Assembly: GCA_043228905.1 (NCBI GenBank)
Contig: JBHGNT010000021.1
Span: 8,866,001 to 8,930,000 of the forward strand
Length of the DNA stretch: 64,000 bases
Reading direction: 5' to 3'
DNA from: Azolla caroliniana
Taxonomy: Eukaryota > Plantae > Polypodiophyta
Below the pieces are notes generated by a model. It was not told where the DNA came from, searched no databases, and worked only from the letters and a program-made list of their open reading frames with translations. The stretch's first letter is position 1. The number at the start of each line of letters is the position of its first letter. A program made the translations under genes and the position numbers. Below are positions 1 through 64,000 of the stretch, one piece after another.

Positions 1-1089
1 GCGGTAGGTTGGAAGGACGAAATGAGCCGGGAGGAGTTATTGGCGGCGCGGATTCGGCAACTCGAGCGGAGGCCGGAGGACGTGATACAGGCGAAGGAAA
101 GGCTGCGAGCGGCAAGGGAGCAGAACAAGGTCCGGTTCAACCGGACGCACCGATTGCGACCAAAGAAGATCGAGGAAGGCGACTGGGTCTTGGTATACGA
201 CAGCAGGCTCAACAATCAGTACAAGGCGGTGCGAAAGTTTGCTAGGAGATGGTTCGAGCCCTACACGGTGATGAGCGTGAATGACAACGGCACGTACCAC
301 CTCGCGGAACTCGACGGGACATGGTTAGCGGTGCTGGTGGCCGGAAAGCGGATCAAAGCATTCAAAAAGCGGTTCGAAGAGGAGCCGGAGCCTGCGAGCG
401 GGAGCGACAACGACGATCAGTTCGGATCCGGTGGAGAATCGGAGAGCAACGAGTGAGGCCGGGTTTCTTCGATATCTACCCATCTCTGGCACATACCGGT
501 GGATGCGCGGTTTGGTGGGGGTGGATGTCGTGAAGAAAACCGGCCATAGGCGGAATCGGCGAGAAAGCGCATAAACCGGCCCTTACACGGATGGACGCGT
601 GACTTGGTATTTACTACACGAATCGGTGGAGATAAATACTAAGTCGCATGCTTTTATTGGGGGGGGGATTGTGCGTATCCCTGTCAAAGGGACAGGGAAT
701 AAAGGGAAGAGGACAAGAGAAAGGAAAGATCGCGCGTTGGGGAAGAAGGGGCTGCTGCAGAACAAAGTGCCGAGCTCTCTCTTCTCCTCCTCCGGTCGTC
801 GGTCTCTGTGGGTGTTGGGAGTTCGCTGCCTCTGCTTCGCTGGCAACCCGTGTGCTTCAAGCAGAGGCTCTCCCCCTTTTGGTTCCTGGAGTTGTGTGGC
901 AGTCGTCTGTGTGTGTGAGTGGGACCCCGTGTTGGGCCTCTGTTCGAGTTGTAAGCTATTGATTTTAGTAATTGGATTCTTGTTTCTTGCTCTTAATTCT
1001 TCTCTGTCTGTCTGTCTCTCTCTCCATCTCCCTCTCCTTGGTCCAAGACCCCCGTGGTCCCGCCTCTTTCTACACGCACGCGTGTAACA
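1..1089 (+). mobile_element. Ty3/gypsy G1 (Trp-primed lineage), 3' end only: integrase C-terminus, PPT, 3' LTR; inserted in Copia A1
   Basis: ORF 22-456 is closely similar to the end of the G3 pol (RTHRLRPKKIEEGDWVL...WFEPY). PPT at 511-525. LTR TGTCGTGAAG...TGTAACA at 526-1089. Copia integrase sequence resumes at 1090. Confidence 0.9.
526..1089 (+). repeat. 3' LTR of Gypsy G1
   Basis: TG...CA ends, follows the PPT, and shares the TGTCGTGAAGAAAACCG start and the U5 motif with the G3 LTR. Confidence 0.85.
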
Positions 1090-4000
1090 ACTACCGGAGG
1101 CTTCAAGACCTGCAAACGAAACAAGTCGTTTTCGGTTTGCCGAAGTTTAGCGGCCGAAGAGCCCAGATTTATGAAGCCTGCCAACTCGGGAAGCAACACC
1201 GGCTTCCATTCCCCACCGAAAGAAATCGAAGCCGTAACAAGCTCGATCTTATCCATTCGGATGTGTGGGGACCGGCACAAAATGTCAGCATTGGCGGGAG
1301 TTGATATTTCGTCTCCTTCATCGACGACTACACGCGGCATACGTGGATCTACCTCATTGAGCGGAAGGGCGAAGTCTTCGAGTGTTTCCGGAGCCTCCAA
1401 AAGATGGTGGAACGGGAATCGGAGAGGAAGATCAAAGGCCTACGGTCGGATGGCGGAAAAGAGTACTTTTTCGGCCAATTCAACAGTTATCTGCAACAAA
1501 AAGGAATTCGGCGAGAATTCAACTGCAGATACACACCGCAACAGAACGGTGTGGCTGAAAGGAAGAATCAGTCGCTGATTGACGTGGCTAGGGCAATGCT
1601 GGAGGAAAAGAGCCTACCCAAGTTCTACTGGGCAGAGGCGGTCCAAACGGCCGTTTACATCCAGAACCGGATCGGGGACAAGGTGTCAGCTCACGAGCTG
1701 TATTTTGGGTGCAAGCCGAATTTGAGACACCTCCGGATATTCGGCAACATAGCCTATGTACATGTGCCGGATGAGAAGTTGAGAAAGCTGGATGCAAAAT
1801 CGGAAAAATGCATCCTAGTCGGCTATGCTCAAGAGCAAAAGGGGTATAAGTGTTATAACCCCCAGACGAAGCAGGTCCGAGTCAGCCGAGATGTCGAGTT
1901 TGATGAATCGGCATCGTGGTATTCCTTACCGACTCCAACTTCCGATCCCGACCCGATGTCGGAGGATGGGGCTAGTGAGCCTGAACCGGCCCAGGTAGAG
2001 AAAGATGAAGCTGGGACTCAAGATGAGATTCTGGAATCATTCCGGTTAAGCGGACCGAATGAGAGACTGGATTAGTCCAACCAGTCGGATGATGACACGG
2101 CGAGTAGTGGAGACTCTGTCGTGCTCTCCCCGCGCAAGGAACCGAGGAGACGGTTCACACGCAAAGAGAAAGGGAAGCAGAAGATGCCGGAATTCGAGAC
2201 CGGCAATGATGAGTCGGATCGATGCGTATCTGACTTCGGCAAGGACATAGGCAGATCTTCGGGAACGAAGACCGAACCGGCCAAGAAGGGTCTCATACCA
2301 GGTAACGGTGAGTTACGCCGGTCCACCCGCTAGAAGGATCCCGTTAAACGGTACGGGTATAACGAGTACATGGCACATCATTATGCGTACATGACCAAGG
2401 TGGCGGAAGTGCCTGAGCCGGAGAGCTACGCAAAAGCGGCCAAGGACGCAAATTGGCACGCCGCTATGGAGGAAGAAATGTGGGCGTTGGATGCCAACGG
2501 AACTTGGGACCTGGTTGACCCTCCCCGTCACTGTAAATCGATCGGATGCAAGTGGGTGTACAAGATAAAGTACAATGCCGACGGTACAGTTAACCGATAC
2601 AAGGCCCGGTTAGTGGCGAAGGGATATGCGCAGACCCACGGAATCGACTACGACGAGACCTTCGCTCCTGTAGCGAAGATGACGACAGTTCGTGTGGTAC
2701 TGGCGATTGCTGCGGCAAGGGGGTGGCACCTTCATCAGATGGATGTGAAGAATGCCTTCCTTTAAGGAGATCTTGAAGAAGAAGTCTTTATGACTCAGCC
2801 CCCCGGATTTCAATGGGAGGTGAACAAGTCGGCGGTATGCCGGCTGAGGAAGTCGTTGTACGGCTTGAAGCAAGCCCCCCGTGCTTGGAATGCTAAGATC
2901 ACGCACCGGTTGCGAAAGATGGGGTTTGTTGCCTCTAAGTCGGACTCTTCCCTGTTCATTCGTAAAGGCTCAAACGGTCCGGTATGTATCTTACTCTATG
3001 TTGATGATTTAGTCATCACCGGCCTAGGTCTTCCGGAAATCAACCGCGTCAAGTCCCAGTTGTCGGACGCATTTCATATGAAGGACTTGGGGGACCTTCA
3101 TTATTTTTTGGGGATCGAGGTGATCCGCACCCCCGACGGCATATTGCTTTCTCAACGCCATTATGTGTTGAATATGCTGTACAAGTTCGGCATGACGGAA
3201 TGCCGACCTGTCTCCACACCCCTGGACCGAAATCAGAAGATCCGTCCCAACTCCGGACCAGCCTGCGATGAGAAATAGTTCTGAAAAATAGTCAGAAGCC
3301 TGATCTACTTGTCGGAGTGGTAAGCCAATTCATGCAAAAGCCGACCGTGGAGCACCTTCAGTGCGCGCAACGAATACTGAGGTATGTAAGCGGCACTAAG
3401 GACCGGGGGCTCTTATACCGGCAAGGTATAACCGAAGAGCTTGTCGACTACACAGATGCAGACTGGGCTGGCGACGCAACGGATCGTCGCTCAACCTCCG
3501 GCAGCAAAAAGCAGCCAACAATGGCTCTATCCAGCACTGAGGCTGAATACCGGGGCGCGACCGTTGCCACTTGCGAAGCCATTTGGCTTCGGCGACTAGT
3601 GCAAGACCTACGGATCAAGGTACCGACCCCGATCCTGATCTACTGCGATAACCTCAACGGCATGCAGCTCGCCAAGAACCCTGTGTTCCATGCTCACACA
3701 AAGCACATAGAAGTGCATTATCACTTCGTGCGTGAGCGGGTCCTGATCAGTGAAGTTGAACTACGGTATGTTCACACAGATCGGCAAGTTGCCGACATCT
3801 TCACCAAGCCGCTCGGGTCGGACAAGTTGCAGCACTTTACCGAAATTCTTGATGTTCAGCATCTCGACGTGTCGCACTTGAGGGGGAGACGCAAGGGCAA
3901 AGACACTACCGAAATGGGCTAAGGCAAAATTGTTGAACCCGTAGGTAAGAAAAGAACCGGTAGAGGTGGAGACAAGAAGAAAAATGAAGTCGGGTCAACG

Positions 4001-4916
4001 AAGGAAGTCGGCACATCCGAACAAGTCGGTGAACCGGCTGAAGAAGCCAAGGGAAGCACGGAGAAGGCCAAGACCCGGACGTGGTCCGATGTGGTGAGAG
4101 GCCTGAAGCCGAAAATCAAATCGGAGGATACCGATTCGGACAAGAGCTGGAACGAGTCGGAGACAGCCAATTCGGATAAACAGATGGATCCGGATGAGTC
4201 GGATCAACGAGAGCCCAAGGAGACACGAACGCAGCGGAAGTCGATGCCATCGCGGTGGAACCGACAGATCGGCAAGCGCCGGAGTCATAGCAGCGAAGGA
4301 GCTGAGATGGGCCTATTGAGCAAACATGCCGAAGGTCGAGGTGTGCAGAACCAAAGGGGTCGCGGCAAACGGGACCGGACCGGACAAGGAGCGCGAGCAA
4401 AGCGAAGCGACGCCAGGAGAAGTCGGTTGGAAGAACCGGCTGCCACAGAGGTTGACACTACGACCCTACCTCAGGTTGAGCTTGAGGGGGAGTGTTGAGC
4501 GGCAAGCTCAACCGGAGCTGGATCGGCTGAATAAGCCTGAGCCGGTAAGAGAGAGGAATCGGTATGCCGTTGAGCAACCGAGCCGGTAAGCAGTAAGGAC
4601 CGATGAGTTGGGGGGGTGGTATGCCGGATCTAATCCGTAACCGGAAGCCTAGTATAGGTTAGACTACTAGGCAGTTATAGTCTCGTAGTTAGTGTCAGAC
4701 GCTCGTGTGAGCATTGAAGTACACCGTACTTCTAACAGTCCTATGTGGACTTGGATAAATAGCGTTGATGAGCGCGTTGTAGATACAGAGCACAGAGTAT
4801 TCATATAATCTTGAAAAATAGTGTGTTTTGCTCTCTCACTCTCTACCTCTCCCACGTACTCTCTCTCCCTCTCTCTGTATTGTTCTTTCTAACTCTTCCG
4901 CAAGCAATCTTTCACA
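1090..4916 (+). mobile_element. Ty1/copia A1, 3' part (integrase, RT, RNase H, extra tail, 3' LTR), degenerate
   Basis: Motifs [45 protein letters not shown] and KHIEVHYHF, broken by stops and deletions. PPT 4485-4492. LTR 4493-4916. It is followed by AATAT and the remainder of the Copia B1 LTR. Confidence 0.92.
4493..4916 (+). repeat. 3' LTR of Copia A1
   Basis: TGTTGAGC...TTTCACA; homologous to the LTRs at 42721-43171 and 59978-60427. Confidence 0.9.
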
Positions 4917-7900
4917 AATATATTGTCAAGAAGATAATTATTTACAACGTTAGGCTATTGCTTATATACTAAGCCCTAACTATGTGGACGAGTTCACACT
5001 AGGATACAAAGTCGAGGGAGTCGGCCTTTTATGCCAACAAACTCCCCCGTAAAAGGACTACTCTTTCCTACATGTACATGTGTTTGAGGTTGTCTCCCCC
5101 GTAAACTTAGATTCCAACACTAATCTAGATTTACGTTACAAGTCGGTCAACATATAGTCGAGTCGGCATAGGTGAAGACTATGTCGAGCCTAGCATGGCT
5201 CATTATCATGATTGATTTAGTCGACTCTTACCTTCTGCTCCTCGTTTGACTTTCTTCTCCTTGGTTTCTTGTCGTAGTCCCATCTTTGTCCTTAGTGCTC
5301 TAAAGCATTGATCTGGGAGTGGCTTTGTCAAGCAATCGGCGATGATCACCTCGGTGTCGATCTTCCGGACTTCAAGCATCTTCTCGGTTGTGAGCTCCCA
5401 GATGTGATCATACCGCACCTCAATATGCTTCGTCTTTGCATGATAGATGGGATTGTTGATGAGGTGTATTGCGCTCTGTGAGTCCCAATAGATGGTTGGC
5501 GATAGCCGGTCATTTTTGCTTGTATCCGAGAAGTCAGCAGACAATCGGTGCAACCAGATCGCTTTTGTTGCTGCTTCCGATGCCGCTATGTACTCGGCTT
5601 CTCTAGTAGACAGACCCGTGCACTCTTGAAGTTTCTACCTCGATGATATTGCACCACCACCATAGGTGAAGATGTAGCCTGATGTCGATTTCCGATTATC
5701 TGTATTTCCAACATAGTCAAAATTAATGTAGCCATCAACTTCGGTTGAGGTTGTCAAACTGAAAGTCAGCTGTGTATCTTCGGTTCCTCTCAGGTACTTG
5801 AAGATGTACTTGACAGCCTCCCAATGTTTCCGTCTTGGGTTTGAAATGTACCGGCTGACCACTCCTACGGCATAGGCTAGGTCGGGTCGGGTCGCCACCA
5901 TTGCGCACATGATACTTACTACGGCCGATGCGTAGGGCATCTTTCCATTAAGCTCTCTCTCCTTTCTGTTGAAGGAGAGTCTTTGTCCGATAGTCGGATT
6001 GACGTCAGAAGCAATGTTGGTGTTGGCTTCGCATTCTCCATATTGAAGTGCTTCAGCATCTTCCGGATATAGTCGGACTAGGAGAGTCGAAGACTCTTGG
6101 TCATCCGATTTCGCTCGATCCTCATGCCTAGTATGTGACAGGCTTGTCCAAGTTCCTGCATCGCAAACTTGTCATGAAGACTCCACTTCAGCTTTCCGAC
6201 CTCTCCTTCATTGCTTCCTACAATCAGCATGTCATCGACATATAGGATCAGATAAATCCTAGACATGTCCGCCAGTTGCCAAATATACATGAATGGACCG
6301 GAGTCAGATCTACTGTATCCAAGTTGCCTGATGTAGGAATCAAACTTTTGGTACCACATCCTCGGCTCTTGTTTCAATCCATATAGACATTTCTTTAACC
6401 GACATACGAGGTGATTGTCCTCCCCTGTCACCGTGAAGCCTGTTGGTTGAGACATATATATGTCTTCTTCCAGATTTCCATGTAGAAATGTCGTCTTTAC
6501 ATCCAACTGCTCTAGCTCTAGGTCTTCTGTCGACACAACTCCTAGTAAGAGGCAGAGGGTGGTCATCTTGACTACTGGTGAGAATATCTCGTCATAGTCG
6601 ACCCCATATTCTTGTTTGAATCCCTTCGCCATGAGCCGAGCTTTGTACTTGGGTTTTTCTTAGTCGGATACATGTTTGTATCAGAAAACCCATTTGCAGG
6701 GTAGCGGCTTCCTTCCAGCTAGTAGTTCAACCAGTTCCCATGTCTAATTCTTGTGAATAGAGTCCATTTCAGATTTCATGGCTTGTAGCCATGTGTCGGC
6801 GTCCGTTGCGGCCATAGCTTCTTCATAAGTATTTGGTTCGCCTGCATTGGTGTAGTTGACGTAGTCGAGGCCCGGTTCATAGAACTCCGTCGGCCTTCGA
6901 GCTCATCCAAATCTCCTGGGTGCCGAGATAAGAGGTTCAGATTCTTCGATCGGCTCTGTAAGTCGATCGGTACTTGTTGAATTGTTTGTGTCAGGAGTCT
7001 TGTTGGGTGACCCGCCCCCAAGTCGGGATTTCGGTGGTGTCACGTTGTCCTCCCCTATGGACTTCGTCGACTCGGTTCTGTTTCCTACTCGCATCTTCTT
7101 GACTTTTCCTGCTTCGACTCTGGTTGAATCGGCTCTGTCGTTGATGGTTTTGTCTTCGAGTTCGACTAATGGACTTCCTACCGATTCGGAGTCGGCAGGT
7201 ATGTTATTGGCTTGTTCGAGTTCAACTATTTATCGAATCTCTGAGTTGGCCCGGTGGGTCGGTCCTTCTACGACGTCTTTGTCTTCTTGGAAGGATACCT
7301 TTTTACCAACTGTTTTCTAATGGTTCCATTGACAGAAGATAGTTTCTTCATTGAAGACTACGTCACTGCTCCGTATCAGTTTCCAGTTCTCAGGGTCCCA
7401 TAGCCTGTAGGCGAATTCCCCATCGGTTCCATAACCAAGAAATATGCATTTCGTTGCATGGGGTGCCAAATTTCTCCTTTTAGCCCTGGGGATGAACGCA
7501 TAGGCTTTGCATCCGAATATACAGAGCATATCGTAGGTCGGTTGTTTGCTTGACCATAGTGCATGTGGCACTTCGAGCCTAATTGACCTTGACGGCGCCA
7601 GATTTATCAGGTATACTATCATTTGCAATGCTTCTGCCCAGAATTCCAGCTTCAGTTCGGCTTGCTGAAGCATTGCCATCCATTTTGCCACTCCATTTTG
7701 TGTGGGTGTGTAGGGAATGGTCTTTTGATGTCGGATCCCTTAGTTTGACAGGTACTATTTGAAGGCTCTAGAGGTGTATTCGCCTCCGTTGTCAGATCGG
7801 AGTGTCTTCACTCTGTGTCCCGACCAGTTCTCCACTTCAGATATCCACCAAGTGAAGATCTCGAGCGCTTCGTCTTTGGACCTGATCGAGTAGGCCCAGA

Positions 7901-9853
7901 CCTTTCGTGTACAGTCATCTACAAAGGTGATGAAGTACCAGGAGCCTCCTAATGATCACTCTGGCATGGGCCCACATATATGTGTGTACACAAGCTCTAG
8001 GGGTTGTCGTATCGTCTCGTAGTGGAGAGTGTGCGAACTTCAGGTCTATTTCCCGTATCGACAATGCTTGCAAAAGTCTGTCTTCGCTTGGAGTTTTGGG
8101 ATGTAGCCTACCGCCATCAGCCGATCAAGTCCGGCTTGAGACATATGGCCGAGTCGGCCATGCCATAGGTTTGTGTCGGTCTTTTCGGCTACGTTCATGG
8201 CCCCTTTTGGATTGATCGCCATTAGCGAGTACAGGTTGTTGTACTTCCGCCTGCCTCCTATCTTCACGTTTCCTCGGGTGATCATCCATACCGACTCACT
8301 TAGAGTCGTTTTGTACCCGTCTTCGGCTAGCATGTCGATGGAGACCAGACTCCTTTTCAGGTCAGGTACATGCCGAACTCAGTGCAGGGTTATTGTGTTG
8401 CCATTTGGCAATCGAATGGGAACCTCTCCGGTCCCTGCAATTTTGCACTCTTGCCCATTGCCTAGACGGACTATGCCGCTGGCGTCAGCTAAATAGTCCG
8501 AAAACCATTCAATATTGGGGGTCACATGCAATGTGGCACCAGAATCCAGTAGCCACGTGTGTGCATCCTGTGCACTGTAGAGGACTTCTTCGATCACTGA
8601 ATCCTCTAAGGAGAACTTCTCCGGATCGGGAGTCGGCAATGTTGATTTGGTTGCTGACTGGAGAGTGGTCCGAGTCGGGTCATCCTCGATTCCGCTCGGA
8701 TCGCCCACCAATCTCTTTCCTCTTGATTGACCAGCAGTCAGAAACATTGTGGCCAGCTTTTCTGCAGTGTGTGCAGAATTCGCATGATTGCCCCGCACTA
8801 TCGGTCTCCCCTTGATTTTTATCAATTGGTATTCTGACCGGTTCTGTCGTCTTGTTTTCTTGTACAACTCTATTAGTCGAACGACTCGGTCGAGTGATGA
8901 GCTTCTACCAATTCATCAATGGTAAGTCCCATCGATTTTCTCCGAATGTCCTCGGTGAGGACTTTGCCAATCGTCTCATCCAAACTTAGGATCTATCGAC
9001 TCTTGGCGTATGTCGTGCAGAATACCTCCCAACTCACCGGCAAGCTCGATAAGAGGGCAAGGTCTTTCACTTCTTCTTCGAAGTTGATGCCTTGTGAGGA
9101 GAGTTCTAACAACACCCGGCTAAAGGTGTTGATGTGGGAGGTAGTCGGATCGGTTTCTCTCATCTTTATGTTGAAAAGTTGTTTGATCAAAATCAGTTTC
9201 GAAGATGAGGACTTCTTCTCATACACGGCTTGTAACTTTTCCCACATTGAGAATGTTGTCGTCTCATTTGCCATGCTGAAGTAGACATTTTTGGCTAGAT
9301 GCATTCGGATGGTGGAGCGTGCAATTTCCGTCCATCGATTTCCACTCTTCGGTTGTCATCAAAGCAGGTTTTTGCATCATCTCCTTCCATAGTGCAAAAA
9401 AATTTCAGTCGAACTTTCTGATTTCATCTCTTGTTCCAGATGTTGAAGCCATATTCTTCTATGAAAAGTGAGATTTATTTATTTACTTTTTTTGCTGACC
9501 TCGTCTCTTTCTTTTGAGCTTCTTCTATTGTCTATTGCTGCCGAACAGCAAGATCGGCTCTAATACCAGTTGTGGGAAGTTGGTAGGTGTGTGCGTATGC
9601 GAAAGTGTATGAGAACTTGTTTGCTTACTCGGAAAACAACACAGAAAGGGAGGAAGGCAGAGACTTACACAGAAACGAGCTTTAATGGAAAGCTTTATTA
9701 CGTTCTCTCTCTCTCAGAGACTTGATATACAATATATGGTCAAGAAGATAATTCTTTACAACGTTAGGTTATTGCTTATATACTAAGCCCTAACTATGTG
9801 GATGAGTTCACAGTAGGATACAAAGTGGAGGGAGTCAGCCTTTTATGCCAACA
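4917..9853 (-). mobile_element. Ty1/copia B1, degenerate; its 3' LTR is interrupted by A1
   Basis: 5' LTR 9571-9853, iMet-type PBS 9557-9568, and gag, protease (WLLDSGAT), integrase, RT (LYVDDML) and RNase H fragments. PPT near 5040. Partial 3' LTR 4917-5039 matches the end of 9571-9853. Confidence 0.9.
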
Positions 9854-12800
9854 CACGGCGCCACTAATCTCGTCATCGGTGTTGAGAGCTCTACATGCTC
9901 TCAAGAACCTTTTGGCCTATTTCTTCTCCCGGCCGTTGATGCCGGTTATGGTACAACCTCCGTTGTCGAAGAACCAAAATTTCCTACCTATAGTACAGGT
10001 GTGGGGTTTGTTCTGGTCATTCTGACTATCGCGGCCCCACACCATGATAGCCCTTTTTAAAAATCCTCCCAGTCGTCATTGCCAAGAGTGTCCCTATTAC
10101 ACTCATGGTTTTGTCATACTGTCAGGAACTAAACGGAGTGACGGCCGTCCTGACTCTTCACCTTTGCATAGGCCGAACCATTGTCCAACACTTTGGTTTC
10201 CATTCGCGCCACTGTGATATATGGTTCGCAGAGGATGATCGGATGAAAGGACGCTCATGGTTCTATCATAGTGTCAGAAACTGAACGGAGTGACAGTCGT
10301 CCTGACTCTTCACCCTTGTATAGACCGAACCATTGTCCAACACTTTGGTTTCCATTCGCGTCGCTGTGATATATGGTTCACCGAGGATGACAAGATGGAG
10401 AGGATGTCTCTTGCAAGAAAAAGTGTGGTCTATCTCGACATCACCGACCCTTACTCAGACATTCGGGCAAGCCCCATGTAGCTCCTCCGTGGCTCGCGTA
10501 GTCACGCGTATCTTCCACCCGTGCTTGGTGTTGATTGGCCATTTCCCCTTCTTGTAGAAGTCCATGGACATTAGGTTAATTTCCAACCGACCCTTGTTCA
10601 ATCAATGCCACCACTGGCTCCCTCACATCCCCAATCCGAACCAGGATTTTTGTCGTTGCTCTGGCCCAGTGCGGCCTTGTGTAGTGGCATTCCGCAAGCT
10701 CGTTCTCTACGGCCACCTCATCAAGCAGCGCTGCCCTTACCTCGACCGGCTTCTCCGGTTCTGGCTCCGTCGCAAGCCACTTCCTTTTTACGAGATCCAT
10801 GATGTCATCGTGGAACTCTCTCCTTGCTATGCCTAGCACTTCTCTCAATGGGAGTTCTACGCAAGTATCGAGGATTCGCTCTTCTAGCACCTTTCATAGG
10901 TCCGTCATTTTCTCGATTTCCGAGTGTAACCGGAAGCTCGGAACCTTGCCCCTTTCTCTTTCTTGAGATCTAGCCGGAGTGACATCGTTCTTCTTTGGTC
11001 CGCTCCGAGTGTCATACCTCCCCGAAGGGCCTGCTCCTCCGGTCTTTCCGGCCTGCTTGTCGTCAACCAAAACCTCATAGTTCTGGCACGCGGCTTCTAC
11101 AAAGCCGGTTTTCTCCTCAACCAAGTCGCTCCATCCGATAACATCACGTACACGTCTTTCCGCACGGTCTGCTTCTCCCTTCTTCAGCTTCATTTCGGAG
11201 AAGGTCTCCAGTACCACCGGCCAAAATTCGGGGTTTGAATCAAGGCTAGTGGCCTTTCCACCCACGCGGATGCCGGCTGAGGCCGAGTAGTGGATAGCCT
11301 CGACGTGTCGCGCCACAGCCTCCTCCATCAACCTCTTCATGCCACCTCGTCCGGTGTTTACTTCGAGCATTTTGCACGTGCCACTCGCGTGCACCCTGCC
11401 ATTCAAAAGGTACACCACGTCGTTTCTAAGTGCTTCGCCGAAGTCGGCACAGTTTCCCCGAGCGTGACCGACGGCATCACACCATAAGCACCTTTGGTTG
11501 GTCGGCGGTTGGCCTCCATCGGCCCTTCAGGCCTGAGTGATCTAGAGATCGAGCACCATCTTCATCAACTCCTCTAGAGTCGTGCCCCCGGATGGTCCTA
11601 TGGCTACATTGGTCGGGGCCTGGCCCGACTCGAGCCACTTTCTCATTTCTTTTGTTCGGGTCGGCGCCAGCTCGGCCCTTGTCTCTAGCGTCAGACGGAC
11701 TGTTGAGGACCCCTCCTCTTTCCAGTCTCGTCATTTGTCGATCTGGCCACATACTCCTTTGACCACAACCCAGTCGACTATGAGCCCTTCGTTCATCTCC
11801 AAGAGGAGACCCACATTATCGCAATCGAGCAAGTCGAACGACTTAACAAACAACAGAACCTTGCTCGTGTCAAGAACGGTTCGGTTCAGTGTGGAGAGTC
11901 GCGCAAACTACGACTCAAACTCCTGAAGGAGCGCCGATGCGTTCCGACCTTTGCCAGGGCTATCAACCTAATCCATGAAATCTTTCTTTGACAGTCGGAG
12001 CGAGTCCTCAAAGTTGTACCGTTTGAGGATCCATCCCTTGAAGTCCGCCCAATTACAACAGTCTGCTTGTACCTCAAGCACTTCTGCATGGATGCTCGGC
12101 GTTACGACCCGAGGAAACCCGATCAACCGTCTACCTTCCGGAATATTCCTCATTTGTATCTCGGCCCAATAGGCCTCCAGGTAACTCGTGGCGTCTTTCC
12201 CATTAAACCGGCCTATCTTGTTGACCGTCGCTTCTATGGCTCTGTCAAGAGCACTCGTGCCCTCGCGAGCGCAAACCAAGCGGCCTACTGACACCACCAT
12301 TGCTTCGGCGAGTTTGCTTCCTCTCATCTTTGGTTTTCTTTGCCGCCCCTTTTCATGTCGGGTTCACCAAAGATGTCGCCGAATTCTGCGCAAATGCGTA
12401 GAAGTGGGGCAGGACCACAGGGGGTCTTGAACCAAGGAATCGAGCAAAAGAGGAGGAATATCCCTCGCATTGCGTATGCACAGACCGTAGACAGAATAGA
12501 GAGGGACAGGAGTGAGACGGTCGTAGGTCACCGTTACAGCGCGATATGACAGAATTGCAACACAAGACAACAGAATAGATTAACGGTATTAGTTAGAACG
12601 TGCGCGTGATGCACAGGGAGTACAACCGGTTTGAGCCGGGAGCAAAGCTTCGAGCTCCACAGTAGACACATGCAGAGTGATGATCCTTTGGTCAAGAGCA
12701 CGCGAACGTCTAACGCGAGCAGAGGATGCACCTTCCGGAGTTCGGTCGTTGGTCGTAATCAGAGAGAGAGAGAGAGCTTCGGTACTCTGATCGGCAGCAT

Positions 12801-13120
12801 TTCCTCCTCCTAAAACTTGGATTCCTAAAATAGTCTGGGGCCGCCCCTTTTATAGCGTAAGGGATGACTGTTACATCAGGTCTAATGACCTTTCGTTAAC
12901 CCCCTCCCCCCCCCCCCCAGATTCCCTTCTTGATTTTCCCACCCACCTCCACTTGTGTGACATTAAAGCACCTATTAAAGCCTAACTTCCTAGTAATCAC
13001 CAAAATCCTACTATTACTTAGTATTTACATATGCTAGTACAAAAGGGGGTGCACTTGTGCACACCCGTGTTCACACGCATTTGGCTATGTTTCCCCTTAT
13101 GGCCTGAAATCTTCACGACA
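9854..13120 (-). mobile_element. Ty3/gypsy G2 (Trp-primed lineage), 5' part: LTR, PBS, gag, protease, start of pol; interrupted by B1
   Basis: LTR 12374-13120. PBS TGGTGAACCCGACATG at 12354-12369. Gag fragments (GRFNGKDATSYL, ARHVEAIHYSASAG) align with G3 gag. Confidence 0.9.
10101..10392. repeat. ~150-bp diverged tandem duplication within the G2 protease region
   Basis: CTCATGGTT...GGAGTGAC...CCATTGTCCAACACTTTGGTTTCCATTCGCG...GAGGATGA occurs at ~10101 and again at ~10253. Confidence 0.8.
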
Positions 13121-14806
13121 ACGTGGAATGTGGCACCGGAATCCAACAACCACGTATGTGCATCTTGCGCACTATAGAGGACTTCTTCGATCATCAAGTC
13201 TTCTACGAAGAGGATTTATCTCGATCGGGTGTCGACAACATGGACTTGGTTGCCGACTGGAGAGTGGTTTGAGTCAGATTGTCCTCGATTCCGCTTGAAT
13301 TCTTGACCACTCTCTTTTCTCTTGATCGACCAACAGTCAGCAATGTTGTGACTGGCTTTTCTGAAGTGGGTGCAAAATTCGCCTGATCGACATGTTCTCA
13401 ACTTTGACCGTTGTCGGTCTCCCCTTGTTCTCGATCGACTATGATTTCGACTAGTTATGTCGGCTTGTTCTCTTCATCAACTGGATCAGTTGATTGACTC
13501 GATTGAGTGATGGGCTTCTGCCCACTCGTCAATGGTGAGCCCCATCGATTTTCACAGAATATACTTAGTGAGGATTTGGCTGATTGTTTCGTCCAAGTTT
13601 AGCCTAGGGTTGTTGTTGGCAAAGGTCATTGTACGGGGAGGTATAAGGGTGGAACACTATAAAGTGGTTGTTGTGTATGTGTAATGTATATGAGTGTGTG
13701 AGATGATGTGTATGAACACATGCACAATCATGTGCATGTGTACAAGAATGTAATGGTCTTTTTGTAACGGTTATATTAGTAACCATTACATTATGTACTA
13801 TATAAACCCCTTATTGGGCATGTAATGCAAGATAAATTTTTCCCTCTCATTTCTGTGTCATTTTCTATTTTTCTTTCCTTCTCTCTTTCCCTCACACGTA
13901 ACCCCCCTGGGAGGGGGCTGGAGTCGTTCTTGGCTCCACCCCCCACCCAATAACACCTCCCAGCTCGCCGACAAGATCGATAGGAGGGCAAGGGCTTTCA
14001 CTTAGTCTTCGAAGTTAATCCCTTGGGAGGAGAGTTCAGACAACACCCGGCTAAAGGTGTTTATGTGGGAGGTGGTTGGATTAGTTTCTCTCATCTTCAT
14101 GTTGAAGAGTTGTCTTATCAGTATCAATTTTGAAGATGAGGACTTCTTTTCGTACAGAGCTTGCAGCTTCTCCCATAACGAGAATGTTGTCATCTCCTTG
14201 GTCATGCTAAAGAAGACATTTTCGGCCAGATGCATTTGGATGGTGGAGCGCACGATTTCGTCTATGGATCTCCACTCTTCGGCTATCATCGAAGCGAGTT
14301 TTTCATTGTGTCTAATAGCTTCAACTTGTCTATGAATAATCAGCACATCTTGCATCATCTCCTTCCACAGGGCAAAGCTTTTCTTGTCGAACTTTCAAAT
14401 TTCAACTCCGGTTCCAGATGTTGAAGCTATGTTCTTTAGAAGTGAGATTTAGTAACCTAGTCTTCTCTTTCAATTGGGGTTTCTTCTTCTCTCTATCTTT
14501 TCGTCATTGCTGAACAACAAGTCGCTCTGATACCAGTTGTGAGTTATGGTGTTCAATATGTATGTTTGTATGTGGAAGTATGTGAGGACCTATAGTTTAT
14601 GTGCACAATAACACAGAGAATATAACAGAAGAAATACATGGAAACGTAGACATGGTTCGAATCTCTAATGGAAGCTCTCATTATTATGTAACTCTTATAC
14701 TCTCAAAGACTCATGATACAAGAAGATAGCTTATATACTCAAGCCCTAGCTCAAGGACACGTTCACACTTAGGATACAAAGTAGGAGTCAGCCTTTTATG
14801 CCAACA
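13121..14806 (-). mobile_element. Ty1/copia B2, 5' part (LTR, PBS, gag, protease start); host of G2
   Basis: LTR 14538-14806 ends like the B1 LTR (GCCTTTTATGCCAACA). PBS GCTCTGATACCA at 14524-14535. Gag 14002-14358 is close to B1 gag. Confidence 0.88.
13630..13955 (+). repeat. Probable solo LTR inserted in B2 gag; right TSD lost
   Basis: The segment is absent from the paralogous B1 gag. It has TG...CA ends, TATATAAA near 13799 and a GC-rich hairpin near its 3' end. The host is a few bases short at the right junction. Confidence 0.55.
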
Positions 14807-15485
14807 TGGTATTCATTGTTGTGATTGTTCATAATATTGACCTTTGTGATTAAAATGGCAAATAGAGTAGTACTTAGCAAGTCCGTTAATACTTCTTCAA
14901 TTGCCCTTTTCTCTTGGGTGGCACGAAGGATCACTTGAAAAGAGGTGTTTCGTGACCTTTTTTTCCGATGGAGTTTATGTCTTACATGCTCTTTAAGGAA
15001 AAGCATTGCACGCTACAACATAATATATATAGAAAGCAATTGCTTTTTTATAAACTTTAGGCACCTCAAACTCTCCATTAGTCCGTGCTTAAAAACTTCA
15101 ACAAGTAAGAAAGCTCATGTTTTGTCACATTTTCGGAGTCGTAGAAACAATGCTAACAGAAATAATGCCCATTGGGGTTTATAGACAAAACTATGGCTGA
15201 ATGAGTATATAGCAAGGTCTTGAAGCTAGTACCTGAAAGTCTCTTCCAAAAATAGAATCTGTAACACTAGACATACGAATTGTATGCCATGTGGAATTTT
15301 GATTTTCAATTACAAGGTTATCAAAAAAAATGAATGGGGATGTATACATATGATACAAGAAATATGCAAAACAAAGATGTCTAATCCTGCATACTAAGAC
15401 AAGTTGTCTTTATCTATTATATTCCTCTCTGCACACACACACACATATATGTATGTATGTATGTATGTATATGTGCAGGTGCAGA

Positions 15486-15601
15486 GATTCTATTGAAGAA
15501 GCTTGATACGAGTGGCAGTTTCAATGGCAGAAGCAACATGTAGGGGGATTCTATTGAAGAAGCTTGATACAAGTGGCTGTTCCAATGGCAGCAGCAACAT
15601 G
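15486..15601. repeat. 61-bp tandem duplication of the last codons and stop of the CREST gene
   Basis: GATTCTATTGAAGAAGCTTGATAC...GCAACATG at 15486 and 15547. Confidence 0.85.
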
Positions 15602-18600
15602 CCAAGCTGCATGTAGATATGGTGTCTCTGGGAAGACATCATCTGCTATGAAGAAAGCACACCCAACCAAGGATGAGATTGTATGCAAGGTATGAGCTCT
15701 TCTTAGCTGTGGTTCTGCTAGTGCTCTTCTTGCAAATGTTACCTTCACAAAAAACAAGATGAGAGAATCAAGTTTAACAGGATTAAAAAACAAGAGTTCA
15801 TCTTGAATCCTAGAGCATCAAGATTTTCTTAAACAAAATGCACCTTAATGAGCATTATGTTAATTCTTTTCTTTTCCATTTTTACCTCTAGTAATCCTAC
15901 ATGTAGAGCTGAAACTAAGCGTGGCTTCATAGGCAGAGCTGCAGCTGATGAAATGTACAGCGCGCTCCAATCCTTAGTTTTTGTCAAAGCTCTGGACAAA
16001 AGCTGATAGACGAAACATGTAAATATATGTCAGTAGTCTCTTAAAATTGTCGTTACAATTACAGAAAAAGGCCCTAAATTTCCATGCAGGCTTGCATTTG
16101 TCCATGCCATTTCATCTATATCCACACTCATGCATGCCATAGGTGTTCACTCCATTTGTACAAGAACACACCCAAGACTTCTACAGGGCCCTTATCATTG
16201 TTCTATATATAAACACTAGCTTGACTTGATGTTCAGCAAGGTGTATATATAAACACAACTTGGTGCTCATCTAAATAATTGTGATCTTGTAATTTATCTA
16301 AATAATATTGTGTGATCTTGTAATTGATCTAATTAATATTGTTATATCTCTTTTAAGTCTTCAAAATTCATTGTATTTTGAAATGCTTCACTACAGTGTT
16401 GCTTATATCATGTATAGCATGCACTTTGCAATAAATTCTTTACCAACGTGGATGTTGCTATCATGACATGATCGCTCCATCTGAGGAATTTCCTAGCCTC
16501 TCCTTTGGAGGAATGATAAAATCCTGCAACGACCCCAACTCCCACAACAGAATTGGCAAATAACTTCGTTGCAAGCCGATCCCTGCTCATTAGTTCATGG
16601 GAAGTGATGATGATGTCTGCTACAACACTTTGAGAGTTGTGATGAAATTATCTAGATAATACTGGTTTTTATACCTTACCTAGGGGCTTGAATTCCGACA
16701 ACAACAAAAGGAATTGAAGTCAATATATTCACAGCTCTTTCTGCAATATGTTTGTCACCTGCAATGTTAGAGCATCGAGATTTAATTACTATATCAAGGG
16801 AGGAATCTAGGATGTGAGTAACGTTTAAATCTTACATTTGAACGTTACAAAATTGGTAATGTTCCAAGTCATGGTTAGGAATCGGTTTGGCCTTGTCCAA
16901 AGCAAACCGGTTTAGGAACAGGTTTAGCCAAGCTGATTGAGCATTAAACAGCTTGGTAACTGGTTTAGGCTTAACCAAATCGGTTAAGGAAGTTCAAGCC
17001 TCAACCGAACTACCAAACCGTTTAATAACGGTTTGACGGTTCGGTTTAGGCTTGAGCCAAGCCGTTGCCGATTCCTAGTCATGGTAGGAATTAGGAAAGC
17101 TAGACTGTAACAAATATGAGATGGATTGATTATATGGACATTTCAGAGAACAGAAGAACAATTCATAGGTTAGTAGAACATACATGAGTTAGACCATAGA
17201 AATTATATAGAGGACGGGTCTGTACATACATAGCCGAGAAACTGCCATGAATATCACGAACAGATGAGGAAATGCAACAGAATAATTAAGCACAAATTCA
17301 TTTTATTTGCCACTTAAAGTTCCTCTTCTTAGGAGTTTGGAATAAGTATAAATATACAATGAGGGAATATTAGTGGCTGTTCGTCTAGTCTAGTGGTGGT
17401 TCGTGGTGGTTCCTTGTACCTACATTGATCAATGCACAGGGAAAAAATATAGAGGTTAAAAGTGAGAAACCAACATTGTCTAACATGAAGTTTCCATAGT
17501 AAATGGGAAATTATGCGCAAGTGATGCACATAACAATTGTCCAACAATGCATAGCAAGCTCGCTATTTAGAGTTAGCATTGCAAGAAATACATTCAGAAT
17601 ACGTTGCTGAGGATTATATGAAGATTTTAAGATATGCGTCCAATCTAGGAAACATGACCATGACATTATATAAGGGGTTATTAGGAGGTGCACTCACTGA
17701 CCATGACATAAAGTCATATTTACCCAAGGAGGCTTTATATTCATTATTTTCTTCAATGGGAGAAGGTTCCATAATTGTAAGCTTTGGGCAGATTCCGATC
17801 TGGAAAGAAAAATAATGAATTCACTTTATCAACATGCTTTACAATTTTTAGTTTATGAAGAATGAGAATGATCTCTAGCATAAAACCATGTTGAAACCCC
17901 CATTTATTCCATTTTTTGTTGGTTTTCAATTTTTGAAAAGATAGATACTGATAAATAAATAAGTAGATAAATATCAGTATCTACATTTATACCACCAGTT
18001 TAGGCAAAAGGTTTGTATACACAGATATATATACATAGTTGAACAATATACTGGGTAACTCAACAAGCTTCCACAATCTCATGAACTAAAACAAGCTAGA
18101 TATATTCCCACATATATCAGAGACAATAAGTTCTGAGTGATGTTACATAACCCAGACTATGAGATCCTGTAGGAAAGATCAAACCTAATCGATCGAAGTA
18201 ATGACCAAACAGATTGAAAACTGGAGTACACTAAGCGAGGCATCACAAATGGAGATGTGTACTCAATTTACCATAAGGAAACTGAACTAACTTCAAAAGA
18301 ACTCTAGTTTGGAAACAATTTCCCTCAAACAATGAATGTATGCCCAAATCTCATTTACAGTATGGGTGATAACAGCTTAAAATAACGCAATAAACCTAGC
18401 TACCAAGAAACCTTTTTCATAAATATATGGCTTATATCCACTTAGAAACTTCTTTCAAAAAAGCTACACGAAGTTGGAATGAATCCCTACGATAACCTGC
18501 CTAGTACTCATGCCAAAAAATTGGAAAAGAGTAATTATTCTCCCTCACAGCTAATAATCAATCTTTTCATTGACCCGTTGATTCTGATCGTCACTTGTGA

Positions 18601-19342
18601 AGTGCCACAGTCTAGTTTTACGTTATTTATGTTGCCGGGATTCAGCAACATCTTATATGATTGGCATTCGGGGAATTATGGTATCTGGATCAATTTGGTG
18701 TCATTTTTGACAACCACTCCCCTCTTCTCCCAAAATCCACTCATGACTTACGAGAAAAGTATATAAAAATCGCACTCTACTGGGGAATCATGTGAATTAA
18801 AGTGGCATCTTGGTACCTGTCCCTTTTAATTTCACTAATAATTAATCAGTAAGTCACAGAAGAACTGCATTCTCCTTGAAACTTATGTGAACTACAGTGG
18901 CATTTTGATGATTTTGACTCATGGATGATTCGAAATGACATCTTTCTTGTGGATACGTGTCTATAACATCAAGTAGAGAAGAAGAAGAAGACGAAGAAGA
19001 AAATCACCAAGATTAAGAGAAAAGAAAAAGACAGCATTTATTTGATAAAGCAGAGTGCAAAATGACGAAGGATCCACTAATAATTCAGCCAAAGAAGGAA
19101 GTGGTTTACTTGATGAGAAGCTCCTTCGTAGTTTGAAGGCATCGCTGGCTATGGAAGCTTTGATCAGTAGATCCATGCATAGTAGCATGGCTGGTAGTGG
19201 GGTGATGAAGGTGTCCATGGATTTGATGGACAACAGAGATAGTAGTACTGGTAAGGGCATCGAGAGGAGGTGGAGTTTCTTTGGTAAGTCTCCATGGATG
19301 AGGAGGAGGAGGATCCGCTTGACCAGCACGAGAGGCGGACAT
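15551..19342 (-). CDS. Multi-pass membrane protein of the CREST (alkaline ceramidase/PAQR/Per1) superfamily. Proposed exons 19342-19110, 17799-17698, 17419-17358, (17241-17230), 16758-16680, 16582-16444, 16002-15886, 15742-15551; ~311 aa
   Basis: GT-AG introns with consistent phases (total 936 nt). Hydrophobic helices carry the NILTSIPF, FYHSS, WSDH and HAAWH motifs. The last four exons are well supported; the first exons are less so. Confidence 0.75.
16870..17083. mobile_element. MITE-like (hAT-type) element in an intron
   Basis: Imperfect TIR CATGGTTAGGAATCGG / CCGATTCCTAGTCATG and many internal CGGTTT/AAACCG motifs; no clear TSD. Confidence 0.55.
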
Positions 19343-19391
19343 TGAGGATGAGGATGAGGATGAGGATTGTAAACAGAAACAACAGACACAG

Positions 19392-20086
<695 letters not shown>

Positions 20087-20239
20087 AGTCCTTGTAAGTT
20101 AATAATTCACCGTCTCCTATTGTCGGTGGCAATGCATTCTGTCACAAATTACACATAAATGCCTTGCTTGTGTTTTTGTTCCCCTTCTGAAGCTACAAAA
20201 AAACCACGTCATTAGCTTAGCCCCATAACATTTCCTCAT

Positions 20240-22300
20240 GAGTTTTTATGCATATCCGTTTGCACTATGGTCAGGACAAGCACCTTCATGGTGGTGGTTC
20301 ACATATTGTATGTTGTGCTTTATTTGTTCAATGTCATGGTTTTGAGACTATTGGAAGGTAGTTGAGGACTAAGGTAGTCTCAACATGTTGATCATACGTC
20401 TGGATGAAGGCTTATGGATCTTTTGTATAAGTCTCCACGAGTGAAACGTGGTTTGGAGGAGTCTTGGTGTCATGTTGTTGTGGCCAATGTTACAAAGTCA
20501 TTGCTAGAGTTGGTTTTTGTTCATTTTCTTTTTCAATGTTACCAAGTTTGGCTTGCTCTATTATGGAGGAACCAATTAGGTGAATGCTTTTTCTTTCCCC
20601 TCAAAAATAAGGGTGATTATAATGTTTCTATGTGTTTGGGAGAAATGGTCATGAGCATATTGTTACGCATGTGATTGGAGTTACAAAGGTTGCATAGAGG
20701 TCTTAGAAGAGACATTGTGAGGAAGATAGCAAAACTTGAGGTAAAGTCTGAACATCTAATTGTGAAGTTTAACATCTAACTTCAAAGTCATGTGTCCATT
20801 GGCCAGGGAACCATACTTTTCTCGCCTATCTAATGACGACTAACCCCTAAACACGTTAAGAGTTTTGGGATCTTGATAGCTAAGACAAGTTGAGTAGTTT
20901 TGTGATTTAAGCATGAAAATGTGGAGACAATATTGGGACGGTTGACCCTCTGAGAAGCTTTTCCACCACCAATTGGTGCTAGAGATCCATGTTGAAATGT
21001 AAATTGATGATTTGTTTCTCTATTTGCCAAAGATACAACTTGAAAACATATGTTGTGCCACTCTTATCATGTTAAGAACAACTTCTAAGCTTGAATTTTG
21101 CTCAAAGAGAAGTTCTTCTATGTGACAATGTAATGAGATTCATATTAAAAGGCATCTCAAATCCTTTTGATTCATATTAGTTTCAACCCTTGGGTTGGGC
21201 AAAGTGAATGTGTAAACTAAGACTTTTAGTTACATCTTTGACCTCACAAACTCAAGTTAACATAAGATTTAGCACTACATGAATATGCCTCATTTACAAA
21301 AATTACTCTTTTGAGTATGAATTTTAACAAGGTTGAAATCTCAATCAACGTTAGAAAGCCAATGCGTTCATAGTCTCTTTGCCAACTTTCATTAAATTAG
21401 CAATGACAATATAACTTATTCTTTCCACAAGTTCCTCAATAATTGATCCAAGTATAGCAATTGGGGTACAACTTCATCTTTATAAGTTTAGAACCATGTC
21501 AAGGAATATTTAAGTGAATGTAGAGAATATCCAATGTTTAGGCCTTCTGCCAATGGATATCTAGATGGGATATTCTCATAAGACCAAAAAGGGCATATTC
21601 GAACTTTAGAATCCATGTGAACGAATATGTTAAGTGGAATGAAAAGATATCCAAGTTTGTAAAGAATAACTAAAAAGGATATCCGTTTGAGGGGCTCTCT
21701 TGCATAACAATTAGGACACATAAAAAAAAATTAGTGACTCTTACAATGACAAAGAGGGTCCTCAATATCATTGACTTAATCACCTAGGATTTTTATGTTT
21801 AAAGTTTACTTCATTCAATGTGATACTCGTGCATGTTTGTCTTTTAAAGAAGGTAGCTAAAAACATGAAAATTACCATATATTTGAACAAATATATTATG
21901 AACCACATTCCACTACAAGCTTTCACAATATACCAACAAGGCAGACCAATCACATTCTCACCTTTTTGGAATGGAAAGCTACCTTCTACCATCATAGAAT
22001 TTCACACACATTGGTGATAAATGACATAGTATCTCACATGTCCTTGTTTACTTTTTATAGATCTCACATGAGACAGAAAATGTGGTCTCTTTATCATTGA
22101 ACGTTTTCGATCAAGAGTACTCAAAATGTCCAAAGGTAGACAAAAGAAGAAAATGTTTTTATTTGGATACTATGAACATTTCATCTAGAGTGCAAGCCTT
22201 TCAATTGGAAAAAAATACTTCCTATATAATTGTATGGATATAATATGAATCCAACTTTCGCAAATCACTCAAATGTTAATTCACCTTTGCAAGCATATCA
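20240..22300 (+). mobile_element. Highly degenerate LINE ORF2-like remnant
   Basis: Scattered peptides resemble post-RT LINE regions (W...PLKNKG, W.LYH.RF, and a C..E.HF.EC-like end near 22150-22200). Many stops. Confidence 0.35.
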
Positions 22301-22595
22301 AGGATTATACAAATCAAATAAACAACACATGCTGAATAAGAAACAATCAAGAAAATGAATCGAACTATTCAATTAGAATTTCTAGCATTTGAATATCACA
22401 TAATCAATGAAACACCATAACTTCATGTTTTCTTCTAATTCACCCTTGCAAGCAGATCAAGGAGTATACAAAAAAACAAACACATGCTGAATAAGAAACA
22501 ATGGAGAGAATAAATCAAACCATTGAATTACAATTTCTAGTATTTGAATATCACACAATCAATGAAACATTGACTTCAAATTTTCTTCTAATTCA
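22277..22595. repeat. ~160-bp tandem duplication
   Basis: AATTCACC.TTGCAAGCA.ATCAAGGA...CATGCTGAATAAGAAACAAT...TTTTCTTCTAATTCA occurs twice. Confidence 0.8.
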
Positions 22596-22729
22596 AAGAA
22601 AAAGGCCAAAATGTGATAAATACACGTGTCAATACATAAATATGAACATGTCATATGTTAAGCTCAGACACAAGATATATCAATGGAACCCATATTTCAC
22701 CTTGTCGAGAATTGAAACATCGAAGCCAC

Positions 22730-23074
22730 CCTGCAAATTATAGCTAATTGTGGCTCACTCAACATTGTACTAGGTACTGATCAATATTTAAAAATGATTT
22801 GATGTAGCATTGCTACTTGAAAGCCAGTTATTGTAGACTGTACTTTGAAACAGGTAAACAAATACATTTGTTACCTGTTTCAAACTGCAATTACACATCT
22901 GAGAATGAATACTACTGACTTTCAAACATATTCTTGCTAATTGTTTACGTATTTCAAACTACAACATCACCTCTGAGAAGGAATGCTACTGGTTTTCAAG
23001 TAGCAATGCTACATCAAATCATTTTAAAGTATTGATCAATGCATGTTGATCCACAATTAGGTATACTTTGCAGG
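22730..23074. repeat. Long inverted repeat (foldback)
   Basis: Near-perfect ~50-bp arms at 22778-22828 and 22988-23038, outer arms CCTGCAAA...TTTGCAGG, and an inner hairpin at ~22844-22884. Confidence 0.85.
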
Positions 23075-23686
23075 CTCAATCAATGTCTTCTCCAAGTTTA
23101 CATTTTCACATTACTTCTAGTCTATAGCACCTAGTACTGAGTGTGCTTTCAAATAGGAATACATATAAAATTTGTGATATGAGCAAAATGAATTCATCTG
23201 TAAAGTTATGTTATTGGTGATTATGATAATGTGGTTGATGAAGAAAGTACTTTATATGTCATGGGAATTTTTAAGCCAGCAAACTTACCTTGGTACATTG
23301 ATATGCTAAATCTAAATCTCCTTCAGAAAATGTATGCCACAAAATCCCTCATCAATTTGAAATAGGAAGTGAATTTCTTCTCTGGGGAACTCTTCATGAC
23401 ACTTGCTCTACCCAAACTTTTCTCTTTGTCGACTCCATATAAGAGAAAAGTTTGTAGTTGAAGCACATGGTTACAAAAACAGAGAATAAATAAAGCATAA
23501 GTGGACACGGATTTTGGATAAAGGGAGCAGTGTTGGAAATATTTTACCGATTGAAACAACCTAGTTACTTGAAAAGTTGATGGTTAAATAGAATAGTCAT
23601 TAAAGTATAGAGAGTGGGCGGATCACAAATCATTTATTTACAGGCCCCTTAAATCTTCTACATTCTGAAAGTAGATACTCATCATT

Positions 23687-26600
23687 TCACTTTGATAAGC
23701 TCAATCGTTTCATATCCGCCGTGATAACACTATCATTTTCTGACTGCTGTTGAGTTACCCTCGAGGAGAAGGTAACGGCATGGAGTGGATGATCCCTAAC
23801 CGTTAGCCCAAGAACATCCGGACGAGCATAGTGACCCACTACGTCAAAATCAAACTTTGCCCTAACGATGTCTCCAAAATCTATATATACAAACAAGACA
23901 ATATATCCCTTTCTTAACCATGATGTTAACAAAAACATATCCTATTGAGACACAATCCATTGAATTTACATGTGATATTCTCATCTCCCATTTTCATGGA
24001 TATTCTCACTTCCACAGACCTCATTTAGGGCTCCCTTAAACTAGAACTTATAATAGATTTCCTAATGCTTAGCCTCTGATCTCCTTCAACATTCTCGTGC
24101 CTAGACCTGATCTTTACGCTTGGCTTTGGAGGTTATGGTGGGAGAAAATTTTGAGTAAATAGGCATCGCTTAGTTGGAGAGAGGTTAAAGGGGGGGGTCT
24201 ATGGAAGTAGAAAAATATCCATGAGATGGGAGGCAACAATATCATAGCAGACTCTGAATCCAGAATAAAACTATTCGAAAACCCTATAAAAGAGATCAGG
24301 TTTACTGAATCAATAACGGGCATTGAGATATCTATGGAGTTCTCATGAGAGAACAAAAGGATTCAATCTATATGAATGGGTCCTTACAGAGTCTAGCTTA
24401 AGGTGAAAGGCCCATAATTAAAGATTAAACCTCTCTGTCTGAATCCACACTTATGAGGGAGGTTGAGGAACTCAATAACTAAAATAGGACCCTCATGCCC
24501 AACTTTCATCATTGAATGATCACCACTTTTGGAAACTTTCCATTAAAGTTGGCCTATATATAAAAGACCAAAGCCCAAAACCATATTTTCATCATTCAAT
24601 AAGCAACACTCTTGAGCTTTTGCCATTGGCTTGTCCCACAACAGATTCAAATGTCTTCCTCGCTGTTTTAATCTCAATACAGACGTTGTGATATGCCATT
24701 CATTTAAACCTCCTAATATTCTAAAGGCTTCAAAGGTTATTTAGAATATACCGTGTAACAAAAACTAGAGTGTTAGTAGTTTAGGGGTTAACAGTATCTC
24801 TTACTCTGTTTAGTGACGTTAACATACTTCTACTTGTAGACATGTATGTGTAATGAATGCTAAAGAGTTGATAGTTATCTGTGTCAGGTTAACACCATTT
24901 TTTACTATTATGGGATGTTAAAACACTTCTTGTATGCATCCATGCATTGCATGTATGTAACATATGAATTTCTGTTACTGGTGTTTTGTACTCACCGATC
25001 TCAGTAGATATAAGTGCTTCATCTTCATAGTTGGGCCCTGCCAAAACATTTCCCAAGGGAGAGATGATAACACTTCCACCAGAGCATACCACTTCATCAG
25101 GTGATGGTTCTTCTTCTAATCCTCCAAAATTGTATTCTGCTGGTGGAGGATAATCTCTCCTGCGACAGAACTGGTTTGCAGACAAAACAAAACAACCACC
25201 TTCTAATGCAATATGTGTCATAGATGCTTGCCAGCTCACTCTTGAATCTGCTGTAGGAGCACAATATAGTTCTATACCTGCCCAAAAGTTCCCACAAAAA
25301 GTACTGAATCGTATATCTTGAAATACAAAGTTCTACATCTAAGACAAATTCCCCGTAAAAGAATTGATATAAGACAGTTCTATAGAATCCAAATAAAAAT
25401 GTTGACATATGGCAGCTTGAAATAGAAAGTTTTACACCTGAAAACAAATTCCCACAAAGAATTGGTAAATAGCTTGAAATATCAAGCTTTTGCCCGACAA
25501 AAAATCCCCCAAAAAGTATTGGAATATAGCTACAATTACAAAGCTCTGCAACTGACAAAGAATGCCCATGAAGGTATTCTTATACAGCTTACAATACAAA
25601 GTTCTAAAGAATCAACAATTACTTATACTTGAAAAACAATCAACTCAATAAAAAGGACTCCCATGAAAGTATTGGTATACAGTTTCAAATAAAAGCTCCA
25701 CGCCTGAAAAGCAATCAATTCAAAAGCATTGAAGCATAGTTTGAAATACAATGCTCTATGCTTGACAGAAAATCCCCACAAAAGTAATGATTTAGTAGCT
25801 TGAAACAAAAAACTCTGACTGAAAAAGAATCCCTGAAAGAATACCAATAAGCAGCTTGAGATACAAAGTTCTGTGCCTGACAAAGAGCTCATCACAAAGA
25901 TATTGATATCTACATTACAATATAAAGCAAAGAGGGAGTGTGGAAAGAAAAAACTATAAGAATAGTTCACCTTTGGCATACATTGCTGTTCTGAGAAGGG
26001 GCATTCTATTTTCCCAGCATATTAAAGCACCGATACGACCCACCTGGGTATCAAGTACTGGCAATGTTGATCCATCACCAAAACCCCAAATTATTCGTTC
26101 GGCAGCTGTTGGCATAAGTTTCCGATGCTTCCCCAAGTATTGCCCTTGAGAATCAAAGAATATTACACTGCAATAAAGTGTCCCGCCTGATCTTTCGATA
26201 ACGCCCATGACAAGATGTATTTTATATCTAGCTGCAGCACTTGCTAGTTTATCCACCTCTGGTCCTGTAAGAAGAAGATGAAACAAAATGGAGAAGTCTT
26301 TAGCAAAGCTTATGATGCAAAAAAAGATATAACCCACTGAAAATCTGACTCTTAACAAAACCATCTGTAAATCTAGTGGCTAATTTTTAGGGGGGAAAAA
26401 CTTCATTTGAATCATAGCATTTTGACGTTAGCATTGATTTCATTTTTGAAAAACAATAGGCTCATATAACTGCACATCAGAACCGCCAACAATAAACATA
26501 TGAAATGCATCCTAACCATCATCATATTGTCCTAGTTGACTGTATCATATGCCTTCTGAAGGTAAAGAAATAAGACGATCAATCTTTGTTTGTTCCACCC

Positions 26601-29600
26601 ACTGGCCTTGATAGAGGTGAAGTTATTGTTCATGATGAACCTGCCTTTTAACAAGTCCAGTCTAGGCATAGTTGATCAGTTGTATCGATCCATCGTCTTT
26701 ACTTATATTGGTGTTTAATACTTAAACCTTTTGGACGCATTAATTAACTTCCTCGTTTAAGTTTTCTTCATCAGAGGGTGAGAAGAAATTCTCTAGGTTA
26801 AGGTAAGTGAGGTTAGTGGCTTGACAGTGCTTGTCAACCATTCTCATCCGACTCAGCATCAATAGGGCATAGAGCAGTCCAGATCCCTCAGTAAATGATA
26901 TTGGCTTGGAGTCATAACTCTGCCAATATAAAGATGTGCATTGGATGAGTACACCTTGAACCAACACATCCTTTTGGCACCACTGCAAGAAAGTCCACGC
27001 AAGGCTGAAGCTTGACGCCATCAGTAAGCTTTTCATAAGCTTTTGAGGTTAACTTTGCCTACCCAGGGAATGAAGCAAAGAGATTAAGGAGGCCTTATGT
27101 CTGTCATAATGAGTGAAGGAGGAGGCTAAACCAGAGAGTTTAGACCTCTTAAGCGGGCTGTTGTGTGCTTAGTTTTGCTTTTTAGTTGATTTTCTGTTTT
27201 TTATAGTTTTCTTTCTTTTTACTTAGTGATTACATCTAGGATTAACAAATCAAGATACAATATATCTAATCTAGCTAGTACATGCTAGAGTCTAGGGCAA
27301 CCTATGCTATAAAGATCCATCCTATCCATGTCTAGTAGATAATAGACCAGCTTCATGCTGTAAGGATTCACCTTTTTATCCTTTTCCACTCATTTTTACC
27401 CAGATCAATCTTATACCAGCATTCACCTGTAGTTCGGCTCAAGTCTAGTATTGATGGACATATTGATGGTAAAACATTTGGCCCCCCCCAGAGCAACAAA
27501 CATAATAAGAGATGTCAACTTGCAATCTCTGTCAATCTGGAATTCCAGCTTCTGAGCATCATAGGAATATAGGCTGTGACATGAAATTATGATAAATCCA
27601 GTTGCTTCTCAACACAGTTTTCAAACTTAATGAATTGAAATATATAAAATTAATGATTCAAACAATCCAATAAATTATGAAAAAACTGCCAAGGAAGGTG
27701 TACATTATAAGATCGAATTAATCGAAAGATTTGAACAATAAAATGCATAAATAAAACTAAAGAAAAATGAGAAAAGCTCACTAAACTGAGAAAAAAAATT
27801 CAAAAAATGAGATTCATGGCAGAAAGTCAGCACTTATCATTAATTTATTGCATGTTGAAAGATTTATGCATGTGACAGTTGACTACTAATGTGTATAATC
27901 AGAATCACAATAAGTAGGATAACGCTTTGGGACTAAGAATAACTACAAACAGGAGAAATACCTGGAACTTCTATAGCTGATGCGTGGTATTTTCTAAAAT
28001 CTTCCCGACCCTTTGAAGACCGCTTCCCAATTACTGCACCAAATGTAGCTCCTCGAGGATATCCACCAATGAAAGCTTCTGGAAACACAACCAAATGTGA
28101 TCCAAGTGCTGCTGCTTCTGCAATCAATCTCTCTGCCTTATCTGCGACATGAACCAACATAGAAACAATGGTAACTAAATGATTCACCCTTTCTTGCAGG
28201 ATCAGAACTAAATGTTACAAGATTGTTGACATTAGCAAAAGAAAGATAGCAAGATAGATTTTACTATCATCCTCAAAGGACAAATTATCTATGGAACCAA
28301 AACTGAATCATGTTTACATAGTAGTGACTCTCAATATTCAAGAATTTTACAGATAAAAGTTGCAATTGAGAGTGCACATTGTGACTGTGTGATGAATATG
28401 TGTAGAAAGTGGACCAGATCGATACAGGAAAAAAATTCAAATGTGATAAAATGTAGTGCATTGTATCAGAGTGTGATACTTTGGCTCCCCCACTTATTCA
28501 GGGGAAAATATGCATAGTCGATGAGTCTCCTTGCCTGTGCCCCAGAAACCCATCTCATATTGAAGAGAATGTGAACTACCATGAATCGATGAGTCTGGTT
28601 TCCATGTTCCGAGAAGACGATGGTTTTGAAGTTTGGTGCAACATACGCAATATATTGTGTGAAACAAGAGTCTCCACATCTTTTCTAAGCTGCGGAACAT
28701 TGGCGTTGCAAAAAAATCCTCATTCACAAAGGAATCTATTGATACCTCATGAAGTAAATGTGATGCACTCCATTTTCCAACCGATTTCTCTATATCTTTT
28801 GTACATGTGGAACTTGAAATTTTGCTTTTGTGTCTTTTGAATCTTTTTAGTTGCTTCCGATGCGATCAAAAAGAGAGAAAGAAAGAAGAAGAAAGATATA
28901 TTAACGTCTTTTAAGAGGCCAAAATGGCCTATAAGACCAAACAAGAGATTACATCTTAAGTGTTGTCTCGTCTTTGAGAACAACAAATAAAAAAAATAAG
29001 TAAATAATACTCCGTAAGTATAAAAGTATATAAGATAAAAAGAGACGAGGGAATTTGGTTTTCGGCACATGTGAGATTCTCAAGTTAGATATATTGTAGC
29101 TTTTGTTTTGGAAAGATCTCTAGCATAGGTCGATCCAGAATGGAGATGTCTCCGAAGTGAGGGAAGCACCTGCGATGGCGGGAGATAATGGCTTTTATCT
29201 ATCGATGACAAGGGTGTCGGGGTCGTGGTCCATGGGGTCGGGGCCTACGTGCACGGCAAATTGCTATTGCCCGATCAATTGCAACCCCTTTCTTATGTCT
29301 TGGTCGGGAGCCCATTTGTGTATTCCGTGATTGACTTTGTAGTTAGGAGTGATGGGGCTAAAGAAAGTTGTGATTGTTCTTTGTGGATGAGCTTGTGTGG
29401 TTGTATTCTTCAACAACTTTTCCCGATGTCTCTTGAGATCTAGCAAGAAAAGTCCTAGGCATCGTTGGTCCTCATATTCCATTACCTTGTGTAGTGGGCC
29501 AAAGCCTTGTTTAAAGAGGCAATGGTATCTCCCTCTGATTTCATATATTGTATAGACGAAACTAACAAAAAAGACTCTTGATGCTACAAGTGTTTAGGGG

Positions 29601-30119
29601 ATAAATTCTCCTTATGTTCCAAACTTCAAATACTATGGAACAATCTATTCAAGAAAAAAATGGTTGTGACTAATAAAGATACACTGTTGGATTAAGTTGG
29701 TATTGTTGGCATGCCTCCTTTGTTTGACCATTGGTAGAGATGACAAAACATTTCGTCATCTCTTTGATGTTACAATAGAAGAAAAAAGAAGATGTACCCG
29801 TCATATGACAAGAAACTTAATTTTGATCACTTTCAAACTTTATCGCTTGTGAGATTTTTTTCCATTGATTTTAGAATGTCATGGAACAAGGCTCTAAGGA
29901 AACATTATCATATATTTTTATGATTTATTGTCTAAAGCACCTTTTCTCAATGGCGCAATATATTGAATTGATACCTAGAGTAGCAGGAGTATCATAGAAT
30001 ACAGTAGAAGCCTGAACGACTGTTGCACGAATAGTGCGAGTTGGTGGGAAACTCATCATGTCAATATCTGAAATTACAGGGACATCTGCCATGACTCCCA
30101 TCCTTAAGGATCCTTCCAT
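23687..30119 (-). CDS. NIT4: Nitrilase, NIT4-type (beta-cyano-L-alanine hydratase/nitrilase). Exons 30119-29975, 28141-27962, 26264-25971, 25277-24996, 23880-23687; 364 aa
   Basis: Catalytic triad motifs FPEAF, HRKLMPT and ICWENRMPL. Plant NIT4-like segments [18 protein letters not shown] and [14 protein letters not shown]. All introns are GT-AG in phase 1; total 1095 nt. Confidence 0.92.
25278..25925. repeat. Degenerate ~60-bp tandem array filling NIT4 intron 3
   Basis: Roughly 10-11 copies of a unit like CAGCTTGAAATACAAAGTTCTACACCTGACAAAGAATCCCACAAAAGTATTGG. Confidence 0.75.
28480..29520 (-). mobile_element. Possible degenerate LINE 3' fragment in NIT4 intron 1
   Basis: Only weak zf-RVT-like peptides; the composition differs from the surrounding intron. 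Confidence 0.25.
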
Positions 30120-30548
30120 ATTTAGTACACTGCAAAAAATAAGCATAAAATTGGTTTCAAAAAAGATAAATCCAAATATGTTGGATACAAATGTGAATTA
30201 ATACATAACGTGATATCAATCCATAAATGTATATACATTGATATTGTATGTAAACATCAATGATTGAATATGTACACATATAAATCAAAGATTGAATGCA
30301 TACATAAAAACTGTGTATGTGTGTGGATGCCCATGCCCGTGTTCCTTGCACGTATGTATGTGCATGTGAGGGGTGTGTGCGTAGCCGTAGTAATATAGGG
30401 TTTAACAAGAAATCATAGCAGAAGGCTCATATGTGTGCTGTTTTTTGAGAAAAGCCCTAATAATGCAGAGCTTAATAAGAGATCCCAACAAAAGAACGTG
30501 TGTGGTATGATGATACGAGTCTTATGAAGAAAGAGGCGAGAGGCTTAC

Positions 30549-30700
30549 CTTTGCAAGAAATTTAGGTGAATTGAGGATGATGAGAAAGCCTGTATCTGCC
30601 TGCAAATACAAGAAGCGCCTTCAGGGAGAAGACACGACTGTAGCAGAGCTTCTACATTTCTTCTTTCTTCTTTCTTCTTTCTTCAGAATGATAATAATCA
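30549..30700 (-). promoter_or_regulatory. Probable non-coding 5' UTR exon and core promoter region of NIT4
   Basis: Strong donor AG|GTAAG at 30550-30544 and acceptor TTTGCAG at 30130, 10 nt before the ATG. The upstream limit is not determined. Confidence 0.5.
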
Positions 30701-30779
30701 GAAAATGTACATACAAAACCCAAACACTTTTTTGAATAATGAAAATAAATGAATAGGACATGGATAAGAAGAAAAAACA

Positions 30780-31265
30780 GGACATTCGGGGCTATAATTG
30801 TAAATAGCCTCAATATTTGCCCTTAGTAGGCTTATATTTGTAAATAGCTCATATAGTGTATATGAGTGTATAAATAGAGTTAGGGCAGTAGTAGTTAGAT
30901 AGAGGGATGATCATTATTGTTGTAACAAGTTACAATGAGTTGAGTAGTTGCCTCTGTAACTAGTGTCAGAGAGAGTGTGTGATATAGAGTTTTAACCCTG
31001 CAACCGTATGTCAGACGAAGAAGAACTCAAGGTCATTGCCTTGAGATTCTTACCCGTGTATTCTCTTCTCTCGATATAGTGTTTCAGCTCGGAGTTTGTG
31101 GGCTCCCGTGGTTTTTCCCTTTTCGGGTTTTCCACGTAAAAGATCTTGTCTCTGTACTTCTGTTTTCCGCTTTTGTTTATGTATTGTCGTTCTCGATCTT
31201 TTCACCCGCACATGCATACGTATCAACCGGTTGTGCCTAGTTGGATTCGGATCATTTTCTCCCAC
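30780..31265 (+). repeat. LTR fragment or solo LTR related to the Copia C LTR
   Basis: Shares TATTTGTAAATAGC...GTGTATAAATA...TTAGGGCA and CTCCCGTGGTTTTTCCC...GGGTTTTCCACGT with the reverse complement of 44895-45617. The ends are not clean. Confidence 0.55.
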
Positions 31266-34200
31266 TTTTAATAAAGCAGACTGCTTTGGAGGACGTAGGC
31301 TTAATTGGCCAAACCTCGTTAAATTCTAGTTTGTCTTTTTTCTTTTTTTTACTCTACGTAATAGCTTTATTTTTTTGGTTATATTTAGTTAGTTATTTTG
31401 CTATAAATAACTAATAATATTTTGACGCTTCCACAACATTTGGTATTAGAGCCAAGGTTTTGTCTGAGTATGATTTGTGGTTGCAGCTTTGTCTGATCTT
31501 CTACATCGGAAAATAATTACTTTGGTCATTTTGAAACCGTGTGGTTATTTGTACTTGTCATATTGTAATAGCATCAAAAGATTAAAAAGCAAAGAATACC
31601 ATGTCAAATATTCCGTCGGGGACATCGGGCTCTTCATCATCATGGTCGAGGTTCTCGGTGTCTAGTTTAAAATTGGCAGTAGAAATATTTGATGGTATTG
31701 GTCATTTCGGCATGTGGCAAGGAGGGGTTTTAGACTCTTTTCCAATAGGGTCTTGGTATTGCTATTGAAGAAAAGAAACCATAAGAGGTAGAAGTTAAAG
31801 ATTGGAGCATCATTAATCGATTGACATGCAAAACAATTTGATCGTACATGTCCAAAGAGCAGAAGTAAGCTTTCAAGAATGAGACTTCATCACACAAATT
31901 GTCGAAGGCATCAGAGGACAAATTTCTGAAAAAAAGTGGTCAAAATAAGCTCCTTATGAAGAAGGGGTTCTTTCTATTTGATTATAAACCAGGTACTACT
32001 ATGAATGAACACATCACTATGTTTAATCAATTAGTTGTAGACTTGTTGAATTTAGATGTTAAATTTGAGGATGAGGATCTGGCTTTGATATTGTTATCAT
32101 CTCTTCCCGATGAATTTGAACATTTGGAAACTATGTTACTTCCCCGTGTCGCAGAAATTCGCGGCTTGCGGGTCGGCTTGGGCAGGACCACCGGGGTCTC
32201 GAACCAGGGAGCTTAAGAATGAGTGGCAACTGGGCTCGTTGAACCATATCCGATCTCACTCTGTCACCGGACTCCGGAAGATGAGCACATGGGCCCGCAG
32301 AAACAAGTCAATAAGCGCAAAACAAAGGAGAGAAGAAATGACACCTCTCGGACACAGAAGGTAGATAATCGATTATTAACACAAAACAAATAGGTCAATA
32401 CACGGATCACACACACAACACACTGAACACAACGAAGCCAAGTAATCAATTAAATACAGAAACAAGATACAAGGTTGGTCTTGGGCCGGATACAGAGCTT
32501 CGAGCTCAAGAAACACTAGTGAGTCTTTGGTTGGAACGCACAGGATACCTATGCAAGCAGAGGCCTCACACCACCTAATCAGATGAGCAGAACAAGACAC
32601 CAAATGCTTCTTCACAGTCCGGGAGGACCTTCCCCTCCCCCAAAATGATGATCCCTTTAACATACATCCTCCCCTCCTTTTATAGCTCCAAGGAGAGAGA
32701 GGGTTCATGTTATATCAAGTTGTTCTGTCCGCCGTTTTCTATTAGAGATATTTCCCCGATTTCCTCCCTTCTCTTACCATAATTCCCCTCTTTTGTGAGA
32801 TAACAAGCATACCTCTTAAAATACTCAGCCTTGTACTTATTAATATGCTCTTTATTTTGTTCTAATACAAAGACCTATTTCATGTGCATATTGCACACCC
32901 TTGTTCACACGCATCCGATGAGGTCTCTACTTGTGGCCGAAAGAGAATGTGTTGTTAGATGTTGTTTCTTCTTTGTTTTGCTTTATATAGTCATGAATTG
33001 AGAAAGTAGGATAAGATGAAAACCAAATCAACAACATCAGAAGAAGCATTGGTGGCAAGAGGTTGTCATAAAAGCCATACTAAGGGGAGAAGAGGAAGGT
33101 TCAAATCAAAAGGTCGAGTCATTGCCAAAGATGAGTGTGCTTTCTGTCATGAGAAAGGGCATTGGAAGAAAACGTGTCTAAAATTAAAGAAGAAAGGGAA
33201 GAGCCCACAAGATGCAAATGTTGTAGAGTGCAAACGTCATGCAGAACTAGATATTTCCTTAGTGGTTATGCCTTTGATGTCATCACATCCAGATGAGTGG
33301 ATATTGGATTCAGGTTGTACCTATCATATGTGTCCTATTCGAGAATGGTTCTTTGAATTTTAGGATCTTGATGGTGGGGATGTTTACATGGGTAATGATA
33401 ATCCATGTAAAACAACCAAGATAGGTTTGATCAAGCCACGCAATCATGATGGATCCACAAGAATTTTGAGGGATGTGCGGTATGTGCCAAAGTTGAAGAA
33501 GAATATCATCTCATTGGGGACTCTTGAATCTAAGGACCTAGTTGTGATGATGCGAGATGGGGTTCTTAAGGCAACTTTAGGAGCACTAGTGATGTTGAAA
33601 GGCATAAGGAAGAACAATTTGTACTATTATCAAGGTAGTATAGTGGTGGGGACAATGGCAACGACAACGTCAAGTACCAAGAAAGACACTAAAGCAACAA
33701 AGTTGTGGCATATGCGGTCGGGACATGCCGGTAAAAAGTTTTTTACAAATTCTTGCCAAGCAAGGATTGTTGAAAGGCACAAAGGCTTGCAAACTTGAAA
33801 TTTGTGAGCATTGTGTTCTAGGAAAGCAACAAAGAGTGAAGTTTGGCACTGGAATTCATAATACCAAGGGTATTTTGGATTATGTGCACTCCGATGTGTG
33901 GGGATCTGCCAAGGCTCCATCCATCGGAGGTAGGCATTATTTTGTCACTTTTGTTGATGATTTTTCTAGGAGAGTTTGGGTGCATACAATGAAGAACAAG
34001 GATGATGTGCTTGGAGGTTTCCTTAAGTGGAACGTTCAAGTTGAAAACTAGACAGGGAGAAAGATCAAGGTTCTTCGAATAGATAATGGTGGGGAATACA
34101 AGAGATCCATTTCTATAAGTATGCCAAGATTGTGGCATAAATCGACATTTCACCATTAGAAGAACACTGTAATAGAATGGGGTGTCAGAGCGTATGAACA

Positions 34201-34684
34201 AGACACTCGTAGAGAAAGTTCGTTGAATGTTGTCTAACGCTTGATTAGAAAAAGAAAAAGGGTTGAGGTTGTGATGTATGCGCAACATCTTGTCAATCGT
34301 TTGCAATCATCTGCTATAGGTGGCAAAACTCCATTAGAGGTATGGTCTGGAAAACCTGCAACTGAGTATGATACTTTGCATGTTTTTGGTTCTACTGCAT
34401 GTTATCATGTGACTAAATCAAAGTTGGATCCATGAGCAAAGAAGGCTCTTTTCATGGACTTCAAAGCTAGAGCGAAGGGATACCATTTGTGGTGTCTTGA
34501 GGCAAAGAAGATGATTATTAGTAGAGATGTTACCTTTGATGACTCTGCCATGTTGAACAAGGTAAGTCTAGAAAAACTGAATTATACTTCGATGCAGGTG
34601 GAGTTTGAGCAGATAGTGGTGACCCCAAGATGAAGCACCACCACGAATCTCCTATGGTAGAAGAAGAATTAGATGAGGAAGAGG
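31266..34684 (+). mobile_element. Ty1/copia E (Tork-like), 5' part, degenerate; interrupted by a solo LTR and by Copia D
   Basis: LTR end CCACAACA at 31438. PBS TGGTATTAGAGCC 31441-31453. Gag, Zn knuckle CAFCHEKGHWKKTC, protease WILDSGCTYHM and integrase HSDVWG are present. AT-rich. Confidence 0.85.
32147..32940 (-). repeat. Solo LTR of the Trp-primed Gypsy lineage inside Copia E gag; one end truncated
   Basis: Begins TGTCGCAGAA...GGGCAGGACCACCGGGGTCTCGAACC like 12374, contains the reverse TATA (CTTTTATAG) and CACACCC.TGTTCACACGCAT. Gag resumes at KENV. Confidence 0.75.
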
Positions 34685-37061
34685 TGTCGAATATTGGTCT
34701 CTAATGGCTGTAATCACATTGTATCTTGGACAAACTAGATTTAGGACAATTCTCTAAATATGTCAAAGGGCAGTTGCCCTAGCCCAGTTAGTATATAAGG
34801 GGCTTTGTAACCTAGTTTGTTGTTGTTGCTATTGTTAGAGAGTTGCCACCTTCTGAATAAAAAAATTACATCTTGTGTAGCTCTCTGTCTCTCTCATGCT
34901 GTTCCTTGATCTTGCTCTCACTCTTACACTTTGTGATCTTCATAGCAAGGTGTTGTTTATGTTTCCACACTAAGTTCTCGAACTCCAACATTTGGTATTA
35001 GAGCTGAGATTCTTCAACTCGCTACTAGCCATCATTAGTCTTCAACAACATTCTTGCTTCGTCTCCTTTGAAGAACCTGAGTTCAAGATCTCACATTGAG
35101 AAGAGAAAGAAAACAGAAGATTTGCACTCCACCAAGCTAGATCACTCTTGAGGTAAGCCAGTCGGTTGTACCTTGCTTTCGTGATTGCAGCCACTCGAAG
35201 TGGTATCTCCACCAAATTAGCCTAGATTGTGCTTTACCATGTTAGACACAATCTACTAGCTTTTCATAATCACTCAAAGCAGATCCTATCCCAGAACAAC
35301 CCCTATTTGTGCTTCACTCGGCTAGACGACATTCGGGAGGACCATTAGGCTCTGTACCTCTCATCGTTATAGTCACCTGAAGTAGGATTGACCTGGATAA
35401 TCGGCACAAAATTTGTGATTGACATCTCAAAATCGGCATCTGAAATCCAATCGACAGATTCGTATCCAACTCGATTAAGTCGATTGTAGTCACTTCGGAT
35501 AGAATCGACCAATAGTCGAAGCTGATTCGACTTGTGTTCAAATCTGACTAGAACAATATCGGGAGAGCCAGTCGGATGCATCCTATCGTAGTTCGTAGTC
35601 GACTCCAAACAGAGTCCAGTCAACAAACACAGATGGCATCAACATCCAGCTTATCAGAGATGGGTCTAAGGAAGTTCGATGGATTGAACTTCAACTTTTG
35701 GAAGGAGCAGATGCAAGACTATCTGATAGTCAAGAGGCAAATCGACCCCAACGAAAACGAAAATGCTCCAGAAGCATACAAGCCGAATGAGTGGCAGAAG
35801 CTGGACAGAATGGTTTGCGCCACAATTCAGATGCACTTGTCGGAGTTAGTGTACTTCATAGTGCAATTGTGTTCGATAACCCTTCAACTATGGAAGACAT
35901 TATCGGACACTTATGAGGAGAAGATTGCCGCCACAAAGATATATTTGATTTGGCACATCTATAACCTATTGATGAAAGAATCTGACTCGGTCCAGGCACA
36001 CTTGAACGAGTACGAAAGTTTAAGCTCCTAGATCTTGGCTCAGGGGACGACAATTAAAGATGAACTGAGAGCAATGTTGCTCATGAGCAGTCTCCCCCCT
36101 TTGTCGGAAACTTTTGTCACAATTGTGTGCAATGCTTCTACTGCCGTTGTGAAGTACTCCGAAGTTATGAGCGCAATACTGATTGAAGCAGCTCGGAGGA
36201 AATCATTTGCAAAAGATTCGATAGATAAAGCCTATGTAGTACAAGGTTTAGTCGACCGATCGAAGAGTCATGGAAGAAGTTCTTCCTGACAACTAAACAA
36301 TCAACGAAGTCGGAGCAAGTCTTGGACAACCGAATATGCAACTACTACAAGAAACCCGGGCACATCAAAGTCGATTATCGTGCACTCAAAGCCAAGAATG
36401 ATAAGGCTCAATGAGCTCATCAAAAGAGTGGCCAACATGAGGAGGTCAACTACGTTGGTTCTTCAAACCAAAGTATTGTTGAACGACCCGAACATACTAT
36501 CCATTGAGAACCTAGTCAAATCAGAAGCTCTGCTTACGATTGAGGAATTGAGCACAGGGCTCTTGGATTCGGGTGCCTCCTACCATGTGACCCCTCACAG
36601 ATCCCAATTTTAGCAATATTCGGTTCGACACTTCAACTTAGTACGAGTCGGAAATTCGCAGCATTGCGCTATTATCAGAATCGACACAATAGAGCTTAAC
36701 CTTCTGGGTAGCTCTACATTTGTACTACACAATGTCTGACATGTATCAGAGCTCTCACGACCGCTGATTTCAGTCGGACAATTAGACGAAGACGGCATTC
36801 GTGTCGGCTTCTCATCAAGAGGGTGGACACTCCATAGGGGGAACCTCCTGCTTGCTCGAGGACCGAAAGTACATTTGATGTACCCGTTATACGTCACACT
36901 CAAAGAGGGTGACTTGTTCCTGGTTGACATTCCCATGTCATCACTATGGCATGGACGACTCAGACACCTCAACAAGGCCTGCATCACGCATCTATCTAGA
37001 GCCAGCTACATCCCCAAACTCTCCTTCTCTTATCATCAGTTCTATGAGCATTGCTAGTATG

Positions 37062-40000
37062 TGTGAAAGTGTTTTTAGAATTCAAGGTATTGAAGTCTAC
37101 AAGAATATAAGGTATGGTGCGTTCACATCCGGAAGGCAAGATCACGAGCTAAGGTCTTGAGGATAAGTCAAACAAAAAGCAAGTCACGTGGAGAAAAGTA
37201 AAAGAAGAAAAAAGCGGGCACCAAAATGCAGTCTACAACGAACGCTCATAACTCATTCGTTTGGAAGCCAAATATAATGTGTAAATATGGGTTGGAAAGT
37301 TTGTGAAGAGAGCTATCCATAGGTTTTTAAAGCTCTAAATTTAGAGCTTCTACGAGGGAGATATGACGATTAGAAGATCGTTGTATCATAGCTAAGAATA
37401 GGAGATGGAAAAGCTGTAAAAAAAGCGTGGAAAAGAAAGCAAGCGAAACTTATCTACTAGAGGAGAACTTCATATAAAGCAAGAAGAGTGAGGTGGTGAG
37501 GGGGGCTTTTTTCTTGTGGGGTTTTTCTTGCCTATTCATGTAGTGCGTTTTTTCTAGTGATCAATTCATCCTTGTAGGCTTGAGTTTATGTATCTTCTTT
37601 CTCTTGTTTCTATGATCATCACTCCTTATTAATATATCTTTGTAGATTTGGGTTTCTATATCTTCCTTCTCTCTCTTTTCTATCATCATCTCTCTTTTCA
37701 TTTTTGGCGCTCCAGGGAGGGTCGATCCTTTCTGTATAACGGGAGGAACGGTTGTCCACTAATTGATGGTTGGATCTACCGATTCATCATCAAACTAATG
37801 GCACGATATGGAGTTCGCGATGCGACAGATCTACGAAGAGAACTTTTCCAATTGCGTATGGTTTCACCAATGTGCTACCTCGAGTATGAGAAGACGTTTT
37901 TGGATATATGGTCCACTTGGATTGGACTTGTTGGAGGCGTTGAAGATGTATACTTCAAGATGGAAAGATTCAAAGCAGGGCTAGATCCATATTTTCAATA
38001 TGAAGTGCATATGAAGTACCCAAGGTCTTTCCATGATTTGCTTCGAGTATGTCAAAGTTATGATCAACAATTGAAGAAGTTGTTATTCGGTGAAGCATAT
38101 GGATTATCGGCGTCATATACCATAAATCCAAGCTATAATAATTGTGGATCGGTCATGAGCCAACAACCAGCCTACTTGCAATGTCCGATTCAACAGGTTC
38201 CCTCATATCATTATTCTAATTTTTGGAGTTATAATGATGTCTATGAAGGTGATTTCAGAGACAATGAAGAAGAGGTGATGAATGTGGAGTTCCCCCATCT
38301 AGTTCATGAGGACAACCATGATATAAAGAATGATGATGTGAAAGACGAATCTAAGGAGATAGTTATGAGAAGCGATGTTATGGATGGTGATGCCAATGTA
38401 CATCATGTTGAGGACATTATTGATACAACAAGTGATATGGTGGTTGATGATGAATATGTGCAAGATGAAATGGAAGATATGACAAAAGAAGTTGTTGATG
38501 GTGAAGTACCCACAACGAAGTTGCAAGATGAAGAAGGTAACCTAGAAGTGATAGCTGGAGATTGGCTTTTGGAGATCAATGCGTGTAAGGAAGCATTGGT
38601 AAGTGCCAAGTTGCAGTGTATGAAGGTGTTCGTGCATGATTTATGTTTTGGATTTGCATTGAGTAGCAACAAAGTTATGTGGGCATCAACTCTTCAACAA
38701 CAATTTGACCAAGAGCCAAGAGATTTACTTGTAATGCATGATTGGAGTATCATTAACTTATCACCATCAAAGGATCCACCACAACTAATCAAATGTATAA
38801 AGGAGAAGGAATCATCTATCGACATTGGGAAGCAAGAAGAGGAAAGCATAACAATTGATGAATATTCGTGGGATAGGGAAAACAAATCATTCCACATGGT
38901 GTCTAAGGAGGAAGAAGAAGTCATTGAAGAGAAAAGTATTATCACCCTAAAGGGGAAAAAGAAGATGATTTCAAACGATGTCCAAGGAGGAGAGGATCTA
39001 AGGTTTATTTCTCTCTTTTTTAAGTTTACAAAGTTATTCATAAATGAGTATTCACAGATAAGAGTAGAAGGCATCAAGCACCACATCAAGTTGGAGAATT
39101 TGAAGTTTGTCTCACTTATTGTGGTTGTTCCAAAGGAGAAAGACGTCAACTTCCAATCCTTGAATGATTCAACCAAACGAGATTTATTTTTGCTTCCTTT
39201 TCGAGATGAGATTCTAGATGAAATGGTCATACATAAAAAACAAGGTAATGTGGAGAATGTGGTGTGCCAAGAAGAAAGTCATGTTGATGAAGCAAAGATT
39301 GACATAATTCAAAATATGACAATTCTGACAAGTCTCGAAGCTTTGAAGGTATTTGTACAAAAGGTTCGCTCGCTCGAAAGATTTATTCATATGTTAACAT
39401 GCTTACTTCTATCAAGAGTTATGTATCACATAGACCTACTTCTGTTTGGAAAGTTGATGAAGATATACTAATTGTTGTAACCTCTTTCTTTGTGTTGACA
39501 AGGAGAAAGATGGTGATGGCAATTGTCAATGTGTATGTGTGTGTGTTTAGAAGTGTGAGGTTTTTCCTATCGACTAGCGGGGGTTTTACTCACATAGTTT
39601 GTTTCTTTTCTATTTATTTTCTCCTTCTTTGTCTATAGCCATGAATAAGGCGAAGGAGAACCTTTAGTTTTATTAGTAGCTTAGGGTTCACCATAAATGG
39701 TTCACAAAAAAGCAAGGGGGAGGGCTAAATGTGAAAGTGTTTTTAGAATTCAAGGTATTGAAGTCTACAAGAATATAAGGTATGGTGCGTTCACATCCGG
39801 AAGGCAAGATCACGAGCTAAGGTCTTGAGGATAAGTCAAACAAAAAGCAAGTCACGTGGAGAAAAGTAAAAGAAGAAAAAAGCGGGCACCAAAATGCAGT
39901 CTACAACGAACGCTCATAACTCATTCGTTTGGAAGCCAAATATAATGTGTAAATATGGGTTGGAAAGTTTGTGAAGAGAGCTATCCATAGGTTTTTAAAG

Positions 40001-40368
40001 CTCTAAATTTAGAGCTTCTACGAGGGAGATATGACGATTAGAAGATCGTTGTATCATAGCTAAGAATAGGAGATGGAAAAGCTGTAAAAAAAGCGTGGAA
40101 AAGAAAGCAAGCGAAACTTATCTACTAGAGGAGAACTTCATATAAAGCAAGAAGAGTGAGGTGGTGAGGGGGGCTTTTTTCTTGTGGGGTTTTTCTTGCC
40201 TATTCATGTAGTGCGTTTTTTCTAGTGATCAATTCATCCTTGTAGGCTTGAGTTTATGTATCTTCTTTCTCTTGTTTCTATGATCATCACTCCTTATTAA
40301 TATATCTTTGTAGATTTGGGTTTCTATATCTTCCTTCTCTCTCTTTTCTATCATCATCTCTCTTTTCA
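37062..40368 (+). mobile_element. Element F: 3307-bp non-autonomous LTR retrotransposon (TR-GAG-like, Gypsy/Athila-type) with apparently identical LTRs
   Basis: LTRs 37062-37700 and 39730-40368 (639 bp, TG...CA, no difference seen). TSD GTATG at 37057-37061 and 40369-40373. PBS TGGCGCTCCAGGGAGG at 37705. PPT before 39730. Confidence 0.95.
37798..39471 (+). CDS. 557-aa Gag-C-terminal / acidic linker / deleted protease-RT fusion protein of element F
   Basis: Uninterrupted ORF. It has a capsid-like segment (LRRELFQLRM...FKAGLDP...PRSFHDLL), RT N-terminal remnants (VSLIVVVPK, LNDSTKRDLFLLPFRDEILD) and a thumb remnant (VDEAKIDII...RFI). There is no YxDD, RNase H or integrase. Confidence 0.75.
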   Translation: MARYGVRDATDLRRELFQLRMVSPMCYLEYEKTFLDIWSTWIGLVGGVEDVYFKMERFKAGLDPYFQYEVHMKYPRSFHDLLRVCQSYDQQLKKLLFGEAYGLSASYTINPSYNNCGSVMSQQPAYLQCPIQQVPSYHYSNFWSYNDVYEGDFRDNEEEVMNVEFPHLVHEDNHDIKNDDVKDESKEIVMRSDVMDGDANVHHVEDIIDTTSDMVVDDEYVQDEMEDMTKEVVDGEVPTTKLQDEEGNLEVIAGDWLLEINACKEALVSAKLQCMKVFVHDLCFGFALSSNKVMWASTLQQQFDQEPRDLLVMHDWSIINLSPSKDPPQLIKCIKEKESSIDIGKQEEESITIDEYSWDRENKSFHMVSKEEEEVIEEKSIITLKGKKKMISNDVQGGEDLRFISLFFKFTKLFINEYSQIRVEGIKHHIKLENLKFVSLIVVVPKEKDVNFQSLNDSTKRDLFLLPFRDEILDEMVIHKKQGNVENVVCQEESHVDEAKIDIIQNMTILTSLEALKVFVQKVRSLERFIHMLTCLLLSRVMYHIDLLLFGKLMKIY

Positions 40369-43300
40369 GTATGGAAAACAGATAGCCGCAACACACCCGA
40401 CATCATTACCGAGAGAATTGAGTCCATTCGGACATTCACGGTCCTATGCCACATCAGTCTCTCAGAGGTGCCTTGTACATCATCAGCTTTATCGATGACT
40501 CGACTTGCAAGGTGTGGGATTATCCCATCAAAACAAAAGATCGAATGGCTCACTATGGTAGAGAACCAGTCTGGTTGAAAGCGTAAATGTCTTCGAACCG
40601 ATAATGAGGGGAGTATAAGTCAGAGGAGTTCATCAAATTTTGCCGACAACGCGACATTCGACGTGAATATACGACACCCTATAGTCCGGAGCAGAATGGA
40701 ATTTGCAAATGAATGAATCAGACAATTCAAGAATGTATAGTTTCCATGCTCCAACACTCTGGATTGTTGAATGGTTTCTGGGCAGAGGCCCTACTTACGA
40801 CAGTACACATAATTAACATGTCACCGAGTAGGCCTCTAGGACTTCAAGTACCTCAAGAATTATGGACTAGTAAGAAGCCAAATTACGACAAGTTGAGGAT
40901 TTTCAGACGCGAGGCATACACCCCCATACTAAAAGACGACCGCTTCAAATTAGAACCGAGGTCTAGGAAATGTATTTTCCTTGGCTATGGACCAGACGAC
41001 GAGATTGGATACCAACTCTGGGACCGAGCATAGGTAGATCGTCCGAAGTTCAGACATAGTGTTCAATGAGTCAGTTATGCATAAGATGACCGATAGGCCT
41101 ATTGAAGTCTGAAGGGTAGCCTTCTTAGATGTGCCAACCCTTCATGATGACCCATCCCATAACACAAGGTCGGCTTCATGGGTAGCCGAATCCTCTAGCA
41201 CCAACTCAGACGCGCTCAATTTGGCACATCCAAACGATTCGGTTGTGGACCATCTGACTCCGACACCCGATGCGACTGATCCAGTCATACCTCGAAGATC
41301 CGAGCGATTGTCACAACCCCCAGAGAGGTACTCTCCTGGGATCTTCTTTACGGACCTCGGCGAACTGATGTCATACGAAGAAGCATTGACATCAGGCGAT
41401 TCGTCCTCATGGCATTTGGCGATGGAGTCAGAAATGAAGATCCATTCGGGCAAACAAGGCTTGGGACTTGGTTGAATTATCAAAGAATCAACGTGCTCTT
41501 CCATGCAAGTGGGTCTATCAAATCAAAGAGATGTCTGATTTAGCCATCCCAAAGTACAAGCCCAAACTAGTCGCGTAGGGTTTCTGATAGAAATATGGCA
41601 TCAATTTCGACGATATCTTTTCAACAATGGTGAAAATGGCAAACCTTCGATTCATGCTCGGCGTAGTGGGAACTAAAGATCTGGAGCTGATTCAGCTGGA
41701 TGTAAAAACGACATTCCTCCAAGGTGACTTAGAAGAGGAAATTTATATAGAGCAGCCGAAAGGCTTTGTGGCATCCGGCCAAGAACATCTAGTCTACTAA
41801 CTCAAGAAGAGTCTATACAACCTAAAGCAGGCACCGAGACAATGGTATAAGAAGTTAGACGACTTCATCCAATCAATCGGTTTCTCCAAGAGCAATGAGG
41901 AACACTGCCTCTTCATGAAAACAGCTCGAGATGGGTCACCCATCTTCCTCTTCATCTACGTGGATGACATGCTTCTCTCCAGTCGGCATGCCAGAGAGCT
42001 CGTCGAACTCGTTTGACAACTACGATTGAAGTTTACCATGAAGGACCTCATTCCTGCAAGGCACATTCTTGGAATGAAGATAAGTCAGAATCAAAACCGA
42101 AGACAGTTGTTTCTATCTCAATCTGACTACATTGGACGTGTCTTAGAGTGCTTCAACATGCAATCGGCCAAATCTGCTTCGACCCTGCTCCCCATTAACC
42201 TTCGGCTCCCTTAGTGAGACTGCTCGACATCCAGTCTGAAGGGGGAAGATATGAAGTCGGTACCATATGCACCGGCAATTGGCTCCTTCATGTACGCGAT
42301 GGTCGTGACACAGCCTAACATTGCTCATGTTGTAGGTGTCGTCAGCAGATTCATGCACAACCCAAGCTGATCGCATTGGAATGCAAGTAAGCATATATTT
42401 AGATACCTGGTGGGCACACAAGACCTTGACATTCTATTCGGTCCGAACAAAAACTCAGGCGTAGTCAGCTACACCAACTCAGATGGTTGTGTGGACAACC
42501 GAAAATCAACAACCGTATATTGTTTCAAATTCGGCAATGGAGCAATTTCATGAAATCAAAACTTCAAGAGTGCACTACCACATCAACAACTAAGGTTGAA
42601 TACATAGCCATGTATGATGTGGCGAAAGAGGCTTTATGGCTCGGTTAGCAAGCACACACGTTTCAACAAGTCGACTCTGACTCGGCTCCAATGGTCTACA
42701 TTGACAGTCAGGGTGTTGTTTGTTGAGTGGCAAGCTCAACCGGATCCGGATCAGCTGAATAAGCCTGAGCCGGATCGGCATCTGGAAGGATGAGACGGAT
42801 CGGTGAGATGGTGAGTAGGTGAGCCGGTGAGCTGGGGAGCCGGTTAGTCGGATCAAGCAGTAACCGGAAGCCAAGTAGTAGCTAGACTACTAGGTAGTTA
42901 AGGTCTTGTAGTTAGTGTTAGATGCTCGTGTGAGCATTGAAGTACACCGTACTTCTGTTAGTCCATATGGACTTGTATAAAAGTGTTCACTGAACACATA
43001 CGATGTATAGAGTATTACAGAGTTTTAGAGTTATTTTGAATATAGTCTTATGTTTTGCTCTTCCTCTCTCTCTATGTCTCTCCCGCGTACTGTGTATATT
43101 CAAGCTCTCCATTAAACCCGCGTTTCTGTGTTTTTCGGTTTTCTATTGCTTCCGCACACTATTCTTTCACATGGTATCAGAGCGCGAGGGTTGAGAACCT
43201 CTGCAGCCGACATCAGCATTTGAAGACAAACCCTAAGAATAGAAAGAGAAGTAATGGACAGAGGAATGGCTAGCTCGCTCTCGACGGAGAAGCTCGACAG

Positions 43301-45364
43301 AAACAACTACGTATCTTGGTCCTACAAGATGCACCAGTACCTTCTCGGGCACGATTACTGGAGCTATGTTGACGGAGCAAACGACACAACACCTGAATCG
43401 ACACACAGAGATTTCCCGGTGTGGGAACAATCGGCGAGCAGAGTATTGTACTGCTTCGCGTCTTGTGTGGGCGAACAACTCCTAAGCTACATTCGGGATG
43501 CAAAGACGCCGAAAGATGCTTGGGGAAATCTGAAGAAGATTTTTGCTACAAGCACTACAACCAGGAAGCTTCAACTCCGATAGGAGCTGAGCAACCTACA
43601 ACAACGCGACTTGTCGGTGGCAGACTACACCTCCAAAATCAAGGACATTTGCGACTCTCTGGCCTCCATCGATGTGAATATCGAAGAAGCCGATATGGTG
43701 CAAATCTGTCTCGGAGGTTTGGCGTCAAAGTTCGGAGCGTTCCAAATTGCTGTGTGTACAAGGGAGAATACGCCGTCATTTTTTGACTTACAATCGATGC
43801 TCCTTGTAGAGGAGAACCACGCCGGTGCGTCAAAAAGTGCACCCACCGACAACCGGATGCTGTACACAGAGGCGGATCGGCCCTGTGGGTGTGGTGGACG
43901 AGGCAGGTAGGCTCGCAATGGTAACGGTCGGCAAGAGCATGACCGAAGGCATAGAGAACGTGCCGACAACAGTTCCAGACCCTCCACAAGCAGGGGGAGT
44001 CAAGGCCCGCAAGAAAGGCCGACACGGAATGCTAGGGCCACAGAGAAAGCGTGTGCTGATTCGGACAGATCCGGATCCAGCAAGGCCGGCAAAGAGAACC
44101 GACAATACTCGCACTATGCAGAAGGATCGGGAGGATCCAAAACTGAAAAAACCAGTAAAGGGCCAACCTTGGTGATGAAACACGAGGCTAACTCAATGAA
44201 GAAGCTCACTTCCAAATCTAAGGAAGTGTGGTACGTTGATTCTAGTGTGTCGAATCACATGAAGAGGCACAAAGAGTAGCTCTCCTTCTTGGAGAAACCA
44301 GAACAACAAGGAGTCGTCGAAACCAGAGACGACACTCCTCACCCAATCGTGCATATTAGAGAAGTCCCTCTGAGCCACGTCAGACAGAAGGGGAAGCTGA
44401 TGAACATATTACACGTTCTGACTATCATGAAGAACCTGGTGTCAGTCGGTCAGATCGTTGACCAGGGGATGCAGGTGCGGTTTACGCACCTTGGGTGCTT
44501 CATCGAAGAAGAGGGCCAGATTATTGTGCAAGGGCGCAAAGAAGGGAGGATGTTCATCCTCGACACCAATGACGTCGACACCGCTTTGTTCGCCAAAGGA
44601 CAGAAGATTGAATCGGATATTGATCTCTGGCACAAGCGGATCGGCCACGTCAATTATTGGAGGCTTCAAGACCTGCAAACGAAACAAGTTGTTTTCGGTT
44701 TGCCGAAGTTCAGTGGCCGGAAGGCCCAAATATGTGAAGCCTGCCAACTTGGGAAGCAACACCGGCTTCCATTCCCCACGGAACGAAACCGTAGCCGTAA
44801 CAAGCTCGACCTTATTCATTCGGATGTATGGGGACCGGCACAGAATGTTAGTTTTGACGGGAGTCGATATTTCGTCTCCTTCATCGACGACTACTGTTGA
44901 GATCTTGACGCTTTCAAAACCTTCTTCTTCCTCGGCCACAACCGAGGAACCACGAATCAATGCAGCAGAAAATCGGAAAACACTGAGAGAGACTCGAATA
45001 CACAGGGTTTAACGTGGAAAACCCTAGACGGGAAAAACCACGGGAGTGCAAGACTCCAACGATCACTATATGCAGGGAATGTACAATGGCGAGCTGCAAG
45101 GCGACGACCTTGAGCTCGCTGTCCTCGCCACAGGCGGCGGTATTACACAGAGGCGTCGACCTCTTCCTTTCTCACTCTCTCGGTTGTTCTCACTTCGCTC
45201 CCTCTAAGTGAAAAACAGAAAATGAGCAACAACAACAAAACTGTTTGCCCTAAGTCATATTTATACACATATGACTTTTCGGGCTATTTACAAATACAGC
45301 CTCAAGGGCCCTTGGCAAACATATTCACTAATATGTCCCCGCATCCGGATCTCTCTCCGGGTAC

Positions 45365-45575
45365 ATTCGTCATCCGGCACCGTAGCCGGGGTCATCATCA
45401 TCCAGCTCCGTAGCCGGGGTCTTCATCATCCGGCTCTGAAAACGGTTCTTCATCATCCGGCTCCGGAACCCGGTCTTCATCATCCGTATCCGTAGCCGGG
45501 GTCTTCATCATCCGGCTCCGAAAACGGGTCTTCATCGTCCGGCTCCGGAAACCGGGTCTTCATCATCCGATTCCC
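45365..45575. repeat. ~27-bp tandem repeat array in the U3 of the Copia C LTR (also at ~50203-50413)
   Basis: About 8 copies of GGTCTTCATCATCCGGCTCCG with variable spacers. Confidence 0.9.
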
Positions 45576-45627
45576 GGACATCCGACCATCCCATCCGGAG
45601 GGACCGTAATCCCAACAAACTCCCCCT

Positions 45628-48600
45628 TCACTTCGGCATGGGATGTCTTTCCAGTCCGACCTTCTTCCGGCACGCTTCCAGCTTGTCGGGTGTGAGCACT
45701 TTGGTCAGCATGTCTGAACCGTTCTCGTCCGTGTGGATCTTCGTCAGCACGAACTCCTGGTCTTCTATCCTTTCCCGGATCCAGTGATATCTTCGCTGGA
45801 TGTGCTTCGTCCGGGAGTGATAGGCCGCGTTCTTCGCAAGATGGATGGCACTCTGACTGTCGCAGTAGAGTCGGTACTCCTCCTGCCGGATACCGAGCTC
45901 TCTAATGAAGTCCTTCATCCATATCATTTCCTTGCCGGCTTCAACAGCCACCATGTACTCCGCCTCCGTGGTTGACAATGCAACCGTCTTCTGCAGCCTC
46001 GACTGCCACGAAACAGCTCCCCCTGCATACGTCATCACATACCCTGATGTGGACCGGCTGGTATCTGCATCAGCTGACATATCCGAATCGGTAAAGCTGT
46101 CGAGTTCGGGCTTACCGGAGCCGAATCGGAGGCACACGTTTGCCGTGCCCTTCAGGTATCGGAGTATCCACTTGACCGCGTTCCAGTGCTCTTTGCCGGG
46201 ATTGCTCATGTACCGGCTCACCACTCCGACTGCATATCCTATGTCCGGTCTTGTACACACCATTGCGTACATCAAGCTTCCGACGACAGAGGCATATGGT
46301 ACTTTCATCATGTCCTCCTTCTCAGCCTTTGTCTTGGGGCTTTGCTTGCTGGACAACTTGCAGTTTGCCGGGAGGGTTGACCCGACCGGTCTTGCTTCCG
46401 ACATGTTGAACCGGTGAAGTACCTTTGTCACGTACTTCTCCTGTGACAGCCACAACTGCTTCTTCTTCCGGTCCCGGATGATGTGCATCCCTAGTATTTG
46501 CCTCGCCGGACCCAGGTCCTTCATTGAGAAGGTTCGGTGAAGCGCTTTCTTCAGCATCCGTATCTTGACCTGGTCCCGTCCGACGATCAACATGTCGTCC
46601 ACGTACAGGAGGAGTATTAGAAAGTCTCCTACTTCGAACTTCTTCACAAACACGCAGTGATCGGACTGCGTTTTGTGGTACCCTTCTTCGGTCATGAAAG
46701 AGTCGAACTTCCGGTACCATTGCTGGGGAGCCTGCTTCAGTCCGTAAAGGCTCTTCTTCAACCGGCATACCAGGTGCTCCTTCCCTTTCTTCTCGAATCC
46801 TTCCGGTTGCTGCATGTAGATCTCTTCTTTGAGGTCACCGTGAAGGAATGCCGTCTTCATGTCCATCTGTTCTACCTCGAGGTTCATGCTTGCCGCTATG
46901 CTCAGCACCGTCCGGATGGAGGTCATCTTCACTACCGGGGCAAATATCTCGTCGAAGTCGACGCCCTTCTTCTGCTGGAACCCCTTCACCACGATCCTGG
47001 CTTTGTATCTCGGGGGGCTTCCGGCATCTCCCGGTTTCAGCTTGAACACCCACCTGTTTCGAAGTGCCCGCTTTCCTTTCGGCAACTCCACAAGTTCATA
47101 TGTGTGGTTCTCATGCAGGGAATCCATCTCCTCCTGCATGGCACTTAACCACCTGCGGCTATGGGTGTCAAGCTTTGCTTCTTCAAAACTCTCCGGCTCC
47201 CCCTCGTCGGTTAGCAGCACGTGCTCTGGTTCCGGAAATCTCCGGGGGGCCCTTCTCTCTCTTAGAGGATATCTCCGTTCCGGAGCTTCGGTAACCGGCT
47301 CCTCCGTTTCCTCTTCATCCGAATCCATTTCGGGATCGGGGCCGGTTCCGGTATCAGTTTCATCTTCCTCGGCCGGTTCTGTTTCTTCACCGTCTTCGGC
47401 CCGATCCTCGAGTGCTAACCGGTCCCTTGCCGGTCGGGACTGCTCCTCGTAGAGTTGATCCTCACCGGTCGACTTGGAGCTCTTCATCTTCTTCTCCGAC
47501 TCCCAGTCGGCGAGTGTCTTGTCCTCCATGAAGATGATATCACGACTCTGGAATATCTTTTTGTCGACCGGGTCCCATACTCGGTAGCCGAACTCGTCAT
47601 CGCCGTAACCGAGGAATATGCATGGCCGGGTCTTTGGATCTAGCTTTCCTCTCCGGTCCTTTGCCACATGCACATATGCGAGACACCCGAACACCTTCAG
47701 ATGCCGGTAGGATACTTCCCTACCGGTCCACACTCTCTGCGGCGTGTCTCCGTCCAAAGGTACTGAGGGTGATCTGTTTATCACGTATGTCGCCGTCGAC
47801 ATTGCCTCAACCCAAAACCCCTTGGGTAATTTCGCATGCGCCAGCATACTCCGGACCCTCTCCATTATGGTCCGGTTCATCCTCTCGGCCAGCCCGTTCA
47901 GTTCCGGCGTCTTCGGCACAGTAAACTCGAGCCGGATTCCCTTCGAGCGACAGTACTCCTCGAATTGCCCCCGGTATTCCCCTCCGTTATCCGCTCGTAT
48001 CGCTTTCAGCTTCTTGCCGGATTCCCTTTCCACTCTCGCGTGGAGTTCTTTGAAGACGCACAACACTTGGCTCTTTGTCTTCAACGGTGCCGTCCACAGC
48101 TTCCGGCTGTGGTTATCAATGAATGTCACGAAGTACTGGGCTCCGCCATGTGACTTCGTTTCTACTTGACACACGTCAGTGTGCACCAACTCCAATGGTG
48201 CGCTACGTCTCGTCGGTGGCCTTGAGTGGAAGGAGGTTCGGTTCTGCTTATCGGCCAGGCAATCGGTGCACTTCTCCAGGTGCACATGCTTCACTGGAAT
48301 AAGGTTGTCTTCTGCAAGCCTCTTCATCCCCTTCTCACTCATGTGGCACAGTCTCTTGTGCCACAACTCACCGGCAGTGTCGGCTGCCACGTTCAACTCT
48401 TCCGGACACAACCAGGCATTCATAAGGTACAGTGTGTTGACTTTCCGGGCCCGAGCCACTATCAGGCTCCCCTTGCTGAACTTCATTACGCCGTTCCGGA
48501 TGCTACCTGTGTAGCCTTCATCGTCTAGCCTCCCGGCCGAAATCAGGTTCAATCGAACCTCCGGAACGTGTCGGACATCCTTCAGCAACATTTTGCATCC

Positions 48601-49701
48601 GGTCGAGGTTGTCAACCACACGTCTCCTATGCCGGCAATCCGGCACGTACCTTCATTTCCCATCCGAACACAGCCATGCTCACCGGCTGTGTAGGATGAG
48701 AAGTATCTTCTTTCCGGGGTCAGGTGGAACGACGCTCCGGAATCGACCACCCAGGTAGTCTCATCGCCGGCAATGTTTAGTTCACCTTCTTCGGTGATGA
48801 GCATGATCTCCTCTTCACTTGCCGCGAGTGCCGTCGTTCCTTTCCGGTCCTGCCCTCGCCGATCCGAACCATTCCGGTCCGTGGCTCCCCGGTAAGCACC
48901 GTTCTGTTCCGAAGACTTCTTCGAATCGGTGTCGTCGGCTCCGTTGTCTTTTCGGTAATGCCGACAATTCTTTCGGAAGTGCCCCGGCTTCCCACAGTGG
49001 AAGCATGTGGGCCTTCCTCTTGACTGCGACCGGGTCCCCGACTTCTCCCGTCTTTGCGGACTCCGGTTCCGTTGTCTTCCCCGATCCGATTCGGTAAGCA
49101 ACATCTTTGGATCGGAGGCCGGTTCTTTATCTCTCCGACGCGCTTCTTCGTTCAAAATGCTTGTCTTTACCGTTTGTAAGGACAAGTTATCTTCGGTGCA
49201 GGAGGTGCTGAGAGTCACCACCAAGTTCTCCCAGCTCTCCGGCAATGTACACATCAGGATGATGGCTTGCATTGCATCCTCCAACGGGAACTTGATCCCC
49301 GCAAGCTGGTTCACGAATCCCATGAACGTGCTTACGTGTTCCACCATACTCTCGCCGTCCCGGTACTTGAGATTCACTATCTTCCTCATCAGGGAGGTCC
49401 GGTTCAACGCATTCTTCCTCTCGTAGAGGCCCGACAGCTTCCGCCACATCTCATATGCGTTGGTGTCGTTCGCCACATGTTGTAGAACGCTCACGTCGAC
49501 GTATTGCCGAATGGTTGCAACGGCTTTCCGGTTCAGAAGCCTCCATTCCGTCTCAAGTACCCCCTTGGGTATTTCCGACCTGTCGATCGGTTCATACAGG
49601 TCCCGAACAATGAGCAAATCCTCCATCTTTATCTTCCAGTCGGCGTAGTTCTGCGCATTCAGCACCATCATCCCCGGCTGCCCGCTGCTGCCGCCTTCCA
49701 T
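45628..49701 (-). CDS. Copia C Gag-Pol polyprotein, 1357 aa (Gag, Zn knuckle, protease, integrase, RT, RNase H)
   Basis: Single ORF from the first ATG after the PBS. Motifs CFHCGKPGHFRKNC, WVVDSGASFH, HTDVC, RADNGGEY, LYVDDML, FTDSD and KHIQRRYHW. Confidence 0.95.
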   Translation of the reverse strand: MEGGSSGQPGMMVLNAQNYADWKIKMEDLLIVRDLYEPIDRSEIPKGVLETEWRLLNRKAVATIRQYVDVSVLQHVANDTNAYEMWRKLSGLYERKNALNRTSLMRKIVNLKYRDGESMVEHVSTFMGFVNQLAGIKFPLEDAMQAIILMCTLPESWENLVVTLSTSCTEDNLSLQTVKTSILNEEARRRDKEPASDPKMLLTESDRGRQRNRSPQRREKSGTRSQSRGRPTCFHCGKPGHFRKNCRHYRKDNGADDTDSKKSSEQNGAYRGATDRNGSDRRGQDRKGTTALAASEEEIMLITEEGELNIAGDETTWVVDSGASFHLTPERRYFSSYTAGEHGCVRMGNEGTCRIAGIGDVWLTTSTGCKMLLKDVRHVPEVRLNLISAGRLDDEGYTGSIRNGVMKFSKGSLIVARARKVNTLYLMNAWLCPEELNVAADTAGELWHKRLCHMSEKGMKRLAEDNLIPVKHVHLEKCTDCLADKQNRTSFHSRPPTRRSAPLELVHTDVCQVETKSHGGAQYFVTFIDNHSRKLWTAPLKTKSQVLCVFKELHARVERESGKKLKAIRADNGGEYRGQFEEYCRSKGIRLEFTVPKTPELNGLAERMNRTIMERVRSMLAHAKLPKGFWVEAMSTATYVINRSPSVPLDGDTPQRVWTGREVSYRHLKVFGCLAYVHVAKDRRGKLDPKTRPCIFLGYGDDEFGYRVWDPVDKKIFQSRDIIFMEDKTLADWESEKKMKSSKSTGEDQLYEEQSRPARDRLALEDRAEDGEETEPAEEDETDTGTGPDPEMDSDEEETEEPVTEAPERRYPLRERRAPRRFPEPEHVLLTDEGEPESFEEAKLDTHSRRWLSAMQEEMDSLHENHTYELVELPKGKRALRNRWVFKLKPGDAGSPPRYKARIVVKGFQQKKGVDFDEIFAPVVKMTSIRTVLSIAASMNLEVEQMDMKTAFLHGDLKEEIYMQQPEGFEKKGKEHLVCRLKKSLYGLKQAPQQWYRKFDSFMTEEGYHKTQSDHCVFVKKFEVGDFLILLLYVDDMLIVGRDQVKIRMLKKALHRTFSMKDLGPARQILGMHIIRDRKKKQLWLSQEKYVTKVLHRFNMSEARPVGSTLPANCKLSSKQSPKTKAEKEDMMKVPYASVVGSLMYAMVCTRPDIGYAVGVVSRYMSNPGKEHWNAVKWILRYLKGTANVCLRFGSGKPELDSFTDSDMSADADTSRSTSGYVMTYAGGAVSWQSRLQKTVALSTTEAEYMVAVEAGKEMIWMKDFIRELGIRQEEYRLYCDSQSAIHLAKNAAYHSRTKHIQRRYHWIRERIEDQEFVLTKIHTDENGSDMLTKVLTPDKLEACRKKVGLERHPMPK

Positions 49702-51654
49702 TTTCTGCACTACAGTCGCTCTGATACCAGATTGTTGAGATCTTGACGCTTTCAAAACCTTCTTCTTCCTCGGCCACAACCGAGGAACCACGAATCAATG
49801 CAGCAGAAAATCGGAAAACACTGAGAGAGACTCGAATACACAGGGTTTAACGTGGAAAACCCTAGACGGGAAAAACCACGGGAGTGCAAGACTCCAACGA
49901 TCACTATATGCAGGGAATGTACAATGGCGAGCTGCAAGGCGACGACCTTGAGCTCGCTGTCCTCGCCACAGGCGGCGGTATTACACAGAGGCGTCGACCT
50001 CTTCCTTTCTCACTCTCTCGGTTGTTCTCACTTCGCTCCCTCTAAGTGAAAAACAGAAAATGAGCAACAACAACAAAACTGTTTGCCCTAAGTCATATTT
50101 ATACACATATGACTTTTCGGGCTATTTACAAATACAGCCTCAAGGGCCCTTGGCAAACATATTCACTAATATGTCCCCGCATCCGGATCTCTCTCCGGGT
50201 ACATTCGTCATCCGGCACCGTAGCCGGGGTCATCATCATCCAGCTCCGTAGCCGGGGTCTTCATCATCCGGCTCCGAAAACGGTTCTTCATCATCCGGCT
50301 CCGGAACCCGGTCTTCATCATCCGTATCCGTAGCCGGGGTCTTCATCATCCGGCTCCGAAAACGGGTCTTCATCGTCCAGCTCCGGAAACTGGGTCTTCA
50401 TCATCCGATTCCCGGACATCCGACCATCCCATCCGGAGGGACCGTAATCCCAACAACTACAACCGACACACATGGATCTACCTCATTGAGCGGAAGAGCG
50501 AAGTCTTCGAGTGTTTCCGGAACCTGCAAAGCCTGGTTGAATGGGAAATGGAGAGGAAGATCAAGTGCCTGCGGTCGGATGGTGGAAAAGAATATTTTTC
50601 CGGTCAATTCAACAGTTATCTGCAGCAAAAAGGAATTCGGAGAGAGTTCAACTGTAGATACACACCGGAGCAAAACGGTGTGGCCGAAAGGAAGAACTGG
50701 TCAATTGTTGATGTAGCAAGGGCAATGCTGGAGGAGAAGAGCATGCCCCATTTCTACTGGGCGGAGGCGGTCCAGACGACGGTCTACATCCAAAACCGGA
50801 TCGGTGACAAGGTGTCCTCGCATGAGCTATATTTCGGGCGCAAGCCGAATTTGAGACACCTTCGGATATTCAGTAGCATTGCATATGTGCATGTGCCGGA
50901 TGAGAAGCGGAGGAAGTTGGATGCAAAGTCGGAAAAATGCATCCTGGTCGGTTACTCGCATGAGCAAAAGGGGTATAAGTGTTATAACCCCTGGACGAAG
51001 CAGGTTTGCGTTAGCCGGGATGTTGATTTTGATGAGACGGTGTCGTGAAGAAAACCGTCCACAAGCGGAATCGGTGCACCGGAGCGTAGGAACCGGCTCT
51101 TCATACACGTGCGCCTTATGTAGTACATAGAAGATCCTCGGTAGGTAGGAAGTTAATAGGAAACGGCTCCTTCCTTGCCTATAAAAGGAGGGAGACAAGG
51201 AAGAGAGAGGGAGCGCGGAGAGTCGAGGACGAAGTGCTGTCGGTTTGTGTGCGAAGGCTTCTCTCTCTCTCTGGTTCGCAAACTCCATAGCTTCCTTCTG
51301 TGCAGGTTTCGGGAGGCTCGCGCTGCTCTGAGGAATGCCCGAGTGCTTCCGGCAGCACCTCCAACCTCCTCCTTCCTTTCTGTGCGTTTGTGAACAGGTA
51401 TCGGCATCTGTTCGCCGGCCTGTTCGGTTGTAACCGACTTCGTGTTTTGGTTGTCTGTCTTTGTTAATACATACATACATCCGTGTCTCTCTGTGTCGCT
51501 GTCCCACTCGCGTCTTTGTGTCGAAGGGCTGTGTCCTTGTGAATCTACTCTCGCACGTAGTGGGTCTCTTCTCCTTTCTCTCTTGCTCTTCGGTACAGGA
51601 CCCCCGAGGTCCCGCCTCATTCCACACATCCGCGAGGAATACCCTTGACATCTT

Positions 51655-51672
51655 TGGTGAACCCGACGTGAA
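51655..51672 (+). other. Primer binding site complementary to the tRNA-Trp 3' end
   Basis: TGGTGAACCCGACGTGAA is the reverse complement of TTCACGTCGGGTTCACCA, the plant cytosolic tRNA-Trp 3' end as I recall it. It lies 4 nt after the LTR. The same arrangement is seen in G2. Confidence 0.85.
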
Positions 51673-51694
51673 GGAGGCGGCAGAAGAGCAGAAG

Positions 51695-53820
51695 ATGAAA
51701 GGGTCGGATCTTGCAGAGGCCATGGTTTTGGCCGTGGATCGGATATTGAGCGCACGCGAGGGCTCCGGCGCCCTCGACAAAGCCATTGAGGCGGTCGTCG
51801 GTACGATCGGCCGGTTCAGCGGAAAGGATGCCACGAAGTATTTGGCATCCTACGGGGCAGAAATGCTGATGCGGGACATTCCGGAAGAGAGGCGTCTTGC
51901 CGGGTTTCCTCGAGTGGCGATGCCGAGCATCCATGCGGAGGTGCTCGAGGTGCGGGCGGAGAGCCGTACCTGGGAGGAGTTCGAAGGCCGACTCCTGGAA
52001 AAATACGGGCTGGACGACGCGCTCCGGCTTTCGAAACGAGACTTAATGGAATGGGTGGAGTCCCCCGGCAAGGGAAGAAACGCGTCGGCACTCCTTCGGG
52101 AGTTCGAAGAACGCTTTGCGCGCCTTTCGGCGCTTGACCGAACCGTTCTGGATACGAGCCGGGTCCTATTGTTCGTCAAGTCGGTGGATGAGCGGGACCG
52201 GGATCAAGTCGGCTCCTTGCTGGAAACCGAAGACGGGCTGACGACCGACTGGGCTGCGGTTAAGAGGGTCTGTGGCCGTTTCGACAAACGACAAGAATGG
52301 GCTGATAACGGGGCGGCCTGTGCGGGGTCTGTCACAGCAAGGAGGCTTGAACCGGCACCGCAAGGGCGAAGGGAAGAAACCCGGGAATGGCTCGAAACCG
52401 GTCCGGCTGCGACCGGCATGGTCAGTGGCTCGTCCGGAGGAGCAACGCTGGAGGAGTTGACGCAGGCGATAAAGGATCTCCAGATCGCCCAGACTCGAAG
52501 GGAAGGCGGCGAACCGGCTCGTGACCGACGGCCGGCAGCAGGGAACAGGTGCATGTGGTGCGACGAGGTCGGCCACATCCGGAAGGACTGCAGCGATTTC
52601 GCAGAAGCGTTGAGGAACCGGGTGGTGTACCTGTGGGAAGGCCGGGTGCACGCTGGCGACACCAGAAGGGCCCTAAACCGAAACGACGGACGAGGAGGTA
52701 TGAAGAGGCTGATGGAAGAAGTAGCGGCCCGACACGTGGAGGCCATCCACTACTCGGCGTCGGCCGGCATTCGGGTCGGGGGCAGCGAGGCCCGAAAGGA
52801 GGGCAAAGACGGATTCTGGTCGGCAATGTTGGAAGGTCTTGCCGGCGCACAGCTAAGGAAAGACGAAACGGACCGCGCTGAGAGACGGGTCCGGGAAATA
52901 ACCGGGTGGAGCGATCCGGTCGAGGAGAAGACGGGCTTCGTAGAAGCCGCCTGCCGGAACTACGAGGCTTTGGTAGAAGACAAGCGAGTGGGGAAAACCG
53001 GAGCGGCCGGGCCCTCACAACGGTACGAGACCCGATTCGGGCAACGATGGAACGATGCCGGTGGGTCCGGCTCGCAAGATAACCCCAGGAAGGGCGGATA
53101 CCGACTAGGGACGGAAATAGAAACGACTACGGACCTACGAAAGGTCCTAGAAGAATGGATCCTCGACAGCAAAGTGGAGTTTCATTGCGGGAGGTGCTAG
53201 GGATCGCCAAGAAGGAGTTCCATGACTCCATTGTGGACCTGGTGAAACGGAAGAGGCTGTCGACGGAGACGGAACCGGAAAGACCGGTGGAGGTGCGGAC
53301 GACGCACATCGACGACATGGCGATGGAAGACGAGTGGGCGGAGAGCCACTATTCGAGGCCACACTGGGCCCGAGCGACCACGGAGACCCCGGTAAAGATC
53401 GGAGATGTTCAGGAACCGGTGGTGGCGTTGGTGGACCACGGTTCGGAAATAAACCTAATGTCCATGGACTTCTATAAGAAGGGAAAGTGGCCGATCAACA
53501 CCAGGCACGGGTGGAAGATACGGGCGGCGACGCGCGCCACCGAGGAACTGCATGGGGCCTGCCCGAATGTGCGAGTAAAGATCGGCGACGTTGAGATTGA
53601 CCAACACTTCTTCGTACAGGAGACGTCCTCGCACCCGGTCATATTAGGGGAACCATACATCACGGCGGCGCGAATGGAGACCACGGTGTTGGACAACGGT
53701 TTGGCCTACGCGAGGGTCAAAAGCCAGGACGGGCGCCTTTCGGTTCAATTTCTGACGGTGCGGCCGAACCACGAGCGAAACCGCGAATCCCTCGGTGGCG
53801 AGAACCGGGAGGATTTTTAG
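51695..53820 (+). pseudogene. G3 Gag-protease ORF, broken by a 1-nt deletion near 53180
   Basis: Zn knuckle CMWCDEVGHIRKDC and protease LVDHGSEIN. The same junction is in frame in G2 (ILDTCVELPLREVLG). Confidence 0.8.
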
Positions 53821-56800
53821 AGAGGGCTGCCAAGGCGTGGGGCCAAGACAGCCCGGACACTCGGGAAAGACCCCACGACTGTACGATAGAACCGAAACCG
53901 AAGGAAACCTGTACGATAGGTAGGAAATTTTGCTTCTCCAACAACGGAGGGTGTATGATAGTCGGCATCGTCGGCCGAGAAAAGACAAGGGCGGAAGTGC
54001 GACTTCGAGCGTGCGGAGTTCTCGGCTCGGACGAGGAAATCAGCGGAGCCGTGGAGGCGGTCTCCTTCGACGACACCTTGGGGATGCTGAGGAAGGTTGC
54101 CGGAGAAGACCTTAACGAAGACCGGACGATACCGGTATGTTCCGAAGAGATGTACGGAGTCATCGCGGACTTCAGTCAAGGGCTCGGGTCGGATCAGACG
54201 GCCCGAGTTAGCACGAGGTACAAGACTGTGGACCGGAAGGTAAGGCCAGTCGCGGCACCCTTGCCGGAGGGCAGCGAGTCCCGAATCAGAGGGGTGGCGA
54301 CCCCAGTTTACGAGATCCGGCCTGCATAGGACACACCTTCACCGACGGGACACTCCGGGAGCTCAAGATCGGTGGGGGCGGGGAGATCCGGCCTGCATAG
54401 GACACACCTTCACCGACGGGACGCTCCGGGAGCTCAAGATCGGTGGGGGCGGGTTCCTACTACAGACGGAGGAAGACCGGTTTCGGAGAATGCTCGGAAG
54501 GCACGGGAAAGCCTTCGCATTCTCGCCGGAAGAGATCGGGTGCGTAGACCCGACAATCGTGGAGCCGATGGTGATATTCACGGTACCGCATGTGCCGTGG
54601 AGTCTCAAGCCGATTCCGGTACCAAGAGCTCACATCCCGAAGTTGATGGAGCTACTGAGGCAGAAAGTCGATATGGGCATTCTCGAACCGTCGAGTGCGC
54701 CATACTCGAACCGATGGTTTACCGTACCAAAGAAGAACGGAACATTGCGCTTCATTCAGGACCTACAGCCGGTCAACAGAGTGACCATTCGGAACGCAGG
54801 AATCGGACCGACCATAGACGAGTTCGCGGAGGCCTTCGCCGGAAGGTCGATTTACTCGGTCGGTGATCTGTACTTGGGGTACGACCAGTTCCAGCTAGCC
54901 GTGGAGAGCAGAGACATTAGGACGATGCGAACTCCCCTCGGCCTAGTGCGAATGTGTACCCTGCCACAAGGAGGGACCAACTCGGTAGCCCACATGGTGA
55001 ATGCAATGAACAAGGTACTGAGGGATTGCATCCCGGACATCACCATGCCGTTTCTAGACGACATCCCGATCAAGGGGTGCCCGGTGGAGGAGAAGGACGA
55101 GACTGTCGGGCCGGACGGATGCCGGCGATTCGTGGCAGCACACATCGACGACTGCGAGAAGGTGCTACAAAGGCTAGAGGATGCGAGGCTCACCTTCTCC
55201 GGGGAGAAATCGGCCTTCGGGCAATCGGAAATCCTGGTGGTCGGACACCTATGTGGACCATATGGCCGGAAGCCGTCTCCGGCAAAGGTAGGAGCCATCT
55301 CCGCGATGAAGACCGACTGTAGCTCGGTTATAGAAGTCCGGAGGTTCCTGGGGGCATGCGCGTTCTACCACATATGGATCCCGCATTACGCCCACGTTGC
55401 AGAGCCGCTATACGGGTTGCTGAAGAAGGGACGAAAATTCGAGTGGCGAGACGAGCACACGGAGTCGGTCCGGAAGCTGAAGGAAGCTCTTGCGGCAGCA
55501 CCAGCGCTCCGGAAGGCTGTCTACGAAAAGGGTACCCCGGTATACATAATGGTGGATACGAGCCCGACCGGGATCGGATGGGTCGTCAACCAAGAAGACA
55601 AGGACGGCATTCGGTTCCCGATCCAATTCGGCGCGAAGGTCCTCAGTGAACGACAGCGAGGGTACGCCCAGGTTAAACGCGAACTCTGGGGAATCGTTTC
55701 GGCAGTAAAGGCCGACAAGGACTACCTGATCGGGACGGAAGTGATTGTCGAGACGGATTGCCTGCCAATTCTCGGCATGGTTTCCGGATGCGCGACACCG
55801 GACCTGGCGATGCTCAGGTGGATAGCGTACATCAAGTCCCTAGACCCGGAAATACGACACATTTCTGGAAAGGACAACGCCATGGCCGACATGCTTTCGA
55901 GGGCGAGGTTTGATGACGAGGGCGGCATGGTTTCGGAGGACGAAGAAGTCGGCGTGGACTTCTTCGAGGCAGCGTACGTGACGACCGATGGGACGAGCAC
56001 TCCGGCACTTAACGACTTCGACGAGAGCAAGTACGACGGCGAGTGGCTCCAGATCGGTGGTTTTTTGAGGACGATGACGCTGGATGCGTCGTGGACGAAG
56101 GACGAGGCCAACCGGATCCGGAAGAAAGCTTACCGATTCTTTCTCCGAGACGGATACTTATGGAAGCACCCGAAGAAGAGGAACGGCGTCCCGCTCCGGG
56201 TGGTGGCGATGAAGGAAGAACAGGAGGAGCTGCTGACGGCTTACCACGACAACCCTTGGGCTGGTCACCGTGGAACGTGGGCCACGTTCGAGAAGATAAA
56301 GGGGAAGTACTGGTGGCTGGGACTGTACCGGGATGTGCATCGGTTCGTGACAACTTGCGAGATCTGCCAGATGCACTCCATAGTTCGGCATCGGGATGAG
56401 CTTCACCCTACGTACCCACCGACCGTCCACTTCAAATGGATGGTAGATCTGGTGACGATGCCGATGGGAGTAGGACAGATGCGGTACCTGGTCCTGGCTC
56501 GGGAAGATCTGACGAACCAGGTGGAAGGCCGAGCCCTTCAGAACAAAACGACTGCAGCCGTATGTCGGTTCCTGATCGAGGACATGATATGCCGGTACGG
56601 GTGCGTCGGGAAGATCGTGGCCGATCGCGGGGAGCTGGACGCCGAAGAGGCCGAGGAGCTGTTCGACCGGCTAGGAGTCAAGCTCTCGCTCACCACTGCA
56701 TACAATCCGGAGGCGAATGGAAAGGTGGAGCGCGGACACGGACCGATCGTGAAGGCGTTAGTTCGGGCATGCGGGGGTCAAGTCGGGAACTGGCCGCGGC

Positions 56801-57381
56801 TGCTGCCTTACGCGTTGTGGGCTGACCGAACTACGCACAGTTCGGTAACCGGATTCATGCCGGCAGAGCTCATGTTTGGGCAGAAGCCGATCATGCCGAT
56901 GGAACGTACGATCTCCTCCTGGGCAACCGTGGACTGGAAAGACGAGATGAGTCGGGAGGAACTGTTGACGGCACGCATACGGCAGCTCGAGCGAAGACCG
57001 GAGGACGTGGAGCAGGCTGCGGAAAAGCTTCGGGTGGCAAGGACGAGGAACAAAGCCCGGTTCGACCGGACGCACCGGCTCCGACCGAAGAAGATCGAGG
57101 AAGGCGACTGGGTGCTAGTCTACGACAGCAGCCTCGACAACCAGCACCGAGCGACAGGGAAGTTCGCAAGAAGGTGGTTCGGGCCTTACGTGGTACAAAG
57201 CGCCAACGACAACGGGACGTACCATCTGGCGGAACTCGACGGTACGAGAATGGCGATACCGGTAGCTGGGAAGCGGATCAAAGCGTTCAAGAAGCGTCAC
57301 CACGACGAGCCGGATCCGGTTGACCTGGACCGGGACGACGAACGATCCGAAACCGAAGAAGAACCGACGGGCGGGGAATAA
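53811..57381 (+). pseudogene. G3 pol (RT, RNase H, integrase); open from 54490, disrupted upstream by a frameshift near 54300 and a 71-bp duplication (54312-54453)
   Basis: Motifs DLYLGYDQ, LPQGGTNS, FLDD, VDTS, HHCC region, VDLV/DRGE/E and GPY; no chromodomain. Confidence 0.88.
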
Positions 57382-60300
57382 AGGCTGGGCTGGTTTTCTC
57401 CGTCTCAACTCAATTTGGCGCATGCCGGTGGATGCACGGTTAGGTGGGGGCGGATGTCGTGAAGAAAACCGTCCACAAGCGGAATCGGTGCACCAGAGCG
57501 TAGGAACCGGCTCTTCATACACGTGCGCCTTATGTAGTACATAGAAGATCCTCGGTAGGTAGGAAGTTAATAGGAAACGGCTCCTTCCTTGCCTATAAAA
57601 GGAGGGAGACAAGGAGGAGAGAGGGAGCGCGGAGAGTCGAGGACGAAGTGCTGTCGGTTTGTGTGCGAAGGCTTCTCTCTCTCTCTGGTTCGCAAACTCC
57701 ATAGCTTCCTTCTGTGCAGGTTTCGGGAGGCTCGCGCTGCTCTGAGGAATGCCCGAGTGCTTCCGGCAGCACCTCCAACCTCCTCCTTCCTTTCTGTGCG
57801 TTTGCGAACAGGTATCGGCATCTGTTTGCCGGCCTGTTCGGTTGTAACCGACTTCGTGTTTTGGTTGTCTGTCTTTGTTAATACATACATACATCCGTGT
57901 CTCTCTGTGTCGCTGTCCCACTTGCGTCTTTGTGTCGAAGGGCTGTGTCCCTGTGAATCTACTCTCGCACGTAGTGGGTCTCTTCTCCTTTCTCTCTTGC
58001 TCTTCGGTACGGTATCATGGTATGCCTTAGCGGCTTCGACTTCCGACCCCGACCCGATATCGGAGGATGAGGCTAGTGAGCCTGAACCAGTCCAGATAGA
58101 AGATGAAGACCTCGACACTCTAGAAGAGAGTCCGATCTCGTTTCGGTTAAGTGGACCGAATGAGCGGCTGAGTAGGGATGACCAGTCGGATGACGAACCG
58201 GCGAGTAGTGGAGACTCTGCCATGGTCTCCCCGTGCAACGAACCGAGGAGAAGGTTCACACGCAAAGAGAAGGGGAAGAAGAAGATGCCGGAATATGAAA
58301 TTGGCAACGTTGAGTCGGATCGAAGCGAATCCGACTTCGGAAAGGATGAAGGCGGATCTTTAGCAACAAAGACCGCACCGGCCAAGAAGGGCCTCAAACC
58401 GGGTAACGATAAGTTACGCCGGTCTTCTCGTCAGAAGAACCCCGTAAAGCGGTACGGGTACAATGAGTACATGGTGCATTACTATGCGTACATGACCAAG
58501 GTGGCGGAAGTGCGTGAGCCGGAGAGCTACGCAGAAGCGGCAAATGACACAAATTGGCGTGCCGCTATGGAGGAAGAAATGCGGGCACTTGATGCCAACG
58601 ACACATGGGACCTAGTTGACCCTACCCAACACTGTAAACCGATCGGATGTAAGTGGGTGTACAAGGTAAAGTACAATGCTGACGGTTCGGTTAACCAACA
58701 CAAGGCCCGATTAGTGGCGAAGGGATATGCGCAGACCCATGGAATCGACTACGATGAGACCTTCGCTCCAATAGCGAAGATGACGACGGTTCGTGTGGTG
58801 CTGACGGTTGCTGCGGCAAGGGGGTGGCATCTTCACCAGATGGACGTTATACCAGCATGGTATAACCGAAGAGATAGTCGGCTACACCGATGCCGACTGG
58901 GCCGACGATGCATTGGATCGCCAATCCATCTCCGACTATATGTTTTCCCTTGGTAGCGTGGTTGTTGTGTGGAGCAGCAAAAAGCAGCTAATAGTGGCCC
59001 TTTCGAGCACTGAGGCTGAATACCGGGGCACCACCGTTGCCACTTGTGAAGCCATTTGGCTTCGACAACTGTTGCAAGACCTGCAGATCGAGGTGCCGAC
59101 CCCGATCCTGATCTACTGCGACAACATAAGCAGCATGCAGCTGGCCAAGAACCCCATATTCCATGCTCGCACAAAGCACATAGAAGTGCACTACCACTTC
59201 GTGCGTGAGTGTGTCTTGAGTGGTGAAGTCGAACTTCGGTATGTTCATACGGATCGGCAAGTTACCGACATCTTCACCAAACTGCTCAGAATGGACAAGT
59301 TACAACACTTCACCGAAATGCTTGGTGTTCAGCATCTCGACGTTCCACACTTGAGGGGGAGAATGGGCAAAGAGGGCAAAGACACCGGAACGGGCAAAGG
59401 CAAAGAAACTATTGATTGCACCGGTGAGGGAAGAACCGACAAAGGGAGAGATAAGAAGAAGAAAGGAGCCGAGTCGACAAAGGAAGTCGACACATCCGAA
59501 CAAGTCGGAACAAGCGGCAACGACGGTAGAGTTAAGAAGGACAGAGCCGACCGGAAGAAGAAGGCCAAGACCCGGACATGGTTTGATGTGGTGAAGGGCC
59601 TGGAACCGGAAGACGAATCGGGATTAACCGATTCAGACAAGAGTTGGAACGAATCGGAGACAGCAGATTCAGAAGAACCGGATCAATTCAAGGCCAAGAG
59701 GACGAGAAGGCAGCGAAAGTCGATGCCAACATGAAGGAATCGGCGAATCGGCTAGCGCCAAAGTCACAGTAGTGATGAAGCCGAATTGGGCATGTTGAGC
59801 AGACAAGCCGACCGAGGAGGTCGAGGTGCGCAGGAACATAAGGGTCGCGGCAAACGGGACCGAACCGGACGAGGAGCGTGAGCGAGGCGGAGTGACGCCA
59901 GAAGGAGCCAGGTGGAAGGACCAGCTGCCATGGAGATTGACACTACGATCCGACCTCAAGTTGAGCTTCAGGGGGAGTGTTGAGTGGCAAGCTCAACCGG
60001 ATCCGGATCGGTTGAATAAGCCCGAGCCGGATCGGCATCCGGAAGGATGAGCCGGATCAGTGAGACGGTGAGCAAGTGAGCCGATGAGCTGGGGAGTCGG
60101 TTAGCCGGATCAAGCAGTAACCGGAAGCCAAGTAGCAGCTAGACTACTAGGTAGTTAAGGTCTTGTAGTTAGTGTTAGATGCTCGTGTGAGCATTGAAGT
60201 ACACCGTACTTCTGTTAGTTCGTATGGACTTGTATAAAAGTGTTCACTGAACACATACGATGTATAGAGTATTACAGAGTTTTAGAGTTATTTTGAATAT

Positions 60301-61474
60301 AGTCTTATGTTTTGCTCTTCCTCTCTCTCTATGTCTCTCCCGTGTACTATGTATATTCAACCTCTCCATTAAACCTACGTTTTTGTGTTTTTCGGTTTTC
60401 TATTGCTTCCGACACTATTCTTTCACATTGTTGCTCTATCCAAAAATTCCGTTTATCACAACACCTCCAAGCATATTGACGTTCGATATCACTTTGTTTG
60501 GGACTGCGTCATTTTTGGGAAAATCGGCCTTGAGAAGATATCTACAACTGATAATGTCGATGATGGGATGACCAAGTGTCTTTCGGCAGATCGATTCCGA
60601 TCCCTTCGGCACTAGATGGGTGTAATGAAGTATTAGTCCAAATGAGTAGGACACTCGGGACGGTTTCGGACAATCAACATCGACAGTTCAAGACTCGGCT
60701 TTAGCTTCTCCGACCCCAGACAACTCGGGCTCAGCCGACCCGAACAAAAGTAGACTTGTTCGACAACCTTGTATAAATCTATATTTCTTTTCCTTTATTA
60801 GAGATTTCTTGTTGTATACGCCCATTACGGGGGAGTGTCGAATACTGGTCTATAATGGTGTTGTGAAAATCTGACACTATGTGCGGATCGTGAGACGGAA
60901 CCGCTGGGGTTCTGGACTAGAAGGATTTAGTGCAACACGTACAACACAAGCAAGTTTTAAGCATAAGACAAGTGGGAGAGACAAATCATTAGTTTATTGC
61001 AAAAGAAAATCGATTCTTTATAATTTCAGAATTGTGTTACAATGGGTTGGGTATGGATATGAGAGATTATTTTTTCAAAGAAAGGAGCCAACAACCATGC
61101 AAGGAGTGGTCTGATATGAATACAAGAGATAATTTTTGACAAGAAAGATTGAGTAAACAAAGCTAGGAGTTTGATATCAATATGTGAGATAATTTGTTTC
61201 TCGAATCCGAGAGGGAAGAAGAAGGAAGGAAATAAAAAGTAGAGGGAAAAAAATGGGACATGTATTCAGCTCTTTGTTGATCCCCCTTCCCAATGTTACT
61301 TTGCATGTCCACTTTTAGTTGCATGGCCTCTATTTTTAGTTGCATAGTCTCTACTTTTAGTTGCATGCTTCCATTTTTAGTTGCATGCCTTTTACTTTTA
61401 GTTGCATGCGACCGTCCGTATAATTCGGCCAAATGACCCAATCATCCATAAAGTTTAGCTCGTGTGCAATCCGT

Positions 61475-62574
61475 TGTCGTGAAGATCCGTCACTACGCGC
61501 GGATCGTGAGGCGGAACTGCCGGGGTTTTGGACCGGAAGGATTGAAAGTCGGTACAAGCTTTGGCGAGAAAGTACTTAAGATAGATTGGGAAAGAGAGAA
61601 GTTGAGATTAAACGATTGAGAGAGATTGATTGAACTTTTATCTTTGGATTTAAGAAACAAGTTACACCATCAATTTGATAACAAATTTCTTCTTCTTAAT
61701 TTCATAAAAAAAAAACGTGTTTTTTCTCCTCCCCCTTCCTTCTTTTATAGATGCTCTCATGCATATGATGCATGTGAGGGTACAAGACATGCATAAAATG
61801 CATGTTTGCCATTTGGCGCTTATGTATTACATGTGGTGCATGATAACCATGTCACTCATTTTAGCTCTCATGTATGAGAATTTACATGTAAAAGTACAAT
61901 GATAGAAATATAAATTCAACTAAATGTCATGGCTTAATGGTAAGCCAATTGACTCCTAACTTGGAGGTGCAAGGTTCGAATCCTTACTTGCCCTCCTTGT
62001 AAATATATATATTCATATATTTATTCATCTAGTCACCGGACGCCGGTTCGTCGGATACCGTCGCCGGTTGTTGCAGGATATCGGTGCCGCCGTCGGTTAT
62101 ATTTATTCATCTAGTCACCGGACGCCGGTTCGTCGGATACCGTCGCCGGTTGTTGCAGGATACCGGTGCCGCCGTCGGTTACCGGTCCGGTTTTGGTTGG
62201 CCAAAACCATTTACGAGTAGCTAGCCCACCTCCACTCTTAGTTCAAGTTACCTTGAACTCTCTATGCTCCACACATAGACACAAAGATAATATCTTTTGC
62301 TCTACCTTATATATGATGAGAGCCGTATTTGTCGTGCCTATGTGGGATATCTCACAATTTTCTCTTTTCCTTTCACAAACTTTATACCCTCATATCTTGA
62401 CATTTAGTTGTCCGTTTCTTGTGTAATAAAGTGCATTCGAAACCTCCATCATTTTGTACTTAGATATTAAATTTATTTAAAATGTTATCTTCACAATTAT
62501 TGTATTATGTGATTCATACTCGATTTCGTACGTTTTATGGGATTTTCACACTATTGCCGAAAATCTTCACGACA
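61475..62574 (-). repeat. Second, related solo LTR nested in the first
   Basis: Perfect 12-bp terminal inverted repeat TGTCGTGAAGAT/ATCTTCACGACA. TSD CCGT at 61471-61474 and 62575-62578. The first ~65 bp resemble 60859. Reverse TATA near 61745. An ~82-bp internal duplication lies at ~62017-62180. Confidence 0.85.
61923..61995 (+). pseudogene. tRNA-Arg(CCT)-like relic or SINE-head-like sequence
   Basis: A box TGGCTTAATGG at 61930-61940, D stem GCTT/AAGC, CTCCTAA loop, B box GGTTCGAATCC at 61973-61983 with T stem. The acceptor and anticodon stems do not pair. Confidence 0.55.
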
Positions 62575-63499
62575 CCGTATGTGTGTCGCAACCGAACCGT
62601 AGACGTGTCCGCGCGCAAAAGTCCTGACCGTGTAGTGTACGCATCCACGCATGCGCACGTCTCAACCGCGCCGTAGTGTACGCATCCACACATGCGCGCA
62701 TCCCGACCACTCCGTGTACGCATCCACGCACTCGTCCGCACACACGCGTCCATCCGAAACATCCACGCGTACGCTCAAAACTTGCACACGCGCGTACATC
62801 CGAAGACGTCCATGCGCGCGTACATTTGAAAACGTCCATGCGGCCATGCACACGTGCATACACCCAAAGCGTTAAACACAATCGTGCATATGCGCGTACA
62901 CCCAAAGCGTGCGCACCACACAATGTAGCCCAAGTCACCTTGAACATCCTGTGCTCCACACGTTGATCGAATGAATATATTTTGGTTTCCCTTATATATC
63001 CTGGGTTCCAATGTTGTCCTATCTATGTGGGATATCTCAAAGTTTTGTCTTTTCTTTCTTCTTCTTCAAACTTTACACCCACATAACTTGATACTTGTTT
63101 ATCCGTTTCATGCGTAGTAAAATACGCTATGAAGCTCTTGAAGACATTTATCTATATGAATACATTAAGCTAATCTTAAATAATTGTTTTACTAGTTTTC
63201 ATATCATGTGTGAAAAACACACGACATTTATCTATATGAATACATTAAGCTAATCTTAAATAATTGTTTTACTAAGTTTCATATCGTGTGTGAAAAACCA
63301 TACGACAATGGTCGTAATCACATTGTATCTTGGACAAACTAGATTTAGGACAATTCTGTAAATATGTCAAAGGGTACTTGCCCTAGCCTAGTCAGTATAT
63401 AAGGGACTTTGTAACCTAGTTTGTTGTTGTTGCTATTGTTAGAGAGTTGCCGCCACCATTGCAATAACCAATTTCTCTCTCTCTCTCTCTCTCTCTCTA

Positions 63500-64000
63500 T
63501 GTTATGGGCATGACCATATAATATCCCGTGGTGAGAATTTACCGTAGTATTCTATACACGTGGATAAGTTTGAGGGTTAAACGAGAAAGTAAAGAAGGGG
63601 AGGATTACTTTTAATCCTTGGGATTGAGACAACCCATTAGGCCAAGTGTGAACTTGCCTGGGGCCCTTGGGTATTGCTATAAATAAGAGACCTAGCTACC
63701 CTCATTTCATCTTTCTTTTGGCTACATCGAGACTTTGTTCTTGTGGTGGGTCAACTCTTGTAGCGAGTGCGCCAGCACCAGGTACGACTCGACACCACAA
63801 AGGTGGTATGGGACGCCGATCGAGGCTCGAGTCCGTCTCGATCCCTTCACTTGGGGGTGGTCGGGTGGATCAACAACCTTCTTTCTCTCTTTCCTCTCTA
63901 TCTAGATCTATCATTTATCCTTATCCTTTGCTTACATTAGTACATATCTCTAATAGTTGGTATCCGAGCTCATGTTCTAATGTTTCTTTTGTTATCTTTG
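63500..64000 (+). mobile_element. Start of another LTR element (5' LTR plus iMet-like PBS), inserted in the Copia D 3' LTR
   Basis: TGTTATGGG at 63500, TATAAAT near 63678, LTR end near 63955, PBS TGGTATCCGAGC at 63958-63969. Confidence 0.7.

Follow-up and report, generated by a model that had tools for sequence, protein, structure and literature searches.

A young non-autonomous LTR retrotransposon family of Azolla caroliniana whose capsid-RT fusion frame may be kept open for translation in cis

The 64,000-nucleotide stretch of Azolla caroliniana DNA analysed here (the window) carries a non-autonomous LTR retrotransposon, in which LTRs, primer binding site (PBS), polypurine tract (PPT) and target site duplication (TSD) are present and functional protease (PR), reverse transcriptase (RT), RNase H and integrase are absent. 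Our preferred reading, to which we assign a probability of roughly 0.55, is that this Tat-type gypsy element rides in the particles of a helper, and that its single ORF is kept open for translation to the normal end and not mainly for the function of the protein. Judging from the variants carried by its genomic copies, copying by the helper likely needs translation more than the protein itself. The pattern fits translation in cis because stops and frameshifts are depleted while the amino acids are near-neutral. The element lies in the pol region of what we take, from motifs in the ORF translations, to be a copia-type element. Its parts are as follows (positions in the window).

37057..37061, + strand: 5' TSD, GTATG
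37062..37700, + strand: 5' LTR, 639 bp, TG...CA, with TATAAA at 37473
37705..37721, + strand: PBS, TGGCGCTCCAGGGAGGG, five bases past the 5' LTR
37766..37798, + strand: upstream ORF of 10 codons, its stop and the main ATG overlapping as TAATG
37798..39471, + strand: single ORF of 557 aa, with capsid C-terminal domain (CTD), unalignable linker and palm-less RT remnants
37816..38091, + strand: Gag capsid CTD, aa 7-98, five helices; the capsid N-terminal domain (NTD) is absent
38092..38547, + strand: linker, Q/P/Y-rich in aa 99-149 and acidic in aa 150-250, without zinc knuckle
38548..38718, + strand: aa 251-307, with weak likeness to the RT thumb end of families X and Y
38719..38964, + strand: protease C-terminal flank and remnant of the acidic PR-RT spacer, aa 308-389, without the catalytic DSG
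38965..39237, + strand: remnant of RT N-terminus and fingers, aa 390-480, with several in-frame deletions
39256..39468, + strand: RT thumb remnant, aa 487-557, abutting the fingers across the deleted palm
39472..39729, + strand: 3' untranslated stretch, 258 nt
39706..39724, + strand: PPT
39730..40368, + strand: 3' LTR, 639 bp, 0 differences from the 5' LTR
40369..40373, + strand: 3' TSD, GTATG

The LTRs, TSD, PBS and PPT reported in the first-pass annotation are all in place. The long stop-free frame that it described spans 37633-39471 (612 aa; 557 aa from the first in-frame interior ATG at 37798), against a longest frame of 182 aa and a mean of 92 aa among 1,000 shuffled versions of the interior. 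A tRNA gene search of the 64-kb window gave none.

The proposed anatomy of half a Gag and a palm-less RT was confirmed by alignment to two autonomous relatives, families X and Y. Residues 7-98 align to residues 83-174 of X, the second half of the Gag capsid (58%), residues 308-480 to the protease flank, spacer and RT fingers, and residues 487-557 to the RT thumb. About 75 aa of N-terminal capsid, the zinc knuckle, about 109 aa of palm, all of RNase H and all of integrase are missing. With regard to deletion lengths modulo three, which the annotation had proposed to check against a helper, the Pol part differs from X by about eight gaps, all of them in frame, and the largest (about 109 aa) removes the palm. 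Residues 99-250 matched neither X nor Y, nor a third relative or an older family, Z. For residues 251-307 a weak resemblance to the end of the RT thumb was seen in X (shuffle p 0.01) and in Y (0.003), and the third relative gave no hit.

The CTD, modelled from 22 sequences, is predicted to form five helices with a pLDDT of 89. The model matches the copia capsid (Z 12.0), the PEG10 CTD (11.8), the dArc2 C-lobe (10.6) and Drt2 (9rxy; Z 9.8, rmsd 2.3 over 85), and also the Ty1' CTD (9rxw); Foldseek agrees with capsid CTDs, but every row lies above E 0.001. Residues 7-98 thus correspond exactly to a capsid CTD, and the ORF begins at the boundary of this domain. Other searches gave less: Pfam returned no family for the ORF or its parts, a PDB sequence search with the ORF gave chance rows only (best E 0.42), AlphaFold on the whole protein with 6 sequences reached an uninformative pLDDT of 27.7, the complex prediction of the CTD with the helper capsid scored 0.01, which favours neither binding nor its absence, and ESM Atlas linked residues 95-310 to gag-protease clusters (best 0.85), which we regard as a lead only. 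The protein has no zinc knuckle and a net charge of -37, and is thus probably ill-suited as an RNA-binding adaptor, which, for an adaptor acting in trans, disfavours the earlier suggestion that it loads the RNA into helper particles.

The autonomous families of this genome were reached through a database relative (P0006). One of them, X, measures 6.8 kb and has a 1,734-aa ORF for Gag-PR-RT-RNase H-aRH-integrase (RT_RNaseH at 994-1099, RVT_3 at 1148-1269, then integrase); the LTR pairs of five copies are 99.4-100% identical. The Tat clade of Ty3/gypsy is described as having a second, archaeal-type RNase H, and X shows the domain order described for Ogre and Retand (PMC6317226). Judged by its extra RNase H and domain order, helper X is a Tat-type gypsy. 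The element and X have in common the LTR, PBS, 3' UTR and PPT, and their coding pieces are 69-75% identical. X is the kind of autonomous partner, sharing LTR and PBS, that the annotation had proposed to look for, and the suggested dependence on a helper is supported. The PBS sequence is shared, moreover, with helper Y and with a sister family, U. The 5' LTR of the element is 88-89% identical to the LTRs of X overall and 98-100% over the last fifth, the element and X are 91-99% identical over the 180 nt that lead up to the 3' LTR, and all five X LTRs nest within the LTR tree of the parasite (best pairs 98.3-99.7%). This sharing points to co-packaging of both RNAs, since current helper LTRs on old interiors would be expected from template switching between co-packaged RNAs; against this, DNA-level conversion could partly explain it. 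For an older 'C-type' LTR no autonomous owner was found, and 10 of 10 loci lacked an adjoining interior and resemble solo LTRs.

The family has about 100 copies: a 25-mer pattern from the half-Gag matched 101 times in the 523-Mb genome and the palm pattern of X 14 times, a ratio of X to parasite of about one to seven. Full-length interiors were extracted from 87 loci, partial or interrupted matches being excluded, and removal of 10 tandem units and duplicate contigs left 77 for analysis. Copies with both LTRs within 1% were called young (n=43). Their LTR pairs show 67 mismatches in 27,634 aligned bases, with 13 identical pairs, and an automatic check found a perfect TSD in 33 of them, the other 10 being tandem units, failures of the parsing or cases with one mismatch. 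The young copies are 98-100% alike and star-like, and fall into two subfamilies separated by in-frame indels (557 versus 586-589 aa). Tandem arrays with common LTRs occur in the family, and the 5' and 3' trees are discordant, which indicates recombination among copies. The claim of a young non-autonomous family is thus upheld, and separate copies with their own TSDs lie on all large contigs, contrary to a single-copy element or an assembly collapse.

The ORF is intact in 34 of the 43 young copies, in 8 of 20 with LTR divergence above 1% and in 2 of 13 without an LTR pair. Variants shared by at least two insertions among the young copies comprise 32 synonymous (S), 74 nonsynonymous (N) and 0 stop changes, compared with 26.7, 73.8 and 5.5 predicted by the mutation spectrum (p 0.003) and with 43, 137 and 9 among private variants (Fisher p 0.029). 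Similarly, ORF indels across the 77 copies are multiples of three in 7 of 7 shared cases versus 12 of 31 private ones (p 0.008), with one compensated -2/+2 pair also among the shared; outside the ORF, 3 of 7 shared indels are multiples of three. These results support the suggested selection on the open frame. When the old copies were included, variants in three or more copies held 8 stops against 14.6 expected (p 0.04), and the Fisher comparison with singletons gave p 0.84; the deficit fades because of recurrent C-to-T stops in decayed copies. A stop at codon 524, considered as inherited throughout a clade, was dropped, being a CGA site mutated in 4 copies.

Selection on the amino acids looks quite different. 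In 42 young copies residues 1-385 have an omega of 0.73 (p 0.026 versus 1) and residues 386-556 one of 0.98; for the shared variants it is about 0.84, not different from 1. In nine copies of helper X omega is 0.44, and the shared variants number 43 S and 23 N against the 32 S and 74 N of the parasite (Fisher p 9e-6). Between palm-less lineages the omega of the RT cassette is 0.45-1.05, compared with 0.06-0.08 for X versus Y; a three-point dS on the Gag stem was unusable because X versus Y is saturated. The amino acids are thus near-neutral and barely constrained, the constraint being weak but above zero. The strong amino-acid divergence had been taken as a sign of selection on the protein, and this is not supported. 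A dN/dS near 1, named beforehand as evidence to the contrary, was found in the RT remnants and nearly so in the 5' part, which stays significantly below 1.

Family U provides an internal replicate, namely a second parasite-helper pair in one genome. It came from a pattern search with the PBS (209 matches, of which 20 were fetched), is 3.2 kb long and has the LTRs of the second helper, Y. In U the Gag-protease of Y is joined in one frame, at a junction of its own, to the same cassette of palm-less fingers, thumb and 3' UTR, with 79% nucleotide identity to that of the element. Frames of at least 700 aa are present in 28 of 39 U matches (98-100% identity), and 7 of the 11 short-frame matches are units of two break-carrying tandem arrays, a point that tells against our main reading. 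In the older and mostly decayed family Z the cassette stands behind an X-like Gag. A pattern for the cassette found 193 matches. The stop codon precedes the 3' LTR by 258 nt in both the element and X, by 261 nt in Y and by 262 nt in U; judging from this near-equality, the loss of RNase H and integrase ended at about the native stop. Beyond this genome, other assemblies contain four intact proteins of 83-85% identity, with extra in-frame deletions, and contigs of related organisms cover the interior with replaced segments of net -39, -279 and +17 nt. The +17 joint, in one related run, is not divisible by three, and this also speaks against the main reading.

Translation in cis might work as follows. 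The RNAs of the parasite and helper X would be co-packaged and would recombine while being reverse-transcribed. With a premature stop, the 3' UTR would become long and expose the parasite RNA to nonsense-mediated decay; alternatively, an early stop might remove the RNA from the translating pool in which helper Gag selects its cargo. Copies with stops would hence rarely leave descendants, and the kept capsid domain might supply a weak tether in cis. If this is true, the RNA of the parasite must be translated to its natural end for the helper to propagate it. Several results do not sit easily with this reading. Omega in the 5' part differs from 1, it is 0.58 between the window copy and L074 and 0.43-0.83 for the thumb block between palm-less lineages, and the CTD folds confidently and retains 19 of the 20 columns that are well conserved. 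Once old copies are included, the stop deficit is weak. Moreover, 9 of the 43 young copies are broken, and two of them (L002 and L062) carry stops despite identical LTRs; templates bearing stops may therefore sometimes be copied.

Among the alternatives, a role of the protein in cis is possible, although we consider it rather unlikely: the nascent CTD would co-assemble with helper Gag and pull the ribosome-bound RNA into the particle, and the remaining frame would be an inert tether barred from an early stop. The start of the ORF at a domain boundary, the confident fold of the whole CTD, its conserved columns and the 5' omega below 1 are in line with this, as are the 69% of residues identical in X and Y that are retained in the CTD versus 54-57% in the RT remnants (p 0.05-0.11) and the precedent of the Gag-Pol fusion in IAP 1delta1 (PMC6466679, PMC7411935). 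On the other hand, shared CTD variants do not avoid the conserved columns (9 of 29, at 20 of 98 sites) and comprise 7 S and 16 N, and recent capture from an autonomous parent could account for the conservation. Moreover, U and Z have full capsids, yet their frame, too, extends over the dead RT cassette, a feature for which a CTD tether gives no reason. A related and somewhat more doubtful picture is that of a portable dead-RT cassette, made of fingers-thumb and native 3' UTR, that was fused in frame to the Gag of two or more helpers and here to a lone CTD serving as a co-translational hook; the parasite would then outcompete its helper by about 7:1, in the manner of a defective interfering particle that brings its own adaptor for packaging.

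It is improbable that no selection acts and that all young copies simply inherited the frame from a few master copies open by chance. The star-like similarity of the young copies, omega near 1, the favouring of 3-nt deletions in the GAA/GAT-rich linker and the mostly broken old copies would all agree with such a history. It is opposed by 0 stops in 106 shared variants, the in-frame state of all 7 shared indels, the about eight older in-frame gaps, the independent in-frame junctions in U, Z and related organisms, and cassette lineages that remain open at dS 0.2-0.3. Least probable of all is a dominant-negative inhibitor of helper capsid assembly like p22 or DRT2, which would limit the helper: the fold matches Drt2 and the Ty1' CTD, Ty1 is restricted by CTD-only proteins (PMC8458377, PMC10951436) and X is rare (14) beside the parasite (101), whereas Y is numerous beside U. 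Against it, the element itself amplifies through that helper, identical LTRs being present in 13 of 43 young copies, and we saw no locus that had been fixed and domesticated. Moreover, an inhibitor acting in trans would confer no private advantage on the copy encoding it and would not account for the purging of stops along transposing lineages, especially in the 460 residues that follow the CTD.

Among the closest known systems is mouse IAP 1delta1, a non-autonomous element in which an in-frame gag-pol deletion creates one fusion ORF; Gag and Pol are supplied in trans, translation acts in cis, and the element outnumbers its helper in new insertions (PMC6466679, PMC7411935). The present family likewise maintains such a fusion ORF in mobile lineages, cis translation being deduced here from the depletion of stops and frameshifts. 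Unlike IAP 1delta1, a mammalian ERV, it is a plant gypsy element, the evidence for it is evolutionary, and its interior resembles that of the present helper at only about 70%; many separate deletions have removed the capsid NTD, the zinc knuckle, the active site of the protease and the palm of the RT. As a helper-dependent deletion derivative it also resembles viral defective (interfering) RNAs. In defective RNAs of Flock House virus frame-preserving deletions are enriched with passage, with the need for the product described as unclear (PMC5435362). The cycle of our element differs in including reverse transcription and integration, and its record is one of genomic copies. Our reading would link plant retrotransposons to the rule of translation in cis known from viral defective RNAs and mouse IAP 1delta1. 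Natural alleles could test how helper Gag picks its cargo and whether nonsense-mediated decay filters spreading defective elements.

TR-GAGs are short non-autonomous plant LTR elements with full Gag (PMC8704663, PMC13570524). Our element shares with them a single ORF with a Gag-derived part and a traceable autonomous partner, but they are defined by full-length Gag without pol remnants, and it has the capsid CTD only together with RT remnants; family U, with full Gag and the cassette, stands nearer to them. Like Ty1 p22/p18 and DRT2, the protein begins with an isolated capsid CTD of the same fold (pLDDT 89). However, the source of p22 is an internal transcript of an autonomous copia element, and DRT2 belongs to the host as a gene that is fixed (PMC8458377, PMC10951436), whereas our element moves as a parasite and its protein has an acidic tail of 460 aa; any inhibition would be a candidate role only. 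In the pairs cattle ERVK C/D, MusD/ETn and KoRV/recKoRV the defective partner is commoner, shares LTRs and flanks with the competent one and recombines with it (PMC10924933). Here, too, the defective partner carries an old, swapped interior, but the frame is kept, unlike in D-type elements, which that paper describes as having no intact ORFs (PMC10924933). Plant LTR elements that are non-autonomous and retain pol remnants have been described before and are usually viewed as decaying debris (PMC13570524). In the limited literature covered, we found no plant report of selection on a frame without selection on its protein, nor of a CTD-only element or a portable palm-less cassette.

With regard to expression, spliced contigs mark sequencing runs X3 and X4 of related organisms as RNA (in run X3 they belong to a neighbouring gene), and run X1 behaves as DNA. 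In run X3 a 960-nt contig spans leader, ATG and capsid domain, and none lies over the flanking copia, which suggests that a relative of the element is transcribed, though contigs carry neither level nor strand. Finally, the overlap of the upstream ORF stop with the main ATG reads TGATG in 14 of the 77 copies.

The main start of the studied element, a non-autonomous Tat-type gypsy retrotransposon, is overlapped by the stop of a short upstream ORF:
37766-37800 of the window: upstream ORF of 10 codons.
The overlap reads TAATG in 58 of the 77 full-length interiors kept for analysis and TGATG in 14 of the 77, and it could serve for termination-reinitiation. In one copy (L089), the upstream ORF is fused to the main frame through an 8-nt deletion.

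Two related families and two chimeras were delimited as follows:
L105 and L106 (G000 C10:11465300-11475200): autonomous family Y, the second helper.
L181-L183, L186, L191, L192, L198 and L200 (G000 C2:4208000-4216500 and other places): family U, the sister palm-less family.
L116:1630-6349: chimera of the 5' half of the studied element and a pol like that of helper X, the 6.8-kb autonomous family.
L142:5140-7037: chimera of the full capsid of X and the 3' part of the studied element.

Family Y is a compact Tat-type element with an ORF of 1,768 aa, the domain order RH-aRH-INT and no extra ORF, and its young copies are numerous and near-identical. Family U is a young non-autonomous element of 3.2 kb carrying the LTRs of Y, in which a single frame of 705-748 aa spans a Y-type Gag-protease (86-97% to helper Y) and the palm-less RT cassette of the studied element; it also forms tandem arrays of up to 4 units.

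Older copies of the studied interior (L073-L076, L124, L128, L135, L137, L150, L152) carry a different LTR of ~720 bp, now present mostly as solo LTRs; this suggests either that a different helper served them earlier or that the LTR was replaced. The copies L006, L007, L014, L041, L059, L069 and L127 lie next to inverted pieces of LTR or to head-to-head rearrangements.

The surroundings in the window comprise:
36290-37061 and 40369-41033: decayed copia-type pol, the insertion target of the studied element.
42721-60277: nested LTR pairs 42721/59978, 44895/49733 and 51041/57455.
45362-45583 and 50200-50421: tandem repeat (unit 27-28 nt) in the nested-LTR region.
23029-30100, minus strand: spliced host gene, from RNA contigs.
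The RNA contigs place the introns of this gene at 23881-24995, 25276-25968 and 28142-29974, and a very high-copy repeat lies inside it near 28886-29839.

Follow-up and report, generated by a model that had tools for sequence, protein, structure and literature searches.

The window, that is, the whole stretch of 64,000 nucleotides that was analysed, carries the LTR retrotransposon copies G3 on the plus strand and G2 on the minus strand. The 5' LTR of G3 (TGTC...GACA, 51041..51650, +) is preceded by ACGG, an NCGN-type target site, and is 98.9% identical over 556 nt to the 3' LTR (57455..58010, +), whose 3' end is shorter. The primer binding site follows (51655..51670, +), a motif also found after the 5' LTR of full-length copies; like the original prediction, we take it as a putative match to the 3' end of tRNA-Trp. 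ORF1 comprises a Gag part with a CCHC knuckle (51695..53200, +) and a protease part ending in D-F-stop (53083..53820, +), in which a catalytic-type Asp codon (53434-53436) stands in the motif ALVDHGSE. The match of this protease to Pfam Asp_protease_2 was below the cut-off (E 0.0097), and a 15-sequence protease profile gave the Ty3 Gag-Pol protease region as its top PDB match (E 9e-4). In unbroken relatives, Gag and protease form a single ORF of ~680-830 codons.

The Pol frame of G3 starts in -1 (53817..54329, +) with a region of ~140 codons upstream of the motif YKTVDRKVRP. No Pfam family matched the stretch between heptamer and motif, and the protein atlas yielded neither a name for what follows the shift site nor a host range. 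RT, RNase H and integrase follow (54244..57381, +; Pfam RVT_1, RT_RNaseH, Integrase_H2C2 and rve); unbroken relatives have them in one run with the -1 frame, and a break at ~54.30 kb splits the two in G3. This break and another at ~53.18 kb (Gag/protease) are private to G3, the breaks at ~53.18 and ~54.30 kb being absent from 28 and 29 of 29 close copies. With its LTRs and the order Gag-PR-RT-RNase H-integrase, G3 is a Ty3/gypsy LTR retrotransposon. G2 has a primer binding site identical in motif to that of G3 (12354..12369, -); its -1 frame closes after 48 codons, and no RT match was found at the locus downstream of that frame. Both G3 and G2 are decayed copies.

Candidate shift site and predicted downstream RNA structure

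The original prediction placed a -1 frameshift site between the Gag-protease and RT frames, and its coordinates held on re-reading. In G3, the slippery heptamer GGATTTT, in the ORF1 frame as G_GAT_TTT (53811..53817, +), is followed by TAG (53818-53820) and by the stem arms GGGCTG (53824-53829) and CAGCCC (53849-53854), with a 6-nt spacer (53818-53823) counted from the heptamer and including the stop. In G2, GGATTTT TAA (10066-10057, -) precedes the arms GGCTATC/GATAGTC, in which, as had been pointed out, A-T replaces a G-C pair of G3. The G2 cassette (9998..10066, -; alignment row L031) comprises the heptamer (10066-10060), TAA (10059-10057), stem 1 (10052-10046 with 10030-10024) and a predicted stem 2 (10043-10035 with 10006-9998).

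A 500-nt BLAST search of the own genome supplied 60 loci: 30 of the 40 best hits to G3 and 30 of the 41 to G2, queries included. The heptamer was intact in 57 of them; the codon after it was TAG in 47, TAA in 8, TTG in 2 and AAA in 1, with 2 gapped, and the length modulo 3 across the site was unchanged in 56. GGATTTY occurred in frame at only 3 of 12,523 other ORF1 codons, and the conservation of the heptamer is not due to chance. Heptamers were then tabulated for 55 junctions under a rule that required an in-frame NNT-TTY near the stop and left the first three letters free, with 3 decayed loci left out: GGATTTT 46, GGATTTC 4, GGTTTTT 2, and GGGTTTT, AAATTTT and GAATTTT 1 each. A stop beside the heptamer was common but not required (48/55). 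Genome-wide, GGATTTT followed after 6 nt by the stem start was counted 3,708 times (5 for the control; matched patterns throughout), compared with 20 times after 5 nt (control 2) and 9 times after 7 nt (control 40); GGTTTTT was counted 113 times with 5 nt (control 4) and 19 times with 6 nt (control 5). An X_XXY_YYZ-type heptamer stands in frame at the ORF overlap. Starts of the form G_GA are known to be tolerated: some umbra- and dianthoviruses use them for -1 shifting, and pea enation mosaic virus uses G_GAU_UUU (PMC5009743).

The stem reported in the original prediction covaries and is stem 1 of a predicted two-stem, H-type pseudoknot, which takes the place of a plain hairpin as the candidate stimulator. 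In G3, stem 1 (53824-53829 with 53849-53854; 53824..53854, +) encloses the 5' arm of the predicted stem 2, in which CGTGGGG (53836-53842) would pair with CCCCACG (53871-53877; 53836..53877, +). Stem 1 has just 6 contiguous pairs in G3's own family and can extend to 11 pairs in others. A pseudoknot of -25 kcal/mol or lower was predicted 5-7 nt past the heptamer in 24/30 non-redundant junctions, compared with 12/3,000 control positions drawn from those elements. Three of the 30 (L050, L055 and L087) missed -20 kcal/mol, and L056 passed only via a different fold. In an alignment not fitted to the structure, both stems covaried: double-sided changes filled 74 cells against 31.6 after shuffling (0/500 shuffles), a count that is not a probability because the structure was drawn from the same sequences and the families are related. 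Such changes affected 9 of the 11 pairs of stem 1 and 6 of the 6 pairs of stem 2. True partners paired in 75% of cases versus 38-42% for slid partners, and in both stems the arms of a sequence outpaired swapped arms (0/20,000 permutations). The 3' arm of stem 2 is out of register in some alignment rows. By itself, the hairpin showed no exceptional stability (6/6 folds, z -1.1 to -1.9), the weak scores arising because the pseudoknot cannot form in plain MFE folding. Rfam returned no match at the site. The predicted, covarying pseudoknot lies within the 5-9 nt downstream that are usual for a -1 signal.

Reading frames across relatives

Among 58 metagenome loci with protease and RT (the best 80 of 166 candidates, minus 22 without protease in the fetched DNA; RT 57-96% identical), 0 had the two in frame, 56 had RT in -1 and 2 in +1/-2. 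Over 130 codons past the site, the Pol frame alone was open in 23/23 non-redundant metagenome junctions; the downstream ORF is open in -1 without a start of its own, and no conserved AUG or splice site was found at the junction. Intact copies with protease and RT in one frame, the case named as contrary to the original prediction, form no family that was found in this genome: neither the 90 own-genome junction loci nor a pattern search yielded an amplified in-frame family. In one own-genome copy (L007), a private indel puts protease and downstream peptide in one frame. The viral contig collection contained no relative, and the named relatives are Riccia gene models of 53-68% identity.

Both peptides quoted for the -1 frame by the original prediction were recovered, but the protein-level conservation claimed immediately after the site was not. 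The first 22 codons had a pN/pS of 0.93 and changed equally at all three codon positions, and are therefore conserved as RNA, not protein. Protein constraint climbs from codon 60 onward (pN/pS 0.57 at codons 60-100), and a pN/pS of 0.25 was obtained for the end of the protease and for the approach to RT alike.

Several other routes to Pol were weighed. Splicing of an intron across the junction from some transcripts, joining protease to RT as in Ogre, is highly improbable. Ogre does have a GAG-PROT / RT-RH-INT split of the same kind with partial splicing, and its ORFs lie on average 274 bp apart (PMC6317226); here there is no such non-coding gap with splice sites between the protease and RT ORFs, which overlap, the Pol frame being open from the heptamer. 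The gene models of Riccia and Tilletia fuse both parts, yet the Riccia joints measure 80 to 196 residues between two anchors versus 181-221 codons in DNA, a variation expected of predicted introns. CAG-GT is present at the site in the +1/-2 family, but no donor or acceptor is shared: 7/8 shared GT columns are the first positions of valine codons, and all have at most 1.9 of 4 further matches to the donor consensus. Two contigs from one RNA library span the site ungapped, and no RNA joint was among the matches listed; this is a weak point, the sequences being contigs only and 81-87% alike. Splicing also leaves the heptamer and the pseudoknot unexplained. That Pol is made separately, whether ribosomes reinitiate past the ORF1 stop or read a shorter transcript, is very unlikely: many predicted Pol proteins start near the site (e.g. 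with MWG) and G2 has an ATG six codons in, but across 54 loci the first in-frame ATG is found anywhere from 2 to 110 codons past the site, at no common position, and in many families the constraint at codons 60-100 precedes it.

The run of four or five T at the site might instead let RNA polymerase or RT slip and yield some in-frame transcripts. Four junctions read GGATTTC, with only three T, the fixed spacer to the pseudoknot suits ribosome geometry, and copies carrying an additional base show no enrichment (the 9 matches against 40 for the control given above), which together make slippage of this kind extremely unlikely. Finally, the offset could be an inherited inactivating mutation, an in-frame master providing the Pol with which these elements move. 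Both G3 and G2 are broken copies, and the distant protein P0097 (57% identical, on an 8.8 kb contig) is a single-ORF relative with CCHC, protease and RT in one ORF; against this stand purifying selection on both ORFs, an offset kept over RT identities of 57-96% and the lack of an amplified in-frame family among the 90 own-genome junction loci or by pattern, and the probability of this explanation is close to nil.

A programmed -1 frameshift between Gag-protease and RT, as originally proposed, is the best reading, with offset, heptamer type and a 5-7-nt spacer kept down to 57% RT identity. Judged from sequence, the heptamer, short spacer and two-stem pseudoknot between Gag-protease and Pol very probably drive a minority -1 slip that yields Gag-protease-Pol. 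Most ribosomes would stop after the protease. A minority would stall at the pseudoknot, their P site holding GAU and their A site UUU, and slip back one base, their tRNAs re-pairing on GGA and UUU. The outcome would be Gag-protease in excess over RT and integrase, and in this way the shift may set the Gag-PR to Pol ratio, as the original prediction had suggested.

The +1/-2 sub-clade

The original prediction overlooked stem 2 and also a sister family with another offset. This young family of the same genome has Pol in the +1/-2 frame, the site AG_GTT_TTT with -2 open and -1 closed, a spacer one base shorter and a retained pseudoknot. Among the 40 best hits, 30 loci (98-100% identical) were examined, and 30/30 had the +1/-2 offset. 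All 7 copies fetched whole, which were picked for long ORFs, had two open ORFs of 737-739 and 1,164-1,181 codons, and in 5 of the 7 the LTRs were 99.9-100% identical. The layout is common to two families (RT 88.5% identical), which group as a single clade (SH-aLRT 99) amid -1 families in a midpoint-rooted tree; there, P0014 and P0017, at 97-98% identity, stood in for the +1/-2 loci. The assembled contigs of three RNA or likely-RNA runs contained no match to the family, a result uninformative on expression; in RNA-labelled runs (assembled contigs only), shares were ≤0.07.

In this sub-clade, where an A precedes G_GUU_UUU and -1 is closed, a -2 shift is likely, rather than +1. A +1 shift at the UUU codon is doubtful here, albeit with real points in its favour: the frame offset alone fits +1 and -2 equally, and UUU_UAC in L110 permits perfect +1 re-pairing. 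A drawback of the -2 model is the poor re-pairing expected of the P-site tRNA (GUU to AGG). On the other side, the +1 codon in the amplified own-genome family is UUG, which is a poorer match for tRNA-Phe by established decoding rules, and in both families a -2 shift would retain UUU at the A site. The 3' pseudoknot is kept, and the octamer is one purine away from the -2 site of PRRSV, GG_GUU_UUU, which serves -2 and -1 shifts (PMC4937337). Shifting by -2 is optimal with spacers 1-2 nt shorter than those for -1 (PMC3458567); the shorter spacer alone cannot explain the -2 family because 8 of the -1 junctions, in which an extra base pair can form, likewise have their best stem 1 starting 5 nt past the heptamer. 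That heptamer, spacer and frame go together in the -2 family reflects one evolutionary event.

On balance, it is somewhat more likely than not that a seed-free-plant lineage uses a virus-type pseudoknot frameshift after the protease, and that one still-active family has been retuned from -1 to -2 by GAU->GUU and the loss of one spacer base. If thousands of copies carry a pseudoknot -1 signal, this would explain the inconsistent joints in gene models of these elements, and would provide a set of ~30 divergent pseudoknots that occur naturally and are read by plant ribosomes. If the -2 reading is true, a nuclear element would offer a natural -2 frameshift driven by RNA structure, and evolution would have put the mRNA-tension model of shift direction to the test. 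With -1 and likely -2 cassettes in one genome, a few bases apart, the question of shift direction is therefore directly testable.

Relation to known systems

The elements are putative members of Phygy, a non-chromovirus Ty3/gypsy lineage whose description they fit. In the lineage descriptions of Neumann et al. 2019 (PMC6317226), the ORF organisation of Phygy is given as ND, Physcomitrella is the sole host named, and no gypsy lineage has a class in which GAG-PROT overlaps RT-RH-INT. Common to both are the 4-bp NCGN target duplication, an interior filled by coding sequence and the lack of a chromodomain match. In the 7 of 14 fetched stretches with resolved ends, target duplications were CCGT, ACGG, GCGT, ACGG, ACGC, GCGG and CCGG; two ORFs, with no extra ones, fill the interior, and two Pol ORFs compared with Pfam showed neither a chromodomain nor a further RNase H family. 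Phygy has a tRNA-Trp primer site, and G3 and G2 share one conserved primer-binding motif, presumably a Trp match. Element length is 6.8-7.1 kb in the G3 family and 7.9 kb in the +1/-2 family versus 7.66-9.97 kb in Phygy. Within Tat, Ogre has a spliced spacer and Retand a single in-frame stop, neither overlapping in another frame as here (PMC6317226).

We found no description of virus-style pseudoknot frameshift control for plant elements. Alpharetroviruses, like these elements, carry the protease in Gag. The candidate signal resembles viral -1 signals with an H-type pseudoknot (IBV type; Rous sarcoma virus gag-pol) in its heptamer, 5-9-nt spacer and 3' pseudoknot, and the Rous sarcoma virus-type shift gives a Gag-Pol fusion of the kind proposed here, whereas the host element here is a nuclear plant retrotransposon (PMC5009743). 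With umbraviruses and dianthoviruses it shares the G_GAU_UUU heptamer, a stop close behind and plant ribosomes; in those viruses a stem-loop pairs with a loop kilobases away, in contrast to the compact local pseudoknot predicted here (PMC5009743). The sub-clade, with AG_GUU_UUU, a -1 frame closed soon after and an open -2 frame, is like the arterivirus nsp2TF site GG_GUU_UUU (PMC4937337). In PRRSV, the site works through a protein complex on a C-rich motif with no RNA structure (PMC4937337), whereas the protein-bound CCCANCUCC motif is absent from the inspected +1/-2 rows and a predicted pseudoknot follows the site instead, 5 nt downstream.

Frame layout at the Gag-protease/Pol junction

The junction between the Gag-protease frame (ORF1) and Pol in this Ty3/gypsy lineage is, judged from sequence, very probably a real, lineage-wide site of programmed ribosomal frameshifting, as the original prediction had proposed for the window. 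The G3 site was present as described, with GGATTTT at 53811-53817, TAG and the arms GGGCTG/CAGCCC, and so was GGATTTT TAA of the second copy, G2 (10066-10057, minus strand). G3, whose two LTRs are 98.9% alike, with the 3' LTR shortened at its own 3' end, is inserted in a copia-type element (integrase at 50224-51048 before G3; RT at 58010-58956 after it). Pfam matched RT, RNase H and integrase within 54244-57381, and gave a weaker call for the lineage's protease (E 0.0097, below cut-off); a 15-sequence protease profile matched the Ty3 protease region (E 9e-4). The protease motif (53425-53448) is D-H/S/G-G-S-E, the usual form being D-T/S-G. Two further frame breaks in G3 were absent from 28/29 and 29/29 close copies, and the -1 frame of G2 meets a stop after 48 codons. 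Neither copy is intact, and the case therefore rests on the family.

The window also contains a 3.3-kb element with 639-nt, 100% identical LTRs (37062-40368), whose 612-codon ORF (37633-39471, plus strand; no Pfam match) runs opposite in direction to its PBS-like motif (39693, minus strand). A copia element with 99.6% identical LTRs (44895-50456) carries one open ORF of 1,388 codons (45628-49794, minus strand), and two exons of a multi-exon host gene (24889-30197, minus strand) match the carbon-nitrogen hydrolase family.

A metagenome scan covered 80 loci out of 166 candidates. The results showed that none of the 58 loci with both protease and RT had the two in one frame, 56 being -1 and 2 +1/-2. 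With 3 of the 56 decayed at the junction, 55 junctions were usable, and their heptamers were GGATTTT (46), GGATTTC (4), GGTTTTT (2), GGGTTTT (1), AAATTTT (1) and GAATTTT (1). The ORF1 stop (TAA 23, TAG 22, TGA 10) directly followed the heptamer in 48 junctions and lay one codon further along in 3 and five codons further along in 4; in-frame GGATTTY occurred at 3/12,523 other ORF1 codons. Among 60 own-genome loci selected with BLAST across 500 nt, the heptamer was kept in 57, an adjacent TAG or TAA in 55 and the frame offset in 56. Genome-wide, the exact pattern of heptamer, 6 nt and stem start gave 3,708 matches (control 5). A 5-nt spacer gave 20 (control 2) and a 7-nt spacer 9 (control 40). 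Each figure counts copies and should not be read as a number of independent events. Of 9 ORF1 proteins scanned, some whole and some partial, 8 (L066, L094, L106, L110, L113, L116, L139 and L187) had a Pfam DUF4100 match located between the Gag and protease parts, which suggests that DUF4100 is a component of these retrotransposons.

A protein search returned 266 relatives, and among the 120 listed most were Pol proteins starting after protease. Against the conserved offset, one distant relative, P0097, holds the Gag knuckle, protease and RT within one ORF; it could represent either a mutated copy or a family in which the shift was lost. In one own-genome copy (L007), a private indel brings the downstream peptide into frame with protease, and a stop follows soon after. 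Predicted gene models, 13 long ones from Riccia and 2 from Tilletia, are likewise fused, and the Riccia joints were inconsistent in length. The first in-frame ATG lay 2-110 codons from the site across 54 loci. No splice donor or acceptor was common to the junctions compared, and two contigs of one RNA library span the site without a gap, weakly supporting an unspliced junction.

A predicted pseudoknot and constraint after the site

The arms of the predicted stem are present in G3, but the hairpin on its own is unremarkable; its loop pairs further downstream, with a segment about 9-23 nt past stem 1, in a predicted pseudoknot. The usual predicted form combines as many as 11 pairs in stem 1 (its upper part weaker in G3's family), a 2-3-nt loop, 6-7 pairs in stem 2 and 0-1 nt between stems. 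In a fixed-geometry scan, 24/30 non-redundant junctions reached -25 kcal/mol or lower, compared with 12/3,000 control positions. The stem 2 arms vary in step (GCGGGG/CCCCGC, ACAGGG/CCCTGT, GCGAGA/TCTCGC, GCAGGA/TCCTGC, GGTGAGT/ACTCACC). On a plain MAFFT alignment, double-sided changes and the covariation score were higher than in all 500 shuffles, while the number of pairs with a double-sided change was equalled or exceeded in 22/500; own arms paired better than swapped arms in both stems (0/20,000), kinship among the sequences inflating both kinds of test. No Rfam family matched the pseudoknot.

Taken over 22 nearest-neighbour pairs drawn from 30 loci, pN/pS was 0.25 at the protease end and 0.93 over the 22 codons after the site, where pS dropped from 0.73 to 0.36. 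The peptide that the original prediction quoted as conserved just after the site is thus held by RNA structure and not as protein. Towards RT, pN/pS ran 0.75, 0.57, 0.36, 0.33 and 0.25. The region between shift site and RT (53817-54240; L061:1141-1680), about 140 residues, matched no Pfam family and had only unnamed atlas neighbours, yet protein-level constraint acts on its second half.

A family with Pol in the +1/-2 frame

Two loci with the +1/-2 layout, L109 and L110, have RTs 88.5% identical to each other and about 70% to G3, and their stand-ins form one clade amid the -1 families. Their site reads CAG GTT TTT, followed by five bases and the same predicted pseudoknot. In the -1 frame a stop follows within five codons; the -2 frame encodes F-L/F-T-R-T, in agreement with the Pol start of the -1 families. 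The site pattern had 98 genome matches (control 0), and GGTTTTT was paired with a 5-nt spacer (113, control 4) and not with a 6-nt one (19, control 5). The offset was found in 30/30 BLAST-picked own-genome loci, 2 with an altered heptamer. Two members, L158 and L167, have in common the altered heptamer A_GAT_TTT and retain the short spacer. Seven copies selected for long ORFs had both ORFs open, and 5 of these had LTRs 99.9-100% identical, indicating that the family moved recently.

A -2 shift is somewhat favoured over +1. A single purine separates the site from the -2 site of the arterivirus PRRSV (PMC4937337), and -2 shifting is favoured at spacers 1-2 nt shorter (PMC3458567). Against the spacer argument, stem 1 can also begin at 5 nt in several -1 families.

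Comparison with known systems

In its descriptive traits the lineage matches Phygy, a named clade of non-chromovirus Ty3/gypsy elements, of which it is a candidate member; the ORF layout of Phygy is listed as ND in PMC6317226. In the available section of PMC5009743, no plant element is reported to have its pol in the -1 frame at the time of a 2003 survey, and -2 shifting is listed for phage Mu, arteriviruses and a Trichomonas virus. Searches of an open-access library turned up no account of the cassette; subscription papers, preprint supplements or repeat databases could hold an annotation. The mechanism class is already well known from viruses, and what is new is its placement after protease in plant LTR elements, the covarying predicted pseudoknot and a likely -2 derivative.
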